Shown here in pieces: positions 1 through 64,000 of a stretch of 64,000 nucleotides of DNA; the first letter of the stretch is position 1; each line of letters opens with the position of its first letter. The stretch is from positions 64,001-128,000 of the forward strand of contig JAKFBU010000030.1 of assembly GCA_036676985.1 (NCBI GenBank). Direction: 5' to 3'. This stretch comes from Candidatus Sericytochromatia bacterium. Lineage in GTDB: Bacteria; Cyanobacteriota; Sericytochromatia; S15B-MN24; UBA4093. A program made the translations under genes and the position numbers. The notes below the pieces were generated by a model. That model saw nothing but the letters and a program-made list of their open reading frames with translations, had not been told where the DNA came from and searched no databases.

Positions 1-651
1 CTGCCGCTCGCCTTCGGCCCCCAGAGCCTGGACCGCATCCTGTCCCCGGTGCTGGCGGACGCCGGCGTGCGCCAGCTGCGCACGGCCGAGACCGAGAAGT
101 ACGCGCACGTGACCTTCTTCTTCAACGGCGGGGTCGAGAAGCCCTATCCCGGCGAGGAGCGGGTGCTGGTGCCGAGCCCCAAGGTGGCGACGTACGATCT
201 GCAGCCGGAGATGAGCGCGTTCCAGGTGGCGGACGTGGCCGAGCAGTGGATCAAGGACGCCAAGGCGGACGTCATCATCATGAACCTGGCCAACGCGGAC
301 ATGGTGGGCCACACGGGCAACATGGGCGCGACGGTCAAGGCCATCGAGGCCCTGGACATCTGTCTGGGCCGGATCATCGGGGCCATCGAGGCCAAGGGGG
401 GCACGGCCCTCATCACGGCGGACCACGGCAACGCCGAGCAGATGTACGATCCGGCCTCCGGCGAGATCGTCACCTCGCACACGCTGAACCCGGTGCCCCT
501 CATCCTGGTGGGCGGCCAGGGCGCCAAGCTGCAGAGCGGCCTCTTGTCGGACATCGCGCCGACCATGCTCGACCTTCTGGGCATCCCGCAGCCCAAGCAG
601 ATGACGGGGCACTCGCTCCTGGTCCGCGAGCCGTCCACGCTGATCAAGTGA
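1..651 (+). CDS. gpmI: 2,3-bisphosphoglycerate-independent phosphoglycerate mutase, C-terminal part (5' end outside window)
   Basis: Motifs [55 protein letters not shown]. Confidence 0.97.
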
Positions 652-1487
652 GGCTCACGCTCGCCCTGACCGCGCTGGCCATCCTCTGGCCCGGTACGGT
701 CTGGGCCCGAGAAGCCGTCCGGTACCGGGCGCGCGTGCTGCCGACGGCCACGGTCCATGTCCTGGAAGTACCGCCGGGGCACGAGATCCGGCCCATGCTG
801 GCCCCGGCCCGGCGCACGGTCCGCGCCTGGGTCCGGGAGCAAGGGGCCGTCGCGGGCCTCAACGGCGGCTACTTCAACCATCAGGACGGGGTCAGCGCCT
901 CCTACGTCACCATCGACGGCGGCCTCCGCTCGGATCCGCACGACAACGACCTGCTGGTCAACAACCCCAAGCTAAAGCCCTACCTGGGGCGAATCTTCCA
1001 TCGCACGGAGCTCCGGGTGCTCGCGGGGCCGAGCGGCACATGCTGGCGGCTCGCTCCCCATGCCGAGCCCCTGCCCGCGGGCTATCGGCTGATGCACGCC
1101 CTGCAGGCGGGTCCGCGCCTGCTGCCGACCCTGCGACTGGAGCAAGAGGGCTTTGTCGCCTACGGCCGACGCGACGCCCAGGGTCGGCGGCCGCTCGTGC
1201 GGGACGGCATCGCCGCCTATGGGCGGGCCGCGCGCAGCGCCCTCGGCCTGAGGCCGGACGGCACCATGCTGCTCGTCGCGGCCCTCGGGCCCGAAGGCGG
1301 CGGGTTGACGCTGCCGGAGCTGCGGGACCTGCTCGCCTCCGAGGGCTGCTCGGAGGCCCTGAACCTGGACGGGGGCAGCTCGACGTCACTGGTGGTCCGA
1401 GACGGCGATCGCCTCAACGAATACGCCCCGCCGAAGGGCGGGGCGAAGGTGCGATCGGTGCTCTTGATCCTACCGCTTCGGCGGTAG
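648..1487 (+). CDS. Exported phosphodiester glycosidase (NAGPA/DUF2233) family protein
   Basis: GTG start overlaps gpmI stop (GTGA); signal peptide; motifs [29 protein letters not shown]. Confidence 0.88.
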
Positions 1488-1814
1488 GGCCTTGCCGAGG
1501 GGCTTGCCGCCCCGGAGGATGCGAACCATCAGGGGGACGTCGGTCGCATAGACGGCGGGCATGGACTTGGCATCGTGGTGCGAGACGCAGCGGCGATGGG
1601 CCATGAAGTCCTTCGAGATCCCCTTGGCCAGCAGGACGCTGGGACGGGTCGGCTGGCGGTTGGTCGGATCCACGAACACCGCGCACTCCTGACAGACCAG
1701 CTGCTCGCAGAGCACGCAGGCCTCCTCGAGGCTGGCCATGCCGCACCGGCACGCCGCCAGATCCTCTTTCGGCAGAAAGACGATGGAGGGGCGGTGCGAG
1801 GTCGTGAAGCGCAT
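1470..1814 (-). CDS. Small Cys/His-rich hypothetical protein (possible zinc finger)
   Basis: AAAGGA SD upstream; CRC-x8-CxxC-x4-CxxC and HRRC pattern. Confidence 0.6.
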   Translation of the reverse strand: MRFTTSHRPSIVFLPKEDLAACRCGMASLEEACVLCEQLVCQECAVFVDPTNRQPTRPSVLLAKGISKDFMAHRRCVSHHDAKSMPAVYATDVPLMVRILRGGKPLGKALPPKR

Positions 1815-2212
1815 GGCGTCAGTTCCTTTCTAGGGAGCTGTCAGGTGCCTGAACCCATCAACCCTGGGTTGCTCCGGTTGTACCATTGACCTAACGAGTA
1901 GACAGCGGTGATCTGGACAAAGTTCGTTGCACAGCCCCCGGTGAGGCGCGCAGCATGACCCTTCCAGCCGACTACGTCACGAGGATGGGGCGCCAATCAT
2001 ATCAACGATAGCAAACATTTACCCATGCTTGCAAGAGTTTATTAACGTTTGCTATCCCGGGAGATAACACTGATTTATCCGCTGGTCGGGGAGCGAACTT
2101 GCGTGCTCCGGAGCGTCTGTAACGCGCGTCACGCCTCCGGTTAAAAGATCGCAAACTTTGGGAATTAAGGAGCCAAGGGTTCCGTCTCCACGCGATCGAG
2201 GAGGTAACGACC

Positions 2213-2410
2213 ATGTTGCCCAGTTCCTACGAAGCCGAGATCCGGGTGCGCGTCAAGCTGGACGCCAACAACGAGGCCGAGGCCCAGGAGATCCTGGCCC
2301 GCCACATCCACCGCATGGTCAAGTACCGCGAAGCCGAGACCACCGAGGTCTTCCCGATCGGCATCCGCGAGCTGACGCTCACGACCACGCCCGACGAGAG
2401 TTTGCACTAG
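2213..2410 (+). CDS. Small hypothetical protein (65 aa)
   Basis: Strong GAGGAGGT SD; GC3-rich codon usage. Confidence 0.7.
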   Translation: MLPSSYEAEIRVRVKLDANNEAEAQEILARHIHRMVKYREAETTEVFPIGIRELTLTTTPDESLH

Positions 2411-2417
2411 GCGCCTC

Positions 2418-3239
2418 TTAGGGCGCCTTTTTGATGTCCTGGCGCTGGGACAGCACCACGCGCTGCACGTCGGTGATCATCTGCTCCGAGTAGTGGTGCA
2501 CGGCGGCGACGATGTTCGGGATCATGAGGCTCACGATCAAGAGCCCCACGCCCGGCTTGATGGTCTGCACGAAGTCCAGCAGGTTCTGCGCCTGTGGCGT
2601 GGTGCGCTGGATGACGCCGAGGGTCACGTCGATGAGCAGGACCACGATGACGGCCGGCATGGCGAGCTGCAGGACGATGCCCAGCAGCGCCCCTGTCACC
2701 TGCAGCATGACCCCCCAGAGGGCGGGCGTGACGCGGAAGCCGCCCACCGGCACCAGCTCGTAGGACTGGAAGAAGCCCCCCAGGAACAGCAGGTGCCCTC
2801 CCATCAGGATGAAGACCGTGAGGGCCATGTAGTAGAAGATCTGCCCGGTCGGCGTCGAGTTGGTGCGGATCATGGGGTTCATGGTGGAGATCATCGTGAG
2901 GCCGATGGCCTGCGCCACGAAGTCGCCCGCCCCCTGGATGGCGAAGTGGATGATCGAGGCCGCGAAGCCGATCGCCATGCCGAAGAACAGCTCGGAGATC
3001 AGCACGATCGTGAAGGCCAAGAAGTGGCTCGGCGCCGGTACCATGTCGGGCTGGCTCGCGACGTAGACGAGCGCCAGGGAGAAGGCCAGCCCCACGCGCC
3101 CCATGGCCGGGATCACGCGGCTTCCGAAGATCGGCGCCTGCAGGCAGAGGCCGACGCAGCGAGCGAGGATCAGCAGGAAGCCGGGGGTGAGGAGCGCCAA
3201 CCAGTTGGCAAATTGAATGAGCCCCTGGTCGCCCCGCAT
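2418..3239 (-). CDS. fliR: Flagellar export protein FliR
   Basis: Polytopic; LARCVGL..APIFG, ELFFGMAIGF, AGDFVAQAIGL, GGHLLFL; follows fliQ. Confidence 0.9.
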   Translation of the reverse strand: MRGDQGLIQFANWLALLTPGFLLILARCVGLCLQAPIFGSRVIPAMGRVGLAFSLALVYVASQPDMVPAPSHFLAFTIVLISELFFGMAIGFAASIIHFAIQGAGDFVAQAIGLTMISTMNPMIRTNSTPTGQIFYYMALTVFILMGGHLLFLGGFFQSYELVPVGGFRVTPALWGVMLQVTGALLGIVLQLAMPAVIVVLLIDVTLGVIQRTTPQAQNLLDFVQTIKPGVGLLIVSLMIPNIVAAVHHYSEQMITDVQRVVLSQRQDIKKAP

Positions 3240-3240
3240 G

Positions 3241-3513
3241 CTACCGCACCAACATCTGAGGGATGCTCGACCACAGGCTCGTGAGGAAGCCCGTCATGGT
3301 CGAGAGCAGCCACGGCCCGAGCAGGATGAGGACGCCGAACACGGCGACCGCCTTCGGGACGAAGGACAGCGTCTGCTCCTGGATGGACGTGATGGTCTGC
3401 AGCAAGGCCACCGTGAACCCGACCACCAGGCTCGTGATGAGCACCGGCCCCGAGAGCAGGAGCACCATGATGACGGCCTGGGTGAGGACGTGCAGGACGG
3501 TCGTGTCGGACAT
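3241..3513 (-). CDS. fliQ: Flagellar export protein FliQ
   Basis: LLQTITSIQEQTLSFVPK, GPWLL. Confidence 0.95.
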   Translation of the reverse strand: MSDTTVLHVLTQAVIMVLLLSGPVLITSLVVGFTVALLQTITSIQEQTLSFVPKAVAVFGVLILLGPWLLSTMTGFLTSLWSSIPQMLVR

Positions 3514-3516
3514 GGC

Positions 3517-4704
3517 TTACTTGAAGCTCTGGACCAACGCTGACATCACCAGATGCCAGCCGTTGGCGAGCGTGAAGACCAGGAGCTTGAACGCGTTCGA
3601 GATCATCTGGGGTGGCAAGGAGCTCATACCCAGTGCCAACAGGACGTTCGAGACCACCAGGTCGATGACGATGAACGGGATGTAGATGATGAAGCCGATC
3701 TTGAAGGCTGTTGTCAGCTCGCTGACCATGAAGGCCGGGATGACGACGTGCAGGGGCACGTCGGCCGCGGTGTTCGGCGCGGGCGTCCGCGAGAGGCGCA
3801 CGAAGAACGCGAGCTCCTGCTGGGCCGTCTGGCGGATCATGAACTCCTTGAGGGGCGCCTGGGCCCGGTCCATCATGACCTGCTGGGAGACCTGCCGGGC
3901 GAAGTAGGGCTGCAGGGCCGACTTGTCGATGGACTCCCACACGGGCGCCATGGTGTACATGGAGAGGAACAGGGCGAGGCCCAGCATCACCGGGTTGGGC
4001 GGGATGCTCTGGGTGCCCAGAGCCTGGCGCAGGAAGCCCAGGACGATGATCGTCCGCATGAAGGACGTCGTCATGATGACCAGGAACGGCAGCACCGTGA
4101 GCGACGCCAAGAGGAAGATGAGGCCGACCGAGGTGGTCATGTTGGGCGCGTTCAGGGGCTCGCGCAGGTCGAAGGACGTGAAGGGGTTAGCGGGCATCCC
4201 CTGGGCTGCGGCGGGCAGCGCGAACAGGGCGCCCATGGCAACGGCCATGAGCCCGAGACCCAGGGCCTGACGCCACCAGGGGCGCTTGCCCTCGTGCGGC
4301 TCGGCGCTTTCGACCATCTGCGCGAAGTCGGGCGCCGCGTCCTCCGCCGAGAGCTCGGCGATGGACTGGAAGCTTGCGTCGGTCATGCCCACCAGGAAGT
4401 TACGCTGGCCCACGTTCACGACCATGAGCGCGCGCTTGTGGTCGATGTTCAGGCGATCGAGCACCTTGATGCCCTTGGATCGCGCGCTGAAGCCGGGGAT
4501 CTGGCCGTTGCGCGTCAGCCGCAGGGCGACGTAGCCGAGGCCGAGCATCAGGAGCGTGACGATGAGGAGCTGGATCATGTAGGGCCCGATGCCGAGGTCC
4601 GCCGAGGGCAGGGCCTGCGGGGCGGCGAGGCTCGAGGTCGCGAGCGCCTCCTGAAAGGACGAGGTCGCCGTGAGCAGCGACATGCTGGTGGTGCTGGTGT
4701 CCAT
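3517..4704 (-). CDS. fliP: FliO-FliP fusion protein
   Basis: ATG at 4704 just after fliN stop. N-half is FliO-like (one TM, IKVLDRLNIDHKRALMVVNVGQRNFLVG). C-half is FliP (MTTSFMRTIIVLGFLRQALGTQSIPPN, PAFMVSELTTAFKIGF, FKLLVF..GW). No stop between them. Confidence 0.9.
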   Translation of the reverse strand: MDTSTTSMSLLTATSSFQEALATSSLAAPQALPSADLGIGPYMIQLLIVTLLMLGLGYVALRLTRNGQIPGFSARSKGIKVLDRLNIDHKRALMVVNVGQRNFLVGMTDASFQSIAELSAEDAAPDFAQMVESAEPHEGKRPWWRQALGLGLMAVAMGALFALPAAAQGMPANPFTSFDLREPLNAPNMTTSVGLIFLLASLTVLPFLVIMTTSFMRTIIVLGFLRQALGTQSIPPNPVMLGLALFLSMYTMAPVWESIDKSALQPYFARQVSQQVMMDRAQAPLKEFMIRQTAQQELAFFVRLSRTPAPNTAADVPLHVVIPAFMVSELTTAFKIGFIIYIPFIVIDLVVSNVLLALGMSSLPPQMISNAFKLLVFTLANGWHLVMSALVQSFK

Positions 4705-4706
4705 CG

Positions 4707-5048
4707 TTACCCCATCGTGCTCGACAGCTCGCTCTGGAAGATCTTGGTGATCTTGATGCCAAAGTTGGAGCCGATCACAACCACTTCGCCCTGGGCGACG
4801 ATCTTGCCCGCGGCGATCACGTTGACGGGCTCGCCCGCGAGCTGGTCGAGCTCGATGACAGAGCCTTCCATCATCTGCATGACCTGCTTGAGCGGCAGGC
4901 TGGTGCGTCCCAGCTCCACCGAGACCTGCAGGCGGATGTCGCGCAGGAGGTCGAGGCTGCCTCGGACGTTGGTGTCCCCGAAGCCTCCGCCCGTCAAGGG
5001 GCCGAACTTGACGGCGTTGTAGCCTTGGCGTTGGTCTTGCCAGTCCAT
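4707..5048 (-). CDS. fliN: Flagellar motor switch protein FliN
   Basis: LDLLRDIRLQVSVELGRT, GSVIELDQLAGEPV, GEVVVIGSNFGIKIT. Confidence 0.93.
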   Translation of the reverse strand: MDWQDQRQGYNAVKFGPLTGGGFGDTNVRGSLDLLRDIRLQVSVELGRTSLPLKQVMQMMEGSVIELDQLAGEPVNVIAAGKIVAQGEVVVIGSNFGIKITKIFQSELSSTMG

Positions 5049-5054
5049 GCGACC

Positions 5055-6440
5055 TTACCTCCCGAGGTTCTGCGTGGCGTCCGCGCTGAGGCGGAGTACC
5101 TTGATGGCCTTGTGGTCCTCGATCATGACGGCCCGACCCTTGCCGACGGGCTTCCCGTTGATGCACAGCGTGACGCTGTTGTCCTTGGGACGCGGCAGCT
5201 CGAGGATGGAGCCCTCGGCCATGGTCAGCCATTCGGTCAGGGGCAACTCCGTGCTGCCGAGCTGCGCGCTGACCTGGACGTAGACGTTGGAGAGCTGCCC
5301 CATGGCGCTGTCGAAGGAGACGTCGAAGTCCGGCCGCCGCGCCGAGATGACGTTCGCCACCGCGGGCTCCTGGTCCGGTTCGTCCGAGTGGTCCTCCTGG
5401 ACGGCAGCGGCGAGGGTGCTCGCCGGCTCGACCGGATCCAGGAAGCCCAGCTGGCGCGCGAGGTCGTTCAGCTGATTCTGGAAGCTCTGGGCGATCTGCT
5501 CGGTCTCATGGCCGATGGACGCGAAGTCGAACTCGGGCTCGGGCGTCTTGGGCAGCTCGGGGATCTTGATCTTCATGTCGGGTTCGCGCTCTTCGGGGCG
5601 CGGATCCGAGAAGCTGACCGTGAAGTCGGCCTTGCCGAGGAAGAGCGTCGAGAAGGCCACGAGCCAGCCCGCGGTGGAGACGGCGTTGGTGAAGGCGAGG
5701 TTCGGGTCGGCGACCACGCCGAGTGCTGTCAGCATGGCCTGCAGCGAGGGCGCCACCGAGGCTGCGCCCGCGAAGAGCTTGTGCGCGACCCAGATGCCCG
5801 CCGCCCCGAACCAGAAGCCGAGACTCATGCCGTAGAAGTAGCCGATGGTCATGCGCCAGAAGGCCCAGCCCGAGCTGCCGCCGAAGGGCTCCTGACGAGG
5901 GTCGAAGGCCTCCTGGCGCAGGGCGGCGAAGCCGAAGCCGGCGATCGCGAACACCACCGCGTACCCGAGCGCTCCCCACAGGGATCCGCCGAGGAAGTTC
6001 GCCTGCAAGAGGAAGTCCGAGACCTTGGGCAGCTGGTCGAGGTTCACCTCGATGGGCGTGCCCAGGAGCATCCGCGCCACCACCCGCAGCCAGCGCGCGG
6101 GGCTCTCCATGCCGTTCGGCGAGAGCATCAGGGAGTAGCCCGCCCCCGAGCCCCACAGGTTCACGAGCGTGAAGGGCAGGATCAAGGCCGCCACCACGGC
6201 GCCGCGCCAGTAGGGCATCGGCTTGATGACGACCTTGGGGATCGAGGAGCGGCAGAAGAAGTGGTAGCCCACGCTCACGGCGAAGCTCAACAGGCCGAAG
6301 GCCGCGAACACGAGCAGGACCGGGCTCAGGCCCGTCCCCGACCGGAGGGCGAAGATGAGGAACATGAGCAAGGGAGCGATCCCCAGCCAGAGGGGGATCG
6401 CCTGGGGGCGCAGGAGCTTGGCGCGTTCCTTGGCGGTCAC
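5055..6440 (-). CDS. Polytopic membrane protein with C-terminal FliM/FliN (SpoA) domain
   Basis: About 6-7 hydrophobic helices in first ~270 aa; C-terminal LSNVYVQVSAQLGSTEL..GSILEL..VTLCINGKPVGKGRAV is SpoA-like. Confidence 0.75.
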   Translation of the reverse strand: MTAKERAKLLRPQAIPLWLGIAPLLMFLIFALRSGTGLSPVLLVFAAFGLLSFAVSVGYHFFCRSSIPKVVIKPMPYWRGAVVAALILPFTLVNLWGSGAGYSLMLSPNGMESPARWLRVVARMLLGTPIEVNLDQLPKVSDFLLQANFLGGSLWGALGYAVVFAIAGFGFAALRQEAFDPRQEPFGGSSGWAFWRMTIGYFYGMSLGFWFGAAGIWVAHKLFAGAASVAPSLQAMLTALGVVADPNLAFTNAVSTAGWLVAFSTLFLGKADFTVSFSDPRPEEREPDMKIKIPELPKTPEPEFDFASIGHETEQIAQSFQNQLNDLARQLGFLDPVEPASTLAAAVQEDHSDEPDQEPAVANVISARRPDFDVSFDSAMGQLSNVYVQVSAQLGSTELPLTEWLTMAEGSILELPRPKDNSVTLCINGKPVGKGRAVMIEDHKAIKVLRLSADATQNLGR

Positions 6441-6450
6441 GGCTCCCCCC

Positions 6451-7377
6451 TCAATCCGCGCCCAGGCGGACGATCTGGACCGCCTTGCGCAGGCCGTCGG
6501 CGCTGGTGCCGGGCTTGGCGAGGATGCGCGCGCCGCCGCCCAGCTGGACCATGAGCGGATCGGTGACGCCCTGCTCGAGGACGATCACGTCCTCCTCCTC
6601 GAGGCCCTGCAGCTCCGCGACGGTCATGGTGGTGGCGCCCAGGTAGGCGACGACCTGGGTCGGCGTGTCGCCCAGGTGGTGGAGCCGGGCGTCGATGTCC
6701 TCGCCGCCCGTCTGGACGAAGGTGTTCTCGGCGGCGACCCGCAGGCTGTCGGAGTAGGGCACCAGGTAGGGCTGCGGGATCGCGAACATGAGCCGGCCCA
6801 TGGGCTGGGAGGGGACGCTCACGCGGTAGGTGATGGCGGCCATGGGCGTGTTGGTGGCGAGGCCCATGAAGATCTCCTGGAGCTCGCCCAGGTCGGGCAT
6901 CTCCGGGAAGGTGCCGTGCTGGTTGTCGGCCTCGCTGAAGATGTCGGCCCACTGTTCGGTGAAGGTCTCGCTCATGCGGCGGACCACCTCGTCGGCCATG
7001 TCCAGGTGCTCGTCGCCGAACCGGCGGTTGGCGGCCACTCCCGTCAGGCTCTTGGCTGTCCCGTGATCGAGGAGGACGAACATGCCTCCGGGCTGCTCGG
7101 TGAACTGCAGGATGCCCCACAGCGCGCCCTGGCCGTACTTCTCCTGCAGGGTGGCGAAGGGGACGGTCTCGACGGAGACCACGCTCCAGTCGGCCGCAGG
7201 CAGGCTGACGCCGGGGGCGCCACCCTCCTCGTCCTCGTCCTCGTCGTCCTCCTCGCCCTGCCCGTAGGTCCGAAGCGCGTCGGCCATCTGGGATCCGAGG
7301 TGGTAGAGGGCCCGGTAAAGGTAGGTGTCGCCCTGCGGCGCCTGGTTCATGATCAGCGAATTCAGCTCTTCGCTCAT
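6451..7377 (-). CDS. FliM/FliY-like switch protein (CheC-like middle domain plus SpoA domain)
   Basis: C-terminal TQVVAYLGATTMTVAELQGLEEEDVIVLEQ..AKPG..KAVQI; position in fli cluster. Confidence 0.7.
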   Translation of the reverse strand: MSEELNSLIMNQAPQGDTYLYRALYHLGSQMADALRTYGQGEEDDEDEDEEGGAPGVSLPAADWSVVSVETVPFATLQEKYGQGALWGILQFTEQPGGMFVLLDHGTAKSLTGVAANRRFGDEHLDMADEVVRRMSETFTEQWADIFSEADNQHGTFPEMPDLGELQEIFMGLATNTPMAAITYRVSVPSQPMGRLMFAIPQPYLVPYSDSLRVAAENTFVQTGGEDIDARLHHLGDTPTQVVAYLGATTMTVAELQGLEEEDVIVLEQGVTDPLMVQLGGGARILAKPGTSADGLRKAVQIVRLGAD

Positions 7378-7519
7378 ACCGCCTAGGGTACCAGTTTCCC
7401 AAGAATTGCGCCAGATGCGGCTTTTCGCCCTCTTTTACCCCTCTGCGGCAGGGGCCGAGAGGGGAGGGCAGAACGGGACAGGCCCGGGTTCGCCCCGGGC
7501 CCGTCGAACGCCTCAGGCG

Positions 7520-8683
7520 TTACCGGATGAGCTGGTTGACGTCGTCGATCAGGGTGTTGCCGACCGAGACGATCTTGACGTTGGCCGTGAAGCTCTTCTG
7601 GGCGATCGTGAGCTCCGGCAGGGCCGTGTTGACCGAGGAGTTGGAGGTCTCCAGGGAGCCCGCCGAGATCTCGTTGGACGAGCCCACCGTCCGGTTGCCG
7701 ATGGCGGGGTTGGTGTCCGTGACGCCCGCGACGCCCATGAAGGTGGGGCCGGCCGTGGCCGCCCACTGGAACTGGGAGCCGTCTCCGCGCAGGAGGCCGT
7801 CCGGGGTCGCGAAGGAGGCGACGCTCACGTACTTGTTGACCTTGCCGACGTTGGCGAGGCCGCCTGCGCCCAGGACGATCCGGCCGCTGGTCTCGAAGTC
7901 GTTGGTCGAGTCCGGCACGTCCAGGGTTCCCGTGTGCAGGAGCTGGCCGTTGCGGTTGAAGCTGAAGCGACCGATGAGGTCGGCGTTCAGGTTGAAGGGC
8001 GAGTTGGGATCCGTGTCCTTGATGAAGGGGAAGGAGAAGGGCTTCATGTCGAGCCGGTTCTGGAGGGCCCCGATGTCGCCGCCGGGCGTGCTCGCCTCGT
8101 TGGGCGGGATGCTCGTGCCAGGGATGCCCGCCACCTGGGGAGGCGTGTAGCCGCCGGTGACGCCCAGCACGTAGAAGCCGTCCTGGTTGACCAGGCGCAG
8201 GACGCCGGACTGCACGCCGCGGGCGTTGAGGTCGTCCCGCTGCTGCGGCGTCAGGTTGCTGGTGTCGAGGATGCTCGTGTCGGGCTCGAGGTCGAAGGTG
8301 AAGGAGCCGTTCCGGGTGAAGACTAGGTCGTTCATGCTGGTGGGGTTCTTGACCCGCGACATGACGAAGAAGCCGTTGCCCGTGAGCGCCAGGTCCGTGG
8401 GGCGCTGCGTGCCCTGGAGGGCGCCCTGGCTGAAGTCGGTGCGGGTCGCCTTGATGGCCGTGCCGCCCACCGAGAACTGGATGGGGTTGATGGACCCGTA
8501 ATTGGTGGAGCCGCCCGTCGCGGGCGAGCCGGCAGACAGCTGGGTGGTGAGCACGTCCTCGAAGAGGACCTTGGTCTGACGGAAGCCCGTGACGTTGGAG
8601 CCTGTCAGGTTGCCCGCGAGAGCCTTGAGCCAGTTATCGATCGCGCCGATGCTGTTCTGCGCCGTGATCCGAACGTCCGACAT
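7520..8683 (-). CDS. flgE: Flagellar hook / hook-basal body protein (FlgE-like, divergent)
   Basis: TDFSQGALQGTQRPTDLALTGNGFF, FTRNGSF, GSLETSN, AQKSFTANVK; directly downstream of flgD. Confidence 0.8.
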   Translation of the reverse strand: MSDVRITAQNSIGAIDNWLKALAGNLTGSNVTGFRQTKVLFEDVLTTQLSAGSPATGGSTNYGSINPIQFSVGGTAIKATRTDFSQGALQGTQRPTDLALTGNGFFVMSRVKNPTSMNDLVFTRNGSFTFDLEPDTSILDTSNLTPQQRDDLNARGVQSGVLRLVNQDGFYVLGVTGGYTPPQVAGIPGTSIPPNEASTPGGDIGALQNRLDMKPFSFPFIKDTDPNSPFNLNADLIGRFSFNRNGQLLHTGTLDVPDSTNDFETSGRIVLGAGGLANVGKVNKYVSVASFATPDGLLRGDGSQFQWAATAGPTFMGVAGVTDTNPAIGNRTVGSSNEISAGSLETSNSSVNTALPELTIAQKSFTANVKIVSVGNTLIDDVNQLIR

Positions 8684-8772
8684 GCCTTACCTCCTCTTGA
8701 GGACCCGCCACAACGGTTCAATCGACCGCGCTGGCGGCCACTAGGGGGATGCCTGGTTGGAATGGGGTAGGG

Positions 8773-9198
8773 CTAGGAGCCCACGTGGATGACGTCCATC
8801 AGCGAGTAGTACTCGCCGTTGACCTTGACGCGGGGGACGTCGGTGGAGAAGTCCACGGCCGTGACCGTGCCCGAGACGATCTGCGAGCCCTCCTCGCCGG
8901 GGACCGTGCGAGCCAGGCGGATTTCCTGGTTCATGAGGCCGGCGGCCAAGGACGAGTTCTGGTAGGCGCGCGAGGAGTTGTTGAGCTTGACCAGCCCGAT
9001 CGCCGCCTGCATCTGCGAGTACTGGGTGATCATCGCCGTGGGATCCATGGGGCTGTCGGGGGTCTGGTTCGAGATCTGCGCGATCAGGAGCTTGAGGAAG
9101 TCCATCTCCTGGCTCGCCGGATCGGCGTTCGAGGTCGAGGTCGTGCCTGCAGCAGTCGGGGGATTGTAGCTGATGCTCTGGACGCCATATATGGTCAT
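8773..9198 (-). CDS. flgD: Flagellar hook capping protein FlgD
   Basis: DFLKLLIAQISNQTPDSPMD, SGTVTAVDF..VKVNG; AAGGAG SD before ATG 9198. Confidence 0.9.
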   Translation of the reverse strand: MTIYGVQSISYNPPTAAGTTSTSNADPASQEMDFLKLLIAQISNQTPDSPMDPTAMITQYSQMQAAIGLVKLNNSSRAYQNSSLAAGLMNQEIRLARTVPGEEGSQIVSGTVTAVDFSTDVPRVKVNGEYYSLMDVIHVGS

Positions 9199-9369
9199 TA
9201 GGCGCTCCTTTCCCGGGCATGGGGCCAACACCCTGGTATTGTACCCGTCAGGCGGATCGCTTAACCGTGAGGAAAGACACGTCTAATGAACCCGCGACCG
9301 ATTGTTTACATGCCCTTACGGCCTGCGCTAGGATGCGCGCGGCTGTATCCGAGCCGAAAGGAGGCAATC

Positions 9370-9624
9370 ATGAGCCTGCTGGCGTGGATCATCGTCGGGC
9401 TCGTCGCGGGCTGGCTGGCCACCCTGGTCATGCCGGGCGCGGGGGGCGGCATCCTCACGGACCTCATCGTGGGCATGGTGGGCGCCCTCTTGGGCGGCTT
9501 CCTCTTCAACCTGCTCGGGGCCCCCGGGGCCACGGGACTCAACCTCTGGAGCATCCTGGTCGCCTTCGTGGGGGCGGTCGTGCTGCTCTGGGTGGTCAAG
9601 GCCGTCCAGGCCAGACGCGTCTGA
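9370..9624 (+). CDS. GlsB/YeaQ/YmgE (transglycosylase-associated) membrane protein
   Basis: WIIVGLVAGWLA..GGGILTDLIVGMVGALLGG..SILVAFVGAVVLL; AAGGAGG SD. Confidence 0.92.
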   Translation: MSLLAWIIVGLVAGWLATLVMPGAGGGILTDLIVGMVGALLGGFLFNLLGAPGATGLNLWSILVAFVGAVVLLWVVKAVQARRV

Positions 9625-9625
9625 C

Positions 9626-9656
9626 GAAAGGGGGCCGGCAGTGCCGGCCCCCTCTC
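9626..9656. terminator. Putative bidirectional intrinsic terminator
   Basis: GGGGGCCGGCA-g-TGCCGGCCCCC hairpin between convergent genes. Confidence 0.65.
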
Positions 9657-9658
9657 GT

Positions 9659-10522
9659 TTATTGGGCTCGCCGCTTGGTGGCGAAGAAGTCGTAGATGAG
9701 GCCCTCGTGGATGGTGTTCTCCGTGTGGCCCAGCCCCTGGAAGAGCTTGAAGACGTGGTCGAGGCCCAGTGACTGCAAGCGGTTGCGCAAGAGCGTCGCA
9801 TGGGTGGGGGGCACGTACTGATCGGCGTCCCCGTGCTCGATGTAGACCGGGATGCCCTGGAGCTCCCCGGCCCGGGCGACGAGGTCCGTGCGCGTCACGT
9901 CCGTCTCGGAGAGCGTCCCGCCGTAGGCCGCGTCGATGGAGCTCGCGTACATGCCGTCCTTGGCCGTGCGCATGTCCTGGAGGTTGCTCCAGCCCTGCGA
10001 GGTCGCGACCGCGGCGGGCTCGTTGGGGGTGCCCTTGGCCGCCATGGCGGCCAAGAGGGCCGTACCCCCGCCCATGCTGAAGCCCACGTAGTAGAGGCGG
10101 GTCGGATCCGCCTGGTACTTGTCGCGCAGGTGCGCCATCAGCTGGGCGTGCAGGGCGATCGCCCGCTCGTTGCCCCAGTGGTCGCCGCCCAGATCCGCGC
10201 TCGCGAGCACCCAGCCCGGCGGCGCCAGGCGAGGGAAGCGGGTGAGCTTGGTCAGTTGCTGGGCCGTTTGCTGGTAGGAGTGGAAGTAGACGAGGGTGGG
10301 ATACCGCTCGCTCGAGCCCTTCTTGAAGCCTTCCGGCAGGACGATCGTCGCCCGTTGCTCTCCGACCGTCTCGTCGATCACCGTCCCCGCGGCAAGCGGG
10401 GCCGGGGTGGGCGTGGGCGTCGGCTGTGCATAGCGGGCGGGATCTCCGCCGTCCGGGGTCGCGGGTCCCGGGTTACAGCCCGCCAGCATCCCCATGGCCA
10501 CCACCGTGAGCGCTCGGCGCAT
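9659..10522 (-). CDS. Alpha/beta hydrolase lipoprotein (esterase/S9-like)
   Basis: Lipobox LAGC; nucleophile GFSMGG; HGDADQYVP (Asp); GLGH (His). Confidence 0.85.
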   Translation of the reverse strand: MRRALTVVAMGMLAGCNPGPATPDGGDPARYAQPTPTPTPAPLAAGTVIDETVGEQRATIVLPEGFKKGSSERYPTLVYFHSYQQTAQQLTKLTRFPRLAPPGWVLASADLGGDHWGNERAIALHAQLMAHLRDKYQADPTRLYYVGFSMGGGTALLAAMAAKGTPNEPAAVATSQGWSNLQDMRTAKDGMYASSIDAAYGGTLSETDVTRTDLVARAGELQGIPVYIEHGDADQYVPPTHATLLRNRLQSLGLDHVFKLFQGLGHTENTIHEGLIYDFFATKRRAQ

Positions 10523-10652
10523 GCTTCCTCCTTTTGAGACACCATGCCAGAGCATAGAAGAGGAAGTCCGCGAAGCCTTGCCCGAAAGGGACAGTTTCGC
10601 TCGGCCAGCCGTAACTTGCTAGAATGGTGGGCTAGCGATCGAAAGGACCACC

Positions 10653-11054
10653 ATGAATCGCCTCTTGTTGCCGATCCTGACCGCCGCCCTCCTCGTGACG
10701 GGCTGCAAGCGCCATGAGCCGCCCAAGACCGAAGATCTGCTCTACGTCTCCGAGATCGTAGCCCCTCCGATGGCCACGGCCGGCGAGTACTTCCAGGTCG
10801 AGATCGTGGGCAACAAGCCCGACCCGGCCTGGGTCTGGAGCCGCAACGAGATCGCCACCCGGAGCGGCGTCGTCATCCTCTCGGTCTACGGGGTGCGCAA
10901 CCCCGACACGGTGGCCGCGCAGGTGCTGACCGAGTACCGGGCGCCCCAGCGGATCCGCAAGCTCAAGCCCGGATCGCTCACGATCGTAGCCAAGGGCAAG
11001 AACGGCGAAATCACGCGCACCGTCCAGGTGGCGAGCCCCACGGCCACCCCCTGA
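10653..11054 (+). CDS. Hypothetical lipoprotein (beta-sandwich-like)
   Basis: Lipobox VTGC; AAAGGA SD. Confidence 0.75.
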   Translation: MNRLLLPILTAALLVTGCKRHEPPKTEDLLYVSEIVAPPMATAGEYFQVEIVGNKPDPAWVWSRNEIATRSGVVILSVYGVRNPDTVAAQVLTEYRAPQRIRKLKPGSLTIVAKGKNGEITRTVQVASPTATP

Positions 11055-11161
11055 TGACACCTAATGAACACGTTAACGCTTTGGCCGAAGCTTAACGTCA
11101 GGATGAAGGAAGCACAACCTATAAACAGGTAGGTACACCGATCCACGTTTGCGGAGGCCGT

Positions 11162-12709
11162 ATGCGGAACATCACTGCGATTCGAAAGGGGCTCCTTCCC
11201 CTCATCGCTGCCAGCCTGGTTCTGACGGGCTGTGGCCGCTCGCCGAGCATCGTGGACACCCCGCGCACCACCACCTCGACCAACACCAACATGCTCGGCC
11301 AGCGCCCGGCGCTTCCGGCGGGCGTGGTGCCCCTGGCGATCCAGGTCACCCCCACCAACGCGCAGATCCCGGTCGGCGATCAGCGCCGCTTCGAGGTGAG
11401 CGTCCAGGGCAGCAACGGTCAGACCTACACCGATCCCCGGCTCGTGACCTGGTCGCTCGGCGATCCGCAGGCGGGGACCATCGATGACCAGGGCGTCTTC
11501 ACGCCGCAGTCGCAGCGCGTGACCACCGTCCGCGCCTCCTTGATGGACAAGACCGTCGAGGCCCAGATCACCATCGTGCCCGCGACCTACACCTGGCAGC
11601 AGGTTCAGAGCCCCACCAACGCCGACCTCTACGGCGTGAAGATGGTCTCCACCAAGGAGGCCTGGGCGGCCGGCGCCAACGGGACGGTCATGCACTTCCT
11701 CAACGGCACCTGGCAGGTGATGAACTACCCCATCCCGACCAGCTACACCTGGCGGTCGGTGGACTTCGCCAACCCCGGCAACGGCTGGATGGTGGGTCAT
11801 CAGGGCGCTGACGTCGAGGGCTCGACCCCCGCGGTCGCCATGGCCTTCCGCAACGGCATGTGGTACCCCACGCCGACCAACGTCAACGGCGCGCTGCTCG
11901 GCGTCTCGACCGTCGCCGAGAACAACGCCTGGGCGGTGGGTCGCGATGCCAGCGGCAAGTCCCTCATCCTCCAGTGGAACGGCTCGAGCTGGGTGCGCAA
12001 CTCCAGCTACAGCGGCAAGGGCCAGCTGAACGCCATCCAGATGCTCGGCGGTTCGGACGGCTGGGCGGTCGGCAAGGAGGGCGGCGACGCCCTGGTGCTG
12101 CACTGGGACGGCAAGTCCTGGAGCAAGATCTCGCTGCCGCCCTTCTTCGGAACGCTGTCGAGCTCGGAGCTCCTGGGCCTGCAGATGCTGAACGGTCAGC
12201 AGGGCTACGCGGTCGGCAAGAAGGTCGACGCCCTGGGCGTCACCCACGGCCTGATGATGTACTACGACGGCCGCAGCAGCAACGTCATCAACTTCTCGAA
12301 CTGGAAGGAGAAGGACGGCGCTTCGGGCACCACCCGTTTCCTCGACCAGGTTCCCCTGCGCGGCATCGCGATGACCGACAGCAACAAGGGCTGGCTCCTC
12401 GGCTCGACCGTCACCCCGCGTCGCATCCAGGATCCCAGCTCGTGGTTCGGCGGCACCATCAACGACGTGTACGGCAACCTCATGAAGTTCAACGGCACCA
12501 GCTACGACGTGGACAGCAACTTCCAGAGCTACAGCCTCTCGCAGGACTTCATGGGTATCCACCTGCTGCCGGAAGGCGAAGGCGTCATCGTCGGTCGCAA
12601 GGGCTACCTGATGGTGCGGGCCTACGACTGGCGAGGGATGAACACCCAGAATCCCTACGCGCCGCAGCCGGGGTACACCAACACCCAGCCGCCGACGACC
12701 GGTTACTAA
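11162..12709 (+). CDS. Lipoprotein with Ig-like (Big_2-like) domain and Ycf48/BNR-like beta-propeller
   Basis: Lipobox LTGC; VTWSL..GTIDDQGVFT Ig motif; repeated WAVG..ILxWxGxxW blades. Confidence 0.8.
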   Translation: MRNITAIRKGLLPLIAASLVLTGCGRSPSIVDTPRTTTSTNTNMLGQRPALPAGVVPLAIQVTPTNAQIPVGDQRRFEVSVQGSNGQTYTDPRLVTWSLGDPQAGTIDDQGVFTPQSQRVTTVRASLMDKTVEAQITIVPATYTWQQVQSPTNADLYGVKMVSTKEAWAAGANGTVMHFLNGTWQVMNYPIPTSYTWRSVDFANPGNGWMVGHQGADVEGSTPAVAMAFRNGMWYPTPTNVNGALLGVSTVAENNAWAVGRDASGKSLILQWNGSSWVRNSSYSGKGQLNAIQMLGGSDGWAVGKEGGDALVLHWDGKSWSKISLPPFFGTLSSSELLGLQMLNGQQGYAVGKKVDALGVTHGLMMYYDGRSSNVINFSNWKEKDGASGTTRFLDQVPLRGIAMTDSNKGWLLGSTVTPRRIQDPSSWFGGTINDVYGNLMKFNGTSYDVDSNFQSYSLSQDFMGIHLLPEGEGVIVGRKGYLMVRAYDWRGMNTQNPYAPQPGYTNTQPPTTGY

Positions 12710-12713
12710 TCCA

Positions 12714-12747
12714 CGCGAGCCCCCTTCGATGGCGAAGGGGGCTCGCG
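12714..12747 (+). terminator. Putative intrinsic terminator
   Basis: CGCGAGCCCCCTTCG-atgg-CGAAGGGGGCTCGCG stem immediately after stop. Confidence 0.65.
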
Positions 12748-12750
12748 TCT

Positions 12751-12883
12751 ATTCCCCGATCTCAGGTGCTCGCGCCGGGCGGCGTTCCGGGAAATTCCAA
12801 AGCCTGGCTAACGCCATCGGTAGATTGGAATTTCCCTACACGCCACCCGACACTCGCACACTCGACTAATCGAAGCGGGGATT
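12751..12883 (-). ncRNA. Candidate rod-like structured RNA or palindromic element
   Basis: Nested inverted repeats GGGAAATTCCAA/TTGGAATTTCCC, GTGTCGGGTGGCGT/ACGCCGCCCGGCGC (G-U pairs only on minus strand), CCCCG/CGGGG. Confidence 0.4.
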
Positions 12884-12960
12884 GAGAAGGGATCAGCCAA
12901 GGCCGAGAGGCTCGCAGCCCTCCCCCCACAACCATCCCGTTCGTCTTGAGCCAGGTCGAA

Positions 12961-12986
12961 AGCCTGCCCTGAGCTCGTCGAAGGGC
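12961..12986. repeat. REP-like short element (CCCTTCGACGAGCTCAGGGCAGGCT on minus strand)
   Basis: Resembles the widespread intergenic 'CCCTTCGAC-nAGCTCAGG' hairpin repeats; single copy in window. Confidence 0.4.
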
Positions 12987-13002
12987 GGCGAACGGACTCC
13001 CC

Positions 13003-14502
13003 TTAATTCCCCGCGTGCACCGCATCGCTCCAGATGAGCAACGCGTTGCTCACAGCCCGCTCGGACCCATCCGAAGGCCGATTCAGGGTCTGCCCCTCGA
13101 GATAAGCCGTCGTCGATCCGCCCCCATCCAGGTTCAGCGCGTCCTGGGCCCCGAGCTCCTGCATCAAGCTCGCAAGCTCCGTCAACGTCAACCCAATCGA
13201 ATGCCTGGAGTCCCGCCCGTCCACCGCCACGAGCAACAGCTCGCCCGTGGGCGTGACGCCCACCGCGGTACGCGGCGCCCGCCCGCGCACCACGTCCGCC
13301 TGGAAGCGCTCGACGTCCGAGGTGATCTTGGGGCTGCCCGACTCCAACAGGCGCGGTCCCCCTGCGAGCACGTGCTCGACGCCCTCGTAGACGTCCGACA
13401 GCGTGTTCTTGAGGCTCACGGCCGCCCCCATGGCGAGCACCCGCTCCAGCCACTCCGCCGAGCCGCCCATGGCCGAGACCACGTAGCCACCGCGCGGAAT
13501 CGCCAAGTCGGCGGAAGCGATCGCCACCACCCGACCATTCTGGACCGCCGCCTCGAACGTGCGGCCCTTGGCCTCGGTGCGGGTGCGATCGCCGTAGCGA
13601 TCCGTATAAACGACGATCTGGTCGTCCCAACGCGGCTGGTTGACGCCGTCCACCTCCACGCTCTGCCCCTGCGGCAGCTCGAGCACCGCGACGGTAGCCG
13701 ATCGCTCGATGACGGCCCCGGACGAACCGAGTACCAGCGCCGTGCGCGCGTAGATGGGGCCCGTCAAGAGCTCGCCCTGGATCATGAGCAACCCCAGCGG
13801 CTGCCCCCCGCGGCCGAAGTAGGCGCCGTTGATGGCGGCGATCGCCTTGTGACGCTGCGCGATCTTGCTGACGGCCTCGAGCCCGAACCGCCCCCTGGTG
13901 CCGGCCAGCGCCGGAGCGATCCGGATGCCGGGGACCTTGGGATCCACCGCCATCACGTGGACCGAGAGCGGTCCGTCCGGCGTACCCCGGCGCATGGAGC
14001 GGTAGCGCAGCCCGGGGGCCACCGTACGCTCGCTCGACTGGGTGAAGACCTTGTCGAAGACCAGGGTCAGGCCGCCCAAGGCGTCCGGCAGCACGTGTAC
14101 CGGCACCCGGTAGGTCCAGGGCACCACCAGGATCGGGTCCGGGCCGTCCTGCTCCCAGCGCAGCTCGGGCAGGATCCGGTCGGTGGTCGGCTGGCTCATG
14201 AGCGGCAACTGGTACGGACTGAGGCCGACCAGGCGCAGGCGGTAGGCCGCGTCGTTGGACTCGTCGCGGACCTGCACCGCGCCGGACATGGCCAGCTTGA
14301 AGGTGACGCCCTCCGGCGCCGCCTCGACCCGCAGCCCGAGAAGCGTATTGGGGACGGCCGCCGACGGGGAGGCGGACTCCGTGGCCGTCGCCTGGGCGTA
14401 GGCCGGGGCGACGAACAGGCTAGCGGCCAATAAGAGACCGAGCAGGCGCGTGGTCGCGCCTGCTGCGGTCAAGATCCCATTCAGTTGCCGGGGGGTTTTC
14501 AT
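13003..14502 (-). CDS. Exported phosphodiester glycosidase (NAGPA/DUF2233) family protein
   Basis: Signal peptide; AAINGAYF, GGPRLL, RAPRTAVG, ALNLDGGGSTT, ERAVSNAL; start overlaps murA stop. Confidence 0.88.
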   Translation of the reverse strand: MKTPRQLNGILTAAGATTRLLGLLLAASLFVAPAYAQATATESASPSAAVPNTLLGLRVEAAPEGVTFKLAMSGAVQVRDESNDAAYRLRLVGLSPYQLPLMSQPTTDRILPELRWEQDGPDPILVVPWTYRVPVHVLPDALGGLTLVFDKVFTQSSERTVAPGLRYRSMRRGTPDGPLSVHVMAVDPKVPGIRIAPALAGTRGRFGLEAVSKIAQRHKAIAAINGAYFGRGGQPLGLLMIQGELLTGPIYARTALVLGSSGAVIERSATVAVLELPQGQSVEVDGVNQPRWDDQIVVYTDRYGDRTRTEAKGRTFEAAVQNGRVVAIASADLAIPRGGYVVSAMGGSAEWLERVLAMGAAVSLKNTLSDVYEGVEHVLAGGPRLLESGSPKITSDVERFQADVVRGRAPRTAVGVTPTGELLLVAVDGRDSRHSIGLTLTELASLMQELGAQDALNLDGGGSTTAYLEGQTLNRPSDGSERAVSNALLIWSDAVHAGN

Positions 14503-15785
14503 CCGACGACGACGGACTCCGTGTGGCGAACGCGATGGATCTTGGCACCCACCGCCGTGAGCTTGGCCTCGATGTCCTCGTAGCCGCGGTCGATGTGCTG
14601 GAGGGCCGTCACGACCGTCTCCCCCCGGCCGACCAGGCCCGCGAGGATCATGGCCGCCCCTGCCCGCAGGTCGGTGGACTTGACCTGGGCCCCGGTGAGC
14701 TCCGGAACGCCCTGGATCACGGCCACATTGCCCTCGGTCTTGATGTTGGCGCCCATGCGGACCAGCTCGTCCACGTGCAGGAAGCGGTTCTCGAAGACCA
14801 TCTCCGTCAGGACCGAGGTCCCGTCGATGGTCGCAAGCAGCGTCATGAACTGGGCCTGCATGTCGGTCGGGAAGCCCGGGTGCGGCATCGTGCGGACGTC
14901 CACCGGCTTGAGGGGACCCTCGACCTTGACGTTGACCGCGGTCTCGCCGATGGGCGTCACGGTGACGCCCGCCTCCACGAGCTTGCTCGTGATGGCGGCC
15001 AGGTGCTCCACCCGGACGCCCTGGAGCGTCAGGTCGCCCTTGGTGATGGCCGCGGCCACCATGAAGGTGCCCGCCTCGATGCGGTCCGGGATGATCTCGT
15101 GCTCGCAGCCGCCGAGGCGGCGCACGCCCTCCACGGTGATGGTCTGCGTGCCGGCGCCGGTGATCTTGGCGCCCATCTTGATGAGGAACTCGGCCAGGTC
15201 CGTGATCTCGGGCTCCTGGGCGCAGTTCTCGATGACGGTGGTGCCCTCGGCGTGCACGGCGGCCATCATGATGGTCTCGGTCGCGCCCACCGACGGGAAG
15301 TCGAGGTAGATGTTGCCGCCGACCAGCTGGTCCGCCTGAGCCTCGACGTAGCCGTGCTCGATGGTGACCTTGGCGCCCAGGCTGCGCAGGCCCTTGAGGT
15401 GCAGGTCCACCGGCCGCGAGCCGATGGTGCAGCCGCCGGGCAGGGGAATCCGCGCGTGGCCCATCCGAGCGAGGATGGGGCCGATGGCGAAGAAGGCCGC
15501 CCGCATCTTGGTGACCATCTCGTAGGGGGCGGTGTAGTCGCAGAGCCCTGCGCCGTTGACCCGCAGCGCACCGTGGCCGATCGAGACGACGTCGACGCCC
15601 AGGCTGCGCAGGATGTCGCAGATCAGGTGGACGTCCGTCAACTCGGGCACGTTGGTGATGAGGCAGTCGTCCTGAGACAGGATCGACGCCGCGAGGATGG
15701 GGAGCGCGGCATTCTTGGCGCCGCTAATCGGGATGGTGCCGACGAGAGGGGTCCCGCCGTTGATAATCAGCCTATCCAAGCCCAT
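14499..15785 (-). CDS. murA: UDP-N-acetylglucosamine 1-carboxyvinyltransferase
   Basis: SGAKNAALP, LPGGCTIGSRPVDLH (catalytic Cys), PGFPTDMQAQ, FENRF, DLRAGAA, IDRGYE. Confidence 0.98.
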   Translation of the reverse strand: MGLDRLIINGGTPLVGTIPISGAKNAALPILAASILSQDDCLITNVPELTDVHLICDILRSLGVDVVSIGHGALRVNGAGLCDYTAPYEMVTKMRAAFFAIGPILARMGHARIPLPGGCTIGSRPVDLHLKGLRSLGAKVTIEHGYVEAQADQLVGGNIYLDFPSVGATETIMMAAVHAEGTTVIENCAQEPEITDLAEFLIKMGAKITGAGTQTITVEGVRRLGGCEHEIIPDRIEAGTFMVAAAITKGDLTLQGVRVEHLAAITSKLVEAGVTVTPIGETAVNVKVEGPLKPVDVRTMPHPGFPTDMQAQFMTLLATIDGTSVLTEMVFENRFLHVDELVRMGANIKTEGNVAVIQGVPELTGAQVKSTDLRAGAAMILAGLVGRGETVVTALQHIDRGYEDIEAKLTAVGAKIHRVRHTESVVVG

Positions 15786-16136
15786 CTCCTCCTACCGTGA
15801 GCCAAGTTCTGCTTGCTTGAGCACAATGTACCTCGCGATGATTGTGTCTATATTACGCCGAGGTTGCTGTCGTAACTCCCACAATCTCGCCTTAACCGCG
15901 TTGCCGGACCCCTCCGACGGCGGTGGGCGGTCTGGTCTGAAGACCGGGCCACCGGGCCGTCGCCTTGTGATCGTTTTCTACCCGTAGAATAACCTAGCCA
16001 GGAGCCGGCAATCGCAAAGTTTGGGTTAAATTTTTCGCCCCCGCCGGCCTTTCTCCCTTTTGCACAAAGGCCTTTGGAGGTTGCGTCCAGGTTAACTCGG
16101 CCTCCGGACGCACGCGCTGCCCGGAGGTCAGCCGCC

Positions 16137-16550
16137 TTAGGCGCGCAGGTTGAGCTTGGGAGCGCCCTTCTTGACGCCCTCGACGCGCAGGACGATGTCG
16201 TCCGCCTTGACGCCACCCGAAAGCTCCGTGCGCACCCAGTAGCGACCGGCCGCCGGCACCTGGACGTTCTCGAAGGTGGTCCGGAAGCCCATGCCCCCGC
16301 CGGTCTGATCGAGCGTGATCGTCTCGTGGGTGTAGCTGATGAGCTCGGTCTTCTTGTCCTCCGCGAGCATCGTGTGCTTGCAGGAATAACGGCCAGCCGG
16401 AAGGTCGTAGGCGCAGCTCAGGATCGCAAAGGACAGGGGGACCGGGAACTCCTCGGCCACCACCCGATGGATCGGGTGGATGAAGAGCTGCTTGTTGTTG
16501 GAGACGTCGATCTCGACGTTTTCGAAGAGGATGGTCTGGACCGTCGGCAT
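16137..16550 (-). CDS. Hypothetical beta-sandwich protein
   Basis: AGGAAGGA SD before ATG 16550; FENVQVPAAGRYWVR Ig-like strand; GC3-rich codons. Confidence 0.65.
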   Translation of the reverse strand: MPTVQTILFENVEIDVSNNKQLFIHPIHRVVAEEFPVPLSFAILSCAYDLPAGRYSCKHTMLAEDKKTELISYTHETITLDQTGGGMGFRTTFENVQVPAAGRYWVRTELSGGVKADDIVLRVEGVKKGAPKLNLRA

Positions 16551-16822
16551 GCGCGTTCCTTCCTGCGGCTGCCACCTGCTGGCGGCGGACATTAGAGGTC
16601 GGGCCTGGCTCCGCAGCGTCCGACGGCGCGTCGGCAACGCTTGGTAGCAAGCTTCCGGTTAAGGATACGGTACGGATCCTCCGGACGCAAGGTCATTGAT
16701 CACGCTCGCCCGCAAGCTTCGATTCCTCGCTCGGCCGCGGCCCGGATCGAGCGCGGGGCCGCTCCCCGGGGCGACGGGGGCGCGCGGTGGGCGGATCGAG
16801 CCCGCCCCGCGCTAACCTCAGG

Positions 16823-16852
16823 TTGCTGGCGACGTCCGGACCATGGTATACT
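16823..16852 (+). promoter_or_regulatory. Putative sigma70 promoter for rpsB
   Basis: TTGCTG-18nt-TATACT with TG extended -10. Confidence 0.55.
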
Positions 16853-16888
16853 CGCGATCCGCTCTTTTGCCCGGAACTACGTCCGGAG

Positions 16889-16980
16889 CCCACACGCTCA
16901 CCGGCCGACAGGCGGTGTCGGGGACCGAGTCCCCTGATTCCTGTCGGAGCTCAGCGCCCCGGTGAGCGGCGGAACGAACC
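16889..16980 (+). ncRNA. rpsB leader (t44/S2 autoregulatory-like RNA)
   Basis: CACAC start, CGCTCACCGG/CCGGTGAGCG and CCGACAGG/CCTGTCGG stems, ends GGAACGAACC; lies in rpsB 5' UTR. Confidence 0.6.
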
Positions 16981-17014
16981 GTTTTACGATCTAAGGAAAA
17001 GGAGACTCGATCCC

Positions 17015-17755
17015 ATGCCCGTCGCCCCGATGAAGAGCCTGCTCGAAGCCGGCGTCCACTTCGGTCACCAGACCCGCCGTTGGAACCCCAAGATGCGTCC
17101 GTACATCTTTGCGGAGCGCAACGGCATCTACATCATCGATCTGCAGAAGACCTCGCGTTACCTCGACGCGGCGTACTTCTTCGTCCGCGACATGGTCGCC
17201 CAGGGCAAGAACGTTTGCTTCGTGGGCACCAAGAAGCAGGCCCAGGAGACCATCCGCGAAGAGGCCGAGCGCTGCAACATGTTCTTCGTGAACCAGCGCT
17301 GGCTCGGCGGCATGCTGACCAACTTCGACACCATCAAGAAGCGCATCGCCCGCCTCAAGGAGCTGGAGCAGATGAAGGCCGACGGCACCTTCGATCGCCT
17401 GCCCAAGAAGGAAGTCGCGATCCTCGAGAAGGAGATCACCAAGCTCGAGCGCACGCTGGGCGGCATCAAGAACCTGCCCGGCCGTCGCCCGGACGTGCTG
17501 TTCATCGTCGATACCAAGAAGGAGCACCTCGCGATCAAGGAAGCCCGCAAGCTGGGCATCCCCGTGGTGGCCATCGTCGACACCAACTGCGACCCCGATG
17601 AGGTCGACTACATCATCCCCGGCAACGACGACGCGATCCGCTCGATCAAGGTCATCACCGAGAAGATCGCCGAGGCCGTGCTCGAGGGCAAGCAGGGCGT
17701 CCAGCACCAGCCGGCCGCCACTCCCGCCGAGCAGCTCGAGGCCGTCTCGATCTAA
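17015..17755 (+). CDS. rpsB: 30S ribosomal protein S2
   Basis: [45 protein letters not shown]; AAGGAG SD. Confidence 0.99.
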
Positions 17756-17771
17756 CGATCAGACCCCGTCG

Positions 17772-17805
17772 AAAGGCGCCCGGACCGCACGGTCCGGGCG
17801 CCTTT
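17772..17805 (+). terminator. Hairpin/terminator between rpsB and tsf
   Basis: AAAGGCGCCCGGACCG-ca-CGGTCCGGGCGCCTTT. Confidence 0.6.
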
Positions 17806-17918
17806 AGCCTCGCCAAGCGAGGGATATTAGCGTATAATGAAGGGCGAATTTGCCCCATCTTAAACTCAATGCCCCCAGGCCCCCCGCGCCTGCGGCGGCC
17901 ACATTCGGAGGAGAACAC

Positions 17919-18851
17919 GTGGAAATTTCCGCTTCGCTCGTCAAGGAGCTTCGTGAAAAGACCGGCGCCGGCATGATGGACTGCAAGAAGGCCCTCACCG
18001 AGACCGAGGGCAACCTGGAGGCCGCCGTCGAGTTGCTGCGCAAGAAGGGCCTTGCCGCTGCCGCCAAGAAGGCCAGCCGCATCGCGAGCGAAGGCCTCGT
18101 GGGGTCGTTCGTCACGACCGACGGCCGCACCGGCGGCCTGGTCGAGGTCAACTGCGAGACGGACTTCGTGGCCCGCAACGAGGAGTTCCAGGCGCTCGTG
18201 AAGGACGTCGCCCGTCAGGTCGTCGAGAAGGCCGCCAGCAACGAAGGCGTCGGCTCCGACCTCATGGAGCAGCCCTTCGTCGGCGACCAGTCGATCACCG
18301 TGGCCGACCTCATCAACCAGAAGGTCGCCAAGATCGGCGAGAAGATCGACATCCGTCGCTTCGTCCGCTACCAGGCCGAGGCCAACGGCCTCGTCGGCTC
18401 CTACATCCACCTGGGTGGCAAGATCGGCGTGCTCATCGAGCTCAGCTCGAGCACGGATCTCAGCGGCAACGCCGCGGCCCAGGAGCTCGCCCGCGACCTC
18501 GCCATGCAGGTCGCCGCGTCGCAGCCCCAGTTCGTCCGCCGCGACGAAGTGCCCGCCGAGCAGATCGACGCCGAGCGTCGCATCCTCGCCGAGGCCGACG
18601 AGATCAAGAACAAGCCCGAGGCCGTGCGCCCCAAGATCGTCGAGGGCCGCATCAACAAGTACTTCGAGCAGGTCACCCTCCTCGAGCAGCCCTTCATCAA
18701 GGATCCCGGCAAGAACGTGACCGAGGTCATCAAGGAGCGCGTCGGCGGCGACGTCTCGGTGCGCCGCTTCGCCCGCTTCGTGCTGGGCGAGGGCCTCGAG
18801 AAGCGGACCGAGGACTTCGCGGCCGAAGTCGCGGCCCAGATGGGCAAGTAG
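17919..18851 (+). CDS. tsf: Translation elongation factor Ts
   Basis: VKELREKTGAGMMDCKKAL, EVNCETDFVARN, LLEQPFIKD; GGAGG SD before GTG. Confidence 0.99.
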   Translation: MEISASLVKELREKTGAGMMDCKKALTETEGNLEAAVELLRKKGLAAAAKKASRIASEGLVGSFVTTDGRTGGLVEVNCETDFVARNEEFQALVKDVARQVVEKAASNEGVGSDLMEQPFVGDQSITVADLINQKVAKIGEKIDIRRFVRYQAEANGLVGSYIHLGGKIGVLIELSSSTDLSGNAAAQELARDLAMQVAASQPQFVRRDEVPAEQIDAERRILAEADEIKNKPEAVRPKIVEGRINKYFEQVTLLEQPFIKDPGKNVTEVIKERVGGDVSVRRFARFVLGEGLEKRTEDFAAEVAAQMGK

Positions 18852-18869
18852 GACCCACCAGCCAAGCAT

Positions 18870-18899
18870 GCGACCCCCGAAGCCATCTTCGGGGGTCGC
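18870..18899 (+). terminator. Stem-loop after tsf
   Basis: GCGACCCCCGAAG-ccat-CTTCGGGGGTCGC. Confidence 0.5.
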
Positions 18900-18920
18900 C
18901 CCTCAGATTAGGAGACCCCG

Positions 18921-19655
18921 GTGAGCAACGGCCTCAAGTACAAGCGCATCCTCCTGAAGCTTTCGGGCGAAGCCCTCATGGGCAAGCTGGGCTACGGGAT
19001 CGATCCGACGATCATCAAGCAGATCGCCGATGAAGTGAAGAGCCTGGTCGATCAGGGCCTCGAGCTGGCCCTCGTCGTCGGCGGCGGCAACATCTTCCGC
19101 GGCCTGGCCGCCTCGGCCACCGGCATGGATCGCTCCACGGCCGACTACATGGGCATGATGGCGACGGTCATGAACTCCCTGGCCCTCCAGGACGGCCTGG
19201 AGAAGGTGGGCATCTTTACTCGCGTCCAGTCGGCCATCGAGATGCGCGAGGTGGCCGAGCCCTTCATCCGGCGGCGCGCCGTGCGTCACCTCGAGAAGGG
19301 CCGCGTCGTCATCTTCGCCGCCGGCACCGGCAACCCTTACTTCACCACCGACACGGCCGCGAGCCTGCGCGCCGCCGAGATCGGCGCCGAGGTCCTCCTC
19401 AAGGCCACCAAGGTGGACGGCGTCTACGACTCGGACCCCAAGAAGAACCCCGACGCCAAGAAGTACGACCAGCTCAGCTACATGGACGTCCTGAAGAACG
19501 AGCTCAAGGTCATGGACTCCACCGCCATCTCCCTGTGCAAGGACACTGGCCTGCCCATCATCGTGTTCAACCTGGACCAGCCGGGCAACATCGAGCGGGT
19601 GGTGCGCGGCGAGTCGATCGGCACCTACGTAGGAGGCATCCCCACTCATGCTTAA
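18921..19655 (+). CDS. pyrH: UMP kinase
   Basis: [37 protein letters not shown]. Confidence 0.99.
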
Positions 19656-20205
19656 CACCGTCATCACCGAAGCCGAAGACAAGATGAAGAAGACGATCGC
19701 GCGGATCTCGCAAGAGTTCGCGGCGATCCGCACCGGCCGGGCGGCCCCCGCCATCCTGGACCGGGTCGAGGTCGAGTACTACGGCTCCATGACCGCCGTC
19801 AAGGCGATCGCCTCGATCTCGACGCCGGATGCGCGCACGCTCGCCATCCAGCCGTTCGATCGGGCGGCCCTCTCGGCCATCGAGAAGGCCATCCTCAAGA
19901 GCGACCTGGGCCTGACGCCGACCAACGACGGCCAGACCCTGCGCATCGGCTTCCCGCCTCCGACCCAGGAGCGCCGCAAGGACCTCGTGAAGCTCGCCAA
20001 GAAGGAAGCCGAGGAGGGCAAGGTCGCCATCCGCAACGTCCGCCGCGACGAGCAGGACAAGATCAAGGCCGCCGAGAAGAAGAGCGAGATCACCCAGGAT
20101 GACGCCAAGCGCCTGCAGGATCAGCTCCAGAAGGTGACGGATCGCTACGTCGCCGAGATCGACAAGCTCCTCGCTTCCAAGGAAGCGGAGATCATGGAGG
20201 TCTAG
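19648..20205 (+). CDS. frr: Ribosome recycling factor
   Basis: [38 protein letters not shown]. Confidence 0.99.
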
Positions 20206-20206
20206 C

Positions 20207-20419
20207 ATCGAACGGCTGCTTGCAGTTCCCCTGGACCTGGCCCTCGAGGAGCTCTCCGGAGGGCCGGAGGTCCGGGTGACCCCGGTACTGCCGCCGCGCA
20301 TGGAGAAGCCCGCGGCGATCGCCCAACCGGCCGAATGGCGGGTCGTCGGCGTTCGCCGCGCGGGCCCCTCCGTAGAGCTGTTGGTCGCCCCTCGCACGTT
20401 GGACGCGCTGAAGCCCTGA
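20207..20419 (+). CDS. Small protein (70 aa), probable ATC start, not in ORF track
   Basis: GGAGG SD 6 nt before ATC; open frame (M)ERLLAVPLDLALEEL..WRVVGVRR..VELLVAP; stop overlaps cdsA ATG (TGATG). Confidence 0.55.
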   Translation: MERLLAVPLDLALEELSGGPEVRVTPVLPPRMEKPAAIAQPAEWRVVGVRRAGPSVELLVAPRTLDALKP

Positions 20420-21369
20420 TGCCCAACCCTGACCCTTCATCCCTGGATCTCAACCGTCCCAAGTTCCGCCTGAGGGTCATCTCGGGCGTGATCGGCATTC
20501 TCTTGGCCCTCGGGCTCATCTGGTACGCCGAGTGGTCGGTCGCTCTGCTCATCTTCGTGCTCGCGATCTTCGCGAGCCAGGAGCTGTTCTGGCTCTTCGA
20601 GGAGAAAGGCTACCACCCGGCCCGCTACCTGGGCTCGGCGGCCTGCCTCTCGATCATCGTGCTCACGGCCGTGACGGGCACGCGCTTCCACGCGCCCTTT
20701 TTGGTGGCGGTGTTCGTGCTCTCCTGCCTGTTCCTCATCATCCGGAGCGCGCCCTGGTTCCCGTACTGGAACATGATCGACGCCATCCAGGGCCGCAAGG
20801 AGGCCGTGGACCGGCCCCCGAACCTGATCGGCACCATCTCGGACGTGGCGACGACCTTTTTGGGCATCGTCCTCTGCGGCTGGCTGCCGAGCTACATCCC
20901 CCTCCTGCGACAGCTCGAGTACACGGACGTGGCCCAGCGCACGGCCATGCCGCACCTGGGGATGGGCGTGACCTTCCTGTTCTTCGGGGCCATCTTCGCC
21001 ACGGACGTGGGGGCCTACTTCGCGGGCAAGACCTTCGGCAAGACCTCGCTCATCGGCCCCTTGTCACCCAACAAGACCGTCGAGGGGTCCCTTGGTGGCA
21101 TCGCCTTCGCCATCGTCATCGCGGGCCTCTTCGGGTGGGGCTTTCACCTGGATATCTGGCACTCGCTCGTCCTGGGCCTGGTCATCAGCATCGTGGCCCA
21201 GATCAGCGACCTGACGGAATCCATGATCAAGCGCGATGCCGGCAAGAAGGACTCGGGAGACATCATCCCGGGCCACGGCGGAGTGCTGGACCGGGTGGAC
21301 AGCTACCTCTTGTCCGGGGCCGTGACGTACTACTACCTGGTGTTCGTCTGGGGCGTGGTGCCCGGCTAG
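20419..21369 (+). CDS. cdsA: Phosphatidate cytidylyltransferase
   Basis: DVGAYFAGKTFGK, SPNKTVEG, DLTESMIKR..KDSG..IPGHGGVLDRVDS. Confidence 0.95.
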   Translation: MPNPDPSSLDLNRPKFRLRVISGVIGILLALGLIWYAEWSVALLIFVLAIFASQELFWLFEEKGYHPARYLGSAACLSIIVLTAVTGTRFHAPFLVAVFVLSCLFLIIRSAPWFPYWNMIDAIQGRKEAVDRPPNLIGTISDVATTFLGIVLCGWLPSYIPLLRQLEYTDVAQRTAMPHLGMGVTFLFFGAIFATDVGAYFAGKTFGKTSLIGPLSPNKTVEGSLGGIAFAIVIAGLFGWGFHLDIWHSLVLGLVISIVAQISDLTESMIKRDAGKKDSGDIIPGHGGVLDRVDSYLLSGAVTYYYLVFVWGVVPG

Positions 21370-21384
21370 CCCCCTTACATGCGG

Positions 21385-21412
21385 AAAAGCCCCGGCACGC
21401 GCCGGGGCTTTC
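21385..21412. terminator. Bidirectional intrinsic terminator
   Basis: AAAGCCCCGGC-acgc-GCCGGGGCTTT. Confidence 0.65.
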
Positions 21413-21427
21413 TTCGTGGGACGTTGG

Positions 21428-21607
21428 CTACCAGAACAGGCCGCGGTAGCGGTTGTAGACGAACATCGTGCTTGCGATGTTGAGCGTCAGAAGCGCGTAG
21501 GAGAGACCCGAAGGAGGCGCGCCGAGGGCCGCCCCGACCACCATCAACACCCAGATCGTTCCCGTCGCCGCAAGGCAGATGTTCAGCGAGTACCGCGGAT
21601 CGAGCAT
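21428..21607 (-). CDS. Small two-TM membrane protein
   Basis: GAGGAG SD; two hydrophobic segments. Confidence 0.6.
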   Translation of the reverse strand: MLDPRYSLNICLAATGTIWVLMVVGAALGAPPSGLSYALLTLNIASTMFVYNRYRGLFW

Positions 21608-21736
21608 GGCAGGCTCCTCTCGGAAGGTCATCAGGCAGGCTTGCTACCGATCCTATTCCCGAGATGTCGCCGATCTAAACCGCCAATTTCCAGATGGTTA
21701 CAGGCTTGTGACCCGACCCTTGCTCGCTGAGGCGGC

Positions 21737-21907
21737 TCAGTACCAGCCATAGCGCCCCGTCCCGGGCGTCGAATCCTGTTGCCGCGCCAGTTGCAACTCC
21801 GACTCCTTGGACACCATGAGCACGGCCATCAAGACGATCCCGAAGGAGGCGCCCAAGAGGGCCCCCGCGCCGAACGCGATCGCCAACCAGAACTCCGTGA
21901 GCACCAT
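21737..21907 (-). CDS. Small single-TM protein (56 aa), not in ORF track
   Basis: GAGGAG SD; MVLTEFWLAIAFGAGALLGASFGIVLMAVLMVSKESE... Confidence 0.6.
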   Translation of the reverse strand: MVLTEFWLAIAFGAGALLGASFGIVLMAVLMVSKESELQLARQQDSTPGTGRYGWY

Positions 21908-21983
21908 CGACTCCTCCTCTCGACCAACGCTTGAGAGGACGATTGTAGGTCTTTCACAAAAGTTTGTAAACTATCGTGTCGAA

Positions 21984-22331
21984 TCAGTCATCCAGGACCA
22001 TGGGGTGCTTGAGCCCCACGTGGCCCGAGCCCGGAACCGGCAAGGGGCGGCGCAGCTCTTCGAGGAGCGGCTCGGCGGCGGCCTTGAGGGCGAGCACCTG
22101 CGTGAGGCGCTCGAGATGATCGGCGTCCAGGCGTCCGGCTTGCCGCCAGACCAAGAGCTGATCCAGGTGCTCGTCCAACAGGACGAAGGCCTCCAGGTAC
22201 TCGGCCTGGTCGGCCGGATGCAGGTGCTCCCAGCCGGCGTGATAGGACGCGACGCTCCGGTAGTTGAGCTCGGCCAGCTCGAGCGATCCCTCGGCGAGAT
22301 CGGCATCGTAGCTCGGAGTACGACGGGGCAT
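21984..22331 (-). CDS. Hypothetical helical protein
   Basis: GGAGGAG SD; amphipathic helical composition. Confidence 0.6.
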   Translation of the reverse strand: MPRRTPSYDADLAEGSLELAELNYRSVASYHAGWEHLHPADQAEYLEAFVLLDEHLDQLLVWRQAGRLDADHLERLTQVLALKAAAEPLLEELRRPLPVPGSGHVGLKHPMVLDD

Positions 22332-22496
22332 GGACTCCTCCCGCGCGGATCAAGCGACCAGAGGGCGTCCCGGGCCGGCGTGACCGATCTTGGTTACGGA
22401 ATGTAACGCCCTCAGTGTAACATGCCGCGCCCCGCGAGGCCAGGTTGCCCGGCACACGAAAAAGGGCCGCCCGCAGGCGGCCCCGGGGATTTCGGG

Positions 22497-23186
22497 CTAG
22501 GGTGCCTGATCCGGAAGCGACGGCTGCGCCGGCTTGAGGTAGTGGCGAACGAGCTCGATGGCGGTCGGCAAGAGGGAGACGATGATGACGCCCAGGATCA
22601 CGAGCTTGAAGTTCTGCTTGATGGCCGGCAGGTTACCGAAGAAGTAGCCGCCCAGGACGAACAGCGAGATCCAGAGCAGGCCGCCCGTGACGCTGAAGGC
22701 CAAAAAGCGGCGGTACGGCATCTGGCCGATGCCCGCCACGAAGGGAGCGAACGTGCGCAGGATGGGGGCGAAGCGCGCCAGGATGAGCGTCTTGCCGCCA
22801 TGCTTGTCGTAGAAGGCCTGCGTCCGGTCCAGGTGCTTGCGGTTGAGGAACTTGCTGTCGGTGCGGCTGAAGACCTTGGGCCCCATGAAGCGACCGATCC
22901 AGTAGTTGGCGGAGTCGCCCGCCACGGCGGCCACGAACAGCAGCCCCCAGAGCGTTCCGACGTCCATGAGGCCCGCACCGGCAAACGCGCCCGCCGCGAA
23001 GAGCAGGGAGTCGCCAGGCAGGAAGGGCGTCACGACGAAGCCCGTCTCGCAGAAGATGATCAGAAACAGGAAGAAGTAGGTCAGGGTGCCGTAGGCCTGA
23101 AGGATCTCGGCCAGGTGCTTGTCGAAGTGGAGGATGAAATCGAACAGGTGCATGACGAGGCTGAAGGGGACCTGAAGCAGTTCCAT
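22497..23186 (-). CDS. dedA: DedA family membrane protein
   Basis: FCETGFVVTPFLPGDSLLFAAG, HGGKTLILARFAPILRTFAPFVAG. Confidence 0.93.
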   Translation of the reverse strand: MELLQVPFSLVMHLFDFILHFDKHLAEILQAYGTLTYFFLFLIIFCETGFVVTPFLPGDSLLFAAGAFAGAGLMDVGTLWGLLFVAAVAGDSANYWIGRFMGPKVFSRTDSKFLNRKHLDRTQAFYDKHGGKTLILARFAPILRTFAPFVAGIGQMPYRRFLAFSVTGGLLWISLFVLGGYFFGNLPAIKQNFKLVILGVIIVSLLPTAIELVRHYLKPAQPSLPDQAP

Positions 23187-23257
23187 GGAAGCTCCTCTAA
23201 GAACGGTTGCTAAAAAATCGGGCGCCAGGTTGGCCCTGACGCCCGATCATCAATGAG

Positions 23258-23338
23258 TGCGGAGGATGGGACTTGAACCCATACGGATTTCTCCACACGC
23301 CCCTCAAACGTGCGCGGCTGCCATTACGCCACCTCCGC
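23258..23338 (-). tRNA. tRNA-Leu(GAG)
   Basis: GCGGAGG acceptor stem, anticodon loop TTGAGGG, long variable arm, GGTTCAAGTCC T-arm; CCA not encoded. Confidence 0.95.
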
Positions 23339-23350
23339 ATTGATGTGCCT

Positions 23351-23379
23351 ATTATGGCGAACTCTCGGGAGGTTGTCAA
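23351..23379 (-). promoter_or_regulatory. sigma70 promoter of tRNA-Leu
   Basis: TTGACA-17nt-CATAAT on minus strand. Confidence 0.75.
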
Positions 23380-23452
23380 TGGGGTAAGGCAACATTGACC
23401 TTATGCTCGGCCCGACCTACACTCGGGCGGGGCGTCCTGAAAGGAGGAGCGC

Positions 23453-24019
23453 GTGCGGAGTACCCTTGCTTCCTTGGCCATCCTGGGGGCGTTGGCGCTT
23501 CCCGCCGGAGCCTCGACGCTGCCGCGGGCCGACCTCACCAGTCCGGACATGCGCTACTTCGGGATCGGGGTGGGCCATGCCCTGAGCGTGTCGGCCGACT
23601 TCGCCGTCACCCCGAGCTGGACGCTCGGCGCCTCCTTGGGCTCGGGCTTCTGGAACGACCCCGAGCCCTACCGTTACGACGTGCGCGCGGTGTACGCCTT
23701 CGTCAACGGGGGCCGCACGGCCCTGAGCATCGCGGGAATCCTCGGGATCTGGGGCGGGACGGCCTTCCAGAACCCCTACAACCTGGGCCACCTGCCGGTG
23801 CCCGAGGTCGGCTTCGGGCTCAGCTTCCCTTACCAGGCCTTCATCGCGCGCCTCAACCTGATCGTCCCCTACTACGGCCAGGTCGCGGGCCCCTACTTCT
23901 ACATGTTCGGGGGACCCGCGGGCGGCCTCGAGATCGCCTACCGGGTGCGCCCCTACATGGAGGCGACGCTCGGCATCAACGGCCAGGGCAACTACCTGGG
24001 CCTCAAGCTGGACTTCTAG
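23453..24019 (+). CDS. Putative small outer-membrane beta-barrel protein
   Basis: Signal peptide; amphipathic strands; C-terminal YLGLKLDF (Bam-type signature). Confidence 0.65.
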   Translation: MRSTLASLAILGALALPAGASTLPRADLTSPDMRYFGIGVGHALSVSADFAVTPSWTLGASLGSGFWNDPEPYRYDVRAVYAFVNGGRTALSIAGILGIWGGTAFQNPYNLGHLPVPEVGFGLSFPYQAFIARLNLIVPYYGQVAGPYFYMFGGPAGGLEIAYRVRPYMEATLGINGQGNYLGLKLDF

Positions 24020-24080
24020 GCGCCCTGGCAAAGCCTTCAATCGCCTTGCGGGCGGGGGATCCGTACGCTACACTGTGGGC

Positions 24081-24485
24081 ATGAGGCACGCCCTACCGGC
24101 CCGCGCAGCGCTCACCACCGCGCTTATGCTCTCGCTCACGGCGCTTCCCGCCCGTTCCGAGCCCCAGCCCGGCTTCTCTCCGGCGCCTTTGCCGCCGGAG
24201 CAGGCGCTCTTTTCCGCCTTGCCCCAGCATGATCCCCGCATCGCCATGGGCCTGAGCCTGGCGGTCAACGGCGCGGGCCAATTCTACAACCACGAGTCCG
24301 CCAAGGGCTGGTGGATGCTCGCTCCTGTACTGGCCTATCCCGCCGCCTGGCTTCTCGACACGGCCCTCGGCGTGGGCTACTTCCGTGCGACCGACGCGAT
24401 CGTCATGGTGGGCACCAAGCTCTACTCGGCCTACGACGCCTACCGCGTGGCGGACGAGGCCGCCCGACGGGCCGAGAAGCAGTAG
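24081..24485 (+). CDS. Hypothetical exported/membrane protein
   Basis: Signal peptide; LSLAVNGAGQFYN..KG motif (TM2-like); abuts next gene. Confidence 0.6.
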   Translation: MRHALPARAALTTALMLSLTALPARSEPQPGFSPAPLPPEQALFSALPQHDPRIAMGLSLAVNGAGQFYNHESAKGWWMLAPVLAYPAAWLLDTALGVGYFRATDAIVMVGTKLYSAYDAYRVADEAARRAEKQ

Positions 24486-25808
24486 ATGCGATCGCTCCTT
24501 CTCGCCCTGGGCGTCGTCGCCCTCGTCGCACTCCCCGCCCAGGCGAGCCCCACCCTCTGGGGGTACGACGGGCTGGTGACCATGCCGGACGGACGCATCG
24601 CCAGGGACCGCGAGCTCGAGATCGGCGCGAACGCCCTCCAGCTCTCCAAGCGGCCGTTCGCGGTGACGGGCTTTGTCCGCTACGGCTTCTTCGACAGCCT
24701 CGAGACGAGCCTGGCCTACGGCGTGCCGGGCCACCCCTACGTGACAGGTGCCCTCAAGTACCAGCTGTTGCGCCCCACGCCGTCCGACCCGACGGCCGTG
24801 GCAATCGGTGCCAGCCTCCTCGGGGTGCCGACCGCAGGATCGATCGCGGGCAGCAACTACTTCCTCGCCGTGACCCGGGACCTCGGACGCTGGGGGAGCG
24901 TGCACGTGGGCTTCGAGGGCGACCTCGCCCTGAACTCCCGCCTGATGGTGGGCCTGGAGCTGCCCTTGGGGAGCCTGGGCCGCTTGATGGCCGAGGGGCG
25001 CGGACCGCAGACCGGATCGGCGCCCTTCGCGAACGTCGGCGCGGAGCTCACCCCCTTTCCGTGGCTCCGGCTCGGAGCCGGCAGCGTGGGCGAGCCGGGC
25101 GATTGGCTCGCGCGCGGCTACTACGCGGGCGGCAGCCTGCGAACCGTGCTCCCCGAGTACGGCCGCTGGTTCACCGCTCGGCCTTCCAGCCCGAAACCGA
25201 GCCCCGCGCCGAGCGGCACGCCGGCTCCGCGGCCGAGCCCCGCGCCGACAGGCACGGTCCAGCCTCCGGCCCTGCCCGCCGCGACGCTCATCGGGCGGGT
25301 GGTCGGGAGCGACGGCACGCCCCGGAGCGGCTACACGGCGCTCCTCGTCGGCAGCACCAAGCGGGCCATCACCAACGCCAGCGGCTACTTCTACTTCCTG
25401 GGACTGACGCCCGGCTCCTATCAGGTCCAGGTCCTGGACCGGTCCGGGAACCAGGTGGCGGTGGCCGGGGCCCAGCTATCGACCGAGCCCGTGACGGTCC
25501 AGGTGCAGGTCAAGGAGGGACGGCAGCCAGCGGAGGTGGAGCGGCGCGGCTCGGTGGCGGGCAGCGTCTCCGACGCGCAGAACGGCTCGCCGCTCTCCGA
25601 GGCTCGCCTGACGGTGGTGGGCAATGGCGTGAGCGTGCTCGCCGTGAGCAACGCCCAGGGCCGCTTCCAGGTCATCGATCTGCCGCTCGGGGACTACAAG
25701 GTTCGCGCCGAGCGCAAGGGATATCGTCCCGAGGCGCTAAGCGCCCGGATCGAGGCCGCGTCCCTCCATCCCCTGCTGAAGCTGACCATGACGCGCGAGC
25801 GCCCGTGA
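24486..25808 (+). CDS. Beta-barrel (YjbH-like) protein fused to two carboxypeptidase-regulatory-like Ig domains
   Basis: GYDGLVTMPDGR N-terminus; Pro-rich linker; TNASGYFYFLGLTPGSYQV and SNAQGRFQVIDLPLGDYKVRAERKGY. Confidence 0.7.
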   Translation: MRSLLLALGVVALVALPAQASPTLWGYDGLVTMPDGRIARDRELEIGANALQLSKRPFAVTGFVRYGFFDSLETSLAYGVPGHPYVTGALKYQLLRPTPSDPTAVAIGASLLGVPTAGSIAGSNYFLAVTRDLGRWGSVHVGFEGDLALNSRLMVGLELPLGSLGRLMAEGRGPQTGSAPFANVGAELTPFPWLRLGAGSVGEPGDWLARGYYAGGSLRTVLPEYGRWFTARPSSPKPSPAPSGTPAPRPSPAPTGTVQPPALPAATLIGRVVGSDGTPRSGYTALLVGSTKRAITNASGYFYFLGLTPGSYQVQVLDRSGNQVAVAGAQLSTEPVTVQVQVKEGRQPAEVERRGSVAGSVSDAQNGSPLSEARLTVVGNGVSVLAVSNAQGRFQVIDLPLGDYKVRAERKGYRPEALSARIEAASLHPLLKLTMTRERP

Positions 25809-26251
25809 TGGAGCCGCGCGCTGCCAGCTACCGGGTCCTCGCCGCCCTGAGCTACCTGCCGCCCGTCGCCGTCGGCGTGCTCGTGATGGCGGAGTATCGC
25901 TCGGTCCGTCACCTGCGCTTCCACGCCCTGCAGTCGCTCGCGCTCATGGTCCTGAGCTTCGGCGGGGCCATGCTGATCGGCTGGCTCGGCACCCTGTTCG
26001 GAAACCTGCCATGGCTCGGCTTCTTCCTGAGCGCGTTCCTGGGGCTGGCCATCTCGCTCTGGATGATGCTCATGCTCGGCGTCTCCGTCTATGGCGCGGT
26101 CACGGCCTACCAGGGCAAGAGCACGCGCCTCTGGCTGCTGGACCGCTACGTGCGCCGGCTCGATCGCTGGGCCGAGAAGCGCTTCAACCCGGCCGCCCCC
26201 GTGCCGGCGGAGCCCCCCAAGCGCAAGCGGCGCGCCGGTCCTCGCCCCTAG
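25808..26251 (+). CDS. DUF4870/Tic20-like membrane protein
   Basis: LAALSYL..RFHALQSL..AYQGK motif; ATG overlaps upstream stop (TGATG). Confidence 0.75.
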   Translation: MEPRAASYRVLAALSYLPPVAVGVLVMAEYRSVRHLRFHALQSLALMVLSFGGAMLIGWLGTLFGNLPWLGFFLSAFLGLAISLWMMLMLGVSVYGAVTAYQGKSTRLWLLDRYVRRLDRWAEKRFNPAAPVPAEPPKRKRRAGPRP

Positions 26252-26302
26252 GCCCCGTTCCTTGCTTGCTTCCATTACAATGGGAGCAAGGAGGGGTCGA
26301 CC

Positions 26303-26911
26303 GTGAACCATGCCCTAGCCACCCGCCTCGCGGCCAGCCTCGTCGTCCTGCTCGTCGTCGGCTGCTCGGAGCCCGTCAAGACCGTCACGCTGAAGGGGAA
26401 GATCCGTCCGCCTTCCAGCGAGGGCGTCTCCGGAGCCCCCGCCCAGCCAACCGTCGCCAACACGCCCCTGCTGGTGTCCAACCTCGCAGGCACCCTCGCC
26501 AAGTCCGAGGCGGCCCGGGTCCAGAACGCGGCGGGCGACTTCTCCTTCGAGCTGCGCACCGACACCCTGCCCGCGGCGGGCGACTTCGTGAAGGTCGCCT
26601 GGGCGCACCCGACCCGGGGCGGGATCCTGCTCGAGCGGACCTACTCCCTCAACCACAACCAGACCGGCGAGATCGCGGGGGATCTCACGGACCTCGCGAC
26701 GCTGGTGACCTTGGGCCTCGAAAGCCTGCGCCAGACCCAGCCGGGACGCACGGTGAGCCCGCCCACCATGCTCGAGGACCAGCTCATCTCGGCAAGCACG
26801 CTGCGCAGCCGCTTCCAGACGCGCTACTACTCCTATCTCGGGGGCGGTGAGCCCGCTCCGGGTGCCGATGCCGACCTCGCGCAGGACAGCGCCGAGCTCC
26901 TCTTCAAGTAG
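26303..26911 (+). CDS. Hypothetical lipoprotein
   Basis: Lipobox VVGC; AAGGAGG SD. Confidence 0.7.
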   Translation: MNHALATRLAASLVVLLVVGCSEPVKTVTLKGKIRPPSSEGVSGAPAQPTVANTPLLVSNLAGTLAKSEAARVQNAAGDFSFELRTDTLPAAGDFVKVAWAHPTRGGILLERTYSLNHNQTGEIAGDLTDLATLVTLGLESLRQTQPGRTVSPPTMLEDQLISASTLRSRFQTRYYSYLGGGEPAPGADADLAQDSAELLFK

Positions 26912-27007
26912 GCGGATCGACCAGGGATTTTCGTCCCCCAGGCCAAGCGATCGCAAAACCCTCGGTGCTAGGCTCCACCCCAGGAGTCCCTGTGCTGGAG
27001 GTCTGCC

Positions 27008-27646
27008 ATGGGAGCGTCGTTGTCCCGCATCCGCCCGAGGGTTCTGGCCGCTGCGATCGCCCTGATGACGCTCGCCGGCTGCGAGTGGCCGCGCGTCTCC
27101 CCCGAGAGCACGCTGTCCGGCCTCGTGGCCATCCGCGGCCAGGCGCTCCTGCCTATGGACTACGTGGTGGCGGCCGACTCCCAGCCGGCGCCGCGCAGCT
27201 TCCGCGCGGCGCTGGTCACCATGGAGGGCGCCACGCTCGCGGTCGGGACCATCCTGGACGCCGAGGGCAACTTCTCGGTGCACGTGCCCGCAAGCTCCCT
27301 GGCGGCGTCGCCCACCCTCTACCAGGTGGATCTGCTCGATCCGGGGCGCGCTCCGACCTATCGCGGCCTCATTCGCCTCACCAAGCGGCACCGCGAGGCC
27401 ACCATCACCCTCAACGGCGCCAGCAGCACCATCGCCCTGGCGGCCCGCGAGGCCTTGCGACAAGGCAAGGATCCGAGCAACTGGGCGCTCGATGCCCTCT
27501 TCAAGCACCCCCAGGTCCAAACCTTGGGGCTGCAGTACGCCAACCAGCTCGCCCGCTGGAGCAACGGCCCGACCATCGCCTCCGAGCCGCCCGCGCCCTC
27601 GGCGAGCAGCCTCGAGCAGGTCATGGCCCTCGCCGCCGGCCTCTAG
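27008..27646 (+). CDS. Hypothetical lipoprotein (prealbumin/carboxypeptidase-regulatory-like N-domain)
   Basis: Lipobox LAGC; GTILDAEGNFSV; ITLNGASSTIA. Confidence 0.7.
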   Translation: MGASLSRIRPRVLAAAIALMTLAGCEWPRVSPESTLSGLVAIRGQALLPMDYVVAADSQPAPRSFRAALVTMEGATLAVGTILDAEGNFSVHVPASSLAASPTLYQVDLLDPGRAPTYRGLIRLTKRHREATITLNGASSTIALAAREALRQGKDPSNWALDALFKHPQVQTLGLQYANQLARWSNGPTIASEPPAPSASSLEQVMALAAGL

Positions 27647-27757
27647 GCTCCTCCAAACTTTCAACGGAGCTTAAACCCACCTTCACCGGATCGACGTCAG
27701 TTCGGTCCGGCCCTCGTGCATATAGTGTTAGGAACAACACACGAGGAGGGTGGGAGA

Positions 27758-28339
27758 ATGATTCGTCAGCTGCGTTTTGCGCCGATGTTGGTGGCCCTGG
27801 GACTGAGCTTCGCCATCGCGACCGGCTGCGGCCAGAAGGCCATCAACCAGACCGACGAGCTGGACACCGACTCCAGCAGCTCGTACACCCAGACGACGAA
27901 CTCGTCGGGCCTGACCAGCAACGACCTGTTCATGGACACCTCGACGAGCTCGGCCACCTCGAGCGCCACGCCGACCCCGGCGCCGGTCGCCACCCCGACC
28001 CCGATGCCCGCGGCGACGCCGACGCCGACCCCCGAGCCGGTCGCCACCCCGACGCCCGCGCCCATCGATCTGGCCTACGCCCTGCGCGCCAAGGTCACCA
28101 GCACCGAGACCCACGGCATCCTCATGTGGAAGACGCTCGAGGCCAAGGTCCAGGTGATGAACCCCAGCTTCCTCAAGCAGCAGTCGGGCACCCTGGTCGT
28201 CACCTTCACCAAGGACGGCAACACCGTCGAGACCAAGCAGCTCTCCGTCGTGCTCGACCCGGCCGAGATCCGCGACTACTCCGTCCGCTCCAGCGACAAC
28301 GCGGATGCGGCGACGGCCAACGTGATCACCCAGCAGTAG
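27758..28339 (+). CDS. Lipoprotein with Pro/Thr linker and C-terminal Ig-like domain
   Basis: Lipobox ATGC; (PT)n repeats; KTLEAKVQVMN..SGTLVVTFT. Confidence 0.75.
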   Translation: MIRQLRFAPMLVALGLSFAIATGCGQKAINQTDELDTDSSSSYTQTTNSSGLTSNDLFMDTSTSSATSSATPTPAPVATPTPMPAATPTPTPEPVATPTPAPIDLAYALRAKVTSTETHGILMWKTLEAKVQVMNPSFLKQQSGTLVVTFTKDGNTVETKQLSVVLDPAEIRDYSVRSSDNADAATANVITQQ

Positions 28340-28367
28340 CGCCCCACGACCCACCGAGGAGACCGCC

Positions 28368-28853
28368 ATGCGTCACAGCCCCTACCTCTTAGCGGCGATG
28401 CTGGCGGCTTCCCTCTTGGCGGGCTGCACCGAGGAGATCATCACCACCCCGGACCAGAGCGCCTACCGCCAGGACACCACGACCAGCTCCTACTCGAACG
28501 TGCCCGCGAGCAGCAACGGGATCTACAACCCCTACACGGGTATTGCGACCACGAGCCAGACGGCCACCACGTCGACCACTCCGACGGCCGGTGCGCTCGT
28601 GCAGGCCCAGGTCACGGCCTCGACGCCGCGCGGGCTCTTCAAGAAGACGCTCGAGGTGACCGTACAGGTGTCGAACAAGGACACCGTCGAGCACTCGGGC
28701 TACCTGGTCGTCACCTTCACGGACGCGGCCGGCAAGACGGAGCTCGCGTACCGGTACGTGACGATCGCCCCCAATGGCTTGCAGTCGGTGACTGTTTCGT
28801 CGACCAATCCGGCCTCCTCGGGGTCGGTGGTGTTCAAAGAGCGGTTCTTGTAG
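28368..28853 (+). CDS. Lipoprotein, paralog of upstream gene
   Basis: Lipobox LAGC; KTLEVTVQVSN..SGYLVVTFT. Confidence 0.75.
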   Translation: MRHSPYLLAAMLAASLLAGCTEEIITTPDQSAYRQDTTTSSYSNVPASSNGIYNPYTGIATTSQTATTSTTPTAGALVQAQVTASTPRGLFKKTLEVTVQVSNKDTVEHSGYLVVTFTDAAGKTELAYRYVTIAPNGLQSVTVSSTNPASSGSVVFKERFL

Positions 28854-28952
28854 CCTTCCGAGCGAGCGAAGACTCGTTCTACCCCCCCTTCCCCCCCTGC
28901 TAGGGGGGCTTTCTGTTGGCGGCATCCGGATAACAGCCGGCTGCGTGCTATC

Positions 28953-30026
28953 ATGACAGCCGATCGCCCGCAGTTCGAGAGGCCCATGACCGCCCCACTC
29001 CACGCCGTCACAGGTCCCATCCAGCCTCCCATCCGACCACCCGCCACCTGGGTGGCCGAGCACCTTGCCGTGCTGGGCGCCGAGTCGGTGCTGTGCCTCT
29101 TCACCGGCTGGGGAGCCGAAGCCCGGGCCCTCAAGAAGCAGGGGCTGACGGTGACCACCGCCGACCAGCTCGCCGCAAGCGTCTGGTGGAACCGCGCGTT
29201 TGTCGCCGCAGGCGTCGTACCCCTCAGCGAGCGCCGGATCAACGAGTGGTCCAAGCTCCGCAAGGAGCCGGAAGTCGTCAAGCGCTTCATGCCGTGGGCG
29301 AACCGCTACTTCACGCCCGAAGAGACGATCTGGCTCGGGATCTGGTACCAGCACATCCACCGCTCGGAGGCGTCGGTGGCCGAGAAGGCCATCGGGACGG
29401 TCGCCGTCTACTGGACGATCCGCTACTGGCTGAGCTGGAACCGGGAGGAGCTGGGCTTCAAGCCGCTTCCGCCCTCGGCGGTCTTTCGGCGCTACGTCGA
29501 ACAGGCGCATCGCCTGCTCGACCGCATGCAGGGGCTACCGCCGCACGCTCACCGAGCCGAGAAAATGGCGCCAGAAGCGGCGTTGGCCAATTTCCCGGGG
29601 GACCTGCTCCTTTGTTACGTCCCCCCGGTCGAGGGTATAGAAGCACTGGGTCTGGCGCAGCAACTCTGCGAACGATGGACTGGCGGGGATCCGACGGCTC
29701 CGCCGATGAGCTACCCGCAGGGAACGCTCGGAGGCGCCTTCGAGGATTCCAGAGCGCACCTCCAGGCGGTCTCCAGGCTGCTTTCCGGTGCTTCCGGACA
29801 CCGCCTTGTCGCCCTGTCCTACCAAGGCGACGTGGGAGAGGCGCTAGAAGCCCTGGTGGCCGAGAGTCGCCCGGTCCTGTCGCGCCAAGAGTTGCAGGTG
29901 CCATATCCGGACGCCGACGGTTCAAGTATAATCATCCAGGGTTTGCTAGTTGCAGGCTCACCGATGGCGGTCGAGCCAGGCATGAGGCGGGACACCGACG
30001 GCGCCAGGGACGAGGGGACAGAGTAA
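28953..30026 (+). CDS. DNA adenine methyltransferase-like protein with degenerate catalytic motifs
   Basis: VLCLFTGWG (motif I-like), YFTPEE, DLLLCYVPP in place of DPPY; start may be 28986. Confidence 0.55.
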   Translation: MTADRPQFERPMTAPLHAVTGPIQPPIRPPATWVAEHLAVLGAESVLCLFTGWGAEARALKKQGLTVTTADQLAASVWWNRAFVAAGVVPLSERRINEWSKLRKEPEVVKRFMPWANRYFTPEETIWLGIWYQHIHRSEASVAEKAIGTVAVYWTIRYWLSWNREELGFKPLPPSAVFRRYVEQAHRLLDRMQGLPPHAHRAEKMAPEAALANFPGDLLLCYVPPVEGIEALGLAQQLCERWTGGDPTAPPMSYPQGTLGGAFEDSRAHLQAVSRLLSGASGHRLVALSYQGDVGEALEALVAESRPVLSRQELQVPYPDADGSSIIIQGLLVAGSPMAVEPGMRRDTDGARDEGTE

Positions 30027-30938
30027 ATGATTTCGGAAGGCAGCCTTCAGGACTTCAGCCTGAGCGATCTCTTGCAGATCATCAGCCTCAACGCGTCGAC
30101 CGGCGTGCTCCGCGTCGCGAGCGAGGGCCGCGAGGCCATGCTGTGCTGCCGCCAGGGCGAGATCGCCAGCGCCACCGCCCAGGACCTCTCCGCCGAGGAG
30201 GCCGTCTACGCCATCTTCCAGTGGGAGACGGGCACCTTCCAGTTCGACGCCCTTGAGCCCGTCGAGGCTCCCGGCAAGGTCTCGACGCCGCTTTCCGAGA
30301 TCGCCAAGGAAGGGATCCGGCGCCTGGATCAGTGGCGCTCGATCCGCCGCGAGATGCCCCTCTTGACCACCCGCGCCCGCTTCCGCAGCGAGCAGGCCCA
30401 GCTGGCGAGCTCGCTGACGCCCGCGAGCACCGAGGTCTGGGCCGCCATCTCGGGCACCGAGGGCCTGACCCTCGCCGAGATCGCCTCCTCCACCCACCTC
30501 AACGACCTCGCCGTCGCCCAGGGCCTCCTGGAGCTGCACCGCGAGGGGATGCTCCTCATCGAGACCTCGCCCGAGGAGGCCATGCGCTCCATGTTTCAGC
30601 GGGCGAGCGAAGAGGTCTACGCGCGCTTCGCGTCCATCTCGGGGCTCAAGATGACCGAGGGGCTCGAGACCCTCTTGAACCACCTCGCCCGCACCAAGGG
30701 CGTCGAGCTGCGCTGGCGCAGCGGCCTGGTCCAGGACGGCCTGCCCGGCTCTTGGTCCGCCGATGCCCTGCGGCCCGTCTACCGTGATTTCCTGATTTCC
30801 CAGCTGGAGTACGTGACCAAGATCCACGGTCCCGGCTTCACCGAGAAGGCGCTCGAAGGAGCGATCAGCGGCTTTTCCCCCGAGGAGAAGCAGGGCTGGC
30901 ACTCGCTGGAGCTGCCCGAGACCTTGACCGCCCGCTAA
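30027..30938 (+). CDS. DUF4388 (PATAN-like) domain protein
   Basis: EGSLQDFSLSDLLQII..STGVL..GEEAV-like..W.TGTFQF..EGIRRLDQW. Confidence 0.85.
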   Translation: MISEGSLQDFSLSDLLQIISLNASTGVLRVASEGREAMLCCRQGEIASATAQDLSAEEAVYAIFQWETGTFQFDALEPVEAPGKVSTPLSEIAKEGIRRLDQWRSIRREMPLLTTRARFRSEQAQLASSLTPASTEVWAAISGTEGLTLAEIASSTHLNDLAVAQGLLELHREGMLLIETSPEEAMRSMFQRASEEVYARFASISGLKMTEGLETLLNHLARTKGVELRWRSGLVQDGLPGSWSADALRPVYRDFLISQLEYVTKIHGPGFTEKALEGAISGFSPEEKQGWHSLELPETLTAR

Positions 30939-30977
30939 TCGACCCGGGCGACCCCCGGCAGGAGGACACCGACACCC

Positions 30978-31460
30978 ATGGCCACCAAGAGCTCCAAGCA
31001 CCTGGTCCTGACCGAAGAAGGAATCCGAGGGATCAACAACACCCTCGGCAACTTCGTGCTCGACTCGGGAGCAAAGGCCATCCTCTTGATCGACAAGAGC
31101 GGCCAGATGATCGCCGCCCAGGGCGAGACCAGCTCGTTCGACACCATGTCGATCTCGGCCCTCATCACCGGGTCGTTCAACTCGACCAAGGCGATCGCCA
31201 CCCTCTTGGGCGAGGCCGAGTTCAAGACCATGTTCCAGCAGGGTCATTCCAGCTCGATCTACATGGTCGCCCTGTCCAGCCAGGACGTGCTGGGCGTCAT
31301 CTTCCCCAACCAGATCACCGTGGGCCGCATCAAGTACAAGCTCGATCAGGTCGTCCCCACGGTCGACCAGCAGCTGCAGGTCATGTACCAGCAGAGCCCC
31401 ACCACGTCCCCCATCAGGCCCGCGCAGGCGCCGGCGCCGAAGATCAACGACCTGTTTTAG
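30978..31460 (+). CDS. mglB: Roadblock/LC7 GTPase-activating protein MglB
   Basis: AKAILLIDKSGQMIAAQGE, AIATLLGEAEF..MFQQG; directly upstream of mglA. Confidence 0.88.
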   Translation: MATKSSKHLVLTEEGIRGINNTLGNFVLDSGAKAILLIDKSGQMIAAQGETSSFDTMSISALITGSFNSTKAIATLLGEAEFKTMFQQGHSSSIYMVALSSQDVLGVIFPNQITVGRIKYKLDQVVPTVDQQLQVMYQQSPTTSPIRPAQAPAPKINDLF

Positions 31461-31472
31461 GAGTGATAGCCG

Positions 31473-32051
31473 ATGGCCCTCATTAACTACGCCAGCCGCG
31501 AGATCAACTGCAAGATCGTCTACTACGGGACGGGTCTCGGCGGGAAGACCACCAACCTCGAGTACATCTTCAAGCAGCTCGCCCCCGGCATCCGCGGTGA
31601 GATGATCAGCCTCGCCACCGAGACCGAGCGGACGCTGTTCTTCGACTTCCTTCCGCTGGACTTGGGCTCGGTGCAGGGCTTCAAGACCAAATTCTCGCTC
31701 TACACCGTTCCCGGTCAGGTCGAGTACAACGCGAGCCGCAAGCTCATCCTCAACGGCGTCGACGGCATCGTCTTCGTGGCCGACAGCCAGCGCGAGAAGA
31801 TGCAGGAGAACATCGAGAGCCTCCGGAACATGGAGGAGAACCTCGCCGAGTACGGCCTCACGCTCGATGCGGTGCCCTACGTGCTGCAGTACAACAAGCG
31901 CGACCTGCCGAACGTCAACGCCTTCGAGGAGCTCGAGGCGTCCCTGAACGATCGGGCCGTACCCTCGTTCGAGGCCGTCGCGGTCGAGGGGTCGGGCGTG
32001 TTCGCGACCCTCAAGGCCGTCTCCAAGGCGGTCCTCAACCGCCTGAGCTAA
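31473..32051 (+). CDS. mglA: Small Ras-like GTPase MglA
   Basis: [45 protein letters not shown]. Confidence 0.95.
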
Positions 32052-32116
32052 GTTCCGTCGGTCGAATCAGGGGGGCGGGAGCACTCGTCCCCCTTTGACC
32101 TTAGGAGGACCCCACG

Positions 32117-34042
32117 CTGTCCGACCGCGTCGCCGAATATGAGATCATCGCCGAGCTCGCGCGATCCGCGTCGGGCCGGATCCTGATCGCGCAGGCGCCG
32201 GGCAGCAAGCACCTGCTCGCCATCAAGGAGATGCTCATCGAGCAGGACGCGGGCCTGTCCGTGGAAGAGCAGATCGCGCGCTTCAAGCGCGAGGCGGACA
32301 TCCACCTCCAGCTGAGCCACCCCAACATCATCAAGGGCTACGACGCGGGCGTCGACGGCGATCGCCACTACCTGGTCATGGAGTACCAGCCGGGCGGCAC
32401 GTGGCACGCCATCATGGAGTCCAAGCGCCTCAGCCCCATCCCCCAGGTGCTCGAGTGGGGCATCCAGCTCTGTTACGCCCTGCAGCACCTCCACGAGCAA
32501 GGCGTGGTCCACCGGGACGTCAAGCCCGCCAACTGCCTGATCAGCCCCGCCGGCCAGCTCAAGCTGACGGACTTCGGCATGGCGCGCCGCGCCTTCGCGC
32601 CGGGCATCACCCAGGCCAAGATGATGCTCGGCACCCTGAACTACATGTCCCCCGAGCAGCTCCTGGACGCCACCAGCGTGGACGGCCGCTCGGACGTGTT
32701 CGCGGCGGGCGTCATCCTCTTCAAGGCCTTCACGGGCCACTTGCCGTTCGCGGGCGAGACGCCCACGGACGTGGCGCACCGCTTGCTCTACGCCGAGCCC
32801 ACCGATCCCCTGACGCTCAACCCGCGCCTGCCCAAGAGCCTGGGCGACAAGCTCATCAAGTGCCTCAGCAAGGACCCCGACTTCCGCTACCTCACCGCGG
32901 AGGCCTTCGCGCGGGACCTCGAGGAGGAGCTGCACCAGAGCGCCATTTACCTGTCGCAGGGCCACGACCACGCCGAGCACGCCGAGTGGAAGGACGCCAA
33001 CCACTGCTTCCAGCAGGCCGTCGCCATGGACAGTGCCAACGCCGAGGCGTGGTTCCGCCTGGGCGAGAGCCTGCACCACCTGGGGCAGCCCGAGCAGGCG
33101 AGCGAGTGCTTCCTCAAGGTCATCCACCTGGACTCGTCGCACGTGGAGGCCTACCGCCGGCTGGGCGAGGCCTACCAGTCCACGAACAACCCGCAGGCGG
33201 CCATCAAGATGTTCCAGCGCGCCTGGGTACTCGATCCCAAGGATCAGGCCACCTGCATGGCGCTCTCGCGGGCCTACCACTCGCTGGGCCAGTCGCAGGA
33301 GGCCATGGAGCAGCTGGGCTTCTTGGTCGAGCAGCACCCGGATCTGTCGGTCGCGCACTACGAGCTGGGCCGGGCGCGCTACGCCGCGGGCCTCCTGGAC
33401 GAGGCGCTCGCGAGCTTCCGGGCCGCCCACCGGCTCGAGCCGACCAACCCGGACGTGCTCTTCAACCTGGCCTCGTTGCAGCACGAGGTCGGCAACCTGG
33501 AGGACGCCGAGGAGCTGTACGAGAAGCTCATCGTGCTCACGCCGGATCGGCCCTACACGCATGCGCACCACAACCTGGCCTGCCTCTGGCTGAGCCAGGG
33601 ACGCCTCGACGAGGCCGAAGCCCAGCTCCAGGCCGTGCTCGCCACCGAGCAGTGGGGCCCCTCGTACCTGGTCCTCGGCGAGATCTACGAGCGCTCGGGC
33701 CGCATGCGCGACGCGGTCGTGGCCTACCAGCAGGCGCTCACCCTCATGCCCGGGGACGCGGACGCCTCGATCGCGTTGGCGGGTGCGTTGCAGCGCAACT
33801 TCCAGCCCAACGCGGCCGTGGACGTCCTCGTCCACGCCGCCCGCCAGGAAGGCCCGGATCAAGCCCGGGTGCTGTATCACCTGGCGCTCGCCTACCGGAC
33901 CCGCGGCGACCATGCGGACGCCGCGCAGGCCTTGCAGGCATGCCTCACCCTCAAGCCGCAGCCCGAGCTCGCCAAGCTGGCCGAGGGGCTCCTCGCGGCC
34001 GTCAGACCGACAGGTCCTAGATCCCTCCGACAACCGAGATGA
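32117..34042 (+). CDS. Hanks-type Ser/Thr protein kinase with C-terminal TPR repeats (probable CTG start)
   Basis: AGGAGG SD then CTG; AIK, HRDVKPAN, DFG, YMSPEQ; ~10 TPR-like repeats. Confidence 0.88.
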   Translation: MSDRVAEYEIIAELARSASGRILIAQAPGSKHLLAIKEMLIEQDAGLSVEEQIARFKREADIHLQLSHPNIIKGYDAGVDGDRHYLVMEYQPGGTWHAIMESKRLSPIPQVLEWGIQLCYALQHLHEQGVVHRDVKPANCLISPAGQLKLTDFGMARRAFAPGITQAKMMLGTLNYMSPEQLLDATSVDGRSDVFAAGVILFKAFTGHLPFAGETPTDVAHRLLYAEPTDPLTLNPRLPKSLGDKLIKCLSKDPDFRYLTAEAFARDLEEELHQSAIYLSQGHDHAEHAEWKDANHCFQQAVAMDSANAEAWFRLGESLHHLGQPEQASECFLKVIHLDSSHVEAYRRLGEAYQSTNNPQAAIKMFQRAWVLDPKDQATCMALSRAYHSLGQSQEAMEQLGFLVEQHPDLSVAHYELGRARYAAGLLDEALASFRAAHRLEPTNPDVLFNLASLQHEVGNLEDAEELYEKLIVLTPDRPYTHAHHNLACLWLSQGRLDEAEAQLQAVLATEQWGPSYLVLGEIYERSGRMRDAVVAYQQALTLMPGDADASIALAGALQRNFQPNAAVDVLVHAARQEGPDQARVLYHLALAYRTRGDHADAAQALQACLTLKPQPELAKLAEGLLAAVRPTGPRSLRQPR

Positions 34043-35091
34043 ACAAGCCCCTGAGCTCCGTGCTCCTGGCCCTTCTGGCCGCCTTCCTGCTCGCGCTGCC
34101 CTCCTGGGCCCACGGCGCCAGGACCGGCTTCTCCGAGGTCATGGTCGACGGCAAGGAGGTGACCTACCTCCTCGAGGTGCCCAGCTACTACCTGCTCACG
34201 GATCTCGACCCCATGGGTCCGCCCGCCGAGAAGGAAGAGCTGCAGGCCCGGCTGTCCGACATCCAGGCGCGGGTGCAGGAGACGCTGCACGTCAGCAACG
34301 GCGAGGCGATCGCCACCCTCTCGGTGGAGGTCCTCGAAGGGGAGAAGTCGGTCGGGCTGGTCCCCATCGCCGCCCGCTACACCTTCGCGGAACCCGTCAC
34401 GGATCTGCGCATCCGGTACGAGCTCTGGGATCCCCAGGAGGCCAACTTCCAGAACCTCCTCAAGGTCCACTACCTCGACGAGACCTACGAGCTGGCCCTC
34501 ACGCCCCAGCGCAGCTCCTTTCGGCAGCTCGCAGGCGGCTACTGGGCCCAGATCTCGAGCTTCGTGCACCTCGGCATCGAGCACATCTTCACGGGCTACG
34601 ACCACATCCTCTTCATCCTCGGGCTGCTCATCCTGGGCGGCAGCTTCAAGAACCTCTTGAAGGTCGTCACGGCCTTCACCGTCGCCCACTCCATCACGCT
34701 CATCGCCGCGGCCATGGGCGTCGTGAGCCTGCCCGGCAAGCTCGTCGAGTGCGCGATCGCCCTCTCCATCGCCTACATCGCCGTCGAGAACGTCTTCCTC
34801 AAGAAGGGCACCTACCGCTGGATCCTGGCCTTCGCCTTCGGCCTGATCCACGGTTTCGGCTTCTCGGGGATCCTCGCCGAGCTGGGCCTGCCCACCAAGG
34901 GCCTCGTCGAGTCCCTGCTGTCGTTCAACGTCGGCGTGGAGCTCGGCCAGATCGTCATCGTGTCCCTGCTCTTCCCGCTGGTGCTCTGGAGCTCCCGGCG
35001 CCCCCAGCACGTCTGGGTGGTGCGGGGCGTCTCCGGCGTCATCTTCGCCTTCGGCATGCTCTGGTTCGTCGAGCGGATCACGGGGGCCTAG
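34039..35091 (+). CDS. HupE/UreJ family membrane protein
   Basis: LGIEHIFTGYDHILF, TAFTVAHSITL, FGLIHGFGF, FNVGVELGQ. Confidence 0.9.
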   Translation: MNKPLSSVLLALLAAFLLALPSWAHGARTGFSEVMVDGKEVTYLLEVPSYYLLTDLDPMGPPAEKEELQARLSDIQARVQETLHVSNGEAIATLSVEVLEGEKSVGLVPIAARYTFAEPVTDLRIRYELWDPQEANFQNLLKVHYLDETYELALTPQRSSFRQLAGGYWAQISSFVHLGIEHIFTGYDHILFILGLLILGGSFKNLLKVVTAFTVAHSITLIAAAMGVVSLPGKLVECAIALSIAYIAVENVFLKKGTYRWILAFAFGLIHGFGFSGILAELGLPTKGLVESLLSFNVGVELGQIVIVSLLFPLVLWSSRRPQHVWVVRGVSGVIFAFGMLWFVERITGA

Positions 35092-35106
35092 CCACCCGCC
35101 GCGACG

Positions 35107-35133
35107 GGGCGCCCGGGGAGTTCCCGGGCGCCC
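35107..35133 (+). terminator. Putative terminator
   Basis: GGGCGCCCGGG..CCCGGGCGCCC hairpin after stop. Confidence 0.5.
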
Positions 35134-35232
35134 TGTTGCTTCAACGAAGCTTTACCCAGACATAAGAAACTCTCCGACCCGATCCCCCTAAAAGGACTTT
35201 ACAGCTAGTTAACGCTTTCAGGGGGATACGAG

Positions 35233-36642
35233 ATGACGATCATCAGCCAGCGCGCCAGCCGCATCAGCAAGGACATGGTCCGCGCCCTCGCTGAGCACGG
35301 CGCCCAGGTCAAGGGCCAGGTCCGCAAGGCCGCCGAGAACATCCCCCTCGACAAGCTCGTCCTGAGCAACGTCGCCAGCCGCGCCAACAAGGTCACCTAC
35401 CACGTGGGTGCCGACGAGACCTTCAAGGCCCTGATGGACATGGTCAGCAAGGCCGAGAAGTCCTTCCACATCGAGACCTTCATCTGGCACGACGACGAGA
35501 CCGGCCGCAAGCTCGCCGAGGCGCTCGTCGGCAAGGTCAAGACCGCCAAGGAAGCGGGCAAGTCCTTCGACGCCAAGGTCCTCATCGACTCGATCGGCCT
35601 CAAGAGCGGCTACGGCACCGATGACAAGAAGATCCTCGAGTTCCTCAACGCCAACGGCGTCGAGGCCCGCATCTTCAACCCCAAGATGGTCAGCCTCCAG
35701 GCCGAGGGCAAGCTGCCCCTGACCCACCGCAAGCTCTACATCGCCGATGGCCAGAAGTACCAGATCGGCGGCCGCAACGTGGGCGACGAGTACTTCAAGG
35801 GCGAGTTCCACAAGAAGTGGGGCGATGCCGCCTCGAAGACCACCAGCTACCACGACTTCGCCATGACGGTCGAAGGCGAGGAGACGACCCGCATCCAGAA
35901 GGAGTTCTTCAAGAACTGGAAGACTGCCGGCGGCACCGTTCCCGAGCACTTCCCCGCGGCCAAGCCCGCCCAGGGCGGCAACACGCGCCTCGGCACCTTC
36001 ATCACCGACCCCCTGACGGGCGACAAGTCCCTCAAGGAGGCCCACCTCAAGGCGATCGCCGGTGCCAAGCGCGAGATCACCGTCATCAGCCCCTACTTCG
36101 CGGACGACGACTTCGTCGCCGCCCTCATCAAGGCCAAGAAGTCGAACACCGAGGCTCGCGCCAAGCTCCTCGGCCAGGCCACCAACAAGCACGAGCGCGC
36201 CGCTGTCGACCAGACCGTGCCCGAGCTCAAGATCCGGGCGCTGATGCCGCTGGCCGGCGAGAAGGGCAAGGACCTCAACTACCAGATCGACATGGAGACC
36301 GCCAAGCAGCTGCTGGATGCCGGCATCGAGGTTCGCCTCTCCAAGGGCGGCACCATGGACGGCAAGGCCATCGAGCGCTTCAGCCACTTCAAGGGCATGA
36401 CCGTCGACGGCGAGCTCCTGTCGGTCGGCTCGGCCAACGCCGACTACCGCACCTACCACACCAACCACGAGATCGTGAACATCGTCGCCGACCGCCAGAA
36501 GGTCGCCGAGTTCGAGCAGAAGGTGGTTCGTCCCGACTGGGAAGCCGGCATGCCCATCAACCAGGACTGGATCAAGCAGAACTCGACCTGGGGCGAGCGA
36601 GCCTTCCGCAAGGTCTTCGAGGCCCTCGACTTCCTGTACTAG
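35233..36642 (+). CDS. Phospholipase D / cardiolipin synthase-like protein
   Basis: Two HKD motifs: HRKLYIAD..GGRN and HFKGMTVD..GSAN; SPYF; no N-terminal TM helices. Confidence 0.88.
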   Translation: MTIISQRASRISKDMVRALAEHGAQVKGQVRKAAENIPLDKLVLSNVASRANKVTYHVGADETFKALMDMVSKAEKSFHIETFIWHDDETGRKLAEALVGKVKTAKEAGKSFDAKVLIDSIGLKSGYGTDDKKILEFLNANGVEARIFNPKMVSLQAEGKLPLTHRKLYIADGQKYQIGGRNVGDEYFKGEFHKKWGDAASKTTSYHDFAMTVEGEETTRIQKEFFKNWKTAGGTVPEHFPAAKPAQGGNTRLGTFITDPLTGDKSLKEAHLKAIAGAKREITVISPYFADDDFVAALIKAKKSNTEARAKLLGQATNKHERAAVDQTVPELKIRALMPLAGEKGKDLNYQIDMETAKQLLDAGIEVRLSKGGTMDGKAIERFSHFKGMTVDGELLSVGSANADYRTYHTNHEIVNIVADRQKVAEFEQKVVRPDWEAGMPINQDWIKQNSTWGERAFRKVFEALDFLY

Positions 36643-36851
36643 TCGTCGTCTCCCCCACCCCTCCGCCTCCCCGCCGATCGTCTCGGCGGGGAGCCCGTTT
36701 TGTCCCCTCTCGCCGCGGACCGTTTCCCGTCGAGAGGGGACAGCTCCTCTCGAGAACCGAAACCAAAAAGGATTTCATCACCACTACGTCAAGCTTTGAG
36801 GGTGGTTAAGCTCCAGGCAGGCGAGGTATAGAGCAAGAGAGGGAAGTCGCC

Positions 36852-37826
36852 ATGCCAAGCATCCGATACTGGCAATTGATCATCTCTCTTATCGGCCTGG
36901 GGGCCCTCCTGACGGCATGTCCGCACCAGGGCCCGGCCCTCGACGAGGTGCCGCCTATCTCGGGACGGGTCGACTTCCCCGGCGAGCCGGCCCTCTCCCC
37001 CTATACGACCCAGGCGACGATCTCGGACGTGGCGAACGCCGCCACGGTGGTCCTCATCGACACCACCGCCAACCTCACCCGGGGCTCCACCATCACGGAC
37101 GCGAGCGGCGCCTTCTCGCTCAAGTTCAGCAACAGCTTCAAGCCCACCGCGAGCGCCTCCTACTACCTCGAGGCCGTGCGGGGACTGGGCGGCAACGCAG
37201 CGGGCAAGAACGCGGCACGCGTCCGGACCATCCTGCGCTACGATGGCGGCTGGCAGTCCATCACCTCGGCCCAGACGGGCAACCCCATCCACATCAACCT
37301 CGGCACCACCGCCATCGCCGCCATCACGAACCTCAAGGGGCCGAGCCGCGTGGACGTGGACGACGTGATCGGAGCGCTCACCGTGTCCCCGGAGGCCTTC
37401 ACGCCCGTCACGGGGATCTCGGGAGCGGAGTTCACCACCGTCAAGGGCATCACCGCCTCCCTCTTGAGCGCGGACTCCGATCCCATGGCGGGCATCGTCT
37501 ACGACGCAGGCCCCCCGGAGACCTTCACCCTGCGCAACACCACGAGCTCGCTCACCATGGACCAGGCGACCGCGAGCATCGGCGAGGCCGTCACCCTGCG
37601 GGGCCTCTCCTTCAACCCCGCAGCTCCGCTCGGCACCACCAACGTCGTCCTGTTCAACAACACGGCGACCGGCTCGGTGACGGGCATCGCGGCCGATCGC
37701 CAATCCATCACGGTGGTCGTGCCGAACGACGCCGTGTCGGGACCGGTCACCGTCCGCACGGGCGGCAAGATCTACGGCCTTCCTTCCTTCACCGTTTGGA
37801 GCACGGTCAATGTCGACCTCTTCTAA
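36852..37826 (+). CDS. Lipoprotein: 'YxTQA' N-domain plus IPT/TIG domain
   Basis: Lipobox LTAC; YTTQA; GEAVTLRGLSF..ITVVVPNDAVSGPVTV. Confidence 0.8.
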   Translation: MPSIRYWQLIISLIGLGALLTACPHQGPALDEVPPISGRVDFPGEPALSPYTTQATISDVANAATVVLIDTTANLTRGSTITDASGAFSLKFSNSFKPTASASYYLEAVRGLGGNAAGKNAARVRTILRYDGGWQSITSAQTGNPIHINLGTTAIAAITNLKGPSRVDVDDVIGALTVSPEAFTPVTGISGAEFTTVKGITASLLSADSDPMAGIVYDAGPPETFTLRNTTSSLTMDQATASIGEAVTLRGLSFNPAAPLGTTNVVLFNNTATGSVTGIAADRQSITVVVPNDAVSGPVTVRTGGKIYGLPSFTVWSTVNVDLF

Positions 37827-38613
37827 GCGCCTGAGCCGCCTGGCACTCCTCGGCCTCGCGGGGCTCCTCATGGCCTGCAGCGACGACACGTTGATCACGG
37901 GTGACAACCGCGTGCCCAAGGCGACCCCCACTCCGAGCGCGGTACCGTCCACGGCGCCCAGCGCCTCCCCGTCGCCTACTCCTACCCCCAAGCCCACGCC
38001 CGTGCCCACCCTCGTCTCCCTGATGATCGTGCCCTCCGAGATCAGCCTCACGAGCAATCCGAGCGCTCCGCCGGCCAGCCGCGGCACCAACCTGGCGGCG
38101 ATCGCCGTCCTGAGCAACGACCAGCAGGTCTCGGCCGACGTCGTCTGGTCCGTCTTGCCCGCGGGGCTCGTCACGGTCAACGGCGCGGGCTACGTGAGCG
38201 CCATCGCGAACGTCCCAGGCGGCACGGCCACGGTGACGGCGAGCTCGGGCTCGATCAAGGCCACGGCCTCGGTGACGGTGACGGGCACGCCCCTGACCGT
38301 CAGCTCCATTTCCCTGTCGAGCAACGGGCTGACCCTCTACACGCCCGCCGCGGACGGCCTCAACACCGCAGGCCTGCCCACCAGCGCCCGGCTCATCGCA
38401 GAGGTCACCATGAGCGACGGCAGCACCACGAGCGCCGTCACCTGGTCGAGCGGCGACGAGGCGGTGGCCACCGTGAACGCCGCAGGGTTGGTGACGAGCG
38501 TCGGGGCGGGACAGACCAACCTCACGGCCAAGGCCGCCCTGGATCCGTCCCAGACCGTGAGCTGCCCGGTGACGGTCAAGGCCCAGGGGCTCGTCGACGT
38601 GACGGTGGAGTGA
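37810..38613 (+). CDS. Lipoprotein with two Ig-like (Big_2) domains
   Basis: Lipobox LMAC; VTWSSGDEAVATVNAAGLVTSVGAG; C-terminal GLVDVTVE. Confidence 0.82.
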   Translation: MSTSSKRLSRLALLGLAGLLMACSDDTLITGDNRVPKATPTPSAVPSTAPSASPSPTPTPKPTPVPTLVSLMIVPSEISLTSNPSAPPASRGTNLAAIAVLSNDQQVSADVVWSVLPAGLVTVNGAGYVSAIANVPGGTATVTASSGSIKATASVTVTGTPLTVSSISLSSNGLTLYTPAADGLNTAGLPTSARLIAEVTMSDGSTTSAVTWSSGDEAVATVNAAGLVTSVGAGQTNLTAKAALDPSQTVSCPVTVKAQGLVDVTVE

Positions 38614-38617
38614 GGCC

Positions 38618-39556
38618 ATGCGCAAGACGTTGATCGGAGTGGGACTCGTGCTGAGCGTCGCCGGCTGCCAGGCTCCGCTCCTGCCCTCCGTGTCCCCCGT
38701 CCACCAGCCCACGACGTCCGCGGGCGCCCCCGACGAGCAGGGCCGGGTCGCCGTGACGATCCAGTGGCCATACCGGACGCAAGTCATCCCCACGAGCACC
38801 GAAAAGCTGCGTCTGACGCTCGCCGGGCCCACGTCGCAAACGATCGACATCCTCCGTCCGGACGGCGGGGGGCCGACCAGCACGGCCTCCTTGACCCTCG
38901 ACGTGGGGACGGGCTACACCCTCGCGATCGACGCCCTGGCCAGGCAAAATCAGGGCGAGCTCGACCCGACGCTGCTCGTGGCCTCGGGCCAGAGCGATCC
39001 CTTCGAGGTCGCGGCCAACAAGGTCACGAGCGTGCGCGTGGCGCTCTCGCCGAGCTTCATGCCGGCCATTCTCGACTTCTCGCCGACCAACGGCGGTCCG
39101 GGGACGTACGTGACCGTCCAGGGCTTGAACTTCGGCAGGTCCCGCGACCTCACGCTCGGCTTCCGGTTCGGCGGCACCGTCGCCAGCATCGTGCACGCGA
39201 CCGACGACGGCACGGCCTCGGTGCTCGTCCCCGACCTGGCCACCTCGAGCCTGCTCTTCCCGGTGACGGACGGCGTGACGGGGCTGCCCAGCGGCTCGTT
39301 CACCGTCCTCTCCCAGCTCGGCATCCAGCCGGCCGCGAGCACCGTCGCCTCGGGCAGCACGTTCCTGTTCACCGCCCAGGCGACCTCGACCGAGGGCAGC
39401 GAGTTCGCGAGCCCGAGCGTCCAGTGGTATCTCAGCACGAGCTCGATCGGCGCCATCGACGCGAGCGGCACCTTCACGGCTTCCGGATCGGGTACCGGCG
39501 AGGTGGTGATCTACTCGGGTCGCCTCCTGGCCACGGCCTCGATCACGGTCCCTTAA
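38618..39556 (+). CDS. Lipoprotein: 'RTQ' N-domain plus IPT/TIG and Ig-like domains
   Basis: Lipobox VAGC; WPYRTQVIP; FSPTNGGPGTYVTVQGLNFG; IDASGTFTA. Confidence 0.8.
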   Translation: MRKTLIGVGLVLSVAGCQAPLLPSVSPVHQPTTSAGAPDEQGRVAVTIQWPYRTQVIPTSTEKLRLTLAGPTSQTIDILRPDGGGPTSTASLTLDVGTGYTLAIDALARQNQGELDPTLLVASGQSDPFEVAANKVTSVRVALSPSFMPAILDFSPTNGGPGTYVTVQGLNFGRSRDLTLGFRFGGTVASIVHATDDGTASVLVPDLATSSLLFPVTDGVTGLPSGSFTVLSQLGIQPAASTVASGSTFLFTAQATSTEGSEFASPSVQWYLSTSSIGAIDASGTFTASGSGTGEVVIYSGRLLATASITVP

Positions 39557-39567
39557 GGGAGGCGCCC

Positions 39568-41463
39568 ATGCGACGGTTCGTAACAGGTTTGCTCACCCTC
39601 CTGGCGCTCTGTGGCTGCCAGACGCTCGTTCCAGCACGTCCAGCGGGCCCGCAGGGCGTCGAGTCGCAGGCGGTCCAGTCGGCGAGCCTCAACATCCGCC
39701 TCTCCCTGCCGCGCGAGACCCAGGCCTTGCCTACCAACACCCAGTCGATCAAGGTCCTCCTGCGCAAGACCGGGCTCACCGATCGCACGGCCACGGTCAA
39801 CACCGGCACCGCCACCACCGTCACCTTCTCAGCCCTGCCACCCGGTAGCGGCTACACCCTCTACGCCGCGAGCTACTCCGGCCTGAACGCCACGGGCACC
39901 ATGCTGAGCTGGGGTACCCTGCCCCTGACTTTGGCCTCGGGCCTCAACACGGCCTCCTTCGGGCTCTCGGTGGCCGTGCGCTCAGGCACGGGCGTCGACG
40001 ACCTGGTGGCGGGCCCCGCGGGAAACCAGGCCCAGCAGTTCGGCACCCAGCGGCTCTTCACCTCCATGAACGACTTCAACGCGCCGGGGGCCGCCGCGAG
40101 CGGCATCGAGGTCTTCTTTCCGAACCAGAACGCCTTCCTGGCCAAGTTCGGGTCCCTCGGGGCAGCAAACGGGCAGTTCTCCAACAGCATCCAGAACCTC
40201 GCCATCGACAGCCGCGACCGGATCTGGGTGACGGATCTCGGCCACAGCCGCGTCTGCCAGTTCGACGCCAACGGTAACTTCCTGCGCGGCATCGGCGGAG
40301 GCGTCACCTGGACCTCCGCCCAGGCGCCGCCCGCGACGGGCTCCAACGCCACCAACCTGGGCCTCAACGCCCCCTTCGGCGTGGCGGTGGACGTCAACGA
40401 CAACCTCTACGTGGCCGACAGCGCCAACCGCCGGGTCATGAAGTACGACCCGAACGGCAACTTCCTGATGGGCATCGGCAACGGCACGGTATGGTACGCG
40501 GGCACGACCGCCCCGGCACCCGTGAGCGGCAACGCCAACGGCTACTTCGCCAACAGCTACGGCATCGACGTGGGGCCGGACGGCGTCATCTACGTCTGCG
40601 ACAGCAACAACCATCGGGTCCAGGTCTTCAGTCCGTCGGGAGCCTTCATTCGCGGCATGGGCAACGGCACGACCTGGACGGGGGCGGCGCCTGCACCCAT
40701 CGCGAGCGACAGCGCCCGGTACTTCACGACCTCGTGGCACCCCAAGCTCGACGCCAACGGCTTGCTCTACGTTACGGACAACACGAGCCGTGTCCAGGTC
40801 TTCGACGGCAACGGCAACTACCTCCGGACCTTCTCGGCCGTCGCTCCGGACAAGCCGACCGCCGCCGCGGGCTTCCTGGGCATCAGCCCCACGGGCCTGC
40901 TGTACGTCGTCAACCACGGCAGCCAGCCCTACTTCACCCAGATCTTCACGCCGCAGGGCGTCGTGCTCTCCCGTTACGGCACCTATGGCACGGGCGACGG
41001 GCAGGTCAACCGCCCCGAGGCCATCGAGTGGGCCTCCGACGGCACCTTCTACCAGACGGACCGCAGCAACATGCGGGTGCTGCGCTATCGCGGCATCCAG
41101 CCGAACGCCGTCACCGGCGGCCTCCGGCTCACGGGCCACCGCCAGCCGGATACGCCCGCGTTCTCGAACTCGGGCACCTATGACACCCCCGGCATCGACG
41201 CCGGGGCCAGCACCACGTGGGGCTCGCTCTTCTGGAACGTCGCCTCGCAGCCGACCAACACGGGCGTGGCGACGGCCGTCGCCACCTCGAGCAACGGCCT
41301 CGACTGGGGCTCCTGGACCGCGGTGGCGGGCTCGTCGGCGGTGGGCAACAACTCGGCGAACCTGACGGGCATCAGCGGTCGCTTCCTCAAGGTCCGCGTG
41401 ACGCTCTTGACCACCGACACCTCGGTCAGCCCCGAGGTGCAGGACGTGGGGGTGACCTACTGA
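39568..41463 (+). CDS. Lipoprotein with NHL-repeat beta-propeller and split C-terminal jelly-roll-like domain
   Basis: GGGAGG SD; lipobox LCGC; LPRETQALP; NHL repeats (P.GVAVD..NLYVADSANRRV.KYD). Confidence 0.85.
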   Translation: MRRFVTGLLTLLALCGCQTLVPARPAGPQGVESQAVQSASLNIRLSLPRETQALPTNTQSIKVLLRKTGLTDRTATVNTGTATTVTFSALPPGSGYTLYAASYSGLNATGTMLSWGTLPLTLASGLNTASFGLSVAVRSGTGVDDLVAGPAGNQAQQFGTQRLFTSMNDFNAPGAAASGIEVFFPNQNAFLAKFGSLGAANGQFSNSIQNLAIDSRDRIWVTDLGHSRVCQFDANGNFLRGIGGGVTWTSAQAPPATGSNATNLGLNAPFGVAVDVNDNLYVADSANRRVMKYDPNGNFLMGIGNGTVWYAGTTAPAPVSGNANGYFANSYGIDVGPDGVIYVCDSNNHRVQVFSPSGAFIRGMGNGTTWTGAAPAPIASDSARYFTTSWHPKLDANGLLYVTDNTSRVQVFDGNGNYLRTFSAVAPDKPTAAAGFLGISPTGLLYVVNHGSQPYFTQIFTPQGVVLSRYGTYGTGDGQVNRPEAIEWASDGTFYQTDRSNMRVLRYRGIQPNAVTGGLRLTGHRQPDTPAFSNSGTYDTPGIDAGASTTWGSLFWNVASQPTNTGVATAVATSSNGLDWGSWTAVAGSSAVGNNSANLTGISGRFLKVRVTLLTTDTSVSPEVQDVGVTY

Positions 41464-44400
41464 TGAGCCCAATCAATCGCCCGAAGGGCATACCAAATAG
41501 GCTCTCCGGCGCGGAACGCGCGATGCGCCGCCTTCATCGCCATCTCACAGGTGCCCTCATTGCCGCCCTCGCCTTGACGGGTTGCCACCCGAGCATGCGC
41601 CCGCCGGCCCTCGTCGCGCCCGTCCAGGCGCCCACCGCGAGCCACGAGGCCACGGCGCTCTGGGGTCAGGTCGTCGCGGGCTACTCGACCCAGGCTACCG
41701 CCGCCCAGCTCGTCAGCTACGCGACGGTCACGCTGCTCGACGGCAGCAACCAGGTCGTCGCCACGGGCCTCACGGACGGGTCGGGGGCGTTCAGCCTCAA
41801 CCCCTTCGTGAGCTGGACGCCCACCACCAACGCCGTCTACGTCCTGGACGCCCTCAAGACCTTCGACAAGACCAACGACCGTGCGGGGCTGCGCTTCCGG
41901 ACGCTCGTGAGCTGGGACGGGAGCCAGTGGCGATCGATCTCCGGCACCACCGCCGCGGCCGCTGGCGGTGCGGGCATCCGGCTCAGCGCCCAGACCACGG
42001 CGATCGCCTCCATCTCGAGCCTGCGCGCCATCGCGGCAAGCTCCCTCCTGGGCACCCTCGATCCCGTCACCGGGGCCTTCACCGAGACGGGCGGCATCAC
42101 GTCGGCCGTGCTCTCCACGGTCACGGGCCTGGTCAACCAGGCCCTGGGCGCGAACCTGGATCCGGTGGGCCACCTCGCCTACTCGTCCGCCGATGGCAGC
42201 TATCGCCTCACGCTGAACGGCGGCTCGGGCCGCGTGCTCTTCGACATGGAAGACGCGATGGGCAACTCCCTGAACAACCGTACGGTGGTGAAGGGGCATG
42301 ACGGCGGAGCCGCCTACGGCTTCGGCAGCACCGCGGGGCTCTACCTGTCGCAGTTCGGCGCGAGCGGCTCAATCGCAAGCACGCTGAACCACCCCATGGG
42401 CCTCGACGTCGACCGCTTCGGCAACGTCTACGTGGCCGAGCACGACAACCACCGCATCTCGAAGTTCGCGCCCGACGGCCGTGTCCTCTGGACGCTCGGC
42501 GCCAGCGGCTCGTTGGCGGGAAAGTTCCAGTACCCCACCGACGTGAGCGTCGATCAGAACGGCAACCTGCTCGTCACCGACTACCTGAACCACCGGGTAC
42601 AGAAGTTCGACGCCTTCGGGAACCTGCTCTTCGGCATCGGGGGCGGCGCCCGCTGGACGGGCACGGCGCCCGCCTGGAGCACCGTCATCAACTCCGGGCA
42701 CAACTTCTTCTACAACCCGCACTACGCCAAGTTCGACTCGGCCGGCAGCTTCTGGGTCGGCGACACGCTGCACCACCGCATGCTCAAGTACGATCCCAAC
42801 GGCAACTTCGTGATGGGTATCGGGGCGGGCACCAAGTGGACCACGACCTACCAGCCCAACAGCCTCCGCGGCAACACCGCGGCCAACTACACGGGAAGCT
42901 TCCTGTGGGGCAACCAAGCCCTGGTCCGCGAGACCGACGCCATCGCGACCGACGGCAACTACTTCTACGTCCACGATGGTCATGCCACCAACGGGGGCTT
43001 CTACAAGATCGATCTCTCGGGCGGCCAGGTGGCGGGCCCGGGACCGACGCCCTACCTCGGCAGCGTCCGGGGCTCTCTGGCCGCCGTGAACAAGCGCCTG
43101 TACTACCGGGGCTCGGGCACCGGAGCGAACAAGATCATCGTCCTGGATCCCGCCACCATGGGCGAGATCGGCTACATGCTCCAGAACGGCACGGGAACCA
43201 TCGCGAGCGCGAACAACGACGCGCACCCCTGGGGCACGACCTTCGGCTGGATGAACTACGGCCTCACCACTGACGGCCGCTACCTCTACATCCCCGAGGA
43301 CACGGGCCCCGGCACCACGTTCCTGATCCGGGTCTACGATCCGTTCAACAACATGGCCTGGGTCCGCGACATCTCCTGTCCGGTGCCCGCGGGCACCATG
43401 AACTTCGATCACCACGGCTACTACACCAACGGCGAGTACTTCGTCGTCTGCGGCTACATCGAGCCCACCCTGTCCCTGCCGCGCAACTACCGGTTCCGCC
43501 TCTCGGACGGGGTGTACCTGGGCACCGAGGACGGCTACGATCCCTTCACCGCCAACTTGGTGGGCGCCTGCTACGACTACGTCCGTCAGCGCGTCCTGCG
43601 CCAGGAGCACTCCAGCGGTCGGTTCGCGGCTTACTCCAACGAGTGGAGCGGCAATGCCAACGGCTGGTTCAACACGCTCACCGGCTTCGCCGTCTCCCCC
43701 AACGGGGACCTCTACGTGTGCGATCGCGCCAACCACCGGATCCAGCGGTTCGACCCGAACGGCAACTACGTCTCGCAGTGGGGCACGCAGGGGACGGGCA
43801 GCGGCCAGTTCGATCAGCCGGAGGACGCCGTCATCGACAACGCGGGCAACGTGTGGGTCAGCGACGGCTGGGGAGCCAACCACCGGGTCCAGAAGTTCGA
43901 TCGAGCGGGAACCTACATGAGGCAGCTCGGGGCCCTGGGCACCGGCAACGGCCAGTTCGACCGCCCGCGCGGGCTCGCCTTCGCGCCGGACGGCACGCTG
44001 GTGGTCGCGGACTGGATGAACAACCGCGTGCAGCGCTTCCTGCCCACCACGTCCCAGCTGACCTCCCCGGCGTACGGGAACTTCAACGCCGCCCGCGGGA
44101 CCCTTTCCTTCTGGTTCAAGCCCAAGTGGAACGGCTCGGAGACCGCCACGCGAGTCTTCTTCCGGGAGACCGGCGGGAATGCCAACAACATCGGCTTCCA
44201 CAAGATCGGAACCCAGTTCTACCTCTACATGATCGACAACCTGGCAGACAACTCGCGCGCCGTGCGCGTCGGCATGGGCCCCTCGGACGTGGCGCAGATC
44301 AAGGCCGGCGAGTGGCATCATATCGCCGCCACCTGGGACACGGCGGCCGGTCAGTACCGCTTCTTCTTCAACGGCCGCGAGTACCGGAGCTATTCCACCA

Positions 44401-44567
44401 ACCTGGGGCTCGTGCTGAACATGGGACCGAGCGGAACGTTCTACGTCGGCAGCGAGCCGGACGGCACCTCGATGGTGGACTCGGCCCTCGACGACTTCCG
44501 GATCCACGACTACCCCAAGAGCGCCGAGGAGATCCTCCGGGACTACCGCGGCCTGGTGCAGGAGTAG
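41463..44567 (+). CDS. Large lipoprotein: 'YxTQA' N-domain, NHL repeats, inserted propeller, LamG-like domain
   Basis: Lipobox LTGC (start 41463 or 41523); YSTQA; NHL repeats; GTLSFWFKP..WHHIAATWD..LDDFRI. Confidence 0.85.
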   Translation: MSPINRPKGIPNRLSGAERAMRRLHRHLTGALIAALALTGCHPSMRPPALVAPVQAPTASHEATALWGQVVAGYSTQATAAQLVSYATVTLLDGSNQVVATGLTDGSGAFSLNPFVSWTPTTNAVYVLDALKTFDKTNDRAGLRFRTLVSWDGSQWRSISGTTAAAAGGAGIRLSAQTTAIASISSLRAIAASSLLGTLDPVTGAFTETGGITSAVLSTVTGLVNQALGANLDPVGHLAYSSADGSYRLTLNGGSGRVLFDMEDAMGNSLNNRTVVKGHDGGAAYGFGSTAGLYLSQFGASGSIASTLNHPMGLDVDRFGNVYVAEHDNHRISKFAPDGRVLWTLGASGSLAGKFQYPTDVSVDQNGNLLVTDYLNHRVQKFDAFGNLLFGIGGGARWTGTAPAWSTVINSGHNFFYNPHYAKFDSAGSFWVGDTLHHRMLKYDPNGNFVMGIGAGTKWTTTYQPNSLRGNTAANYTGSFLWGNQALVRETDAIATDGNYFYVHDGHATNGGFYKIDLSGGQVAGPGPTPYLGSVRGSLAAVNKRLYYRGSGTGANKIIVLDPATMGEIGYMLQNGTGTIASANNDAHPWGTTFGWMNYGLTTDGRYLYIPEDTGPGTTFLIRVYDPFNNMAWVRDISCPVPAGTMNFDHHGYYTNGEYFVVCGYIEPTLSLPRNYRFRLSDGVYLGTEDGYDPFTANLVGACYDYVRQRVLRQEHSSGRFAAYSNEWSGNANGWFNTLTGFAVSPNGDLYVCDRANHRIQRFDPNGNYVSQWGTQGTGSGQFDQPEDAVIDNAGNVWVSDGWGANHRVQKFDRAGTYMRQLGALGTGNGQFDRPRGLAFAPDGTLVVADWMNNRVQRFLPTTSQLTSPAYGNFNAARGTLSFWFKPKWNGSETATRVFFRETGGNANNIGFHKIGTQFYLYMIDNLADNSRAVRVGMGPSDVAQIKAGEWHHIAATWDTAAGQYRFFFNGREYRSYSTNLGLVLNMGPSGTFYVGSEPDGTSMVDSALDDFRIHDYPKSAEEILRDYRGLVQE

Positions 44568-44571
44568 GCCC

Positions 44572-46866
44572 ATGGAACGCTTGAGACTACTGCTCGCCTT
44601 TTGCGCGGCGCTCCTGCTCATCGCCTGCAAGCCTCCGGCCCAGGTGACGCCCCCGCCGGTCGTCGTGTCGGCGTCCGAGTTGCAAGGCCAGCTGATATTG
44701 CCCGAGGGCTACCAGACGCAGGCCAATGCCTCGCAGGTTCGCGCGAACGCCACCGTCACGCTGATCGATCCCGCGACCTTCCAGGCCAAGGGCACGGGCA
44801 TCACCGCGAGCGACGGGACCTTCACCGTCCGGGCGCTCCCGACCTTCACCCCGGCCGTCGGGGGACTCTACCTCCTGGAGTCGAACAAGACCCTCGGCGG
44901 AGCGGGCAACGCCGCGTTCCGCCTGCGCACGCTGGTGCAGTTCACGACATCGGGCTGGACCTCCGTCTCGGGAGCGGCCGTCCAGCTCTCCACGGCCACC
45001 ACGGCGGTCGCCCTGCTATGGGACCATCATGGGCTTGCAGCGGCGAACGTCCTCTCCAAGGTGACCTACGAGGCCGTCACGCGCACGCATCGCTTCAGTG
45101 CCCTCACGACCACCCTGACCGAGGAGAAGCTGCGCGAGGTGGAGGCCCTCGTCAACGAGGCGCTCCTGCTCAACGTCGACCCGATTCACGTCATGCGCCC
45201 CGGATCCGACGGGAAATTCGGCCTTTCCTTGAGCGATCGCCCCCGCAACCAGCTCGTCAACGGCAGCTTCGAGGAGGGCGGCACGGGCCTGGCTTACTGG
45301 AAGCTCAACAACCCCGGAATTGCCTCCTGGTCGGCCGAGACGGGCGTGGTCTTCGAGGGCAAGCGCTCCATCAAGCTGACGGTCAACGCGGCGGGGGACA
45401 CCTGGTTCGGCCAGGGCTGGAACGACTCGACCGACACCTTCGGGATCCAGCTCGCCACGGGGACGGCCTACACCTTCTCGGTCTATGCCCGGGGGGCCGT
45501 GGGGGGCGAGAAGCTCGCCCTCTGCCTGAACTACCAGAAGCCCTTCTTCGAGGTCACGAGCCCGACCTTCATCCTCTCCACCAGCTGGCAGCGCTACTCC
45601 TGGACCCTGGTTGCCGCCAACACCACCGACCGCGCCTTCTTCATGCTCCGCAACGGCAGCGGCATCGGCCAGGCGACCTTCCCGTCCAGCGTCTACGTGG
45701 ATGCCGTGCAGCTCGAGACGGGCGGGGCCGCGACCGACTACGGCGGGTCGGGCAGCCTCTTGCAGGAGGGCTTCGCCAACTCCCTCGAGAGCACGGGCGT
45801 CACGTTCGCCCAGGGGCGCTCGGGCCGAGCGGTGATGGTCGACAACTGGCTCAACGTCATTCCCTCCAACTCGAGCTTCGAGACCGACTCGAACGCCGAC
45901 GGCATCCCGGACGGGATGACGCTCATCAGCTCCGGCGCCACCTATTCGTTGGACCCCGAGGCCCTGTTCGACACCCGGTCCCTCAAGATCGAGAAGAGCA
46001 CCGCCACCGGCACGTTCGTCGGGTACCCCCTGACGCATACCTTCAAGCCAGGCAAGACCTATACCTTCTCGGTGTGGGTCAAGGGGCAGAACGTGCAGGG
46101 CCCCCAGAACGCGTCCGACTTCGCCCTCTACGTCGATGCCCTGCCCGTCACGGGGGGCTACGAAGTTTTCAGTACCGCGATGCCCGTCGGCACGTTCGAC
46201 TGGACGCGCGTCACCGCCACGCACACCTTCAGCAAGGAGTGCGGTGCGGCGAACGTCTACCCCATCTTCCGCAACAAGACGGGCACGGTGTGGTTCGACG
46301 GCCTGCAGGTCGAGGAGAATGGCCAGGCCTCTCCCTACGCGGGTAACTTCGGCGCCGATCGCCTCTCCTTCGACGCCGCTCACTACAGCCCCTATCAGGG
46401 CACGATCTCGTTCTGGTACAAGCCCACCTACAACTGGGCGAGCGACAAGGACCTGGGCGATATCTTCGGATTGGTGAACGCCTCGGGCAACGAGCTGCTG
46501 CTCGTCAGGAAGTCCAGCAACCAGGACGGAACCAACCGGCTGACGCTCGGGAGCTGGGATGGCACGACCTCTCAAGGCAATGAGTGGCGGCCGAGCGGCA
46601 CGCCCTGGGTGGCGGGCACCTGGCACCACCTGGCCCTCACCTGGGGGAATCGCGGCGTGGAGTTCTTCCTGGACGGCGAACAGGTGAGTCAGATCCCGTA
46701 CTTTGGGCCCATCAACGCGGGCAGCCCGTTCAGCCGCCTCTGTTTTGCCGGTAACAACCTCGGCGCGAACTACCTCGGCGGCACCAACGGCCTCCTGGAC
46801 GGCCTGAAGGTCTGGGACCTCCAGAAGTCGCCCGAGGCCGTGCGGCGCGAGTACCTGGGGTTCTAG
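44572..46866 (+). CDS. Lipoprotein: 'YxTQA' N-domain, two CBM4/9-like modules, LamG-like domain
   Basis: Lipobox LIAC; YQTQA; NGSFE..YTFSVYAR..YVDAVQLE; NSSFE..WFDGLQVE; GTISFWYKP..WHHLALTW. Confidence 0.85.
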   Translation: MERLRLLLAFCAALLLIACKPPAQVTPPPVVVSASELQGQLILPEGYQTQANASQVRANATVTLIDPATFQAKGTGITASDGTFTVRALPTFTPAVGGLYLLESNKTLGGAGNAAFRLRTLVQFTTSGWTSVSGAAVQLSTATTAVALLWDHHGLAAANVLSKVTYEAVTRTHRFSALTTTLTEEKLREVEALVNEALLLNVDPIHVMRPGSDGKFGLSLSDRPRNQLVNGSFEEGGTGLAYWKLNNPGIASWSAETGVVFEGKRSIKLTVNAAGDTWFGQGWNDSTDTFGIQLATGTAYTFSVYARGAVGGEKLALCLNYQKPFFEVTSPTFILSTSWQRYSWTLVAANTTDRAFFMLRNGSGIGQATFPSSVYVDAVQLETGGAATDYGGSGSLLQEGFANSLESTGVTFAQGRSGRAVMVDNWLNVIPSNSSFETDSNADGIPDGMTLISSGATYSLDPEALFDTRSLKIEKSTATGTFVGYPLTHTFKPGKTYTFSVWVKGQNVQGPQNASDFALYVDALPVTGGYEVFSTAMPVGTFDWTRVTATHTFSKECGAANVYPIFRNKTGTVWFDGLQVEENGQASPYAGNFGADRLSFDAAHYSPYQGTISFWYKPTYNWASDKDLGDIFGLVNASGNELLLVRKSSNQDGTNRLTLGSWDGTTSQGNEWRPSGTPWVAGTWHHLALTWGNRGVEFFLDGEQVSQIPYFGPINAGSPFSRLCFAGNNLGANYLGGTNGLLDGLKVWDLQKSPEAVRREYLGF

Positions 46867-46890
46867 GCGCCGACCTCCCGGATCGCAGAC

Positions 46891-46920
46891 CCTGGCCCCC
46901 GGCTTTCGCCGGGGTGACGG
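46891..46920. repeat. REP-like hairpin (GTCACCCCGGCGAAAGCCGGGG on minus strand)
   Basis: Resembles GTCA-ccc-gCGAAAGC-ggg intergenic REP families; single copy in window. Confidence 0.4.
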
Positions 46921-46965
46921 CATGCCTAAGCCAGGAAAGCAGATTCCAGGTACGGGACAAAAGGA

Positions 46966-46994
46966 AAAGGCCCGCCTCCAAAGGGAGGCGGGCT
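46966..46994 (-). terminator. Intrinsic terminator
   Basis: GCCCGCCTCC..GGAGGCGGGC hairpin followed by T-run on minus strand. Confidence 0.65.
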
Positions 46995-47000
46995 GCTTGC

Positions 47001-47453
47001 TTACTGGTAGAGCTTGCCGTTGAGCTTCACGTAGCCGCCCTCGCCGCCCTTGGGGTCGTGGTGCGTCCAGTGGATGACGTCGTAGGGCTGCTCCTCGATG
47101 AACACGCCCTTGACCTCCACCTGGTCCCCCACCTTGAGGGGAATGTACGGCGCCAGGTCGATGTTGTGCGCGCACTGGACGACATTGGTCTGGCCGTTGG
47201 CGCTCCTGGTCTCGAAGCGGAAGAGCTGGTGCTTGAGGCCCTGCATGTCGTCCGGCAACAGGATCGTGACCGTGCCCTTCAGCGTCTTGAAGGTGCGCGC
47301 CTGGAGCGGCTTGGCGAGCGCGTCCAGGTTCGCGACGACGGTCGATGTGCTGCTCAGCGAGCGGCCGGCGGGCGACCCGCCGCAACCGGCGAGCAGCGAG
47401 AGGGCAACAGCACCTGCAACCAGGGCCACAACGGGGTTTCGGTGAAGACTCAT
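47001..47453 (-). CDS. DUF3465 (OB-fold) lipoprotein
   Basis: Lipobox LAGC; LLPDD.QG.KHQ.F, AHNIDLAP, VIHWTHHDP..EGG. Confidence 0.85.
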   Translation of the reverse strand: MSLHRNPVVALVAGAVALSLLAGCGGSPAGRSLSSTSTVVANLDALAKPLQARTFKTLKGTVTILLPDDMQGLKHQLFRFETRSANGQTNVVQCAHNIDLAPYIPLKVGDQVEVKGVFIEEQPYDVIHWTHHDPKGGEGGYVKLNGKLYQ

Positions 47454-47623
47454 GACGTCCTTTCTGAGGCTTACTCGGTTATCCCACGATCGATTCAATT
47501 GTTGGGGTTGTTTCAAAACCATCTAAAGGCCAGGTTAACAACCTGACCTCAGCATACCGAGTGAGCGACCTGGAAGCAAGTCGTCAGGCCGCTCATAGCA
47601 TTAAAGAAGCATTAAAGAGGTGT

Positions 47624-49351
47624 TTAATCTCCGTAAGATCGCTTGAGGAGCTGAGGGGCTCCCTCGTGCAGCGACCAGAAGGTGTAGTCCCGGCCGGGGA
47701 AGAGGCCGAGCATCCGGCGGGTGTTGGTGAAGCGCGCCACGTCCGAGCCCGTGAAGCGGTAGGCCTCGTTCTCGGTGACGATCCACGGGCGGCCCAGGCT
47801 GTCGCTCACCAGGCCGACGACGCGGGCGGTGGTGTCGACGGGCGCCCAGGCCGGGGAGACGAGGCCGAGGGTCTGCGGGTTCAATTCCGCGAGGATGGCG
47901 CGGGCGTTGCCCGTGTCCTGCTTGACCACGAAGACCCGGCCAGTCGGGGCGATGGTGAAGGCCCGGAGCTCCCCGGGCACCGCGGAGAGGTCCGCCTCGG
48001 CGGCCGCGAGGCTCATGGTCGGGTTGCGGGCATCGTAGACCGGCACGGCGTACAGGGCCTCGGAGGTCGCGATCCACATGCGGTCCAGGACCGTCGAGCC
48101 GAAGCTGTGATGCCATCCGATGAGGCGCGAGGGCTTGCCCCGCACGTTCCCGGTGCTCACGAGGCGCCCGGCGGTGTCGGCCACGACGATCTTGCCGCTG
48201 TCGTCACCCGTCACGCCCATCCAGACCTTGCGCCCCAGGCCGTCGGTGTCGATGCCGAGCACCGCAGGCGCGGGCCCCACGTCCACCGAGCCCAGGAAGT
48301 TGCCCCACTCGTCGTAGCGCGCCACGCGGGTACCGTCCGAGCGCTGGTTGCCGACCCACACGACGGGGGACGAGCCCGTCTCGTCGATGGCGAGCTGCCC
48401 GGGCACAAAGCGATCGCGCAGGAGGTTGGTGGTCGGGCGGCTGTAGCCCCAGTCGGGACGCGCCCGGTCGAAGCGCATGATCGAGTTGGAGGCGGGGCAG
48501 CTCACCCACAGGAACTGGCCTCCGTCCATCTCCGCCCAGTGGGGCGTCGAGTCGGTCCGGCGCTCCGAGAGGACCGCCAGCGTGCCCGCCTGCGACAGGT
48601 CCAGGGTGGTGGGCGCGGGCTTGGGGACGGGCGTGTAGACCGGATCGGGAGCGGTGGTGGGCGAGGTCGAGGCCCCGGGTCGCGGGGTCTCGGTCACGGG
48701 CAGGATGGCCGTGGGATCGTCGCTCAAGCCTTCTTCATGGGCGAGCCGGCTCAGGAGGTTCTCGATCCGGCTCTTGATGATCTGGTGGCCCGCCAAGAAG
48801 GCGTCGGTTGAGCCCGAGATGCCCTCGGGGCTGAGGTCGGGCACGTCGGCGTCCAGCATCATGCTGCGGGCCTGGGCCGCGATCTCGTCGAACTCCGGCT
48901 GCTGGAGGCCCGTGAGCTTGAGGCGGGTGCGCCCGAGGCGGTTGGCCACCATGGTGCTCGCGGCCGTGATCAGGGTCGTGGAGGGCGTGCCCGACTTGAG
49001 GCGCAGGAAGGCCATGACCCGGGTCTTGGCGCCGTCGGTCGCCACCGCGAGGTACAGCCCCTCGGGCACCTCCTGCTGGAAGGCGAACTGGCCCGTCCCG
49101 TCCACCCGGGCGTCGGTCAGGCCATTGAGGCCCTGGCCGTCACGGGTGTAGAGGCGCACGACCGTGCCCACCCCGGGCTTCTCGACGAGCGGAGCGCCCT
49201 CCTGACCCACCACCTGCTTGGCAGGCAAAAAGACGCTGCCCTGCACGCGCACGGTGGCCGCCTGCTGGATCGCGGCGGGGGCGAAGATCTGGCAGGCGCT
49301 CATGAGCCCCATGGCCATGACCGCCGCGCATGCGCTCCAGTGGTTCCTCAT
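47624..49351 (-). CDS. Lipoprotein with prealbumin-like N-domain and beta-propeller C-domain
   Basis: Lipobox MSAC; ARVDGTGQFAF, LITAASTMVA; repeated xWV/xWI blades. Confidence 0.75.
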   Translation of the reverse strand: MRNHWSACAAVMAMGLMSACQIFAPAAIQQAATVRVQGSVFLPAKQVVGQEGAPLVEKPGVGTVVRLYTRDGQGLNGLTDARVDGTGQFAFQQEVPEGLYLAVATDGAKTRVMAFLRLKSGTPSTTLITAASTMVANRLGRTRLKLTGLQQPEFDEIAAQARSMMLDADVPDLSPEGISGSTDAFLAGHQIIKSRIENLLSRLAHEEGLSDDPTAILPVTETPRPGASTSPTTAPDPVYTPVPKPAPTTLDLSQAGTLAVLSERRTDSTPHWAEMDGGQFLWVSCPASNSIMRFDRARPDWGYSRPTTNLLRDRFVPGQLAIDETGSSPVVWVGNQRSDGTRVARYDEWGNFLGSVDVGPAPAVLGIDTDGLGRKVWMGVTGDDSGKIVVADTAGRLVSTGNVRGKPSRLIGWHHSFGSTVLDRMWIATSEALYAVPVYDARNPTMSLAAAEADLSAVPGELRAFTIAPTGRVFVVKQDTGNARAILAELNPQTLGLVSPAWAPVDTTARVVGLVSDSLGRPWIVTENEAYRFTGSDVARFTNTRRMLGLFPGRDYTFWSLHEGAPQLLKRSYGD

Positions 49352-49422
49352 GCAGCCTCCATGCCCGTCTTATACCCGTTCGACACCTTGCCGGAAGCCT
49401 CCTCTCACGTTACGCTTGGGGG

Positions 49423-50355
49423 GTGGAAGGCACCCTGGCCATCGAAACCGAGCACCTGACCCGTCGCTTCGACACCTTCACGGCCGTCGAGGACCTGACG
49501 CTGACCGTTCGCCCCGGCGAGGTCTTCGGCTTCCTCGGCCCCAACGGTGCCGGCAAGACGACGGTCATGCGCATGCTCGCGAGCCTCATCGCGCCGTCGA
49601 GCGGCTCGGCCCGCGTGGTCGGGCACGACGTCGTCACCGAAGGCGAGGCCGTCCGGCGCAAGATCGGTCTTTTGACCGAGACCCCGGGCCTATACCGCAA
49701 GCTCTCCGCCGAGGAGAACCTCCGCTACTACGCCCGCCTCTACGGCGTATCGGACGTGTCCAAGGCCATCGAGCGCTACCTGCGGATCCTCGGGCTCTAC
49801 GAACGCCGGCACGACCCGGTGGGCAGCTTCTCCAAGGGCATGCGCCAGAAGATCGCCATCGCCCGCGCCCTCATCCACGACCCCGAGCTGGTGTTCCTCG
49901 ACGAGCCCACCTCGGGCCTGGATCCGGAAGCCGCCCGGGTCGTGCTCGACTTCATCCTGGAGCTCCGGGCGCAGGGGCGCACGGTCTTTCTCTGCACGCA
50001 CCTGCTCGACGAGGCCGAGCGGCTGTGCGATCGCGTCGGCGTCTTCAAGCGCCGGCTCATCGCCGTGGACACGCCGGCTCGGCTGCGCTCCACCCGCTTC
50101 GGGAGCCGGACGGTCATCGACCTGGTGCGGCGCGACGACCGCCTCCTCTCGGCCCTCTCCGGCCTGCCGTTCGTTCAGAGCGTCCAGTGGCGCAACCACG
50201 AGCTGGTGGTGATCCTCAGCAACCCCGAGGACCAGAATCCGGCCGTGGTGCGCACCCTGGTCGAGGCGGGCGCGGAGATCCGCTTCGTCCGCGAGGAGAA
50301 GGCCTCCCTGGAGCAGGTCTACTTGTCCTTGACGGGGAGTCTTCGCCTTGAGTAG
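49423..50355 (+). CDS. ABC transporter ATP-binding protein (ABC-2 exporter type)
   Basis: GPNGAGKTT, FSKGMRQK, FLDEPTSGLD, THLLDEAE. Confidence 0.93.
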   Translation: MEGTLAIETEHLTRRFDTFTAVEDLTLTVRPGEVFGFLGPNGAGKTTVMRMLASLIAPSSGSARVVGHDVVTEGEAVRRKIGLLTETPGLYRKLSAEENLRYYARLYGVSDVSKAIERYLRILGLYERRHDPVGSFSKGMRQKIAIARALIHDPELVFLDEPTSGLDPEAARVVLDFILELRAQGRTVFLCTHLLDEAERLCDRVGVFKRRLIAVDTPARLRSTRFGSRTVIDLVRRDDRLLSALSGLPFVQSVQWRNHELVVILSNPEDQNPAVVRTLVEAGAEIRFVREEKASLEQVYLSLTGSLRLE

Positions 50356-51157
50356 CCGCTTTTCCCGCTCGCTCATCGTCGTCGGCAAGGAGCTGCGCGA
50401 CCTGACGCGCAACCCGGGGCTCATGGCCACCATGCTCGTGCCGGCCCTCCTGTTGACGGCGCTGGCGGTGCTCGCCCTCTATGCGGCGGGGCTCGCGGCC
50501 GCGGGTGCCCAGGGCGCTCCGCCCAAGGGCCTGGTGCTGCCTGCCCTGCTCGAGGGGGCGACCCGGGCCGAGGCGGCCCAGTTCGTCGCCATCTCCCCGT
50601 TCTTCCTCATCTGGCTGGTGTTTCCGGTCTCGGTGCCGAGCGCGCTCGCGGCCTACTCCATCGTGGGCGAGAAGGAGGAAGGAACGCTCGAGCCGCTCTT
50701 GGCCACGCCCATCGGGACGGGCGAGCTGCTCTTGGGCAAGGCGATCGCGGCCGGGTTGCCGGGGCTCGTGCTCACGTGGGCGTCCTGGCTCGTCACGCTC
50801 CTGGCGGGCCTCGGGCTCGGCGCGGGCCGGGTCATGCAGGCGACGCTCATGAGCCCGGCGTGGCTGGTCGGAATGGCGGGGCTCGCCCCGGCCCTGACGT
50901 TCCTGACGGTGATGGTGCTCGTCAACGTCAGCTCGCGGGTCAACGACGTGCGTTCGGCCACGCAGATCGGCGGTCTCCTGGTGTTGCCCATCATCGGGCT
51001 GTTCGTCTCGCAGATCAGCCGGGGGCTGCTCCTGGGCGTGCCCACGGTCCTCTGGGCCACGGGCGGGGTGCTCCTTGCGGGCCTCGTGGCCATGGCCCTG
51101 GCCGTGCGCCTGTTCCAGCGCGAGACCATCCTGGTGCGCTGGAAGCAGAGCCGCTAG
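50348..51157 (+). CDS. ABC-2 type transporter permease
   Basis: KELRDL.RN, SIVGEKEEGTLEPLLATP..LLLGK; six TM helices. Confidence 0.9.
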   Translation: MSSRFSRSLIVVGKELRDLTRNPGLMATMLVPALLLTALAVLALYAAGLAAAGAQGAPPKGLVLPALLEGATRAEAAQFVAISPFFLIWLVFPVSVPSALAAYSIVGEKEEGTLEPLLATPIGTGELLLGKAIAAGLPGLVLTWASWLVTLLAGLGLGAGRVMQATLMSPAWLVGMAGLAPALTFLTVMVLVNVSSRVNDVRSATQIGGLLVLPIIGLFVSQISRGLLLGVPTVLWATGGVLLAGLVAMALAVRLFQRETILVRWKQSR

Positions 51158-51837
51158 AGTCCCTTCAACACGTAGCCCACGCCCCGCACGGTGTGGATCA
51201 GCTTGGGCCGCTCGGCCTGCTCGATCTTGTTGCGCAGGTGGCGCACGTAGACCTCGAGGATGTTGTCCTCGCCCTCGAAGTCGTAGCCCCAGACCGCCTC
51301 GATGATCCGCTCGCGGGGCATCACCTTGTTGGGATTCTGGATCAGGCACTTGAGCAGCTCGTACTCCTTGGGGGTCAAGGAGATCTCCGCGTCGCCCCGC
51401 CGCACCTGGCGGCTCTCCACGTCCAGGCTCAGATCTCCGATCGCATGCACCGTCTTGGGCTGGGGCCGCCGCATGCGCAGCTGCGCGTGCACGCGTGCGA
51501 CCAGCTCGTCCAGGTCGAAGGGCTTGGGCAGGTAGTCGCTGGCGCCGCTGTTGAGGCCCTCGATGCGGTCCGGGATCTCCCCGAAGGCCGTCAGCATCAG
51601 AATGGGCACGTCCGACGTCTGACGGATGCGCCGGCAGACCTCGAGGCCGTCCATGCCGGGCAGGGAGCGATCGAGGATGACGAGGTCGGGAGCGTCCTGG
51701 CGCGCCGCCGACAGCCCGGCCTGACCGTCGGTGGCGACGCGGACCTCGAAGCCCTCCGCGCCAAGCCGCACGGCCACGAGCTCGGCGACCTCGGGGGCGT
51801 CTTCGACGACGATGATTCGGGCAGACTGCGCGGGCAT
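51154..51837 (-). CDS. OmpR/PhoB-family response regulator (orphan)
   Basis: DLVILD..LPGMDG, DYLPKPF, LEVYVRHLRNKI, HTVRGVGY. Confidence 0.95.
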   Translation of the reverse strand: MPAQSARIIVVEDAPEVAELVAVRLGAEGFEVRVATDGQAGLSAARQDAPDLVILDRSLPGMDGLEVCRRIRQTSDVPILMLTAFGEIPDRIEGLNSGASDYLPKPFDLDELVARVHAQLRMRRPQPKTVHAIGDLSLDVESRQVRRGDAEISLTPKEYELLKCLIQNPNKVMPRERIIEAVWGYDFEGEDNILEVYVRHLRNKIEQAERPKLIHTVRGVGYVLKGL

Positions 51838-52009
51838 GCAACGCCTTTCTAGACGGGCCACTCATGGAGTACATACGCGACCGGCTCGCCGTCTAAACGT
51901 CCCTAGCCGAGCGACCTTCAGGGTTCTTTCAGCTTCATTGGATACGTTTAATGTGTCGAACGCAGCCACTCGTGCCGAGGCGCTGCTCAGTGGCCAAAGG
52001 AGTATCGCC

Positions 52010-52531
52010 ATGCAGAAGACCCTGACCCTCGCACTCGTCGCCCTCGCCCTTGCCGGCTGCGGCTCCACGTCCACCCTCTCCGGCCCGACCTACGGCAGCG
52101 CCCGCCTCCTGACGGAGGCCACCGACGCCCGCAGCGTCCAGTACCTCGCGAGCGACATCCAGGCCGCGCGCGTCACGGTGCTCGGCTCGGTCAACGGCGG
52201 GGCCTTCACCGAGATCACGCGTGCCGACTTCACGGGCGCAGCCCTCGCGAGCAAGCTCAGCAACAACACCTTCAGCTTCACGGTGGACAACCTCAAGGTG
52301 AGCGACACCGTCACCAGCTACAGCTACCAGGCCAAGGTCGAGACCTACCTCGAGACGGCCATGACCACCCTGCTCGGCAACAGCACCTCCAGCGGCTTCA
52401 CCGTCACCGCGAGCCAGACGCCGACCACCATCACCATGCCGACGCTCAAGCTGCTCGCGAGCCCCATCGGCAGCGGCAGCGCCGGCGTCACCATCATCGA
52501 CACCCCGACTCCTGCCGTGGTCATCCGGTAG
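52010..52531 (+). CDS. Lipoprotein, 'RxVQY' family
   Basis: AAGGAG SD; lipobox LAGC; RSVQYLASDI; C-terminal TPTPAVVIR. Confidence 0.75.
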   Translation: MQKTLTLALVALALAGCGSTSTLSGPTYGSARLLTEATDARSVQYLASDIQAARVTVLGSVNGGAFTEITRADFTGAALASKLSNNTFSFTVDNLKVSDTVTSYSYQAKVETYLETAMTTLLGNSTSSGFTVTASQTPTTITMPTLKLLASPIGSGSAGVTIIDTPTPAVVIR

Positions 52532-52551
52532 GACCCTTCGGGATCGCGGCC

Positions 52552-53274
52552 ATGGGTCTCGGACGGCAGCTGGCGGCAACGGCCCTCTTGGGGCTCGTCG
52601 CGTCCGGCTGCGCCGCCCGGGACGTCACAGGAACGGGCAGCGCCCTTGTCGTCTTGCCCGCCGGCCGCCGGGTCCAGTACGTCTCCTCGGACGTACGATC
52701 CCTGAAGGTCACCATCACGCGCCAGGCCGACGGTCAGACGTACGTGAAGTCCTATCCCGGCACGGCCCTCGCTCCGATTGCCGCAGGCAGCCGGTTCACC
52801 TTCTCGGCCGACAACCTGACGCCCGGCACCTACGTGGCGCGACTGGATGCCTTCGGCGACGCGGGCCAGACCATGTCGCTCGGCAGCGTGACCTCGGCCC
52901 CGTTCGGGGTCGTTCCGCAGGTCGTGACCCCGGTGACCCTGCCGAGCCTGGTCCTGCCCCCCACGCCCGTCGGCGACTGGCGCCTGACCCTCACGGTCGC
53001 CCTTTCGGGCGGCTACACGATCACCGACTACGCCACCCGGCTCGAGAGCCCGGCGGGCACCGTGGCGACGGGTCCTGCGGGCACCTCGCTCGCCGACACC
53101 AGTTCCTTCACGTGGGGCAACGCGCCCGCTGTTCCCGCAGGCCTCAGCACGACCTCCGTCACGGTCAACGCCATGCGCAAGAACGGCCAGCGTGCCACCA
53201 AGACCTTTACCGCCACCGCCAGCATCGTCGCCGGAAGCACCGCCACGTCGTCGCTCGCGATCGCCTTTCCCTAG
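52552..53274 (+). CDS. Lipoprotein, 'RxVQY' family paralog
   Basis: Lipobox ASGC; RRVQYVSSDV; FTFSADNL versus FSFTVDNL in upstream paralog. Confidence 0.75.
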   Translation: MGLGRQLAATALLGLVASGCAARDVTGTGSALVVLPAGRRVQYVSSDVRSLKVTITRQADGQTYVKSYPGTALAPIAAGSRFTFSADNLTPGTYVARLDAFGDAGQTMSLGSVTSAPFGVVPQVVTPVTLPSLVLPPTPVGDWRLTLTVALSGGYTITDYATRLESPAGTVATGPAGTSLADTSSFTWGNAPAVPAGLSTTSVTVNAMRKNGQRATKTFTATASIVAGSTATSSLAIAFP

Positions 53275-53283
53275 GAGGAAGCC

Positions 53284-53391
53284 ATGCCGTACCTGCTGCT
53301 AGCCGCCGTGACGGCCTGCCTTCTTGCCGGCTGCCCCGCGACGGTCAATTCGCCTCAGCCCCAGCCGGATCGCGCCGTCTCGATCCGCTAG
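53284..53391 (+). CDS. Mini-lipoprotein (35 aa), not in ORF track
   Basis: AGGAGG SD; MPYLLLAAVTACLLAGCPATVNSPQPQPDRAVSIR; lipobox LAGC. Confidence 0.65.
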   Translation: MPYLLLAAVTACLLAGCPATVNSPQPQPDRAVSIR

Positions 53392-53430
53392 CCCTTCCAG
53401 GACGCCCGATGGGCGTGCTAAAGTGAGCGC

Positions 53431-54819
53431 ATGAGTTCGCCGTACGTACGTCCTATCGATCTCGACCCCCTGCAACTCCGCGCCTTCGCGGCCTCTCAGC
53501 CCCACGGCTTCATCCTCGACAGCGGCCATGCCCCCGACGGCTGGCAGTTCGTCGGCTTCCGTCCGCGCTGGACCCTGACCTGCCGCGGGGAGCTGCGGAT
53601 CCTCGAGCGCGACGGCGTCATCGAGACCTCGCGCGGTCATGCCCTCGACGCCCTCCGCCAGGTCATGGACGCATGGCGCCTCGCTCCCGGGGGTGACACT
53701 CCGCCCTTCTGGGGCGGCGGGGTCGGCTTCCTCAGCTACGACCTCGGCTGGCAGCTCGAGCGGCTACCGCGGCGGACCGAGGACGACCTGCACACCCCCG
53801 AGCTCTCCTGGGCCTTCTACGACGCGGTGGTCGCCATTCCGGCCTCCGGAACGCCCCTCCTGTGCGTCACGCCCGCGCCGGGCGAGCCGGAGGACCGGCT
53901 CGAGGCCAAGCGAGCGGAATGGGAGCGGGAGCTGCGATCGCTCCCCCCTTACGACTCCGTCCCGCCCGGGCGGGCCGCCGGCGCTCCCAGGGCGACTTTC
54001 ACCCGTGACGCCTACCTGCGGGCGGTCGGCGCCCTCAAGGAGCGCATCGCTGCGGGCGACCTGTACCAGGCCAACCTCTCCCAGCGCTTCGCCATTCCCT
54101 TCGAAGGCGACGCCCACGCCTACTTCGAGGAGCTGCGGGCACGCAACCCCGCCCCCTTCGGGGCCTTCCTCAACTGGCCCGAGTTCACGGTCCTGAGCAG
54201 CTCTCCCGAGCGCTTCCTGCGCCTGCGCCGGGGCCGGGTGGAGACGGCTCCCATCAAGGGGACCCGACCCCGCGGCCGCACGCCCGCCGAGGATCGGGAG
54301 CTCGCGGACGCCCTCGCCACGAGCGAGAAGGATCGCGCGGAGCACCTGATGATCGTGGACCTGGAGCGCAACGACCTGGGCCGCGTGTGCCGGATCGGCT
54401 CCGTGCACGTGCCCGAGCGCTTCGTACTCGAGGCCCATCCGACCGTCTGGCACCTGGTGTCCACGGTGGCCGGGGAGCTCGGCGCCGACCGGGACACCGT
54501 CGACCTCTTGCGGGCGACCTTTCCGGGCGGCTCCATCACGGGCGCGCCGAAGCTCAAGGCCATGGAGATCCTCGAGGGCCTCGAGCCCACCCGCCGTGGC
54601 CTGTACACGGGCTCGATCGGGTACATGGGGAGAGACGGCGACCTGGACTTGAGCATCGTCATCCGGACGGCGATCCTGAAGGATGGGACGGCCTATCTGC
54701 AGGTGGGCGGCGGGATCGTGGCGGACTCGGATCCGGCCTCCGAATACCAGGAGACGCTCGACAAGGCCAAGGCCTTCTTTCGCACGTTGGGAGTGGAGAC
54801 CGCATGCGAGTTGTCCTGA
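53431..54819 (+). CDS. pabB: Aminodeoxychorismate synthase component I
   Basis: YQANLSQRF, SSPERFL, PIKGTRPR, KDRAEHLMIVDLERNDLG, FPGGSITGAPK. Confidence 0.9.
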   Translation: MSSPYVRPIDLDPLQLRAFAASQPHGFILDSGHAPDGWQFVGFRPRWTLTCRGELRILERDGVIETSRGHALDALRQVMDAWRLAPGGDTPPFWGGGVGFLSYDLGWQLERLPRRTEDDLHTPELSWAFYDAVVAIPASGTPLLCVTPAPGEPEDRLEAKRAEWERELRSLPPYDSVPPGRAAGAPRATFTRDAYLRAVGALKERIAAGDLYQANLSQRFAIPFEGDAHAYFEELRARNPAPFGAFLNWPEFTVLSSSPERFLRLRRGRVETAPIKGTRPRGRTPAEDRELADALATSEKDRAEHLMIVDLERNDLGRVCRIGSVHVPERFVLEAHPTVWHLVSTVAGELGADRDTVDLLRATFPGGSITGAPKLKAMEILEGLEPTRRGLYTGSIGYMGRDGDLDLSIVIRTAILKDGTAYLQVGGGIVADSDPASEYQETLDKAKAFFRTLGVETACELS

Positions 54820-55601
54820 ACGGTGAACTGCTGAGCGCCGTGGAGGCACGGGTCAGTGCCCTCGACGAGGGGCTGCTCTACGGCTACGGGCTGTTCGAGA
54901 CCATCCGTGCCGTCGATGGGCGCATGCCGCTGCTGGATCGTCACCTGGATCGCCTGCATGCGGGCGCGAAGCAGCTGGGCATCGACGTGCCGCGCGAGCG
55001 CGCGGACATCGCTCAAGACCTGGCGCGGGTGGTGGAGGCCGCGGGCCTGGCGGACGCGCGGGTGCGCCTCACGCTCACGCTGGGGTCTCCCGAGGGCCTC
55101 GCGGTGCTCATGGCCATGGCCCACCCGTACCAGGAGCCGGCCGCCCCCTATGACACGTGTCTGGTGCGGGGGCACCCGGGGGCCAACTCGCCGACCAAGG
55201 GCCTCAAGAGCCTGAGCTATTTGCCGTGGTTGCTTGCGCGCGAGCAGGCGCGGGGGCGGGGCTTCCACGAGGCTGTGATGACCGACGACTCGGGGCAGAT
55301 CGTCGAAGGCAGCACGACGAACGTCTTCGCGGTGCTCTCGGAGGGCTACATCGCGACGCCGCCGCTCGAGAGCGGGGCGTTGCCCGGCGTGTCGCGGGCC
55401 TGGGTGATGGAGCGCCTGGGGGATCAGGTGCGCGAGGCACCCCTGGTGCCGCGGGACCTGTACGAGGCGAGCGAGGTCTTCCTGACGAACGCACTCCTGG
55501 GGGTCATCCCGGCCGGTAAGCTGGGCGATCGCACCCTGGCCATGCCCGAGAATTCTGAAGGCAAGCGATTGAAGGCCGAGTTCGACGCGCTGTTTCGGTA
55601 G
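54804..55601 (+). CDS. pabC: Class IV aminotransferase / 4-amino-4-deoxychorismate lyase
   Basis: GLLYGYGLFET, HLDRL, KSLSY, EGSTTNVF, LPGVSR, EVFLTNA; overlaps pabB. Confidence 0.82.
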   Translation: MRVVLNGELLSAVEARVSALDEGLLYGYGLFETIRAVDGRMPLLDRHLDRLHAGAKQLGIDVPRERADIAQDLARVVEAAGLADARVRLTLTLGSPEGLAVLMAMAHPYQEPAAPYDTCLVRGHPGANSPTKGLKSLSYLPWLLAREQARGRGFHEAVMTDDSGQIVEGSTTNVFAVLSEGYIATPPLESGALPGVSRAWVMERLGDQVREAPLVPRDLYEASEVFLTNALLGVIPAGKLGDRTLAMPENSEGKRLKAEFDALFR

Positions 55602-55734
55602 GGCGATCGCCGCCCGGCGCTACCACCCACAACCATCCCCAACCTCTGCTCTCCCCCCAGCCATCAAAAGCCCCCCTTGCCTGGCGGCAAAGGGGGAACT
55701 TGTCGTGGGGAGGTGCAGCGATCGGAGAAACAAT

Positions 55735-55762
55735 GAGCGCCCCGCCGAGTGGCGGGGCGCTC
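55735..55762. terminator. Terminator hairpin between convergent genes
   Basis: GAGCGCCCCGCC-gagt-GGCGGGGCGCTC. Confidence 0.6.
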
Positions 55763-55777
55763 CTTGTTGCAAGCCTC

Positions 55778-57001
55778 TTAGATCGAGAGGGCCTTGAGGG
55801 CGTTGATGCGACCGAAGCCGAAGCTCTTGTCGAAGCCCTGGGCGCCGAGGTCATCGGCCGACTGCTCGAGCTTGGCGCGGACGCCAGCCAGATCCAGCGA
55901 GGGGTACTTGTCGCGGATCAGCGCGGCCAGACCAGCGGCGGCCGGGGTGGCCATCGAGGTGCCCGAGAGGACGCCGTACTCGGTCTTGCCGATGGGGTTG
56001 GCCAGCATCGGAAGGGTCGAGAGGATCTTCGAACCGGGGGCCGAGATCGAGATGTGCTTGCCCATGTTCGAGAAGGACGACTTGAGGTCGGCGCTGTCGG
56101 TCGAACCGACGGCGATCACGCCGGGGACGCCAGCGGGGTAGCTGGTGGTCTCGCGACCGTCGTTGCCCATCGCGGCGACGACGACCGAGCCCTTGCTCAT
56201 CGCGTACTTGACGGCATCCTCGAGGGCCTTCGAGGTCGACGGACCGCCGAGGCTCATCGAGATGACCTGCGCGCCCTGGTCAGCGGCGTAGATGATGCCG
56301 TTGGCCACGCCCTCGTACGAGCCGCTGCCCGACTTCGAGAGCACCTTGACCGCGAGGATCGTCACGTTCGGGGCGATACCGGCGATGCCGATGCCGTTGT
56401 TGGCCGAACCCGCCGCGATACCGGCGCAGTGGGTGCCGTGACCCTGATCGTCCATCGCATCGTCGTCGTTGTTGACGAAGTCCTTGCCCTTGAGGGTGCG
56501 GCCCTTCAGGTCGGGGTGGCTGTGGTCCACGCCGGTGTCGACGATGGCGAGCACGGTCTTGGGCGAGCCGGTGGTGATGTCCCAGGCGGCGCGGGCCTGA
56601 ACCTTGTCCAGCGTGTACTGGTCCTTGGCCATCGGGTCGTTCACATCGCCCTCGACGCGGAAGTCCGACATGCGAGCGACGTAGTTGGGCTCAGCGTAGG
56701 CGACCTTGCCGGAGGCCTGCAGCTTGGCGATCGTGTCAGCGACGTTGCCGCGGACCTTGATGAGCTGCATGCCGGTGCGGCTGTTGCTGCGGACGGTCGA
56801 ACCGACCGATTCGACGACATCCAGCGCCTCGACACCCGGCTTGAACTTCACCAGGATCTGCTGGGCGACGGCTTCACCCTTCACGGCCTGGGCGGCATCG
56901 TTGCGGATGGCACCAGGGACGTTGCCACAGCCGACCATCGACACGGTGCTGACGGCGGCGATCGAGGTGGCCAGGGCGAGGCGGAGGCGCGCTTGCATCA
57001 T
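55778..57001 (-). CDS. S8 subtilisin/thermitase-like serine protease, lipoprotein
   Basis: Lipobox MVGC; propeptide YAEPNY; VDTGVD, HGTHCAG, GTSMATP. Confidence 0.93.
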   Translation of the reverse strand: MMQARLRLALATSIAAVSTVSMVGCGNVPGAIRNDAAQAVKGEAVAQQILVKFKPGVEALDVVESVGSTVRSNSRTGMQLIKVRGNVADTIAKLQASGKVAYAEPNYVARMSDFRVEGDVNDPMAKDQYTLDKVQARAAWDITTGSPKTVLAIVDTGVDHSHPDLKGRTLKGKDFVNNDDDAMDDQGHGTHCAGIAAGSANNGIGIAGIAPNVTILAVKVLSKSGSGSYEGVANGIIYAADQGAQVISMSLGGPSTSKALEDAVKYAMSKGSVVVAAMGNDGRETTSYPAGVPGVIAVGSTDSADLKSSFSNMGKHISISAPGSKILSTLPMLANPIGKTEYGVLSGTSMATPAAAGLAALIRDKYPSLDLAGVRAKLEQSADDLGAQGFDKSFGFGRINALKALSI

Positions 57002-57041
57002 CGTCTTCTCCTTCACTGAGCGGAAGCGGAATAATCAAACC

Positions 57042-57134
57042 TTAACCAAAGGTTTAACTCTTAACTTAAGGTTTACCTTACCACCCCCTCGATTTCACCT
57101 CAAGCCCTCGATCGAGGATTTAACAATCATTTAA
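57042..57134. promoter_or_regulatory. Cluster of TTAA-N7-TTWA boxes upstream of S8 protease
   Basis: TTAAccaaaggTTTA (57042), TTAActtaaggTTTA (57061), TTAAcaatcatTTAA (57120). Confidence 0.5.
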
Positions 57135-57249
57135 TTGAAACCGAACTCGATTTAATAATCCGGCGTCCGGCGCCTCCGTCGAGCAGACGCCAAGAGGCCC
57201 GGCGCCGCCGTTTGGCGGTGCCGGGCCTCGGGATCGAGCGGCTTAACGA

Positions 57250-58377
57250 TCAGGCGTCGTGCAGGTACGCCTCGACCAGGAGGTCGTTGCCGAGGGTGGT
57301 GCTGCGCATCTTGTAGAGGGGGACCGCCTCGTCCACCAGGCTCACGCCCAGACCCTCGACCGGGGTGGGCGACGACTGACCGCCGATGATGATGGGGGCG
57401 ATGGTGCAGTAGAGCTTGTCGACGATGCCGGCCGAGAGCGCCGCGGCGTTGAGGTTGCCGCCGCCCTCCACCAGGATGCTCGTGACCTCGCGCCGGCCCA
57501 GGATCTGCATGAGCTTGTTGAGATCCACATGGGAGTCGAACACGCCGCCCGTCTCGGGGGCGACCAGGATCTCGGCGCCCACCGCCTGCAGGGCGCGGAT
57601 GCGGTCCTCGGGGGCGTGCTTGGTGACCACGACGATGGTGTTGGGGCGCAACAGCCCCGTGCTGCCGGCCTTGGCCAGCACCTTGCAGGTGACGGGCGTG
57701 CGCGCCATGGAGTCGATGACGATGCGCAGGGGGTTGCGGGCGCGCGGCAGGGTGCAGACCACGTCGGGGTCGTCCTGCAGCACCGTGTTGATGCCGACCA
57801 TGACCGCGTCGTAGGTGGCGCGCAGCGCCTGCAGCTGGGCGACGGACTCGGCGCCGCCGATGTACTGGCTCTCGCCCACGGCGGTCGCGATCTTGCCGTC
57901 GAGGCTCATGGCGGTGCGCAGGGCGACGAAGGGACGCTTGGTGGTGATGTACTTGTAGAAGACCTCGTTGAGCTGACGGGCGCGCTCGCGCTCGATGCCC
58001 ACCTCGACGTCGAGGCCGGCGTGCTTGAGGGCCTGGATGCCCCGTCCCGCGGTCAACGGGTTGCCGTCCTCGCTGGCGACCACCACGCGCGCGATGCCGG
58101 CGGCCACGATGCGCTGCACGCAGGTCGCGGCCCGCCCCGCGAGCCCGCACGGCTCGATGGTCACGTAGAGCGTGCCGCCCTCGGCGGACTCGCCGGCCGC
58201 ATCCAGCGCGAAGATCTCCGCGTGGGACTGCCCCACCTGAGGGTGGAACCCCTCTCCCACCACCTGGTCGCCCTTGACGACGACCGCGCCGGACATCGGG
58301 TTGGGACTGGTCCAGCCGCGTCCCTGCTGCGCGAGTTCGATGGCCCGTTGCATGTAGATGGAGTCGGCGTTCATCAT
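57250..58377 (-). CDS. ribD: Bifunctional riboflavin deaminase/reductase RibD
   Basis: TSPNP, HAE, EPC-x8-C, SLDGKIA, GINTVLQDDP, VEGGG. Confidence 0.95.
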   Translation of the reverse strand: MMNADSIYMQRAIELAQQGRGWTSPNPMSGAVVVKGDQVVGEGFHPQVGQSHAEIFALDAAGESAEGGTLYVTIEPCGLAGRAATCVQRIVAAGIARVVVASEDGNPLTAGRGIQALKHAGLDVEVGIERERARQLNEVFYKYITTKRPFVALRTAMSLDGKIATAVGESQYIGGAESVAQLQALRATYDAVMVGINTVLQDDPDVVCTLPRARNPLRIVIDSMARTPVTCKVLAKAGSTGLLRPNTIVVVTKHAPEDRIRALQAVGAEILVAPETGGVFDSHVDLNKLMQILGRREVTSILVEGGGNLNAAALSAGIVDKLYCTIAPIIIGGQSSPTPVEGLGVSLVDEAVPLYKMRSTTLGNDLLVEAYLHDA

Positions 58378-58595
58378 CGACGTAACTTTCTACCAGTAGG
58401 GGGATCCCGGCGGGTCGCTCATGCGGCTGCAATGAGGTCACCAATTGGGTTTGCGGGCAATTCAGCCCGGGTCGAACCCACGGTATCATACCCAATCCAT
58501 GGGCGCCATCACAAGGCTGGCGAACGTCCAGGCGCCAGGCCGTGCACCGGCATGGTATGCTGACCGACGTTCGCTGCCCGGAGAGGAGACTCCCA

Positions 58596-59048
58596 ATGAA
58601 GGTACTGGCGACCACCGATGGCTCCGAGTTCTCTCTCGAGGCCCTGCGCCGCCTCGGCACGTTGTTGCCGCGCGAGGGGACCGAGGTCCTCCTGTTGACT
58701 GTCTTTCCCAGCCCGGGAGGCGGGGCCCTGACCATGATCGGGCCACCCTACATCGACTACACCGAGCTCTCCGCGCAGATCCGTCAGGAGGCCGAGGGGA
58801 TCGCCGCCCAGGGCGCCAAGGTCCTCCAGGATCAGGGCTTCCGGGTGGAGGCCGAGGTGCGTGAGGGCGACCCGGCGAGCATCATCCTGGATCGGGCCGC
58901 CGAGGCACACACCGACGTGATCGTCGTGGGCTCCCACGGTCGCAGCGGCATCGCGCGCTTCTTCCTGGGCAGCGTCTCGTCGCGGGTGGTCTCCCATGCC
59001 CCATGCTCGGTGCTCGTCATCAAGCACACCCAGGCAGGACGCTCCTGA
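58596..59048 (+). CDS. Universal stress protein
   Basis: VLATTDGS, GDPA..I, DVIVVGSHGR..FLGSVS.RVV.HAPCSVLVI. Confidence 0.93.
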   Translation: MKVLATTDGSEFSLEALRRLGTLLPREGTEVLLLTVFPSPGGGALTMIGPPYIDYTELSAQIRQEAEGIAAQGAKVLQDQGFRVEAEVREGDPASIILDRAAEAHTDVIVVGSHGRSGIARFFLGSVSSRVVSHAPCSVLVIKHTQAGRS

Positions 59049-59208
59049 GGGCACCTCATGACACCAGGCACGAATCGCCGATGGCCGCCTTTCAACGGCT
59101 TGCAAACCGAGTTGTCAGGCATCCTGAATCGGTAGGACCGTCGCCGGGTGGGTATAATGCACCGGATTCCTGCTTGCCCCCTCTGAATGGAAGGACACCC
59201 GGCCTCTC

Positions 59209-60591
59209 ATGAAATTCTCCTTTCTGGACCGTCTGCTCGGCGCTTTCGGGGGCAAGAAGAAGAAACGCAAGAAGGGCTCCAAGGGAAAAGGCAAGGTCAA
59301 GGCCCGCCGCGTCCCCACCTCCATGGAAAAGACGGTGCCGCGTGCCGCCGAGGCTCCGATCGCGCCGCCTTCGCCCGAGCCCATCGTCACGCCGGTTGCC
59401 GACACGCTCGACTCGTTCATCGACACCTTGGGTGACCCGGCCCCGGCTCCGATGGAGGCCGTGGCTCCCGAGCCCGCGATCGCACCGGAACCCGTGGCGC
59501 CGCCCGCTCCCGAGCCGGCGGCAGTGGCGACGCCCGCCCAGGACGATGTTCTGACGGCCGCCCTCAAGAGCGGGGACGCCGAGCATCTCGCCCGCACGGT
59601 CGAGGCCATGGCACAGTCGGCCCGGGCTCTGCAGGCAGCTGCCCAGGACAAGCGCCAGCTGTTTGCGAGTTATCAGTCGCAGCTCGAGCGCGCGAGCGGG
59701 TCGCGCGACTTCATGACGCTGGCCTTCGTGGGCTCCAGCCTCATCGTGGACGCCTCGTTCTTCCGGGACGAGCTCATCGCGCAGTCGGCCCAGGTGGTCG
59801 AGCTCGCCGGCAAGGTCGCGGGCACCCCCATCAAGAAGGCGCAGGGCCCCGTCGAGGAGTTCGCGGCCCTCTGCGAGACCTTCTTCGCCGGCATCACCAA
59901 GAAGCACAAGATGCTCGAGATGCTCGACGGCAAGCTCATCAAGGCCCACCAGAACAAGGACTTCGCCACCCTCTCCGACATCACTGGCGCGCTCTCGCGC
60001 GACGCCATGATCCTCGCGAGCCTCATGGCCAACGCCTCCGAGGTCGGTGCGAGCAGCCAGACCGGCCTGACGGCGACCACCAGCAGCGAGAAGGCCGCCC
60101 AGATCGATCAGCAGGTGGCCCAGCTTCACCAGGCCATCCTCGACCAGAAGTACGCGGCGATCGCCGACATCTCGCGCATCGTGAGCCTCAACGCGGGCGT
60201 GCTCGCCGATCCCTCCACGAGCAAGGCCGCGCAGATCCTCCAGCTGGGCCAGCAGCTCCAGCAGGGGATGAAGGCTTCGCCCGAGAATCCGGCCAACACC
60301 ATGGTCTGCGCCAACCTCGCCAAGGTCTCGAGCGTCTTCAACGGTCCGCTCATGGACAAGGCGAGCCAGCTCGAGGGCCAGGTGAACCAGCTCCTGGCGG
60401 CCCTCAATGCCTTCGATCAGTCGAAGATGTTCTCGCTGGCCGTGACCATCGCCCGCTCGGGTGCCATCCTGACGGATGCCACCATCCAGAAGGCCTCCCT
60501 CTTGGCCGGCTACGTGCCGCGCGTGGAGTCGTCCTTGAAGCGCAAGGACTTCCAGGGGGCGGCCTCGGCGCTCAAGAGCGCGATGTCCTAA
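59209..60591 (+). CDS. Hypothetical protein: Lys-rich N-terminus, Pro-rich linker, helical repeat body
   Basis: Long GC3-rich ORF with upstream TATAAT and SD; no recognised motif. Confidence 0.75.
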   Translation: MKFSFLDRLLGAFGGKKKKRKKGSKGKGKVKARRVPTSMEKTVPRAAEAPIAPPSPEPIVTPVADTLDSFIDTLGDPAPAPMEAVAPEPAIAPEPVAPPAPEPAAVATPAQDDVLTAALKSGDAEHLARTVEAMAQSARALQAAAQDKRQLFASYQSQLERASGSRDFMTLAFVGSSLIVDASFFRDELIAQSAQVVELAGKVAGTPIKKAQGPVEEFAALCETFFAGITKKHKMLEMLDGKLIKAHQNKDFATLSDITGALSRDAMILASLMANASEVGASSQTGLTATTSSEKAAQIDQQVAQLHQAILDQKYAAIADISRIVSLNAGVLADPSTSKAAQILQLGQQLQQGMKASPENPANTMVCANLAKVSSVFNGPLMDKASQLEGQVNQLLAALNAFDQSKMFSLAVTIARSGAILTDATIQKASLLAGYVPRVESSLKRKDFQGAASALKSAMS

Positions 60592-60596
60592 AGGAA

Positions 60597-60630
60597 CCGT
60601 TCATCTTTCGACCAGGCTCAAGATGAACGG
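60597..60630. terminator. Hairpin between convergent genes
   Basis: CCGTTCATCTT...AAGATGAACGG. Confidence 0.5.
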
Positions 60631-60686
60631 AGTTGAAGGGGGACAGTAACTTCCCTTCAGGATTGAAAAGCAAAGCTTCGCTTCGT

Positions 60687-61871
60687 TTAATCCCGATCCA
60701 GCGCCTCGTTGGCGAGCGCATCCGCCCGCTGGTTCTGCGCGCGGGGCACGTGCTCCAGCCGGTAGGTCTCGAAGGATCTCAGCTCGTCCATGGCCTCTCG
60801 ATACAGCGGCTTCAAGGCCTCGCTCTTGATCGAATAGGCCCCCTTGAGCTGCTTGATCATCAGCTCGCTGTCGGCCCGCACCACGAGCCGCCGGATGCCG
60901 AGCTCGCGCGCGGCCACCAGCCCCGCGACGAGCGCCCGGTACTCGGCCACGTTGTTCGTCACCACCCCCAGCCGCTCCGAGCGCTCCGCCACGACCTCCC
61001 CGCCGGGTGCCACCAGCACCGCGCCGAGCGCTGCCGGGCCCGGGTTCCCGCGCGAGGCGCCGTCGCTGTAGAGGACGTACCAGGCCTCGGCGTCGATGGC
61101 CTTCGGCGCGGGGGCTTCCAGCCCCTCCAGCCGCTCCGGAAGCTCCCAGACGCCCGCGAGCACCACGTCCGCCTCGGCCTCGAGCATTTCATGTGAGCTC
61201 ACGCCCGAGGTCACGGCGATGGCCCCCGCCGCCGCGGCCGCACGCGCCATGCGCACGTCATTGAGCGCGTCCCCGACCATCCAGGCCGCCTCGGGACGAA
61301 CGCCGAGCACCCGGCAGGCCTCGAGGAAGAGGTCCGGATGCGGCTTGTTCCGGCGCACGGCATCCGCGCCGAGCACCGCTCCGAAGTAGCGATCGATGCC
61401 CAGGAGCTTCAGGTCGCGGACGGCGTTGGCCGTGAGGTCCGTGGTCGCCACGGCCAGCTTGAGGCCCATGGCCGCAAGCTCCGCACAGGCCGCCTGCAGG
61501 TTGCCCGTCGGTCGCACCAGGACGGCCGGATCCACCTGGGACTCGGCCTCGTCGAAGGCGGCCTCGGCGATCGCCCGGGCGTCGAGCCAGCCCATGCCTC
61601 GTTCATAGAGAAAGGCCGCCGTGATCGTCAGCTCCTCGACCCGGGTGCCGGTGGCGAGGGGGCCCGTGGGGTCGATGTCGCCGCCGGGCACGCCCATGGC
61701 CCGCAGGAGGGCCGCGACGTCGTCGGCCATGAGGTCGGCCCGTCGGGCGACGGCCTCGGCGCGGGCCGTGGCCATGGCGCACCAGTAGCGCGCGAAGTCG
61801 ACGAGCACCCCGTCCTTGTCGAAGACGACGGCCTCGGCTGGTCGGATGTCCGACCCACGCAGCCCGACCAC
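60687..61871 (-). CDS. HAD-family phosphatase fused to ribonuclease HI
   Basis: GTG overlaps upstream stop (TAGTG). HAD motifs FDKDGVL, KPHPD, MVGDALND. RNase HI motifs YSDGASRGNPG, TNNVAEY, DSEL, HVPR.QN.RADALAN. Confidence 0.88.
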   Translation of the reverse strand: MVGLRGSDIRPAEAVVFDKDGVLVDFARYWCAMATARAEAVARRADLMADDVAALLRAMGVPGGDIDPTGPLATGTRVEELTITAAFLYERGMGWLDARAIAEAAFDEAESQVDPAVLVRPTGNLQAACAELAAMGLKLAVATTDLTANAVRDLKLLGIDRYFGAVLGADAVRRNKPHPDLFLEACRVLGVRPEAAWMVGDALNDVRMARAAAAAGAIAVTSGVSSHEMLEAEADVVLAGVWELPERLEGLEAPAPKAIDAEAWYVLYSDGASRGNPGPAALGAVLVAPGGEVVAERSERLGVVTNNVAEYRALVAGLVAARELGIRRLVVRADSELMIKQLKGAYSIKSEALKPLYREAMDELRSFETYRLEHVPRAQNQRADALANEALDRD

Positions 61872-63613
61872 TAGTCGCGCTTCTCCTTGAGGTCCGTCGT
61901 GGGGCCGACCGGGGGCATGCTCGACGGCACGTAACGCGTGGCCGTGACCCGCTGAGCGTTGGCCCGGGTGAGGGCCTCGGCGTACTCCAGGCGGTGGGCG
62001 ACCTCCTCGGCCACATGCGCGCTCAGGGTCCGGTTCTTGGCCATCTCGCGGCCGAGGGCCTTGAGGTCGTTGAGCCTGGCGATGAGGGAGGAATTCTGCC
62101 AGTAGGGGGCCGTGTGCAGGGGCAGGGACTGCTGGATCTTCTTGAGCTCCGCGCGCAGGACCGCCACGCTCGCCGCGCCCTCCACGTCCGTCGTGCCCTG
62201 GATGGGTCCCAGGTACTGGTTGTCGAGCTCCACGAGCGTGCGCCGCACCCCGTGGATCACGAAGCGATGGGGCGGCATGGCCGGACGACGGAACGGTCCG
62301 GCCGCCAGGGCCTCCAGCATGCCGGGCTTGAGGTGGGCGAGCGCGAAGATGAGGACGCCCGGCTGGTTCTTGGCGTCCAGGAACTCCACCTGGTCCAGGG
62401 TCTCCGTGAGCACGTCCTGCATGCGCAGGGGCCCCAGGATGGGATACAGCAAGTTCGTCCGGGTCCAGTTGTCCGTCTCCCAGCCGATCCAGGTGTTGAG
62501 GTCGCTGGTCTTGGACGTGTAGAGCATGGACGTCGTGAAGTCGATCCAGGCGTTGTTGGACCAGTGGCGCCAGTGCTGCATCTTGCTCAGACGGGCGTAC
62601 TTCTCGCCGCGGAAGGTCGAGGCCGAGACCTGGAAGTTGGGGTTCTTGGCCTTCACCTTCTGGGCGATTGTCTGCACCGTCAGGTTGACCTGCTCTTCGC
62701 GCCAGAGCTGGTACTCCAGCCACTCCTGCGAGTAAGGCTTGAGGGGCCAGCTCGGGAACATGCCATGCCGGGCGTTGTACTCGAAGCCGAAGGTGGTCTG
62801 GCTGATCCAGTCGTCGGGCGTCTCCTCGTCGTAGCGGATGTAATCCAGGAGGAGGCCGTCCAGGTCGTAGCGATCCGTCAGCTCGTCGATGAGGCCGTAG
62901 ACCCACTCGCGCGCCCGCGGGTCGGCGGGCGAGAGAAAGCGCGGGTCTTCGGTCTTGCCGCCACGGGCGGCGAGCGCCGGCATCTTGGAGAGCACCGGGT
63001 CCCCGAAGCCGGGCGACTTGACCCTGAAGACCCAGATCCAGGGATGGACCTCCATCCCGCGGCGGTGGGCCTCGGTGACGAGCACGGAGAGGAGGTCCTG
63101 CGGGATGGCGGCGAACTCGGGGTCCCGGTCCGTGTAGCGGCTGGGGTACATGGTGTAGCCGCGCCGGAAGACCTCCGGGATGAGCATGTTGAAGTTGGCC
63201 TTGTGGAGCTCCTCGACGAGCTGCTTGACGCCCTCGGGGGTCTTGGGCATGGAGCCCGCGTCGATGAAGAGGCCGCGCGCCTCGACGGTGCGCGATCGCA
63301 TGGTCCCCACCCAGGCCAGATCGAGGCTCGACTTGGCCTTGCCGAGCCACTCCTCGATGCGCTTGGGGTCCTCGCGCATGGTCGACAGCAGGCTCGCGGT
63401 GTCGAGGGCCATCTTGCCCAGCGTCAGGTCCACCTCGGCCCGGCCCAGGGGCACGTCCAGCATGCGCGCGCGCGCCGAGGCGACGCGGGCCTCGATCTTG
63501 GCGTGGCGATCGCGCATGGCCGCCACCTGGTCCTCCACGGGGCCCGCGAGGGCGGGCGTCGGTAGGAGCAGCAGCGTGGTCAGGACCAGAGCGAGGAGTC
63601 GGGAAGTGCGCAA
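61871..63613 (-). CDS. Exported glycoside hydrolase family 10-like (GHL10/DUF187) protein
   Basis: Signal peptide; EARGLF, EAHRRGMEVHPW, YDLDGLLLDYIRY. Confidence 0.88.
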   Translation of the reverse strand: MRTSRLLALVLTTLLLLPTPALAGPVEDQVAAMRDRHAKIEARVASARARMLDVPLGRAEVDLTLGKMALDTASLLSTMREDPKRIEEWLGKAKSSLDLAWVGTMRSRTVEARGLFIDAGSMPKTPEGVKQLVEELHKANFNMLIPEVFRRGYTMYPSRYTDRDPEFAAIPQDLLSVLVTEAHRRGMEVHPWIWVFRVKSPGFGDPVLSKMPALAARGGKTEDPRFLSPADPRAREWVYGLIDELTDRYDLDGLLLDYIRYDEETPDDWISQTTFGFEYNARHGMFPSWPLKPYSQEWLEYQLWREEQVNLTVQTIAQKVKAKNPNFQVSASTFRGEKYARLSKMQHWRHWSNNAWIDFTTSMLYTSKTSDLNTWIGWETDNWTRTNLLYPILGPLRMQDVLTETLDQVEFLDAKNQPGVLIFALAHLKPGMLEALAAGPFRRPAMPPHRFVIHGVRRTLVELDNQYLGPIQGTTDVEGAASVAVLRAELKKIQQSLPLHTAPYWQNSSLIARLNDLKALGREMAKNRTLSAHVAEEVAHRLEYAEALTRANAQRVTATRYVPSSMPPVGPTTDLKEKRD

Positions 63614-63749
63614 CGCCAGAAACCTTCCAGAGTGGGGAGTACAGCGGCCCGAGGCCCTTCACTCTACCCGTCCGGGAGGCCCCCCGTCAACGGAACGACG
63701 CCGTCAGACAGCCATTGTAAATTTATTTTAAGCCTGCTATTGTCCCCCT

Positions 63750-64000
63750 ATGCTAGAAGACGCCTGCGAGAGCCCGCGGCTGCTGGCGGCCGGGCAGCCC
63801 AAGCCGACTCCCTCCGTGCCGGACGCGGCGCGCCTGCTGGCCGCCGGCCGCGAAGCGTGCCACGTGCTGACCGAGGCGGGGATCCCGCACATGGTCGGCG
63901 GGGGGCTGGCCATCTGGGCCTACGGCCGCCGGCGGGCGACCAAGGACATCGACCTCTTCATCCCGCCCAAACTGCCCTATGTCGCGCTCGACGCCCTGGG
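63750..64000 (+). CDS. Nucleotidyltransferase family protein (3' end outside window)
   Basis: Translation contains VGGGLAIWAYGRRRATKDIDLF (GG..A..R.T.DxD motif). Confidence 0.75.
   Translation, partial: MLEDACESPRLLAAGQPKPTPSVPDAARLLAAGREACHVLTEAGIPHMVGGGLAIWAYGRRRATKDIDLFIPPKLPYVALDAL

Follow-up and report, generated by a model that had tools for sequence, protein, structure and literature searches.

The 35-codon open reading frame that closes a short cassette of lipoprotein genes in a Candidatus Sericytochromatia bacterium is, judged from synteny, translation signals and codon changes, a real gene under purifying selection. It is located in the window, i.e., the entire stretch of 64,000 nucleotides which was analysed, directly behind two paralogous genes termed g1 and g2 here. 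Its product, the mini-lipoprotein, carries a lipobox and a C-terminal tail which resembles the tail of g1. Tentatively, we propose that the peptide is a membrane-tethered strand which docks into g1 or g2, according to the logic of type V pili or of TapA. On the most cautious reading the finding consists of a conserved gene of less than 40 codons under purifying selection and an undescribed lipoprotein family in a poorly known lineage. The Sericytochromatia are non-photosynthetic relatives of cyanobacteria; the host is an uncultured bacterium of soil and groundwater.

The cassette consists of three closely packed ORFs on the + strand, each with a lipobox. g1 (52010-52531) codes for 173 aa, g2 (52552-53274) for 240 aa and the mini-lipoprotein gene (53284-53391) for 35 aa. 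The gaps are 20 nt between g1 and g2 and 9 nt between g2 and the mini ORF, and the AGGAGG Shine-Dalgarno sequence of the latter (53273-53278, + strand, 5 nt ahead of its ATG) overlaps the stop codon of g2. Judged from this spacing and overlap, the three genes constitute one operon of predicted exported lipoproteins, found in only a few genera within a single order. A scan of positions 51700-53600 found neither promoters nor terminators. Each product has a hydrophobic N-terminal signal peptide with a lipobox at its end (LAGC in both g1 and the mini ORF, ASGC in g2), as expected of signal peptidase II substrates (pattern [LVI][ASTG][GA]C), and the lipobox Cys is invariant in 13/13 g2-type and 6/6 mini sequences; g1 matched the LPAM_1 family with an E of 0.018, a sub-threshold hit. 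From these sequence features all three products would be lipidated. Thus, the arrangement described in the initial sequence-only reading, two paralogous lipoproteins followed by a small ORF with an AGGAGG motif, stands with its coordinates.

A gene for an S8 subtilase is located in the neighbourhood (Pfam E 1.8e-66); this genome has 18 matches to the protein. As a dedicated partner of the cassette it was rejected: orthologues with 59-64% identity exist in genera which lack the cassette, and in the genus labelled g3 it does not adjoin the cassette. In genome G022 an S8 fragment adjoins g2, yet is just 38% identical.

The paralogy of g1 and g2 is evident from BLASTP (E 5e-13, 30% identity over 165 columns); the alignment of g1 runs on through its tail into the start of the second domain of g2. 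The shared RxVQY motif, to which the sequence-only reading had pointed, is present and conserved in both genes. It is R41-S-V-Q-Y45 in g1 (52130-52144, + strand) and R39-R-V-Q-Y43 in g2 (52666-52680, + strand). In alignments of 20 g1-type and 13 g2-type sequences the Arg is found in 19/20 and 13/13, respectively, and no sequence of either set departs from the Gln. The sole g1-type sequence devoid of the Arg is the third paralogue of the cassette L026. In the AF2 models of both proteins the motif is positioned in the loop following strand 1. A further parallel had been drawn to an x-T-Q motif in an operon at 36.8-46.9 kb. This motif is indeed seen in four lipoproteins there, yet homology to g1 is merely hinted at (hhalign E 0.0016 with a probability of 16%, and an E of 0.1 in a further comparison). 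The conserved Arg may have a structural role: of the motif, these upstream lipoproteins, whose N-terminal pattern is similar, share only the Gln.

The structure predictions differ between the two proteins. The AF2 model of g1 (pLDDT 73.1) has strands between residues 28 and 148, and residues 155-170 are below 50; g1 is thus modelled as one beta-sandwich domain (about residues 28-150) with a flexible, unplaced C-terminal tail. The conserved tail comprises residues 160-173 (52487-52528, + strand), that is a short strand, T-P-x-P and a terminal strand ending in VVIR. The model of g2 (pLDDT 77.6; residues 1-32 and 37-43 below 50) shows a g1-like N-terminal sandwich and, at residues 140-239, seven strands with pLDDT values of 81-94, i.e., a second complete beta-sandwich and no free tail. 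The C-terminus of g2, which ends in AIAFP, is the last strand of this confidently modelled domain, and the tail is absent in 13/13 g2-type sequences. Translations and model together bear out the earlier description of a g1 ending in TPTPAVVIR and a g2 with an extra domain and a different end. Both models are predicted sandwiches of the FN3/transthyretin-like kind.

The g1/g2 lipoprotein family is undescribed. It comprises 38 clusters among 1.84 billion representatives, confined to one order. Pfam and NCBIfam searches gave no family for g1, g2 or the mini ORF, and for 33 members (20 g1-type, 13 g2-type) the Pfam families of type V pilins remained without a hit at E values up to 10. A profile search of PDB sequences yielded no match and no pilin, and Foldseek against the PDB produced nothing at E <= 0.001. 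In the ESM Atlas only unnamed clusters were hit (0.90-0.91), the nearest clusters with a Pfam family being at 0.81. In VIA-align the matches of g1 include BDI_3522 (3r4r; Z 7.9, rmsd 3.2, 108 aligned), BT2657 (4qdg; Z 7.8) and Mfa2 (5nfi; Z 7.4), those of g2 4qdg (Z 7.9) and 5nfi (Z 7.3). These matches to type V pilins involve the N-terminal domain only, and FN3 domains score on a par with them (Z 6.5-7.7).

The mini ORF is composed of a 16-residue signal peptide, the lipobox Cys17 and a 19-residue mature peptide. The sequence-only reading had called for a check of syntenic conservation; the ORF is positioned directly behind g2 in 6/11 evaluable cassettes, from two genera and two locus types. 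All four orthologous loci, with the order response regulator, g1, g2, mini, pabB, carry it (4/4, two genera), at an identity of the flanking proteins of just 36-77%. The second, divergent locus type is represented by L015 and L031. In 6/6 loci the length is 32-36 aa with no pseudogene remnant nearby, which speaks against the truncated pseudogene considered at the outset, and in 6/6 a purine-rich Shine-Dalgarno sequence of the GGAG type is found at an equivalent position. An alignment of the six sequences has Q25, P26 and P28 invariant. Comparing the codons of L015 and L031, 26 are identical, eight differ synonymously and two non-synonymously; the mini ORFs of the window and of L002 differ by 10, 6 and 17 at the first, second and third codon positions. 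It is the synteny, the separate Shine-Dalgarno sequence and the excess of synonymous over non-synonymous codons in the L015/L031 pair which together argue for a real gene under purifying selection.

Public records agree with this assignment. NCBI and Logan sources list the exact 35-aa sequence among called proteins, as is the case for 5/6 versions of the peptide. Among contigs from four DNA runs, one with about 93% identity spans g2 to pabB; the sole indel among the differences listed is a 3-base in-frame deletion in g2. A search for further loci with a narrower alignment added a metagenome contig broken off at g1 (L062), besides a genome contig that was part of the set before (L063). In the signal peptides of the window and of genome G001 the n-region has no basic residue. 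Five of the 11 evaluable cassettes have no mini gene, including the second cassette of this genome, where a 137-aa membrane protein follows, both cassettes of genome G003, and that of G022. Because of these absences the family as a whole does not need the mini gene. L026, a paralogous cassette, has in third place a g1-like lipoprotein of full length (189 aa), tail included. Taken together, the absences and this full-length paralogue make it likely that the mini gene arose by reduction of a longer lipoprotein; it is, however, not a recent pseudogene.

The claim that the C-terminus of the mini peptide mimics that of g1 was borne out in a modest form. The mini tail (residues 24-35; 53353-53388, + strand) consists of a Pro-rich spacer and a terminal strand, the peptide ending in DRAVSIR. 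When all 79,107 stop-to-stop frames of the genome are ranked by a matrix derived from 13 distinct g1-family tails (ungapped, 9 residues), the mini ORF comes 70th, and ranks 1 and 2 go to the two copies of g1; with respect to the g1 tail the mini tail has a 2-residue insertion. On this sequence measure the likeness exceeds chance, yet is modest. Aligned by eye, the g1/mini pairs of the main locus type have P-A-P...V-V-I in common, and in the divergent L015 pair g1 and mini alike have an acidic residue at position -3. By eye, therefore, the mini tail seems to follow the local g1 tail in both locus types, of which only two independent ones are available for comparison. Such a tail is carried by just five of the 713 lipobox ORFs of the genome, namely both copies of g1, the mini ORF and an unrelated pair of paralogous lipoproteins located elsewhere (C28), which ends in a similar Pro-rich spacer plus strand and ranks 7 and 11 on the matrix.

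Several other explanations have to be weighed against a docking strand. A chance open frame is very improbable. Spurious ORFs are plentiful in high-GC genomes, the G+C content here is 67%, and several such ORFs overlap the mini stretch in other frames; yet frame, start, lipobox and tail are kept in six loci, each with a Shine-Dalgarno sequence, and third-position and synonymous changes are in excess. We consider it improbable, though not to the same degree, that the ORF is the leftover of a third g1-like paralogue from which an internal deletion has spared signal peptide and last strand, with little or no function. The full-length lipoprotein at the third position of L026 may show what such an ancestor looked like, and the absence of the mini ORF from five cassettes suits a dispensable remnant. 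A remnant, however, would hardly retain an intact start, Shine-Dalgarno sequence, lipobox and tail at 32-36 aa in two genera and two locus types, nor the ratio of eight synonymous to two non-synonymous changes between two copies; with only 9 nt before and 39 nt after the mini ORF there is no pseudogene debris. Moreover, a gene that arose by deletion could still have a function today.

The remaining alternatives concern the tail. Short lipoproteins are common in other bacteria, and the mini ORF might be an independent small envelope lipoprotein with another role, its likeness to the g1 tail being coincidental or a generic beta-strand pattern. The rank of 70 is not extreme, and the NCBIfam hits, which are sub-threshold and driven by the lipobox, point in this direction (e.g., TrbK, E 0.0055, with 16.7 bits where the cut-off is 23). 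Against it, the gene occurs solely directly behind g2, translationally close, at every locus which has it, a genome scan found no such gene elsewhere, and the tail appears by eye to follow the local g1 tail; we regard this explanation as rather improbable. Somewhat less remote, yet unlikely, is a shared tail that serves as a recognition or sorting tag for surface export or a processing protease, the mini peptide being a tag-only decoy, competitor or regulator. The extreme C-terminal position behind a flexible Pro-rich spacer, unplaced in the g1 model, would suit a tag, as would the similar ending of the unrelated C28 pair and the many S8 subtilases in the order (8-36 matches per genome). On the other hand, g2 of the same operon has no tail in any of its 13 sequences, and no candidate reader co-occurs with the cassette, the neighbouring S8 subtilase included. 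With the tail in only 5/713 lipobox ORFs, the genome scans led us to reject a general sorting tag as the main reading.

The docking of the mini peptide was probed by complex prediction. g1 residues 42-153 together with the 35-aa mini peptide scored 0.37 (runs 0.42, 0.37 and 0.35), the best of three controls 0.02. At least 96% of the contacts agree between the runs, and the pLDDT of the partner is 51-52. In the calibration the mark was reached by 58/80 solved complexes and 2/110 mismatched pairs; scores of 0.60 or lower comprised only seven of those 80 solved complexes plus both mismatches that passed. According to the tool, a pass of this kind is wrong in the majority of cases, except where there was prior reason to expect the pairing. 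The receptor had been cut, i.e., the first strand and its own tail were removed, on the assumption of the model itself, the groove thus made could suit many strands, and the alignments used were our own. Further, the signal peptide, not the tail, might be the docking segment. Of the peptide-groove binding anticipated by the sequence-only reading, the part that stood is a signal above the controls; the low score and the model-shaped receptor leave docking of the mini peptide to g1 as a weak suggestion of the modelling.

We return to the docking strand, which we put forward with reserve. The mini gene would give rise to a lipidated peptide of 16-20 residues in which a Pro-rich spacer is followed by a terminal beta-strand copying the last strand of g1. 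By beta-strand complementation this peptide would dock in the g1 sandwich (or that of g2), where the tail of g1 itself would bind in trans; docked, it would hold the terminal subunit at the membrane or close off an oligomer of g1. g1 presumably oligomerises. Priming by a cut at the conserved Arg behind strand 1 is speculative. The scheme put forward earlier, with g1 as shaft, g2 as tip and the mini peptide as anchor, fits in its architecture, i.e., an unplaced g1 tail and an extra g2 domain without a tail; it is less well served by the weak indication of docking and by the five cassettes which have no mini gene. If the docking strand is real, no smaller anchor or terminator of a strand-complemented protein assembly would be known, its gene specifying just a lipid site, a spacer and one beta-strand, and lipoprotein-based strand exchange would extend beyond Bacteroidia. 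The cassette would also provide a simple three-gene model for tethering or capping by a donor strand alone, with a natural peptide of 16-20 residues that could be synthesised.

Our search of the literature on donor strands from lipopeptides or small ORFs, and on pili in Sericytochromatia, returned no paper on such a system. Three known systems invite comparison. Chaperone-usher pili have terminator subunits such as FimI, described as dedicated variant subunits which end a donor-strand polymer (in the part of PMC10673952 considered here). These pili differ in using N-terminal extensions, a periplasmic chaperone and an usher pore, and no chaperone-usher genes adjoin the cassette.

TapA, which acts with TasA fibres in Bacillus subtilis, is closer. 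According to the portion of the report used here, this accessory protein of the same operon donates a terminal segment as donor strand of the subunit (donor-strand complementation); it is membrane-located and present in smaller amounts than the subunit itself (Roske et al., 2023, PMC10151520). Similarly, a putative donor-strand accessory is encoded in one operon with the subunit here; at the level of sequence its terminal segment mimics the putative donor strand of g1, and it adjoins g2 in 6/6 loci. There is no TapA homology in the mini peptide. By that account it is the N-terminus which TapA donates, and TapA also includes a complete Ig-like domain, whereas the mini strand is C-terminal and comes with lipid and spacer only; furthermore, TapA is not a lipoprotein and acts as nucleator/chaperone in a Gram-positive biofilm matrix.

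The most detailed comparison is that with the type V pili of Bacteroidia (Fim and Mfa of Porphyromonas gingivalis). In the sections of PMC13655056 relied on here, their subunits are synthesised as lipoproteins; C-terminal donor strands are present in the pilins of stalk and anchor and absent from those of the tip; a conserved Arg is found in the loop after the N-terminal 'anchor strand'; and the anchor pilin, devoid of a cleavage site, stays lipidated, supplies only a donor strand and ends growth. The same source describes these pili as unique to Bacteroidia. The differences are as follows. g1 and g2 bear no sequence relation to type V pilins (0/33), and the fold matches are tied with generic FN3 domains. 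Type V pilins have two transthyretin-like domains (NTD and CTD), whereas g1 has one domain of about 125 residues and g2 has two sandwiches. In type V pilins the donor strand replaces the first strand of the acceptor, the cleavage site is Arg or Lys, and a dedicated Arg-specific protease (gingipain) serves the priming; the S8 subtilase near the cassette does not co-occur with it. The type V anchor is a folded pilin, the putative anchor here a lipopeptide of 16-20 residues. Finally, the lineage considered here is not of the Bacteroidia.

The similarities are nevertheless in the division of parts: tail and Arg occur together in g1, g2 keeps the Arg but is tailless, the mini peptide is reduced to lipobox and tail, and the full-length third paralogue in L026 has no Arg. 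It is conceivable, though we hold it to be unlikely, that the cassette encodes a minimal type V-like strand-exchange fibre outside Bacteroidia, with a 13-kDa single-domain g1 subunit, a two-domain g2 tip and a lipopeptide anchor of 16-20 residues consisting of lipid, spacer and donor strand; the Arg-less third paralogue in L026 would then be the unreduced anchor.

The cassette at 52010-53391 consists of three plus-strand ORFs, each encoding a hydrophobic signal peptide that ends in a lipobox Cys: g1 (52010-52531, 173 aa), g2 (52552-53274, 240 aa) and a mini ORF of 35 codons (53284-53391). The intergenic gaps are 20 nt between g1 and g2 and 9 nt between g2 and the mini ORF. The AGGAGG proposed as the Shine-Dalgarno site of the small ORF is present at 53273-53278 (plus strand), where it overlaps the g2 stop, 5 nt upstream of the mini ATG. 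An OmpR-type response regulator matching Response_reg and Trans_reg_C is encoded divergently (51154-51861, minus strand); on the other flank pabB starts at 53431. A BLASTP comparison (E 5e-13, 30% identity, 165 columns) identifies g1 and g2 as paralogues at the sequence level, as had been claimed. This alignment extends past the predicted sandwich of g1 into the start of the second domain of g2; thus the g1 tail, a C-terminal segment made of a Pro-containing spacer and a terminal strand, is the counterpart of the first strands of a domain which is otherwise absent from g1. The intergenic stretch that separates the mini ORF from pabB contains a perfect 6-bp hairpin (53402-53416; ACGCCC, loop GAT, GGGCGT). 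It has no T-run and is therefore not a classical terminator. The sequence 3' of it, GCTAAAGTGAGC, is near-identical in the same-genus locus L002, and loci L024 and L025 from another genus have another GC-rich hairpin at the matching position.

All cassettes detected in the window's genome and its relatives were gathered, and the DNA 3' of g2 was read in 12. One was excluded because its sequence ends 74 nt past g2. In 6 of the 11 evaluable cassettes, the gene immediately after g2 is a mini-lipoprotein ORF, 32-36 codons long. These are the window, L002, L024 and L025, which are orthologous loci, and L015 and L031, which represent a divergent cassette of four genes on two contigs of a same-genus MAG. 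The four orthologous loci share the gene order ABC ATPase, ABC permease, response regulator, g1, g2, mini ORF, pabB, S8 subtilase; across them identity amounts to 66% for pabB, 52-54% for g1 and 36-40% for g2. All six mini ORFs have a start codon after a GGAG-type site; in their alignment, every one retains the Cys of the lipobox and a spacer of the form Q-(x0-2)-P-x-P, and ends in a short strand. L015 and L031 differ in 8 synonymous and 2 non-synonymous of 36 codons; between the window and L002 differences at codon positions 1, 2 and 3 number 10, 6 and 17. This pattern fits a constrained coding sequence. Records of called proteins already include five of the six; that of the window is in NCBI and Logan sources. 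The mini ORF is thus very probably a real, conserved gene; that it is no gene at all is highly improbable. The three-gene cassette ending in a lipobox-plus-strand peptide, as noted from sequence alone, is confirmed, and synteny in two genera and selection strengthen it.

The window's genome has a second g1-g2 cassette (L011:314-2019 on contig C41), with a g1 57% identical to that of the window. No mini ORF is found 3' of its g2; a 137-aa predicted multi-pass membrane protein is located there instead. Nothing like a mini ORF was found in the DNA after g2 in both cassettes of genome G003 and in genome G022. In G003 (genus g3), two g2-type proteins (L027:1506-2336 and L027:4443-5210) have C-terminal extensions of 13-20 residues past the usual last strand. 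Genome G007 has a cassette of three paralogues (L026:6178-8163 on contig C31; 190, 255 and 189 aa). Its third gene encodes a full-length, g1-like lipoprotein of 189 aa with its own tail and a differing end (...TTTID). Here Trp replaces the Arg of R-x-V-Q-Y, the conserved motif in the loop after the first strand; it is the sole Arg-less member among 20 aligned g1-type sequences.

The C-termini of g1-type proteins comprise a conserved short strand, T/S-P-x-P and a terminal strand, mostly ...VVIR. A nine-column matrix from 13 distinct g1-family tails was applied to the nine C-terminal residues of every stop-to-stop frame of at least 25 codons in the window's genome (79,107 frames). The two g1 copies ranked 1st and 2nd, the mini ORF 70th. 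The proposed mimicry of the g1 C-terminus is accordingly real in sequence terms and modest in degree, because the mini tail (...AVSIR) carries two extra residues. By eye, and in two locus types only, the mini tail also tracks the local g1 tail: both have P-A/x-P followed by V-V/S-I in the main type, and both have an acidic residue at -3 in the divergent L015 type. The modest likeness leaves some room for an unrelated small lipoprotein; with this tracking such an origin is rather improbable. A functionless relic of a third paralogue is equally improbable: a full-length third paralogue does exist in G007, which also carries a mini ORF at its pabB locus, and the codon differences point to constraint. 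That the shared tail is a recognition tag is unlikely, if slightly less so. Among 713 lipobox ORFs of the window's genome (GC3 ≥ 0.75) just five carry such a tail, i.e., the two g1 copies, the mini ORF and an unrelated paralogous lipoprotein pair on contig C28, and a general lipoprotein tag is ruled out on this count. The C28 pair (L064:1007-2095; C28:48506-49597, outside the window) consists of adjacent lipoproteins of 188 and 173 aa, 61% identical, with no Pfam family and no similarity to g1. Both end in a strand ...T-R-S/T-L-V-I-N/D preceded by a Pro-rich spacer, and on the g1-tail matrix they take places 7 and 11 among the 79,107 frames; this may be a second family with the same kind of tail.

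AF2 models of g1 and g2 were built from our own alignments. g1 is predicted as a single β-sandwich (strands 28-148, pLDDT mostly 72-93) with the last 19 residues unplaced and 155-170 below pLDDT 50. g2 has a g1-like sandwich, its first strand and motif loop below pLDDT 50, and a confident seven-strand second domain which reaches the C-terminus, hence no free tail; the predicted structure thus agrees with the extra domain and different end ascribed to g2. Fold searches placed N-terminal domains of type V pilins among the top rows for g1 (3r4r, Z 7.9; 4qdg, Z 7.8; 5nfi, Z 7.4) and g2 (4qdg, Z 7.9; 5nfi, Z 7.3), level with many FN3 domains (Z 6.5-7.7); the ExsB pilotin reached Z 8.1, and Z values of this size are common. 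Foldseek returned no match at E ≤ 0.001. The predicted fold class is an Ig/FN3/transthyretin-like sandwich, nothing narrower.

For the complex prediction the mini protein was used at its full 35 aa, signal peptide included, and g1 was cut to residues 42-153; this g1 construct, without first strand and own tail, presupposes strand docking. The score was 0.37 (runs 0.42, 0.37 and 0.35), the best of three controls 0.02; runs shared at least 96% of contacts, with a partner pLDDT of 51-52. In calibration, 58 of 80 solved complexes passed the mark, as did 2 of 110 mismatched pairs; the passes with a score of 0.60 or less comprised only 7 of the solved complexes and both of the mismatches. The prediction weakly supports docking of the mini protein, through its tail or its signal peptide.

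Elsewhere in the window, an operon at 36852-46866 encodes large surface lipoproteins that carry Big_2, TIG, NHL, Laminin_G_3 and CBM_4_9 domains. In four of these proteins a strand and then Y/E-x-T-Q occur about 25-45 residues past the lipobox Cys. The noted parallel with R-x-V-Q-Y holds for the motif; hhalign, run with the g1 family and the 38618 ORF, gave E 0.0016 over 122 columns at a probability of only 16%. Both groups may share a lineage-specific N-terminal lipoprotein domain. The gene at 55778-57016 (minus strand) encodes a lipoprotein of the S8 subtilase family whose pro-domain is fervidolysin-like; its same-genus orthologue (G001:C151) contains one in-frame TAG, read through. The family is strongly expanded in the order (8-36 matches per genome at E ≤ 1e-40). 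We rejected this enzyme as a dedicated partner of the cassette: the window's genome has 18 matches of this kind, this enzyme among them, and genera without the cassette also have orthologues of it.

The g1/g2 family is very small. A word search of a 5.8-billion-protein set gave 10 family matches, a profile search 38 clusters at E ≤ 0.001 among 1,835,955,588 representatives; within the order, 9 of 27 genomes and 4 of 15 genera have the family, and a sample of 401 genomes from the phylum likewise gave 9. Homologue-bearing MAGs are labelled Stenomitos sp., Pantanalinema sp. or 'bacterium' in NCBI. The window's genome (67% G+C, 100% complete) has no Photo_RC (PsbA/PsbD) gene, so the labels of photosynthetic cyanobacterial genera look wrong. 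As a lipoprotein system the cassette is undescribed and restricted to its lineage; what stands out most is the conserved gene for a lipopeptide which copies its neighbour's terminal strand.

The pieces match the logic of type V pili, the likeliest guide to how the cassette works. According to PMC13655056, type V subunits are lipoproteins in which the first strand is lipid-linked and the loop behind it has a conserved Arg; C-terminal donor strands of stalk and anchor pilins take the place of this first strand, tip pilins are without donor strands, and the anchor pilin, without cleavage site, stays lipidated and terminates growth. By this analogy the stalk role would fall to g1, the tip role to g2 and the anchor role to the mini peptide, pared down to a strand with its spacer and lipid; in L026 the third paralogue, which has no such Arg, would be the anchor in unreduced form. 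The shaft, tip and anchor roles assigned in the sequence-only reading are thus plausible and partly supported. The data agree equally well with a fibre and with a 1:1:1 lipoprotein complex formed by strand augmentation. g1 has one domain, whereas type V pilins have two, and none of 33 family members shows a sequence relation to type V pilins; likeness in working to type V pili or TapA/TasA is not membership in those systems. TapA/TasA, as described in PMC10151520, provides the second precedent, an accessory protein which lends a copy of the subunit's strand.
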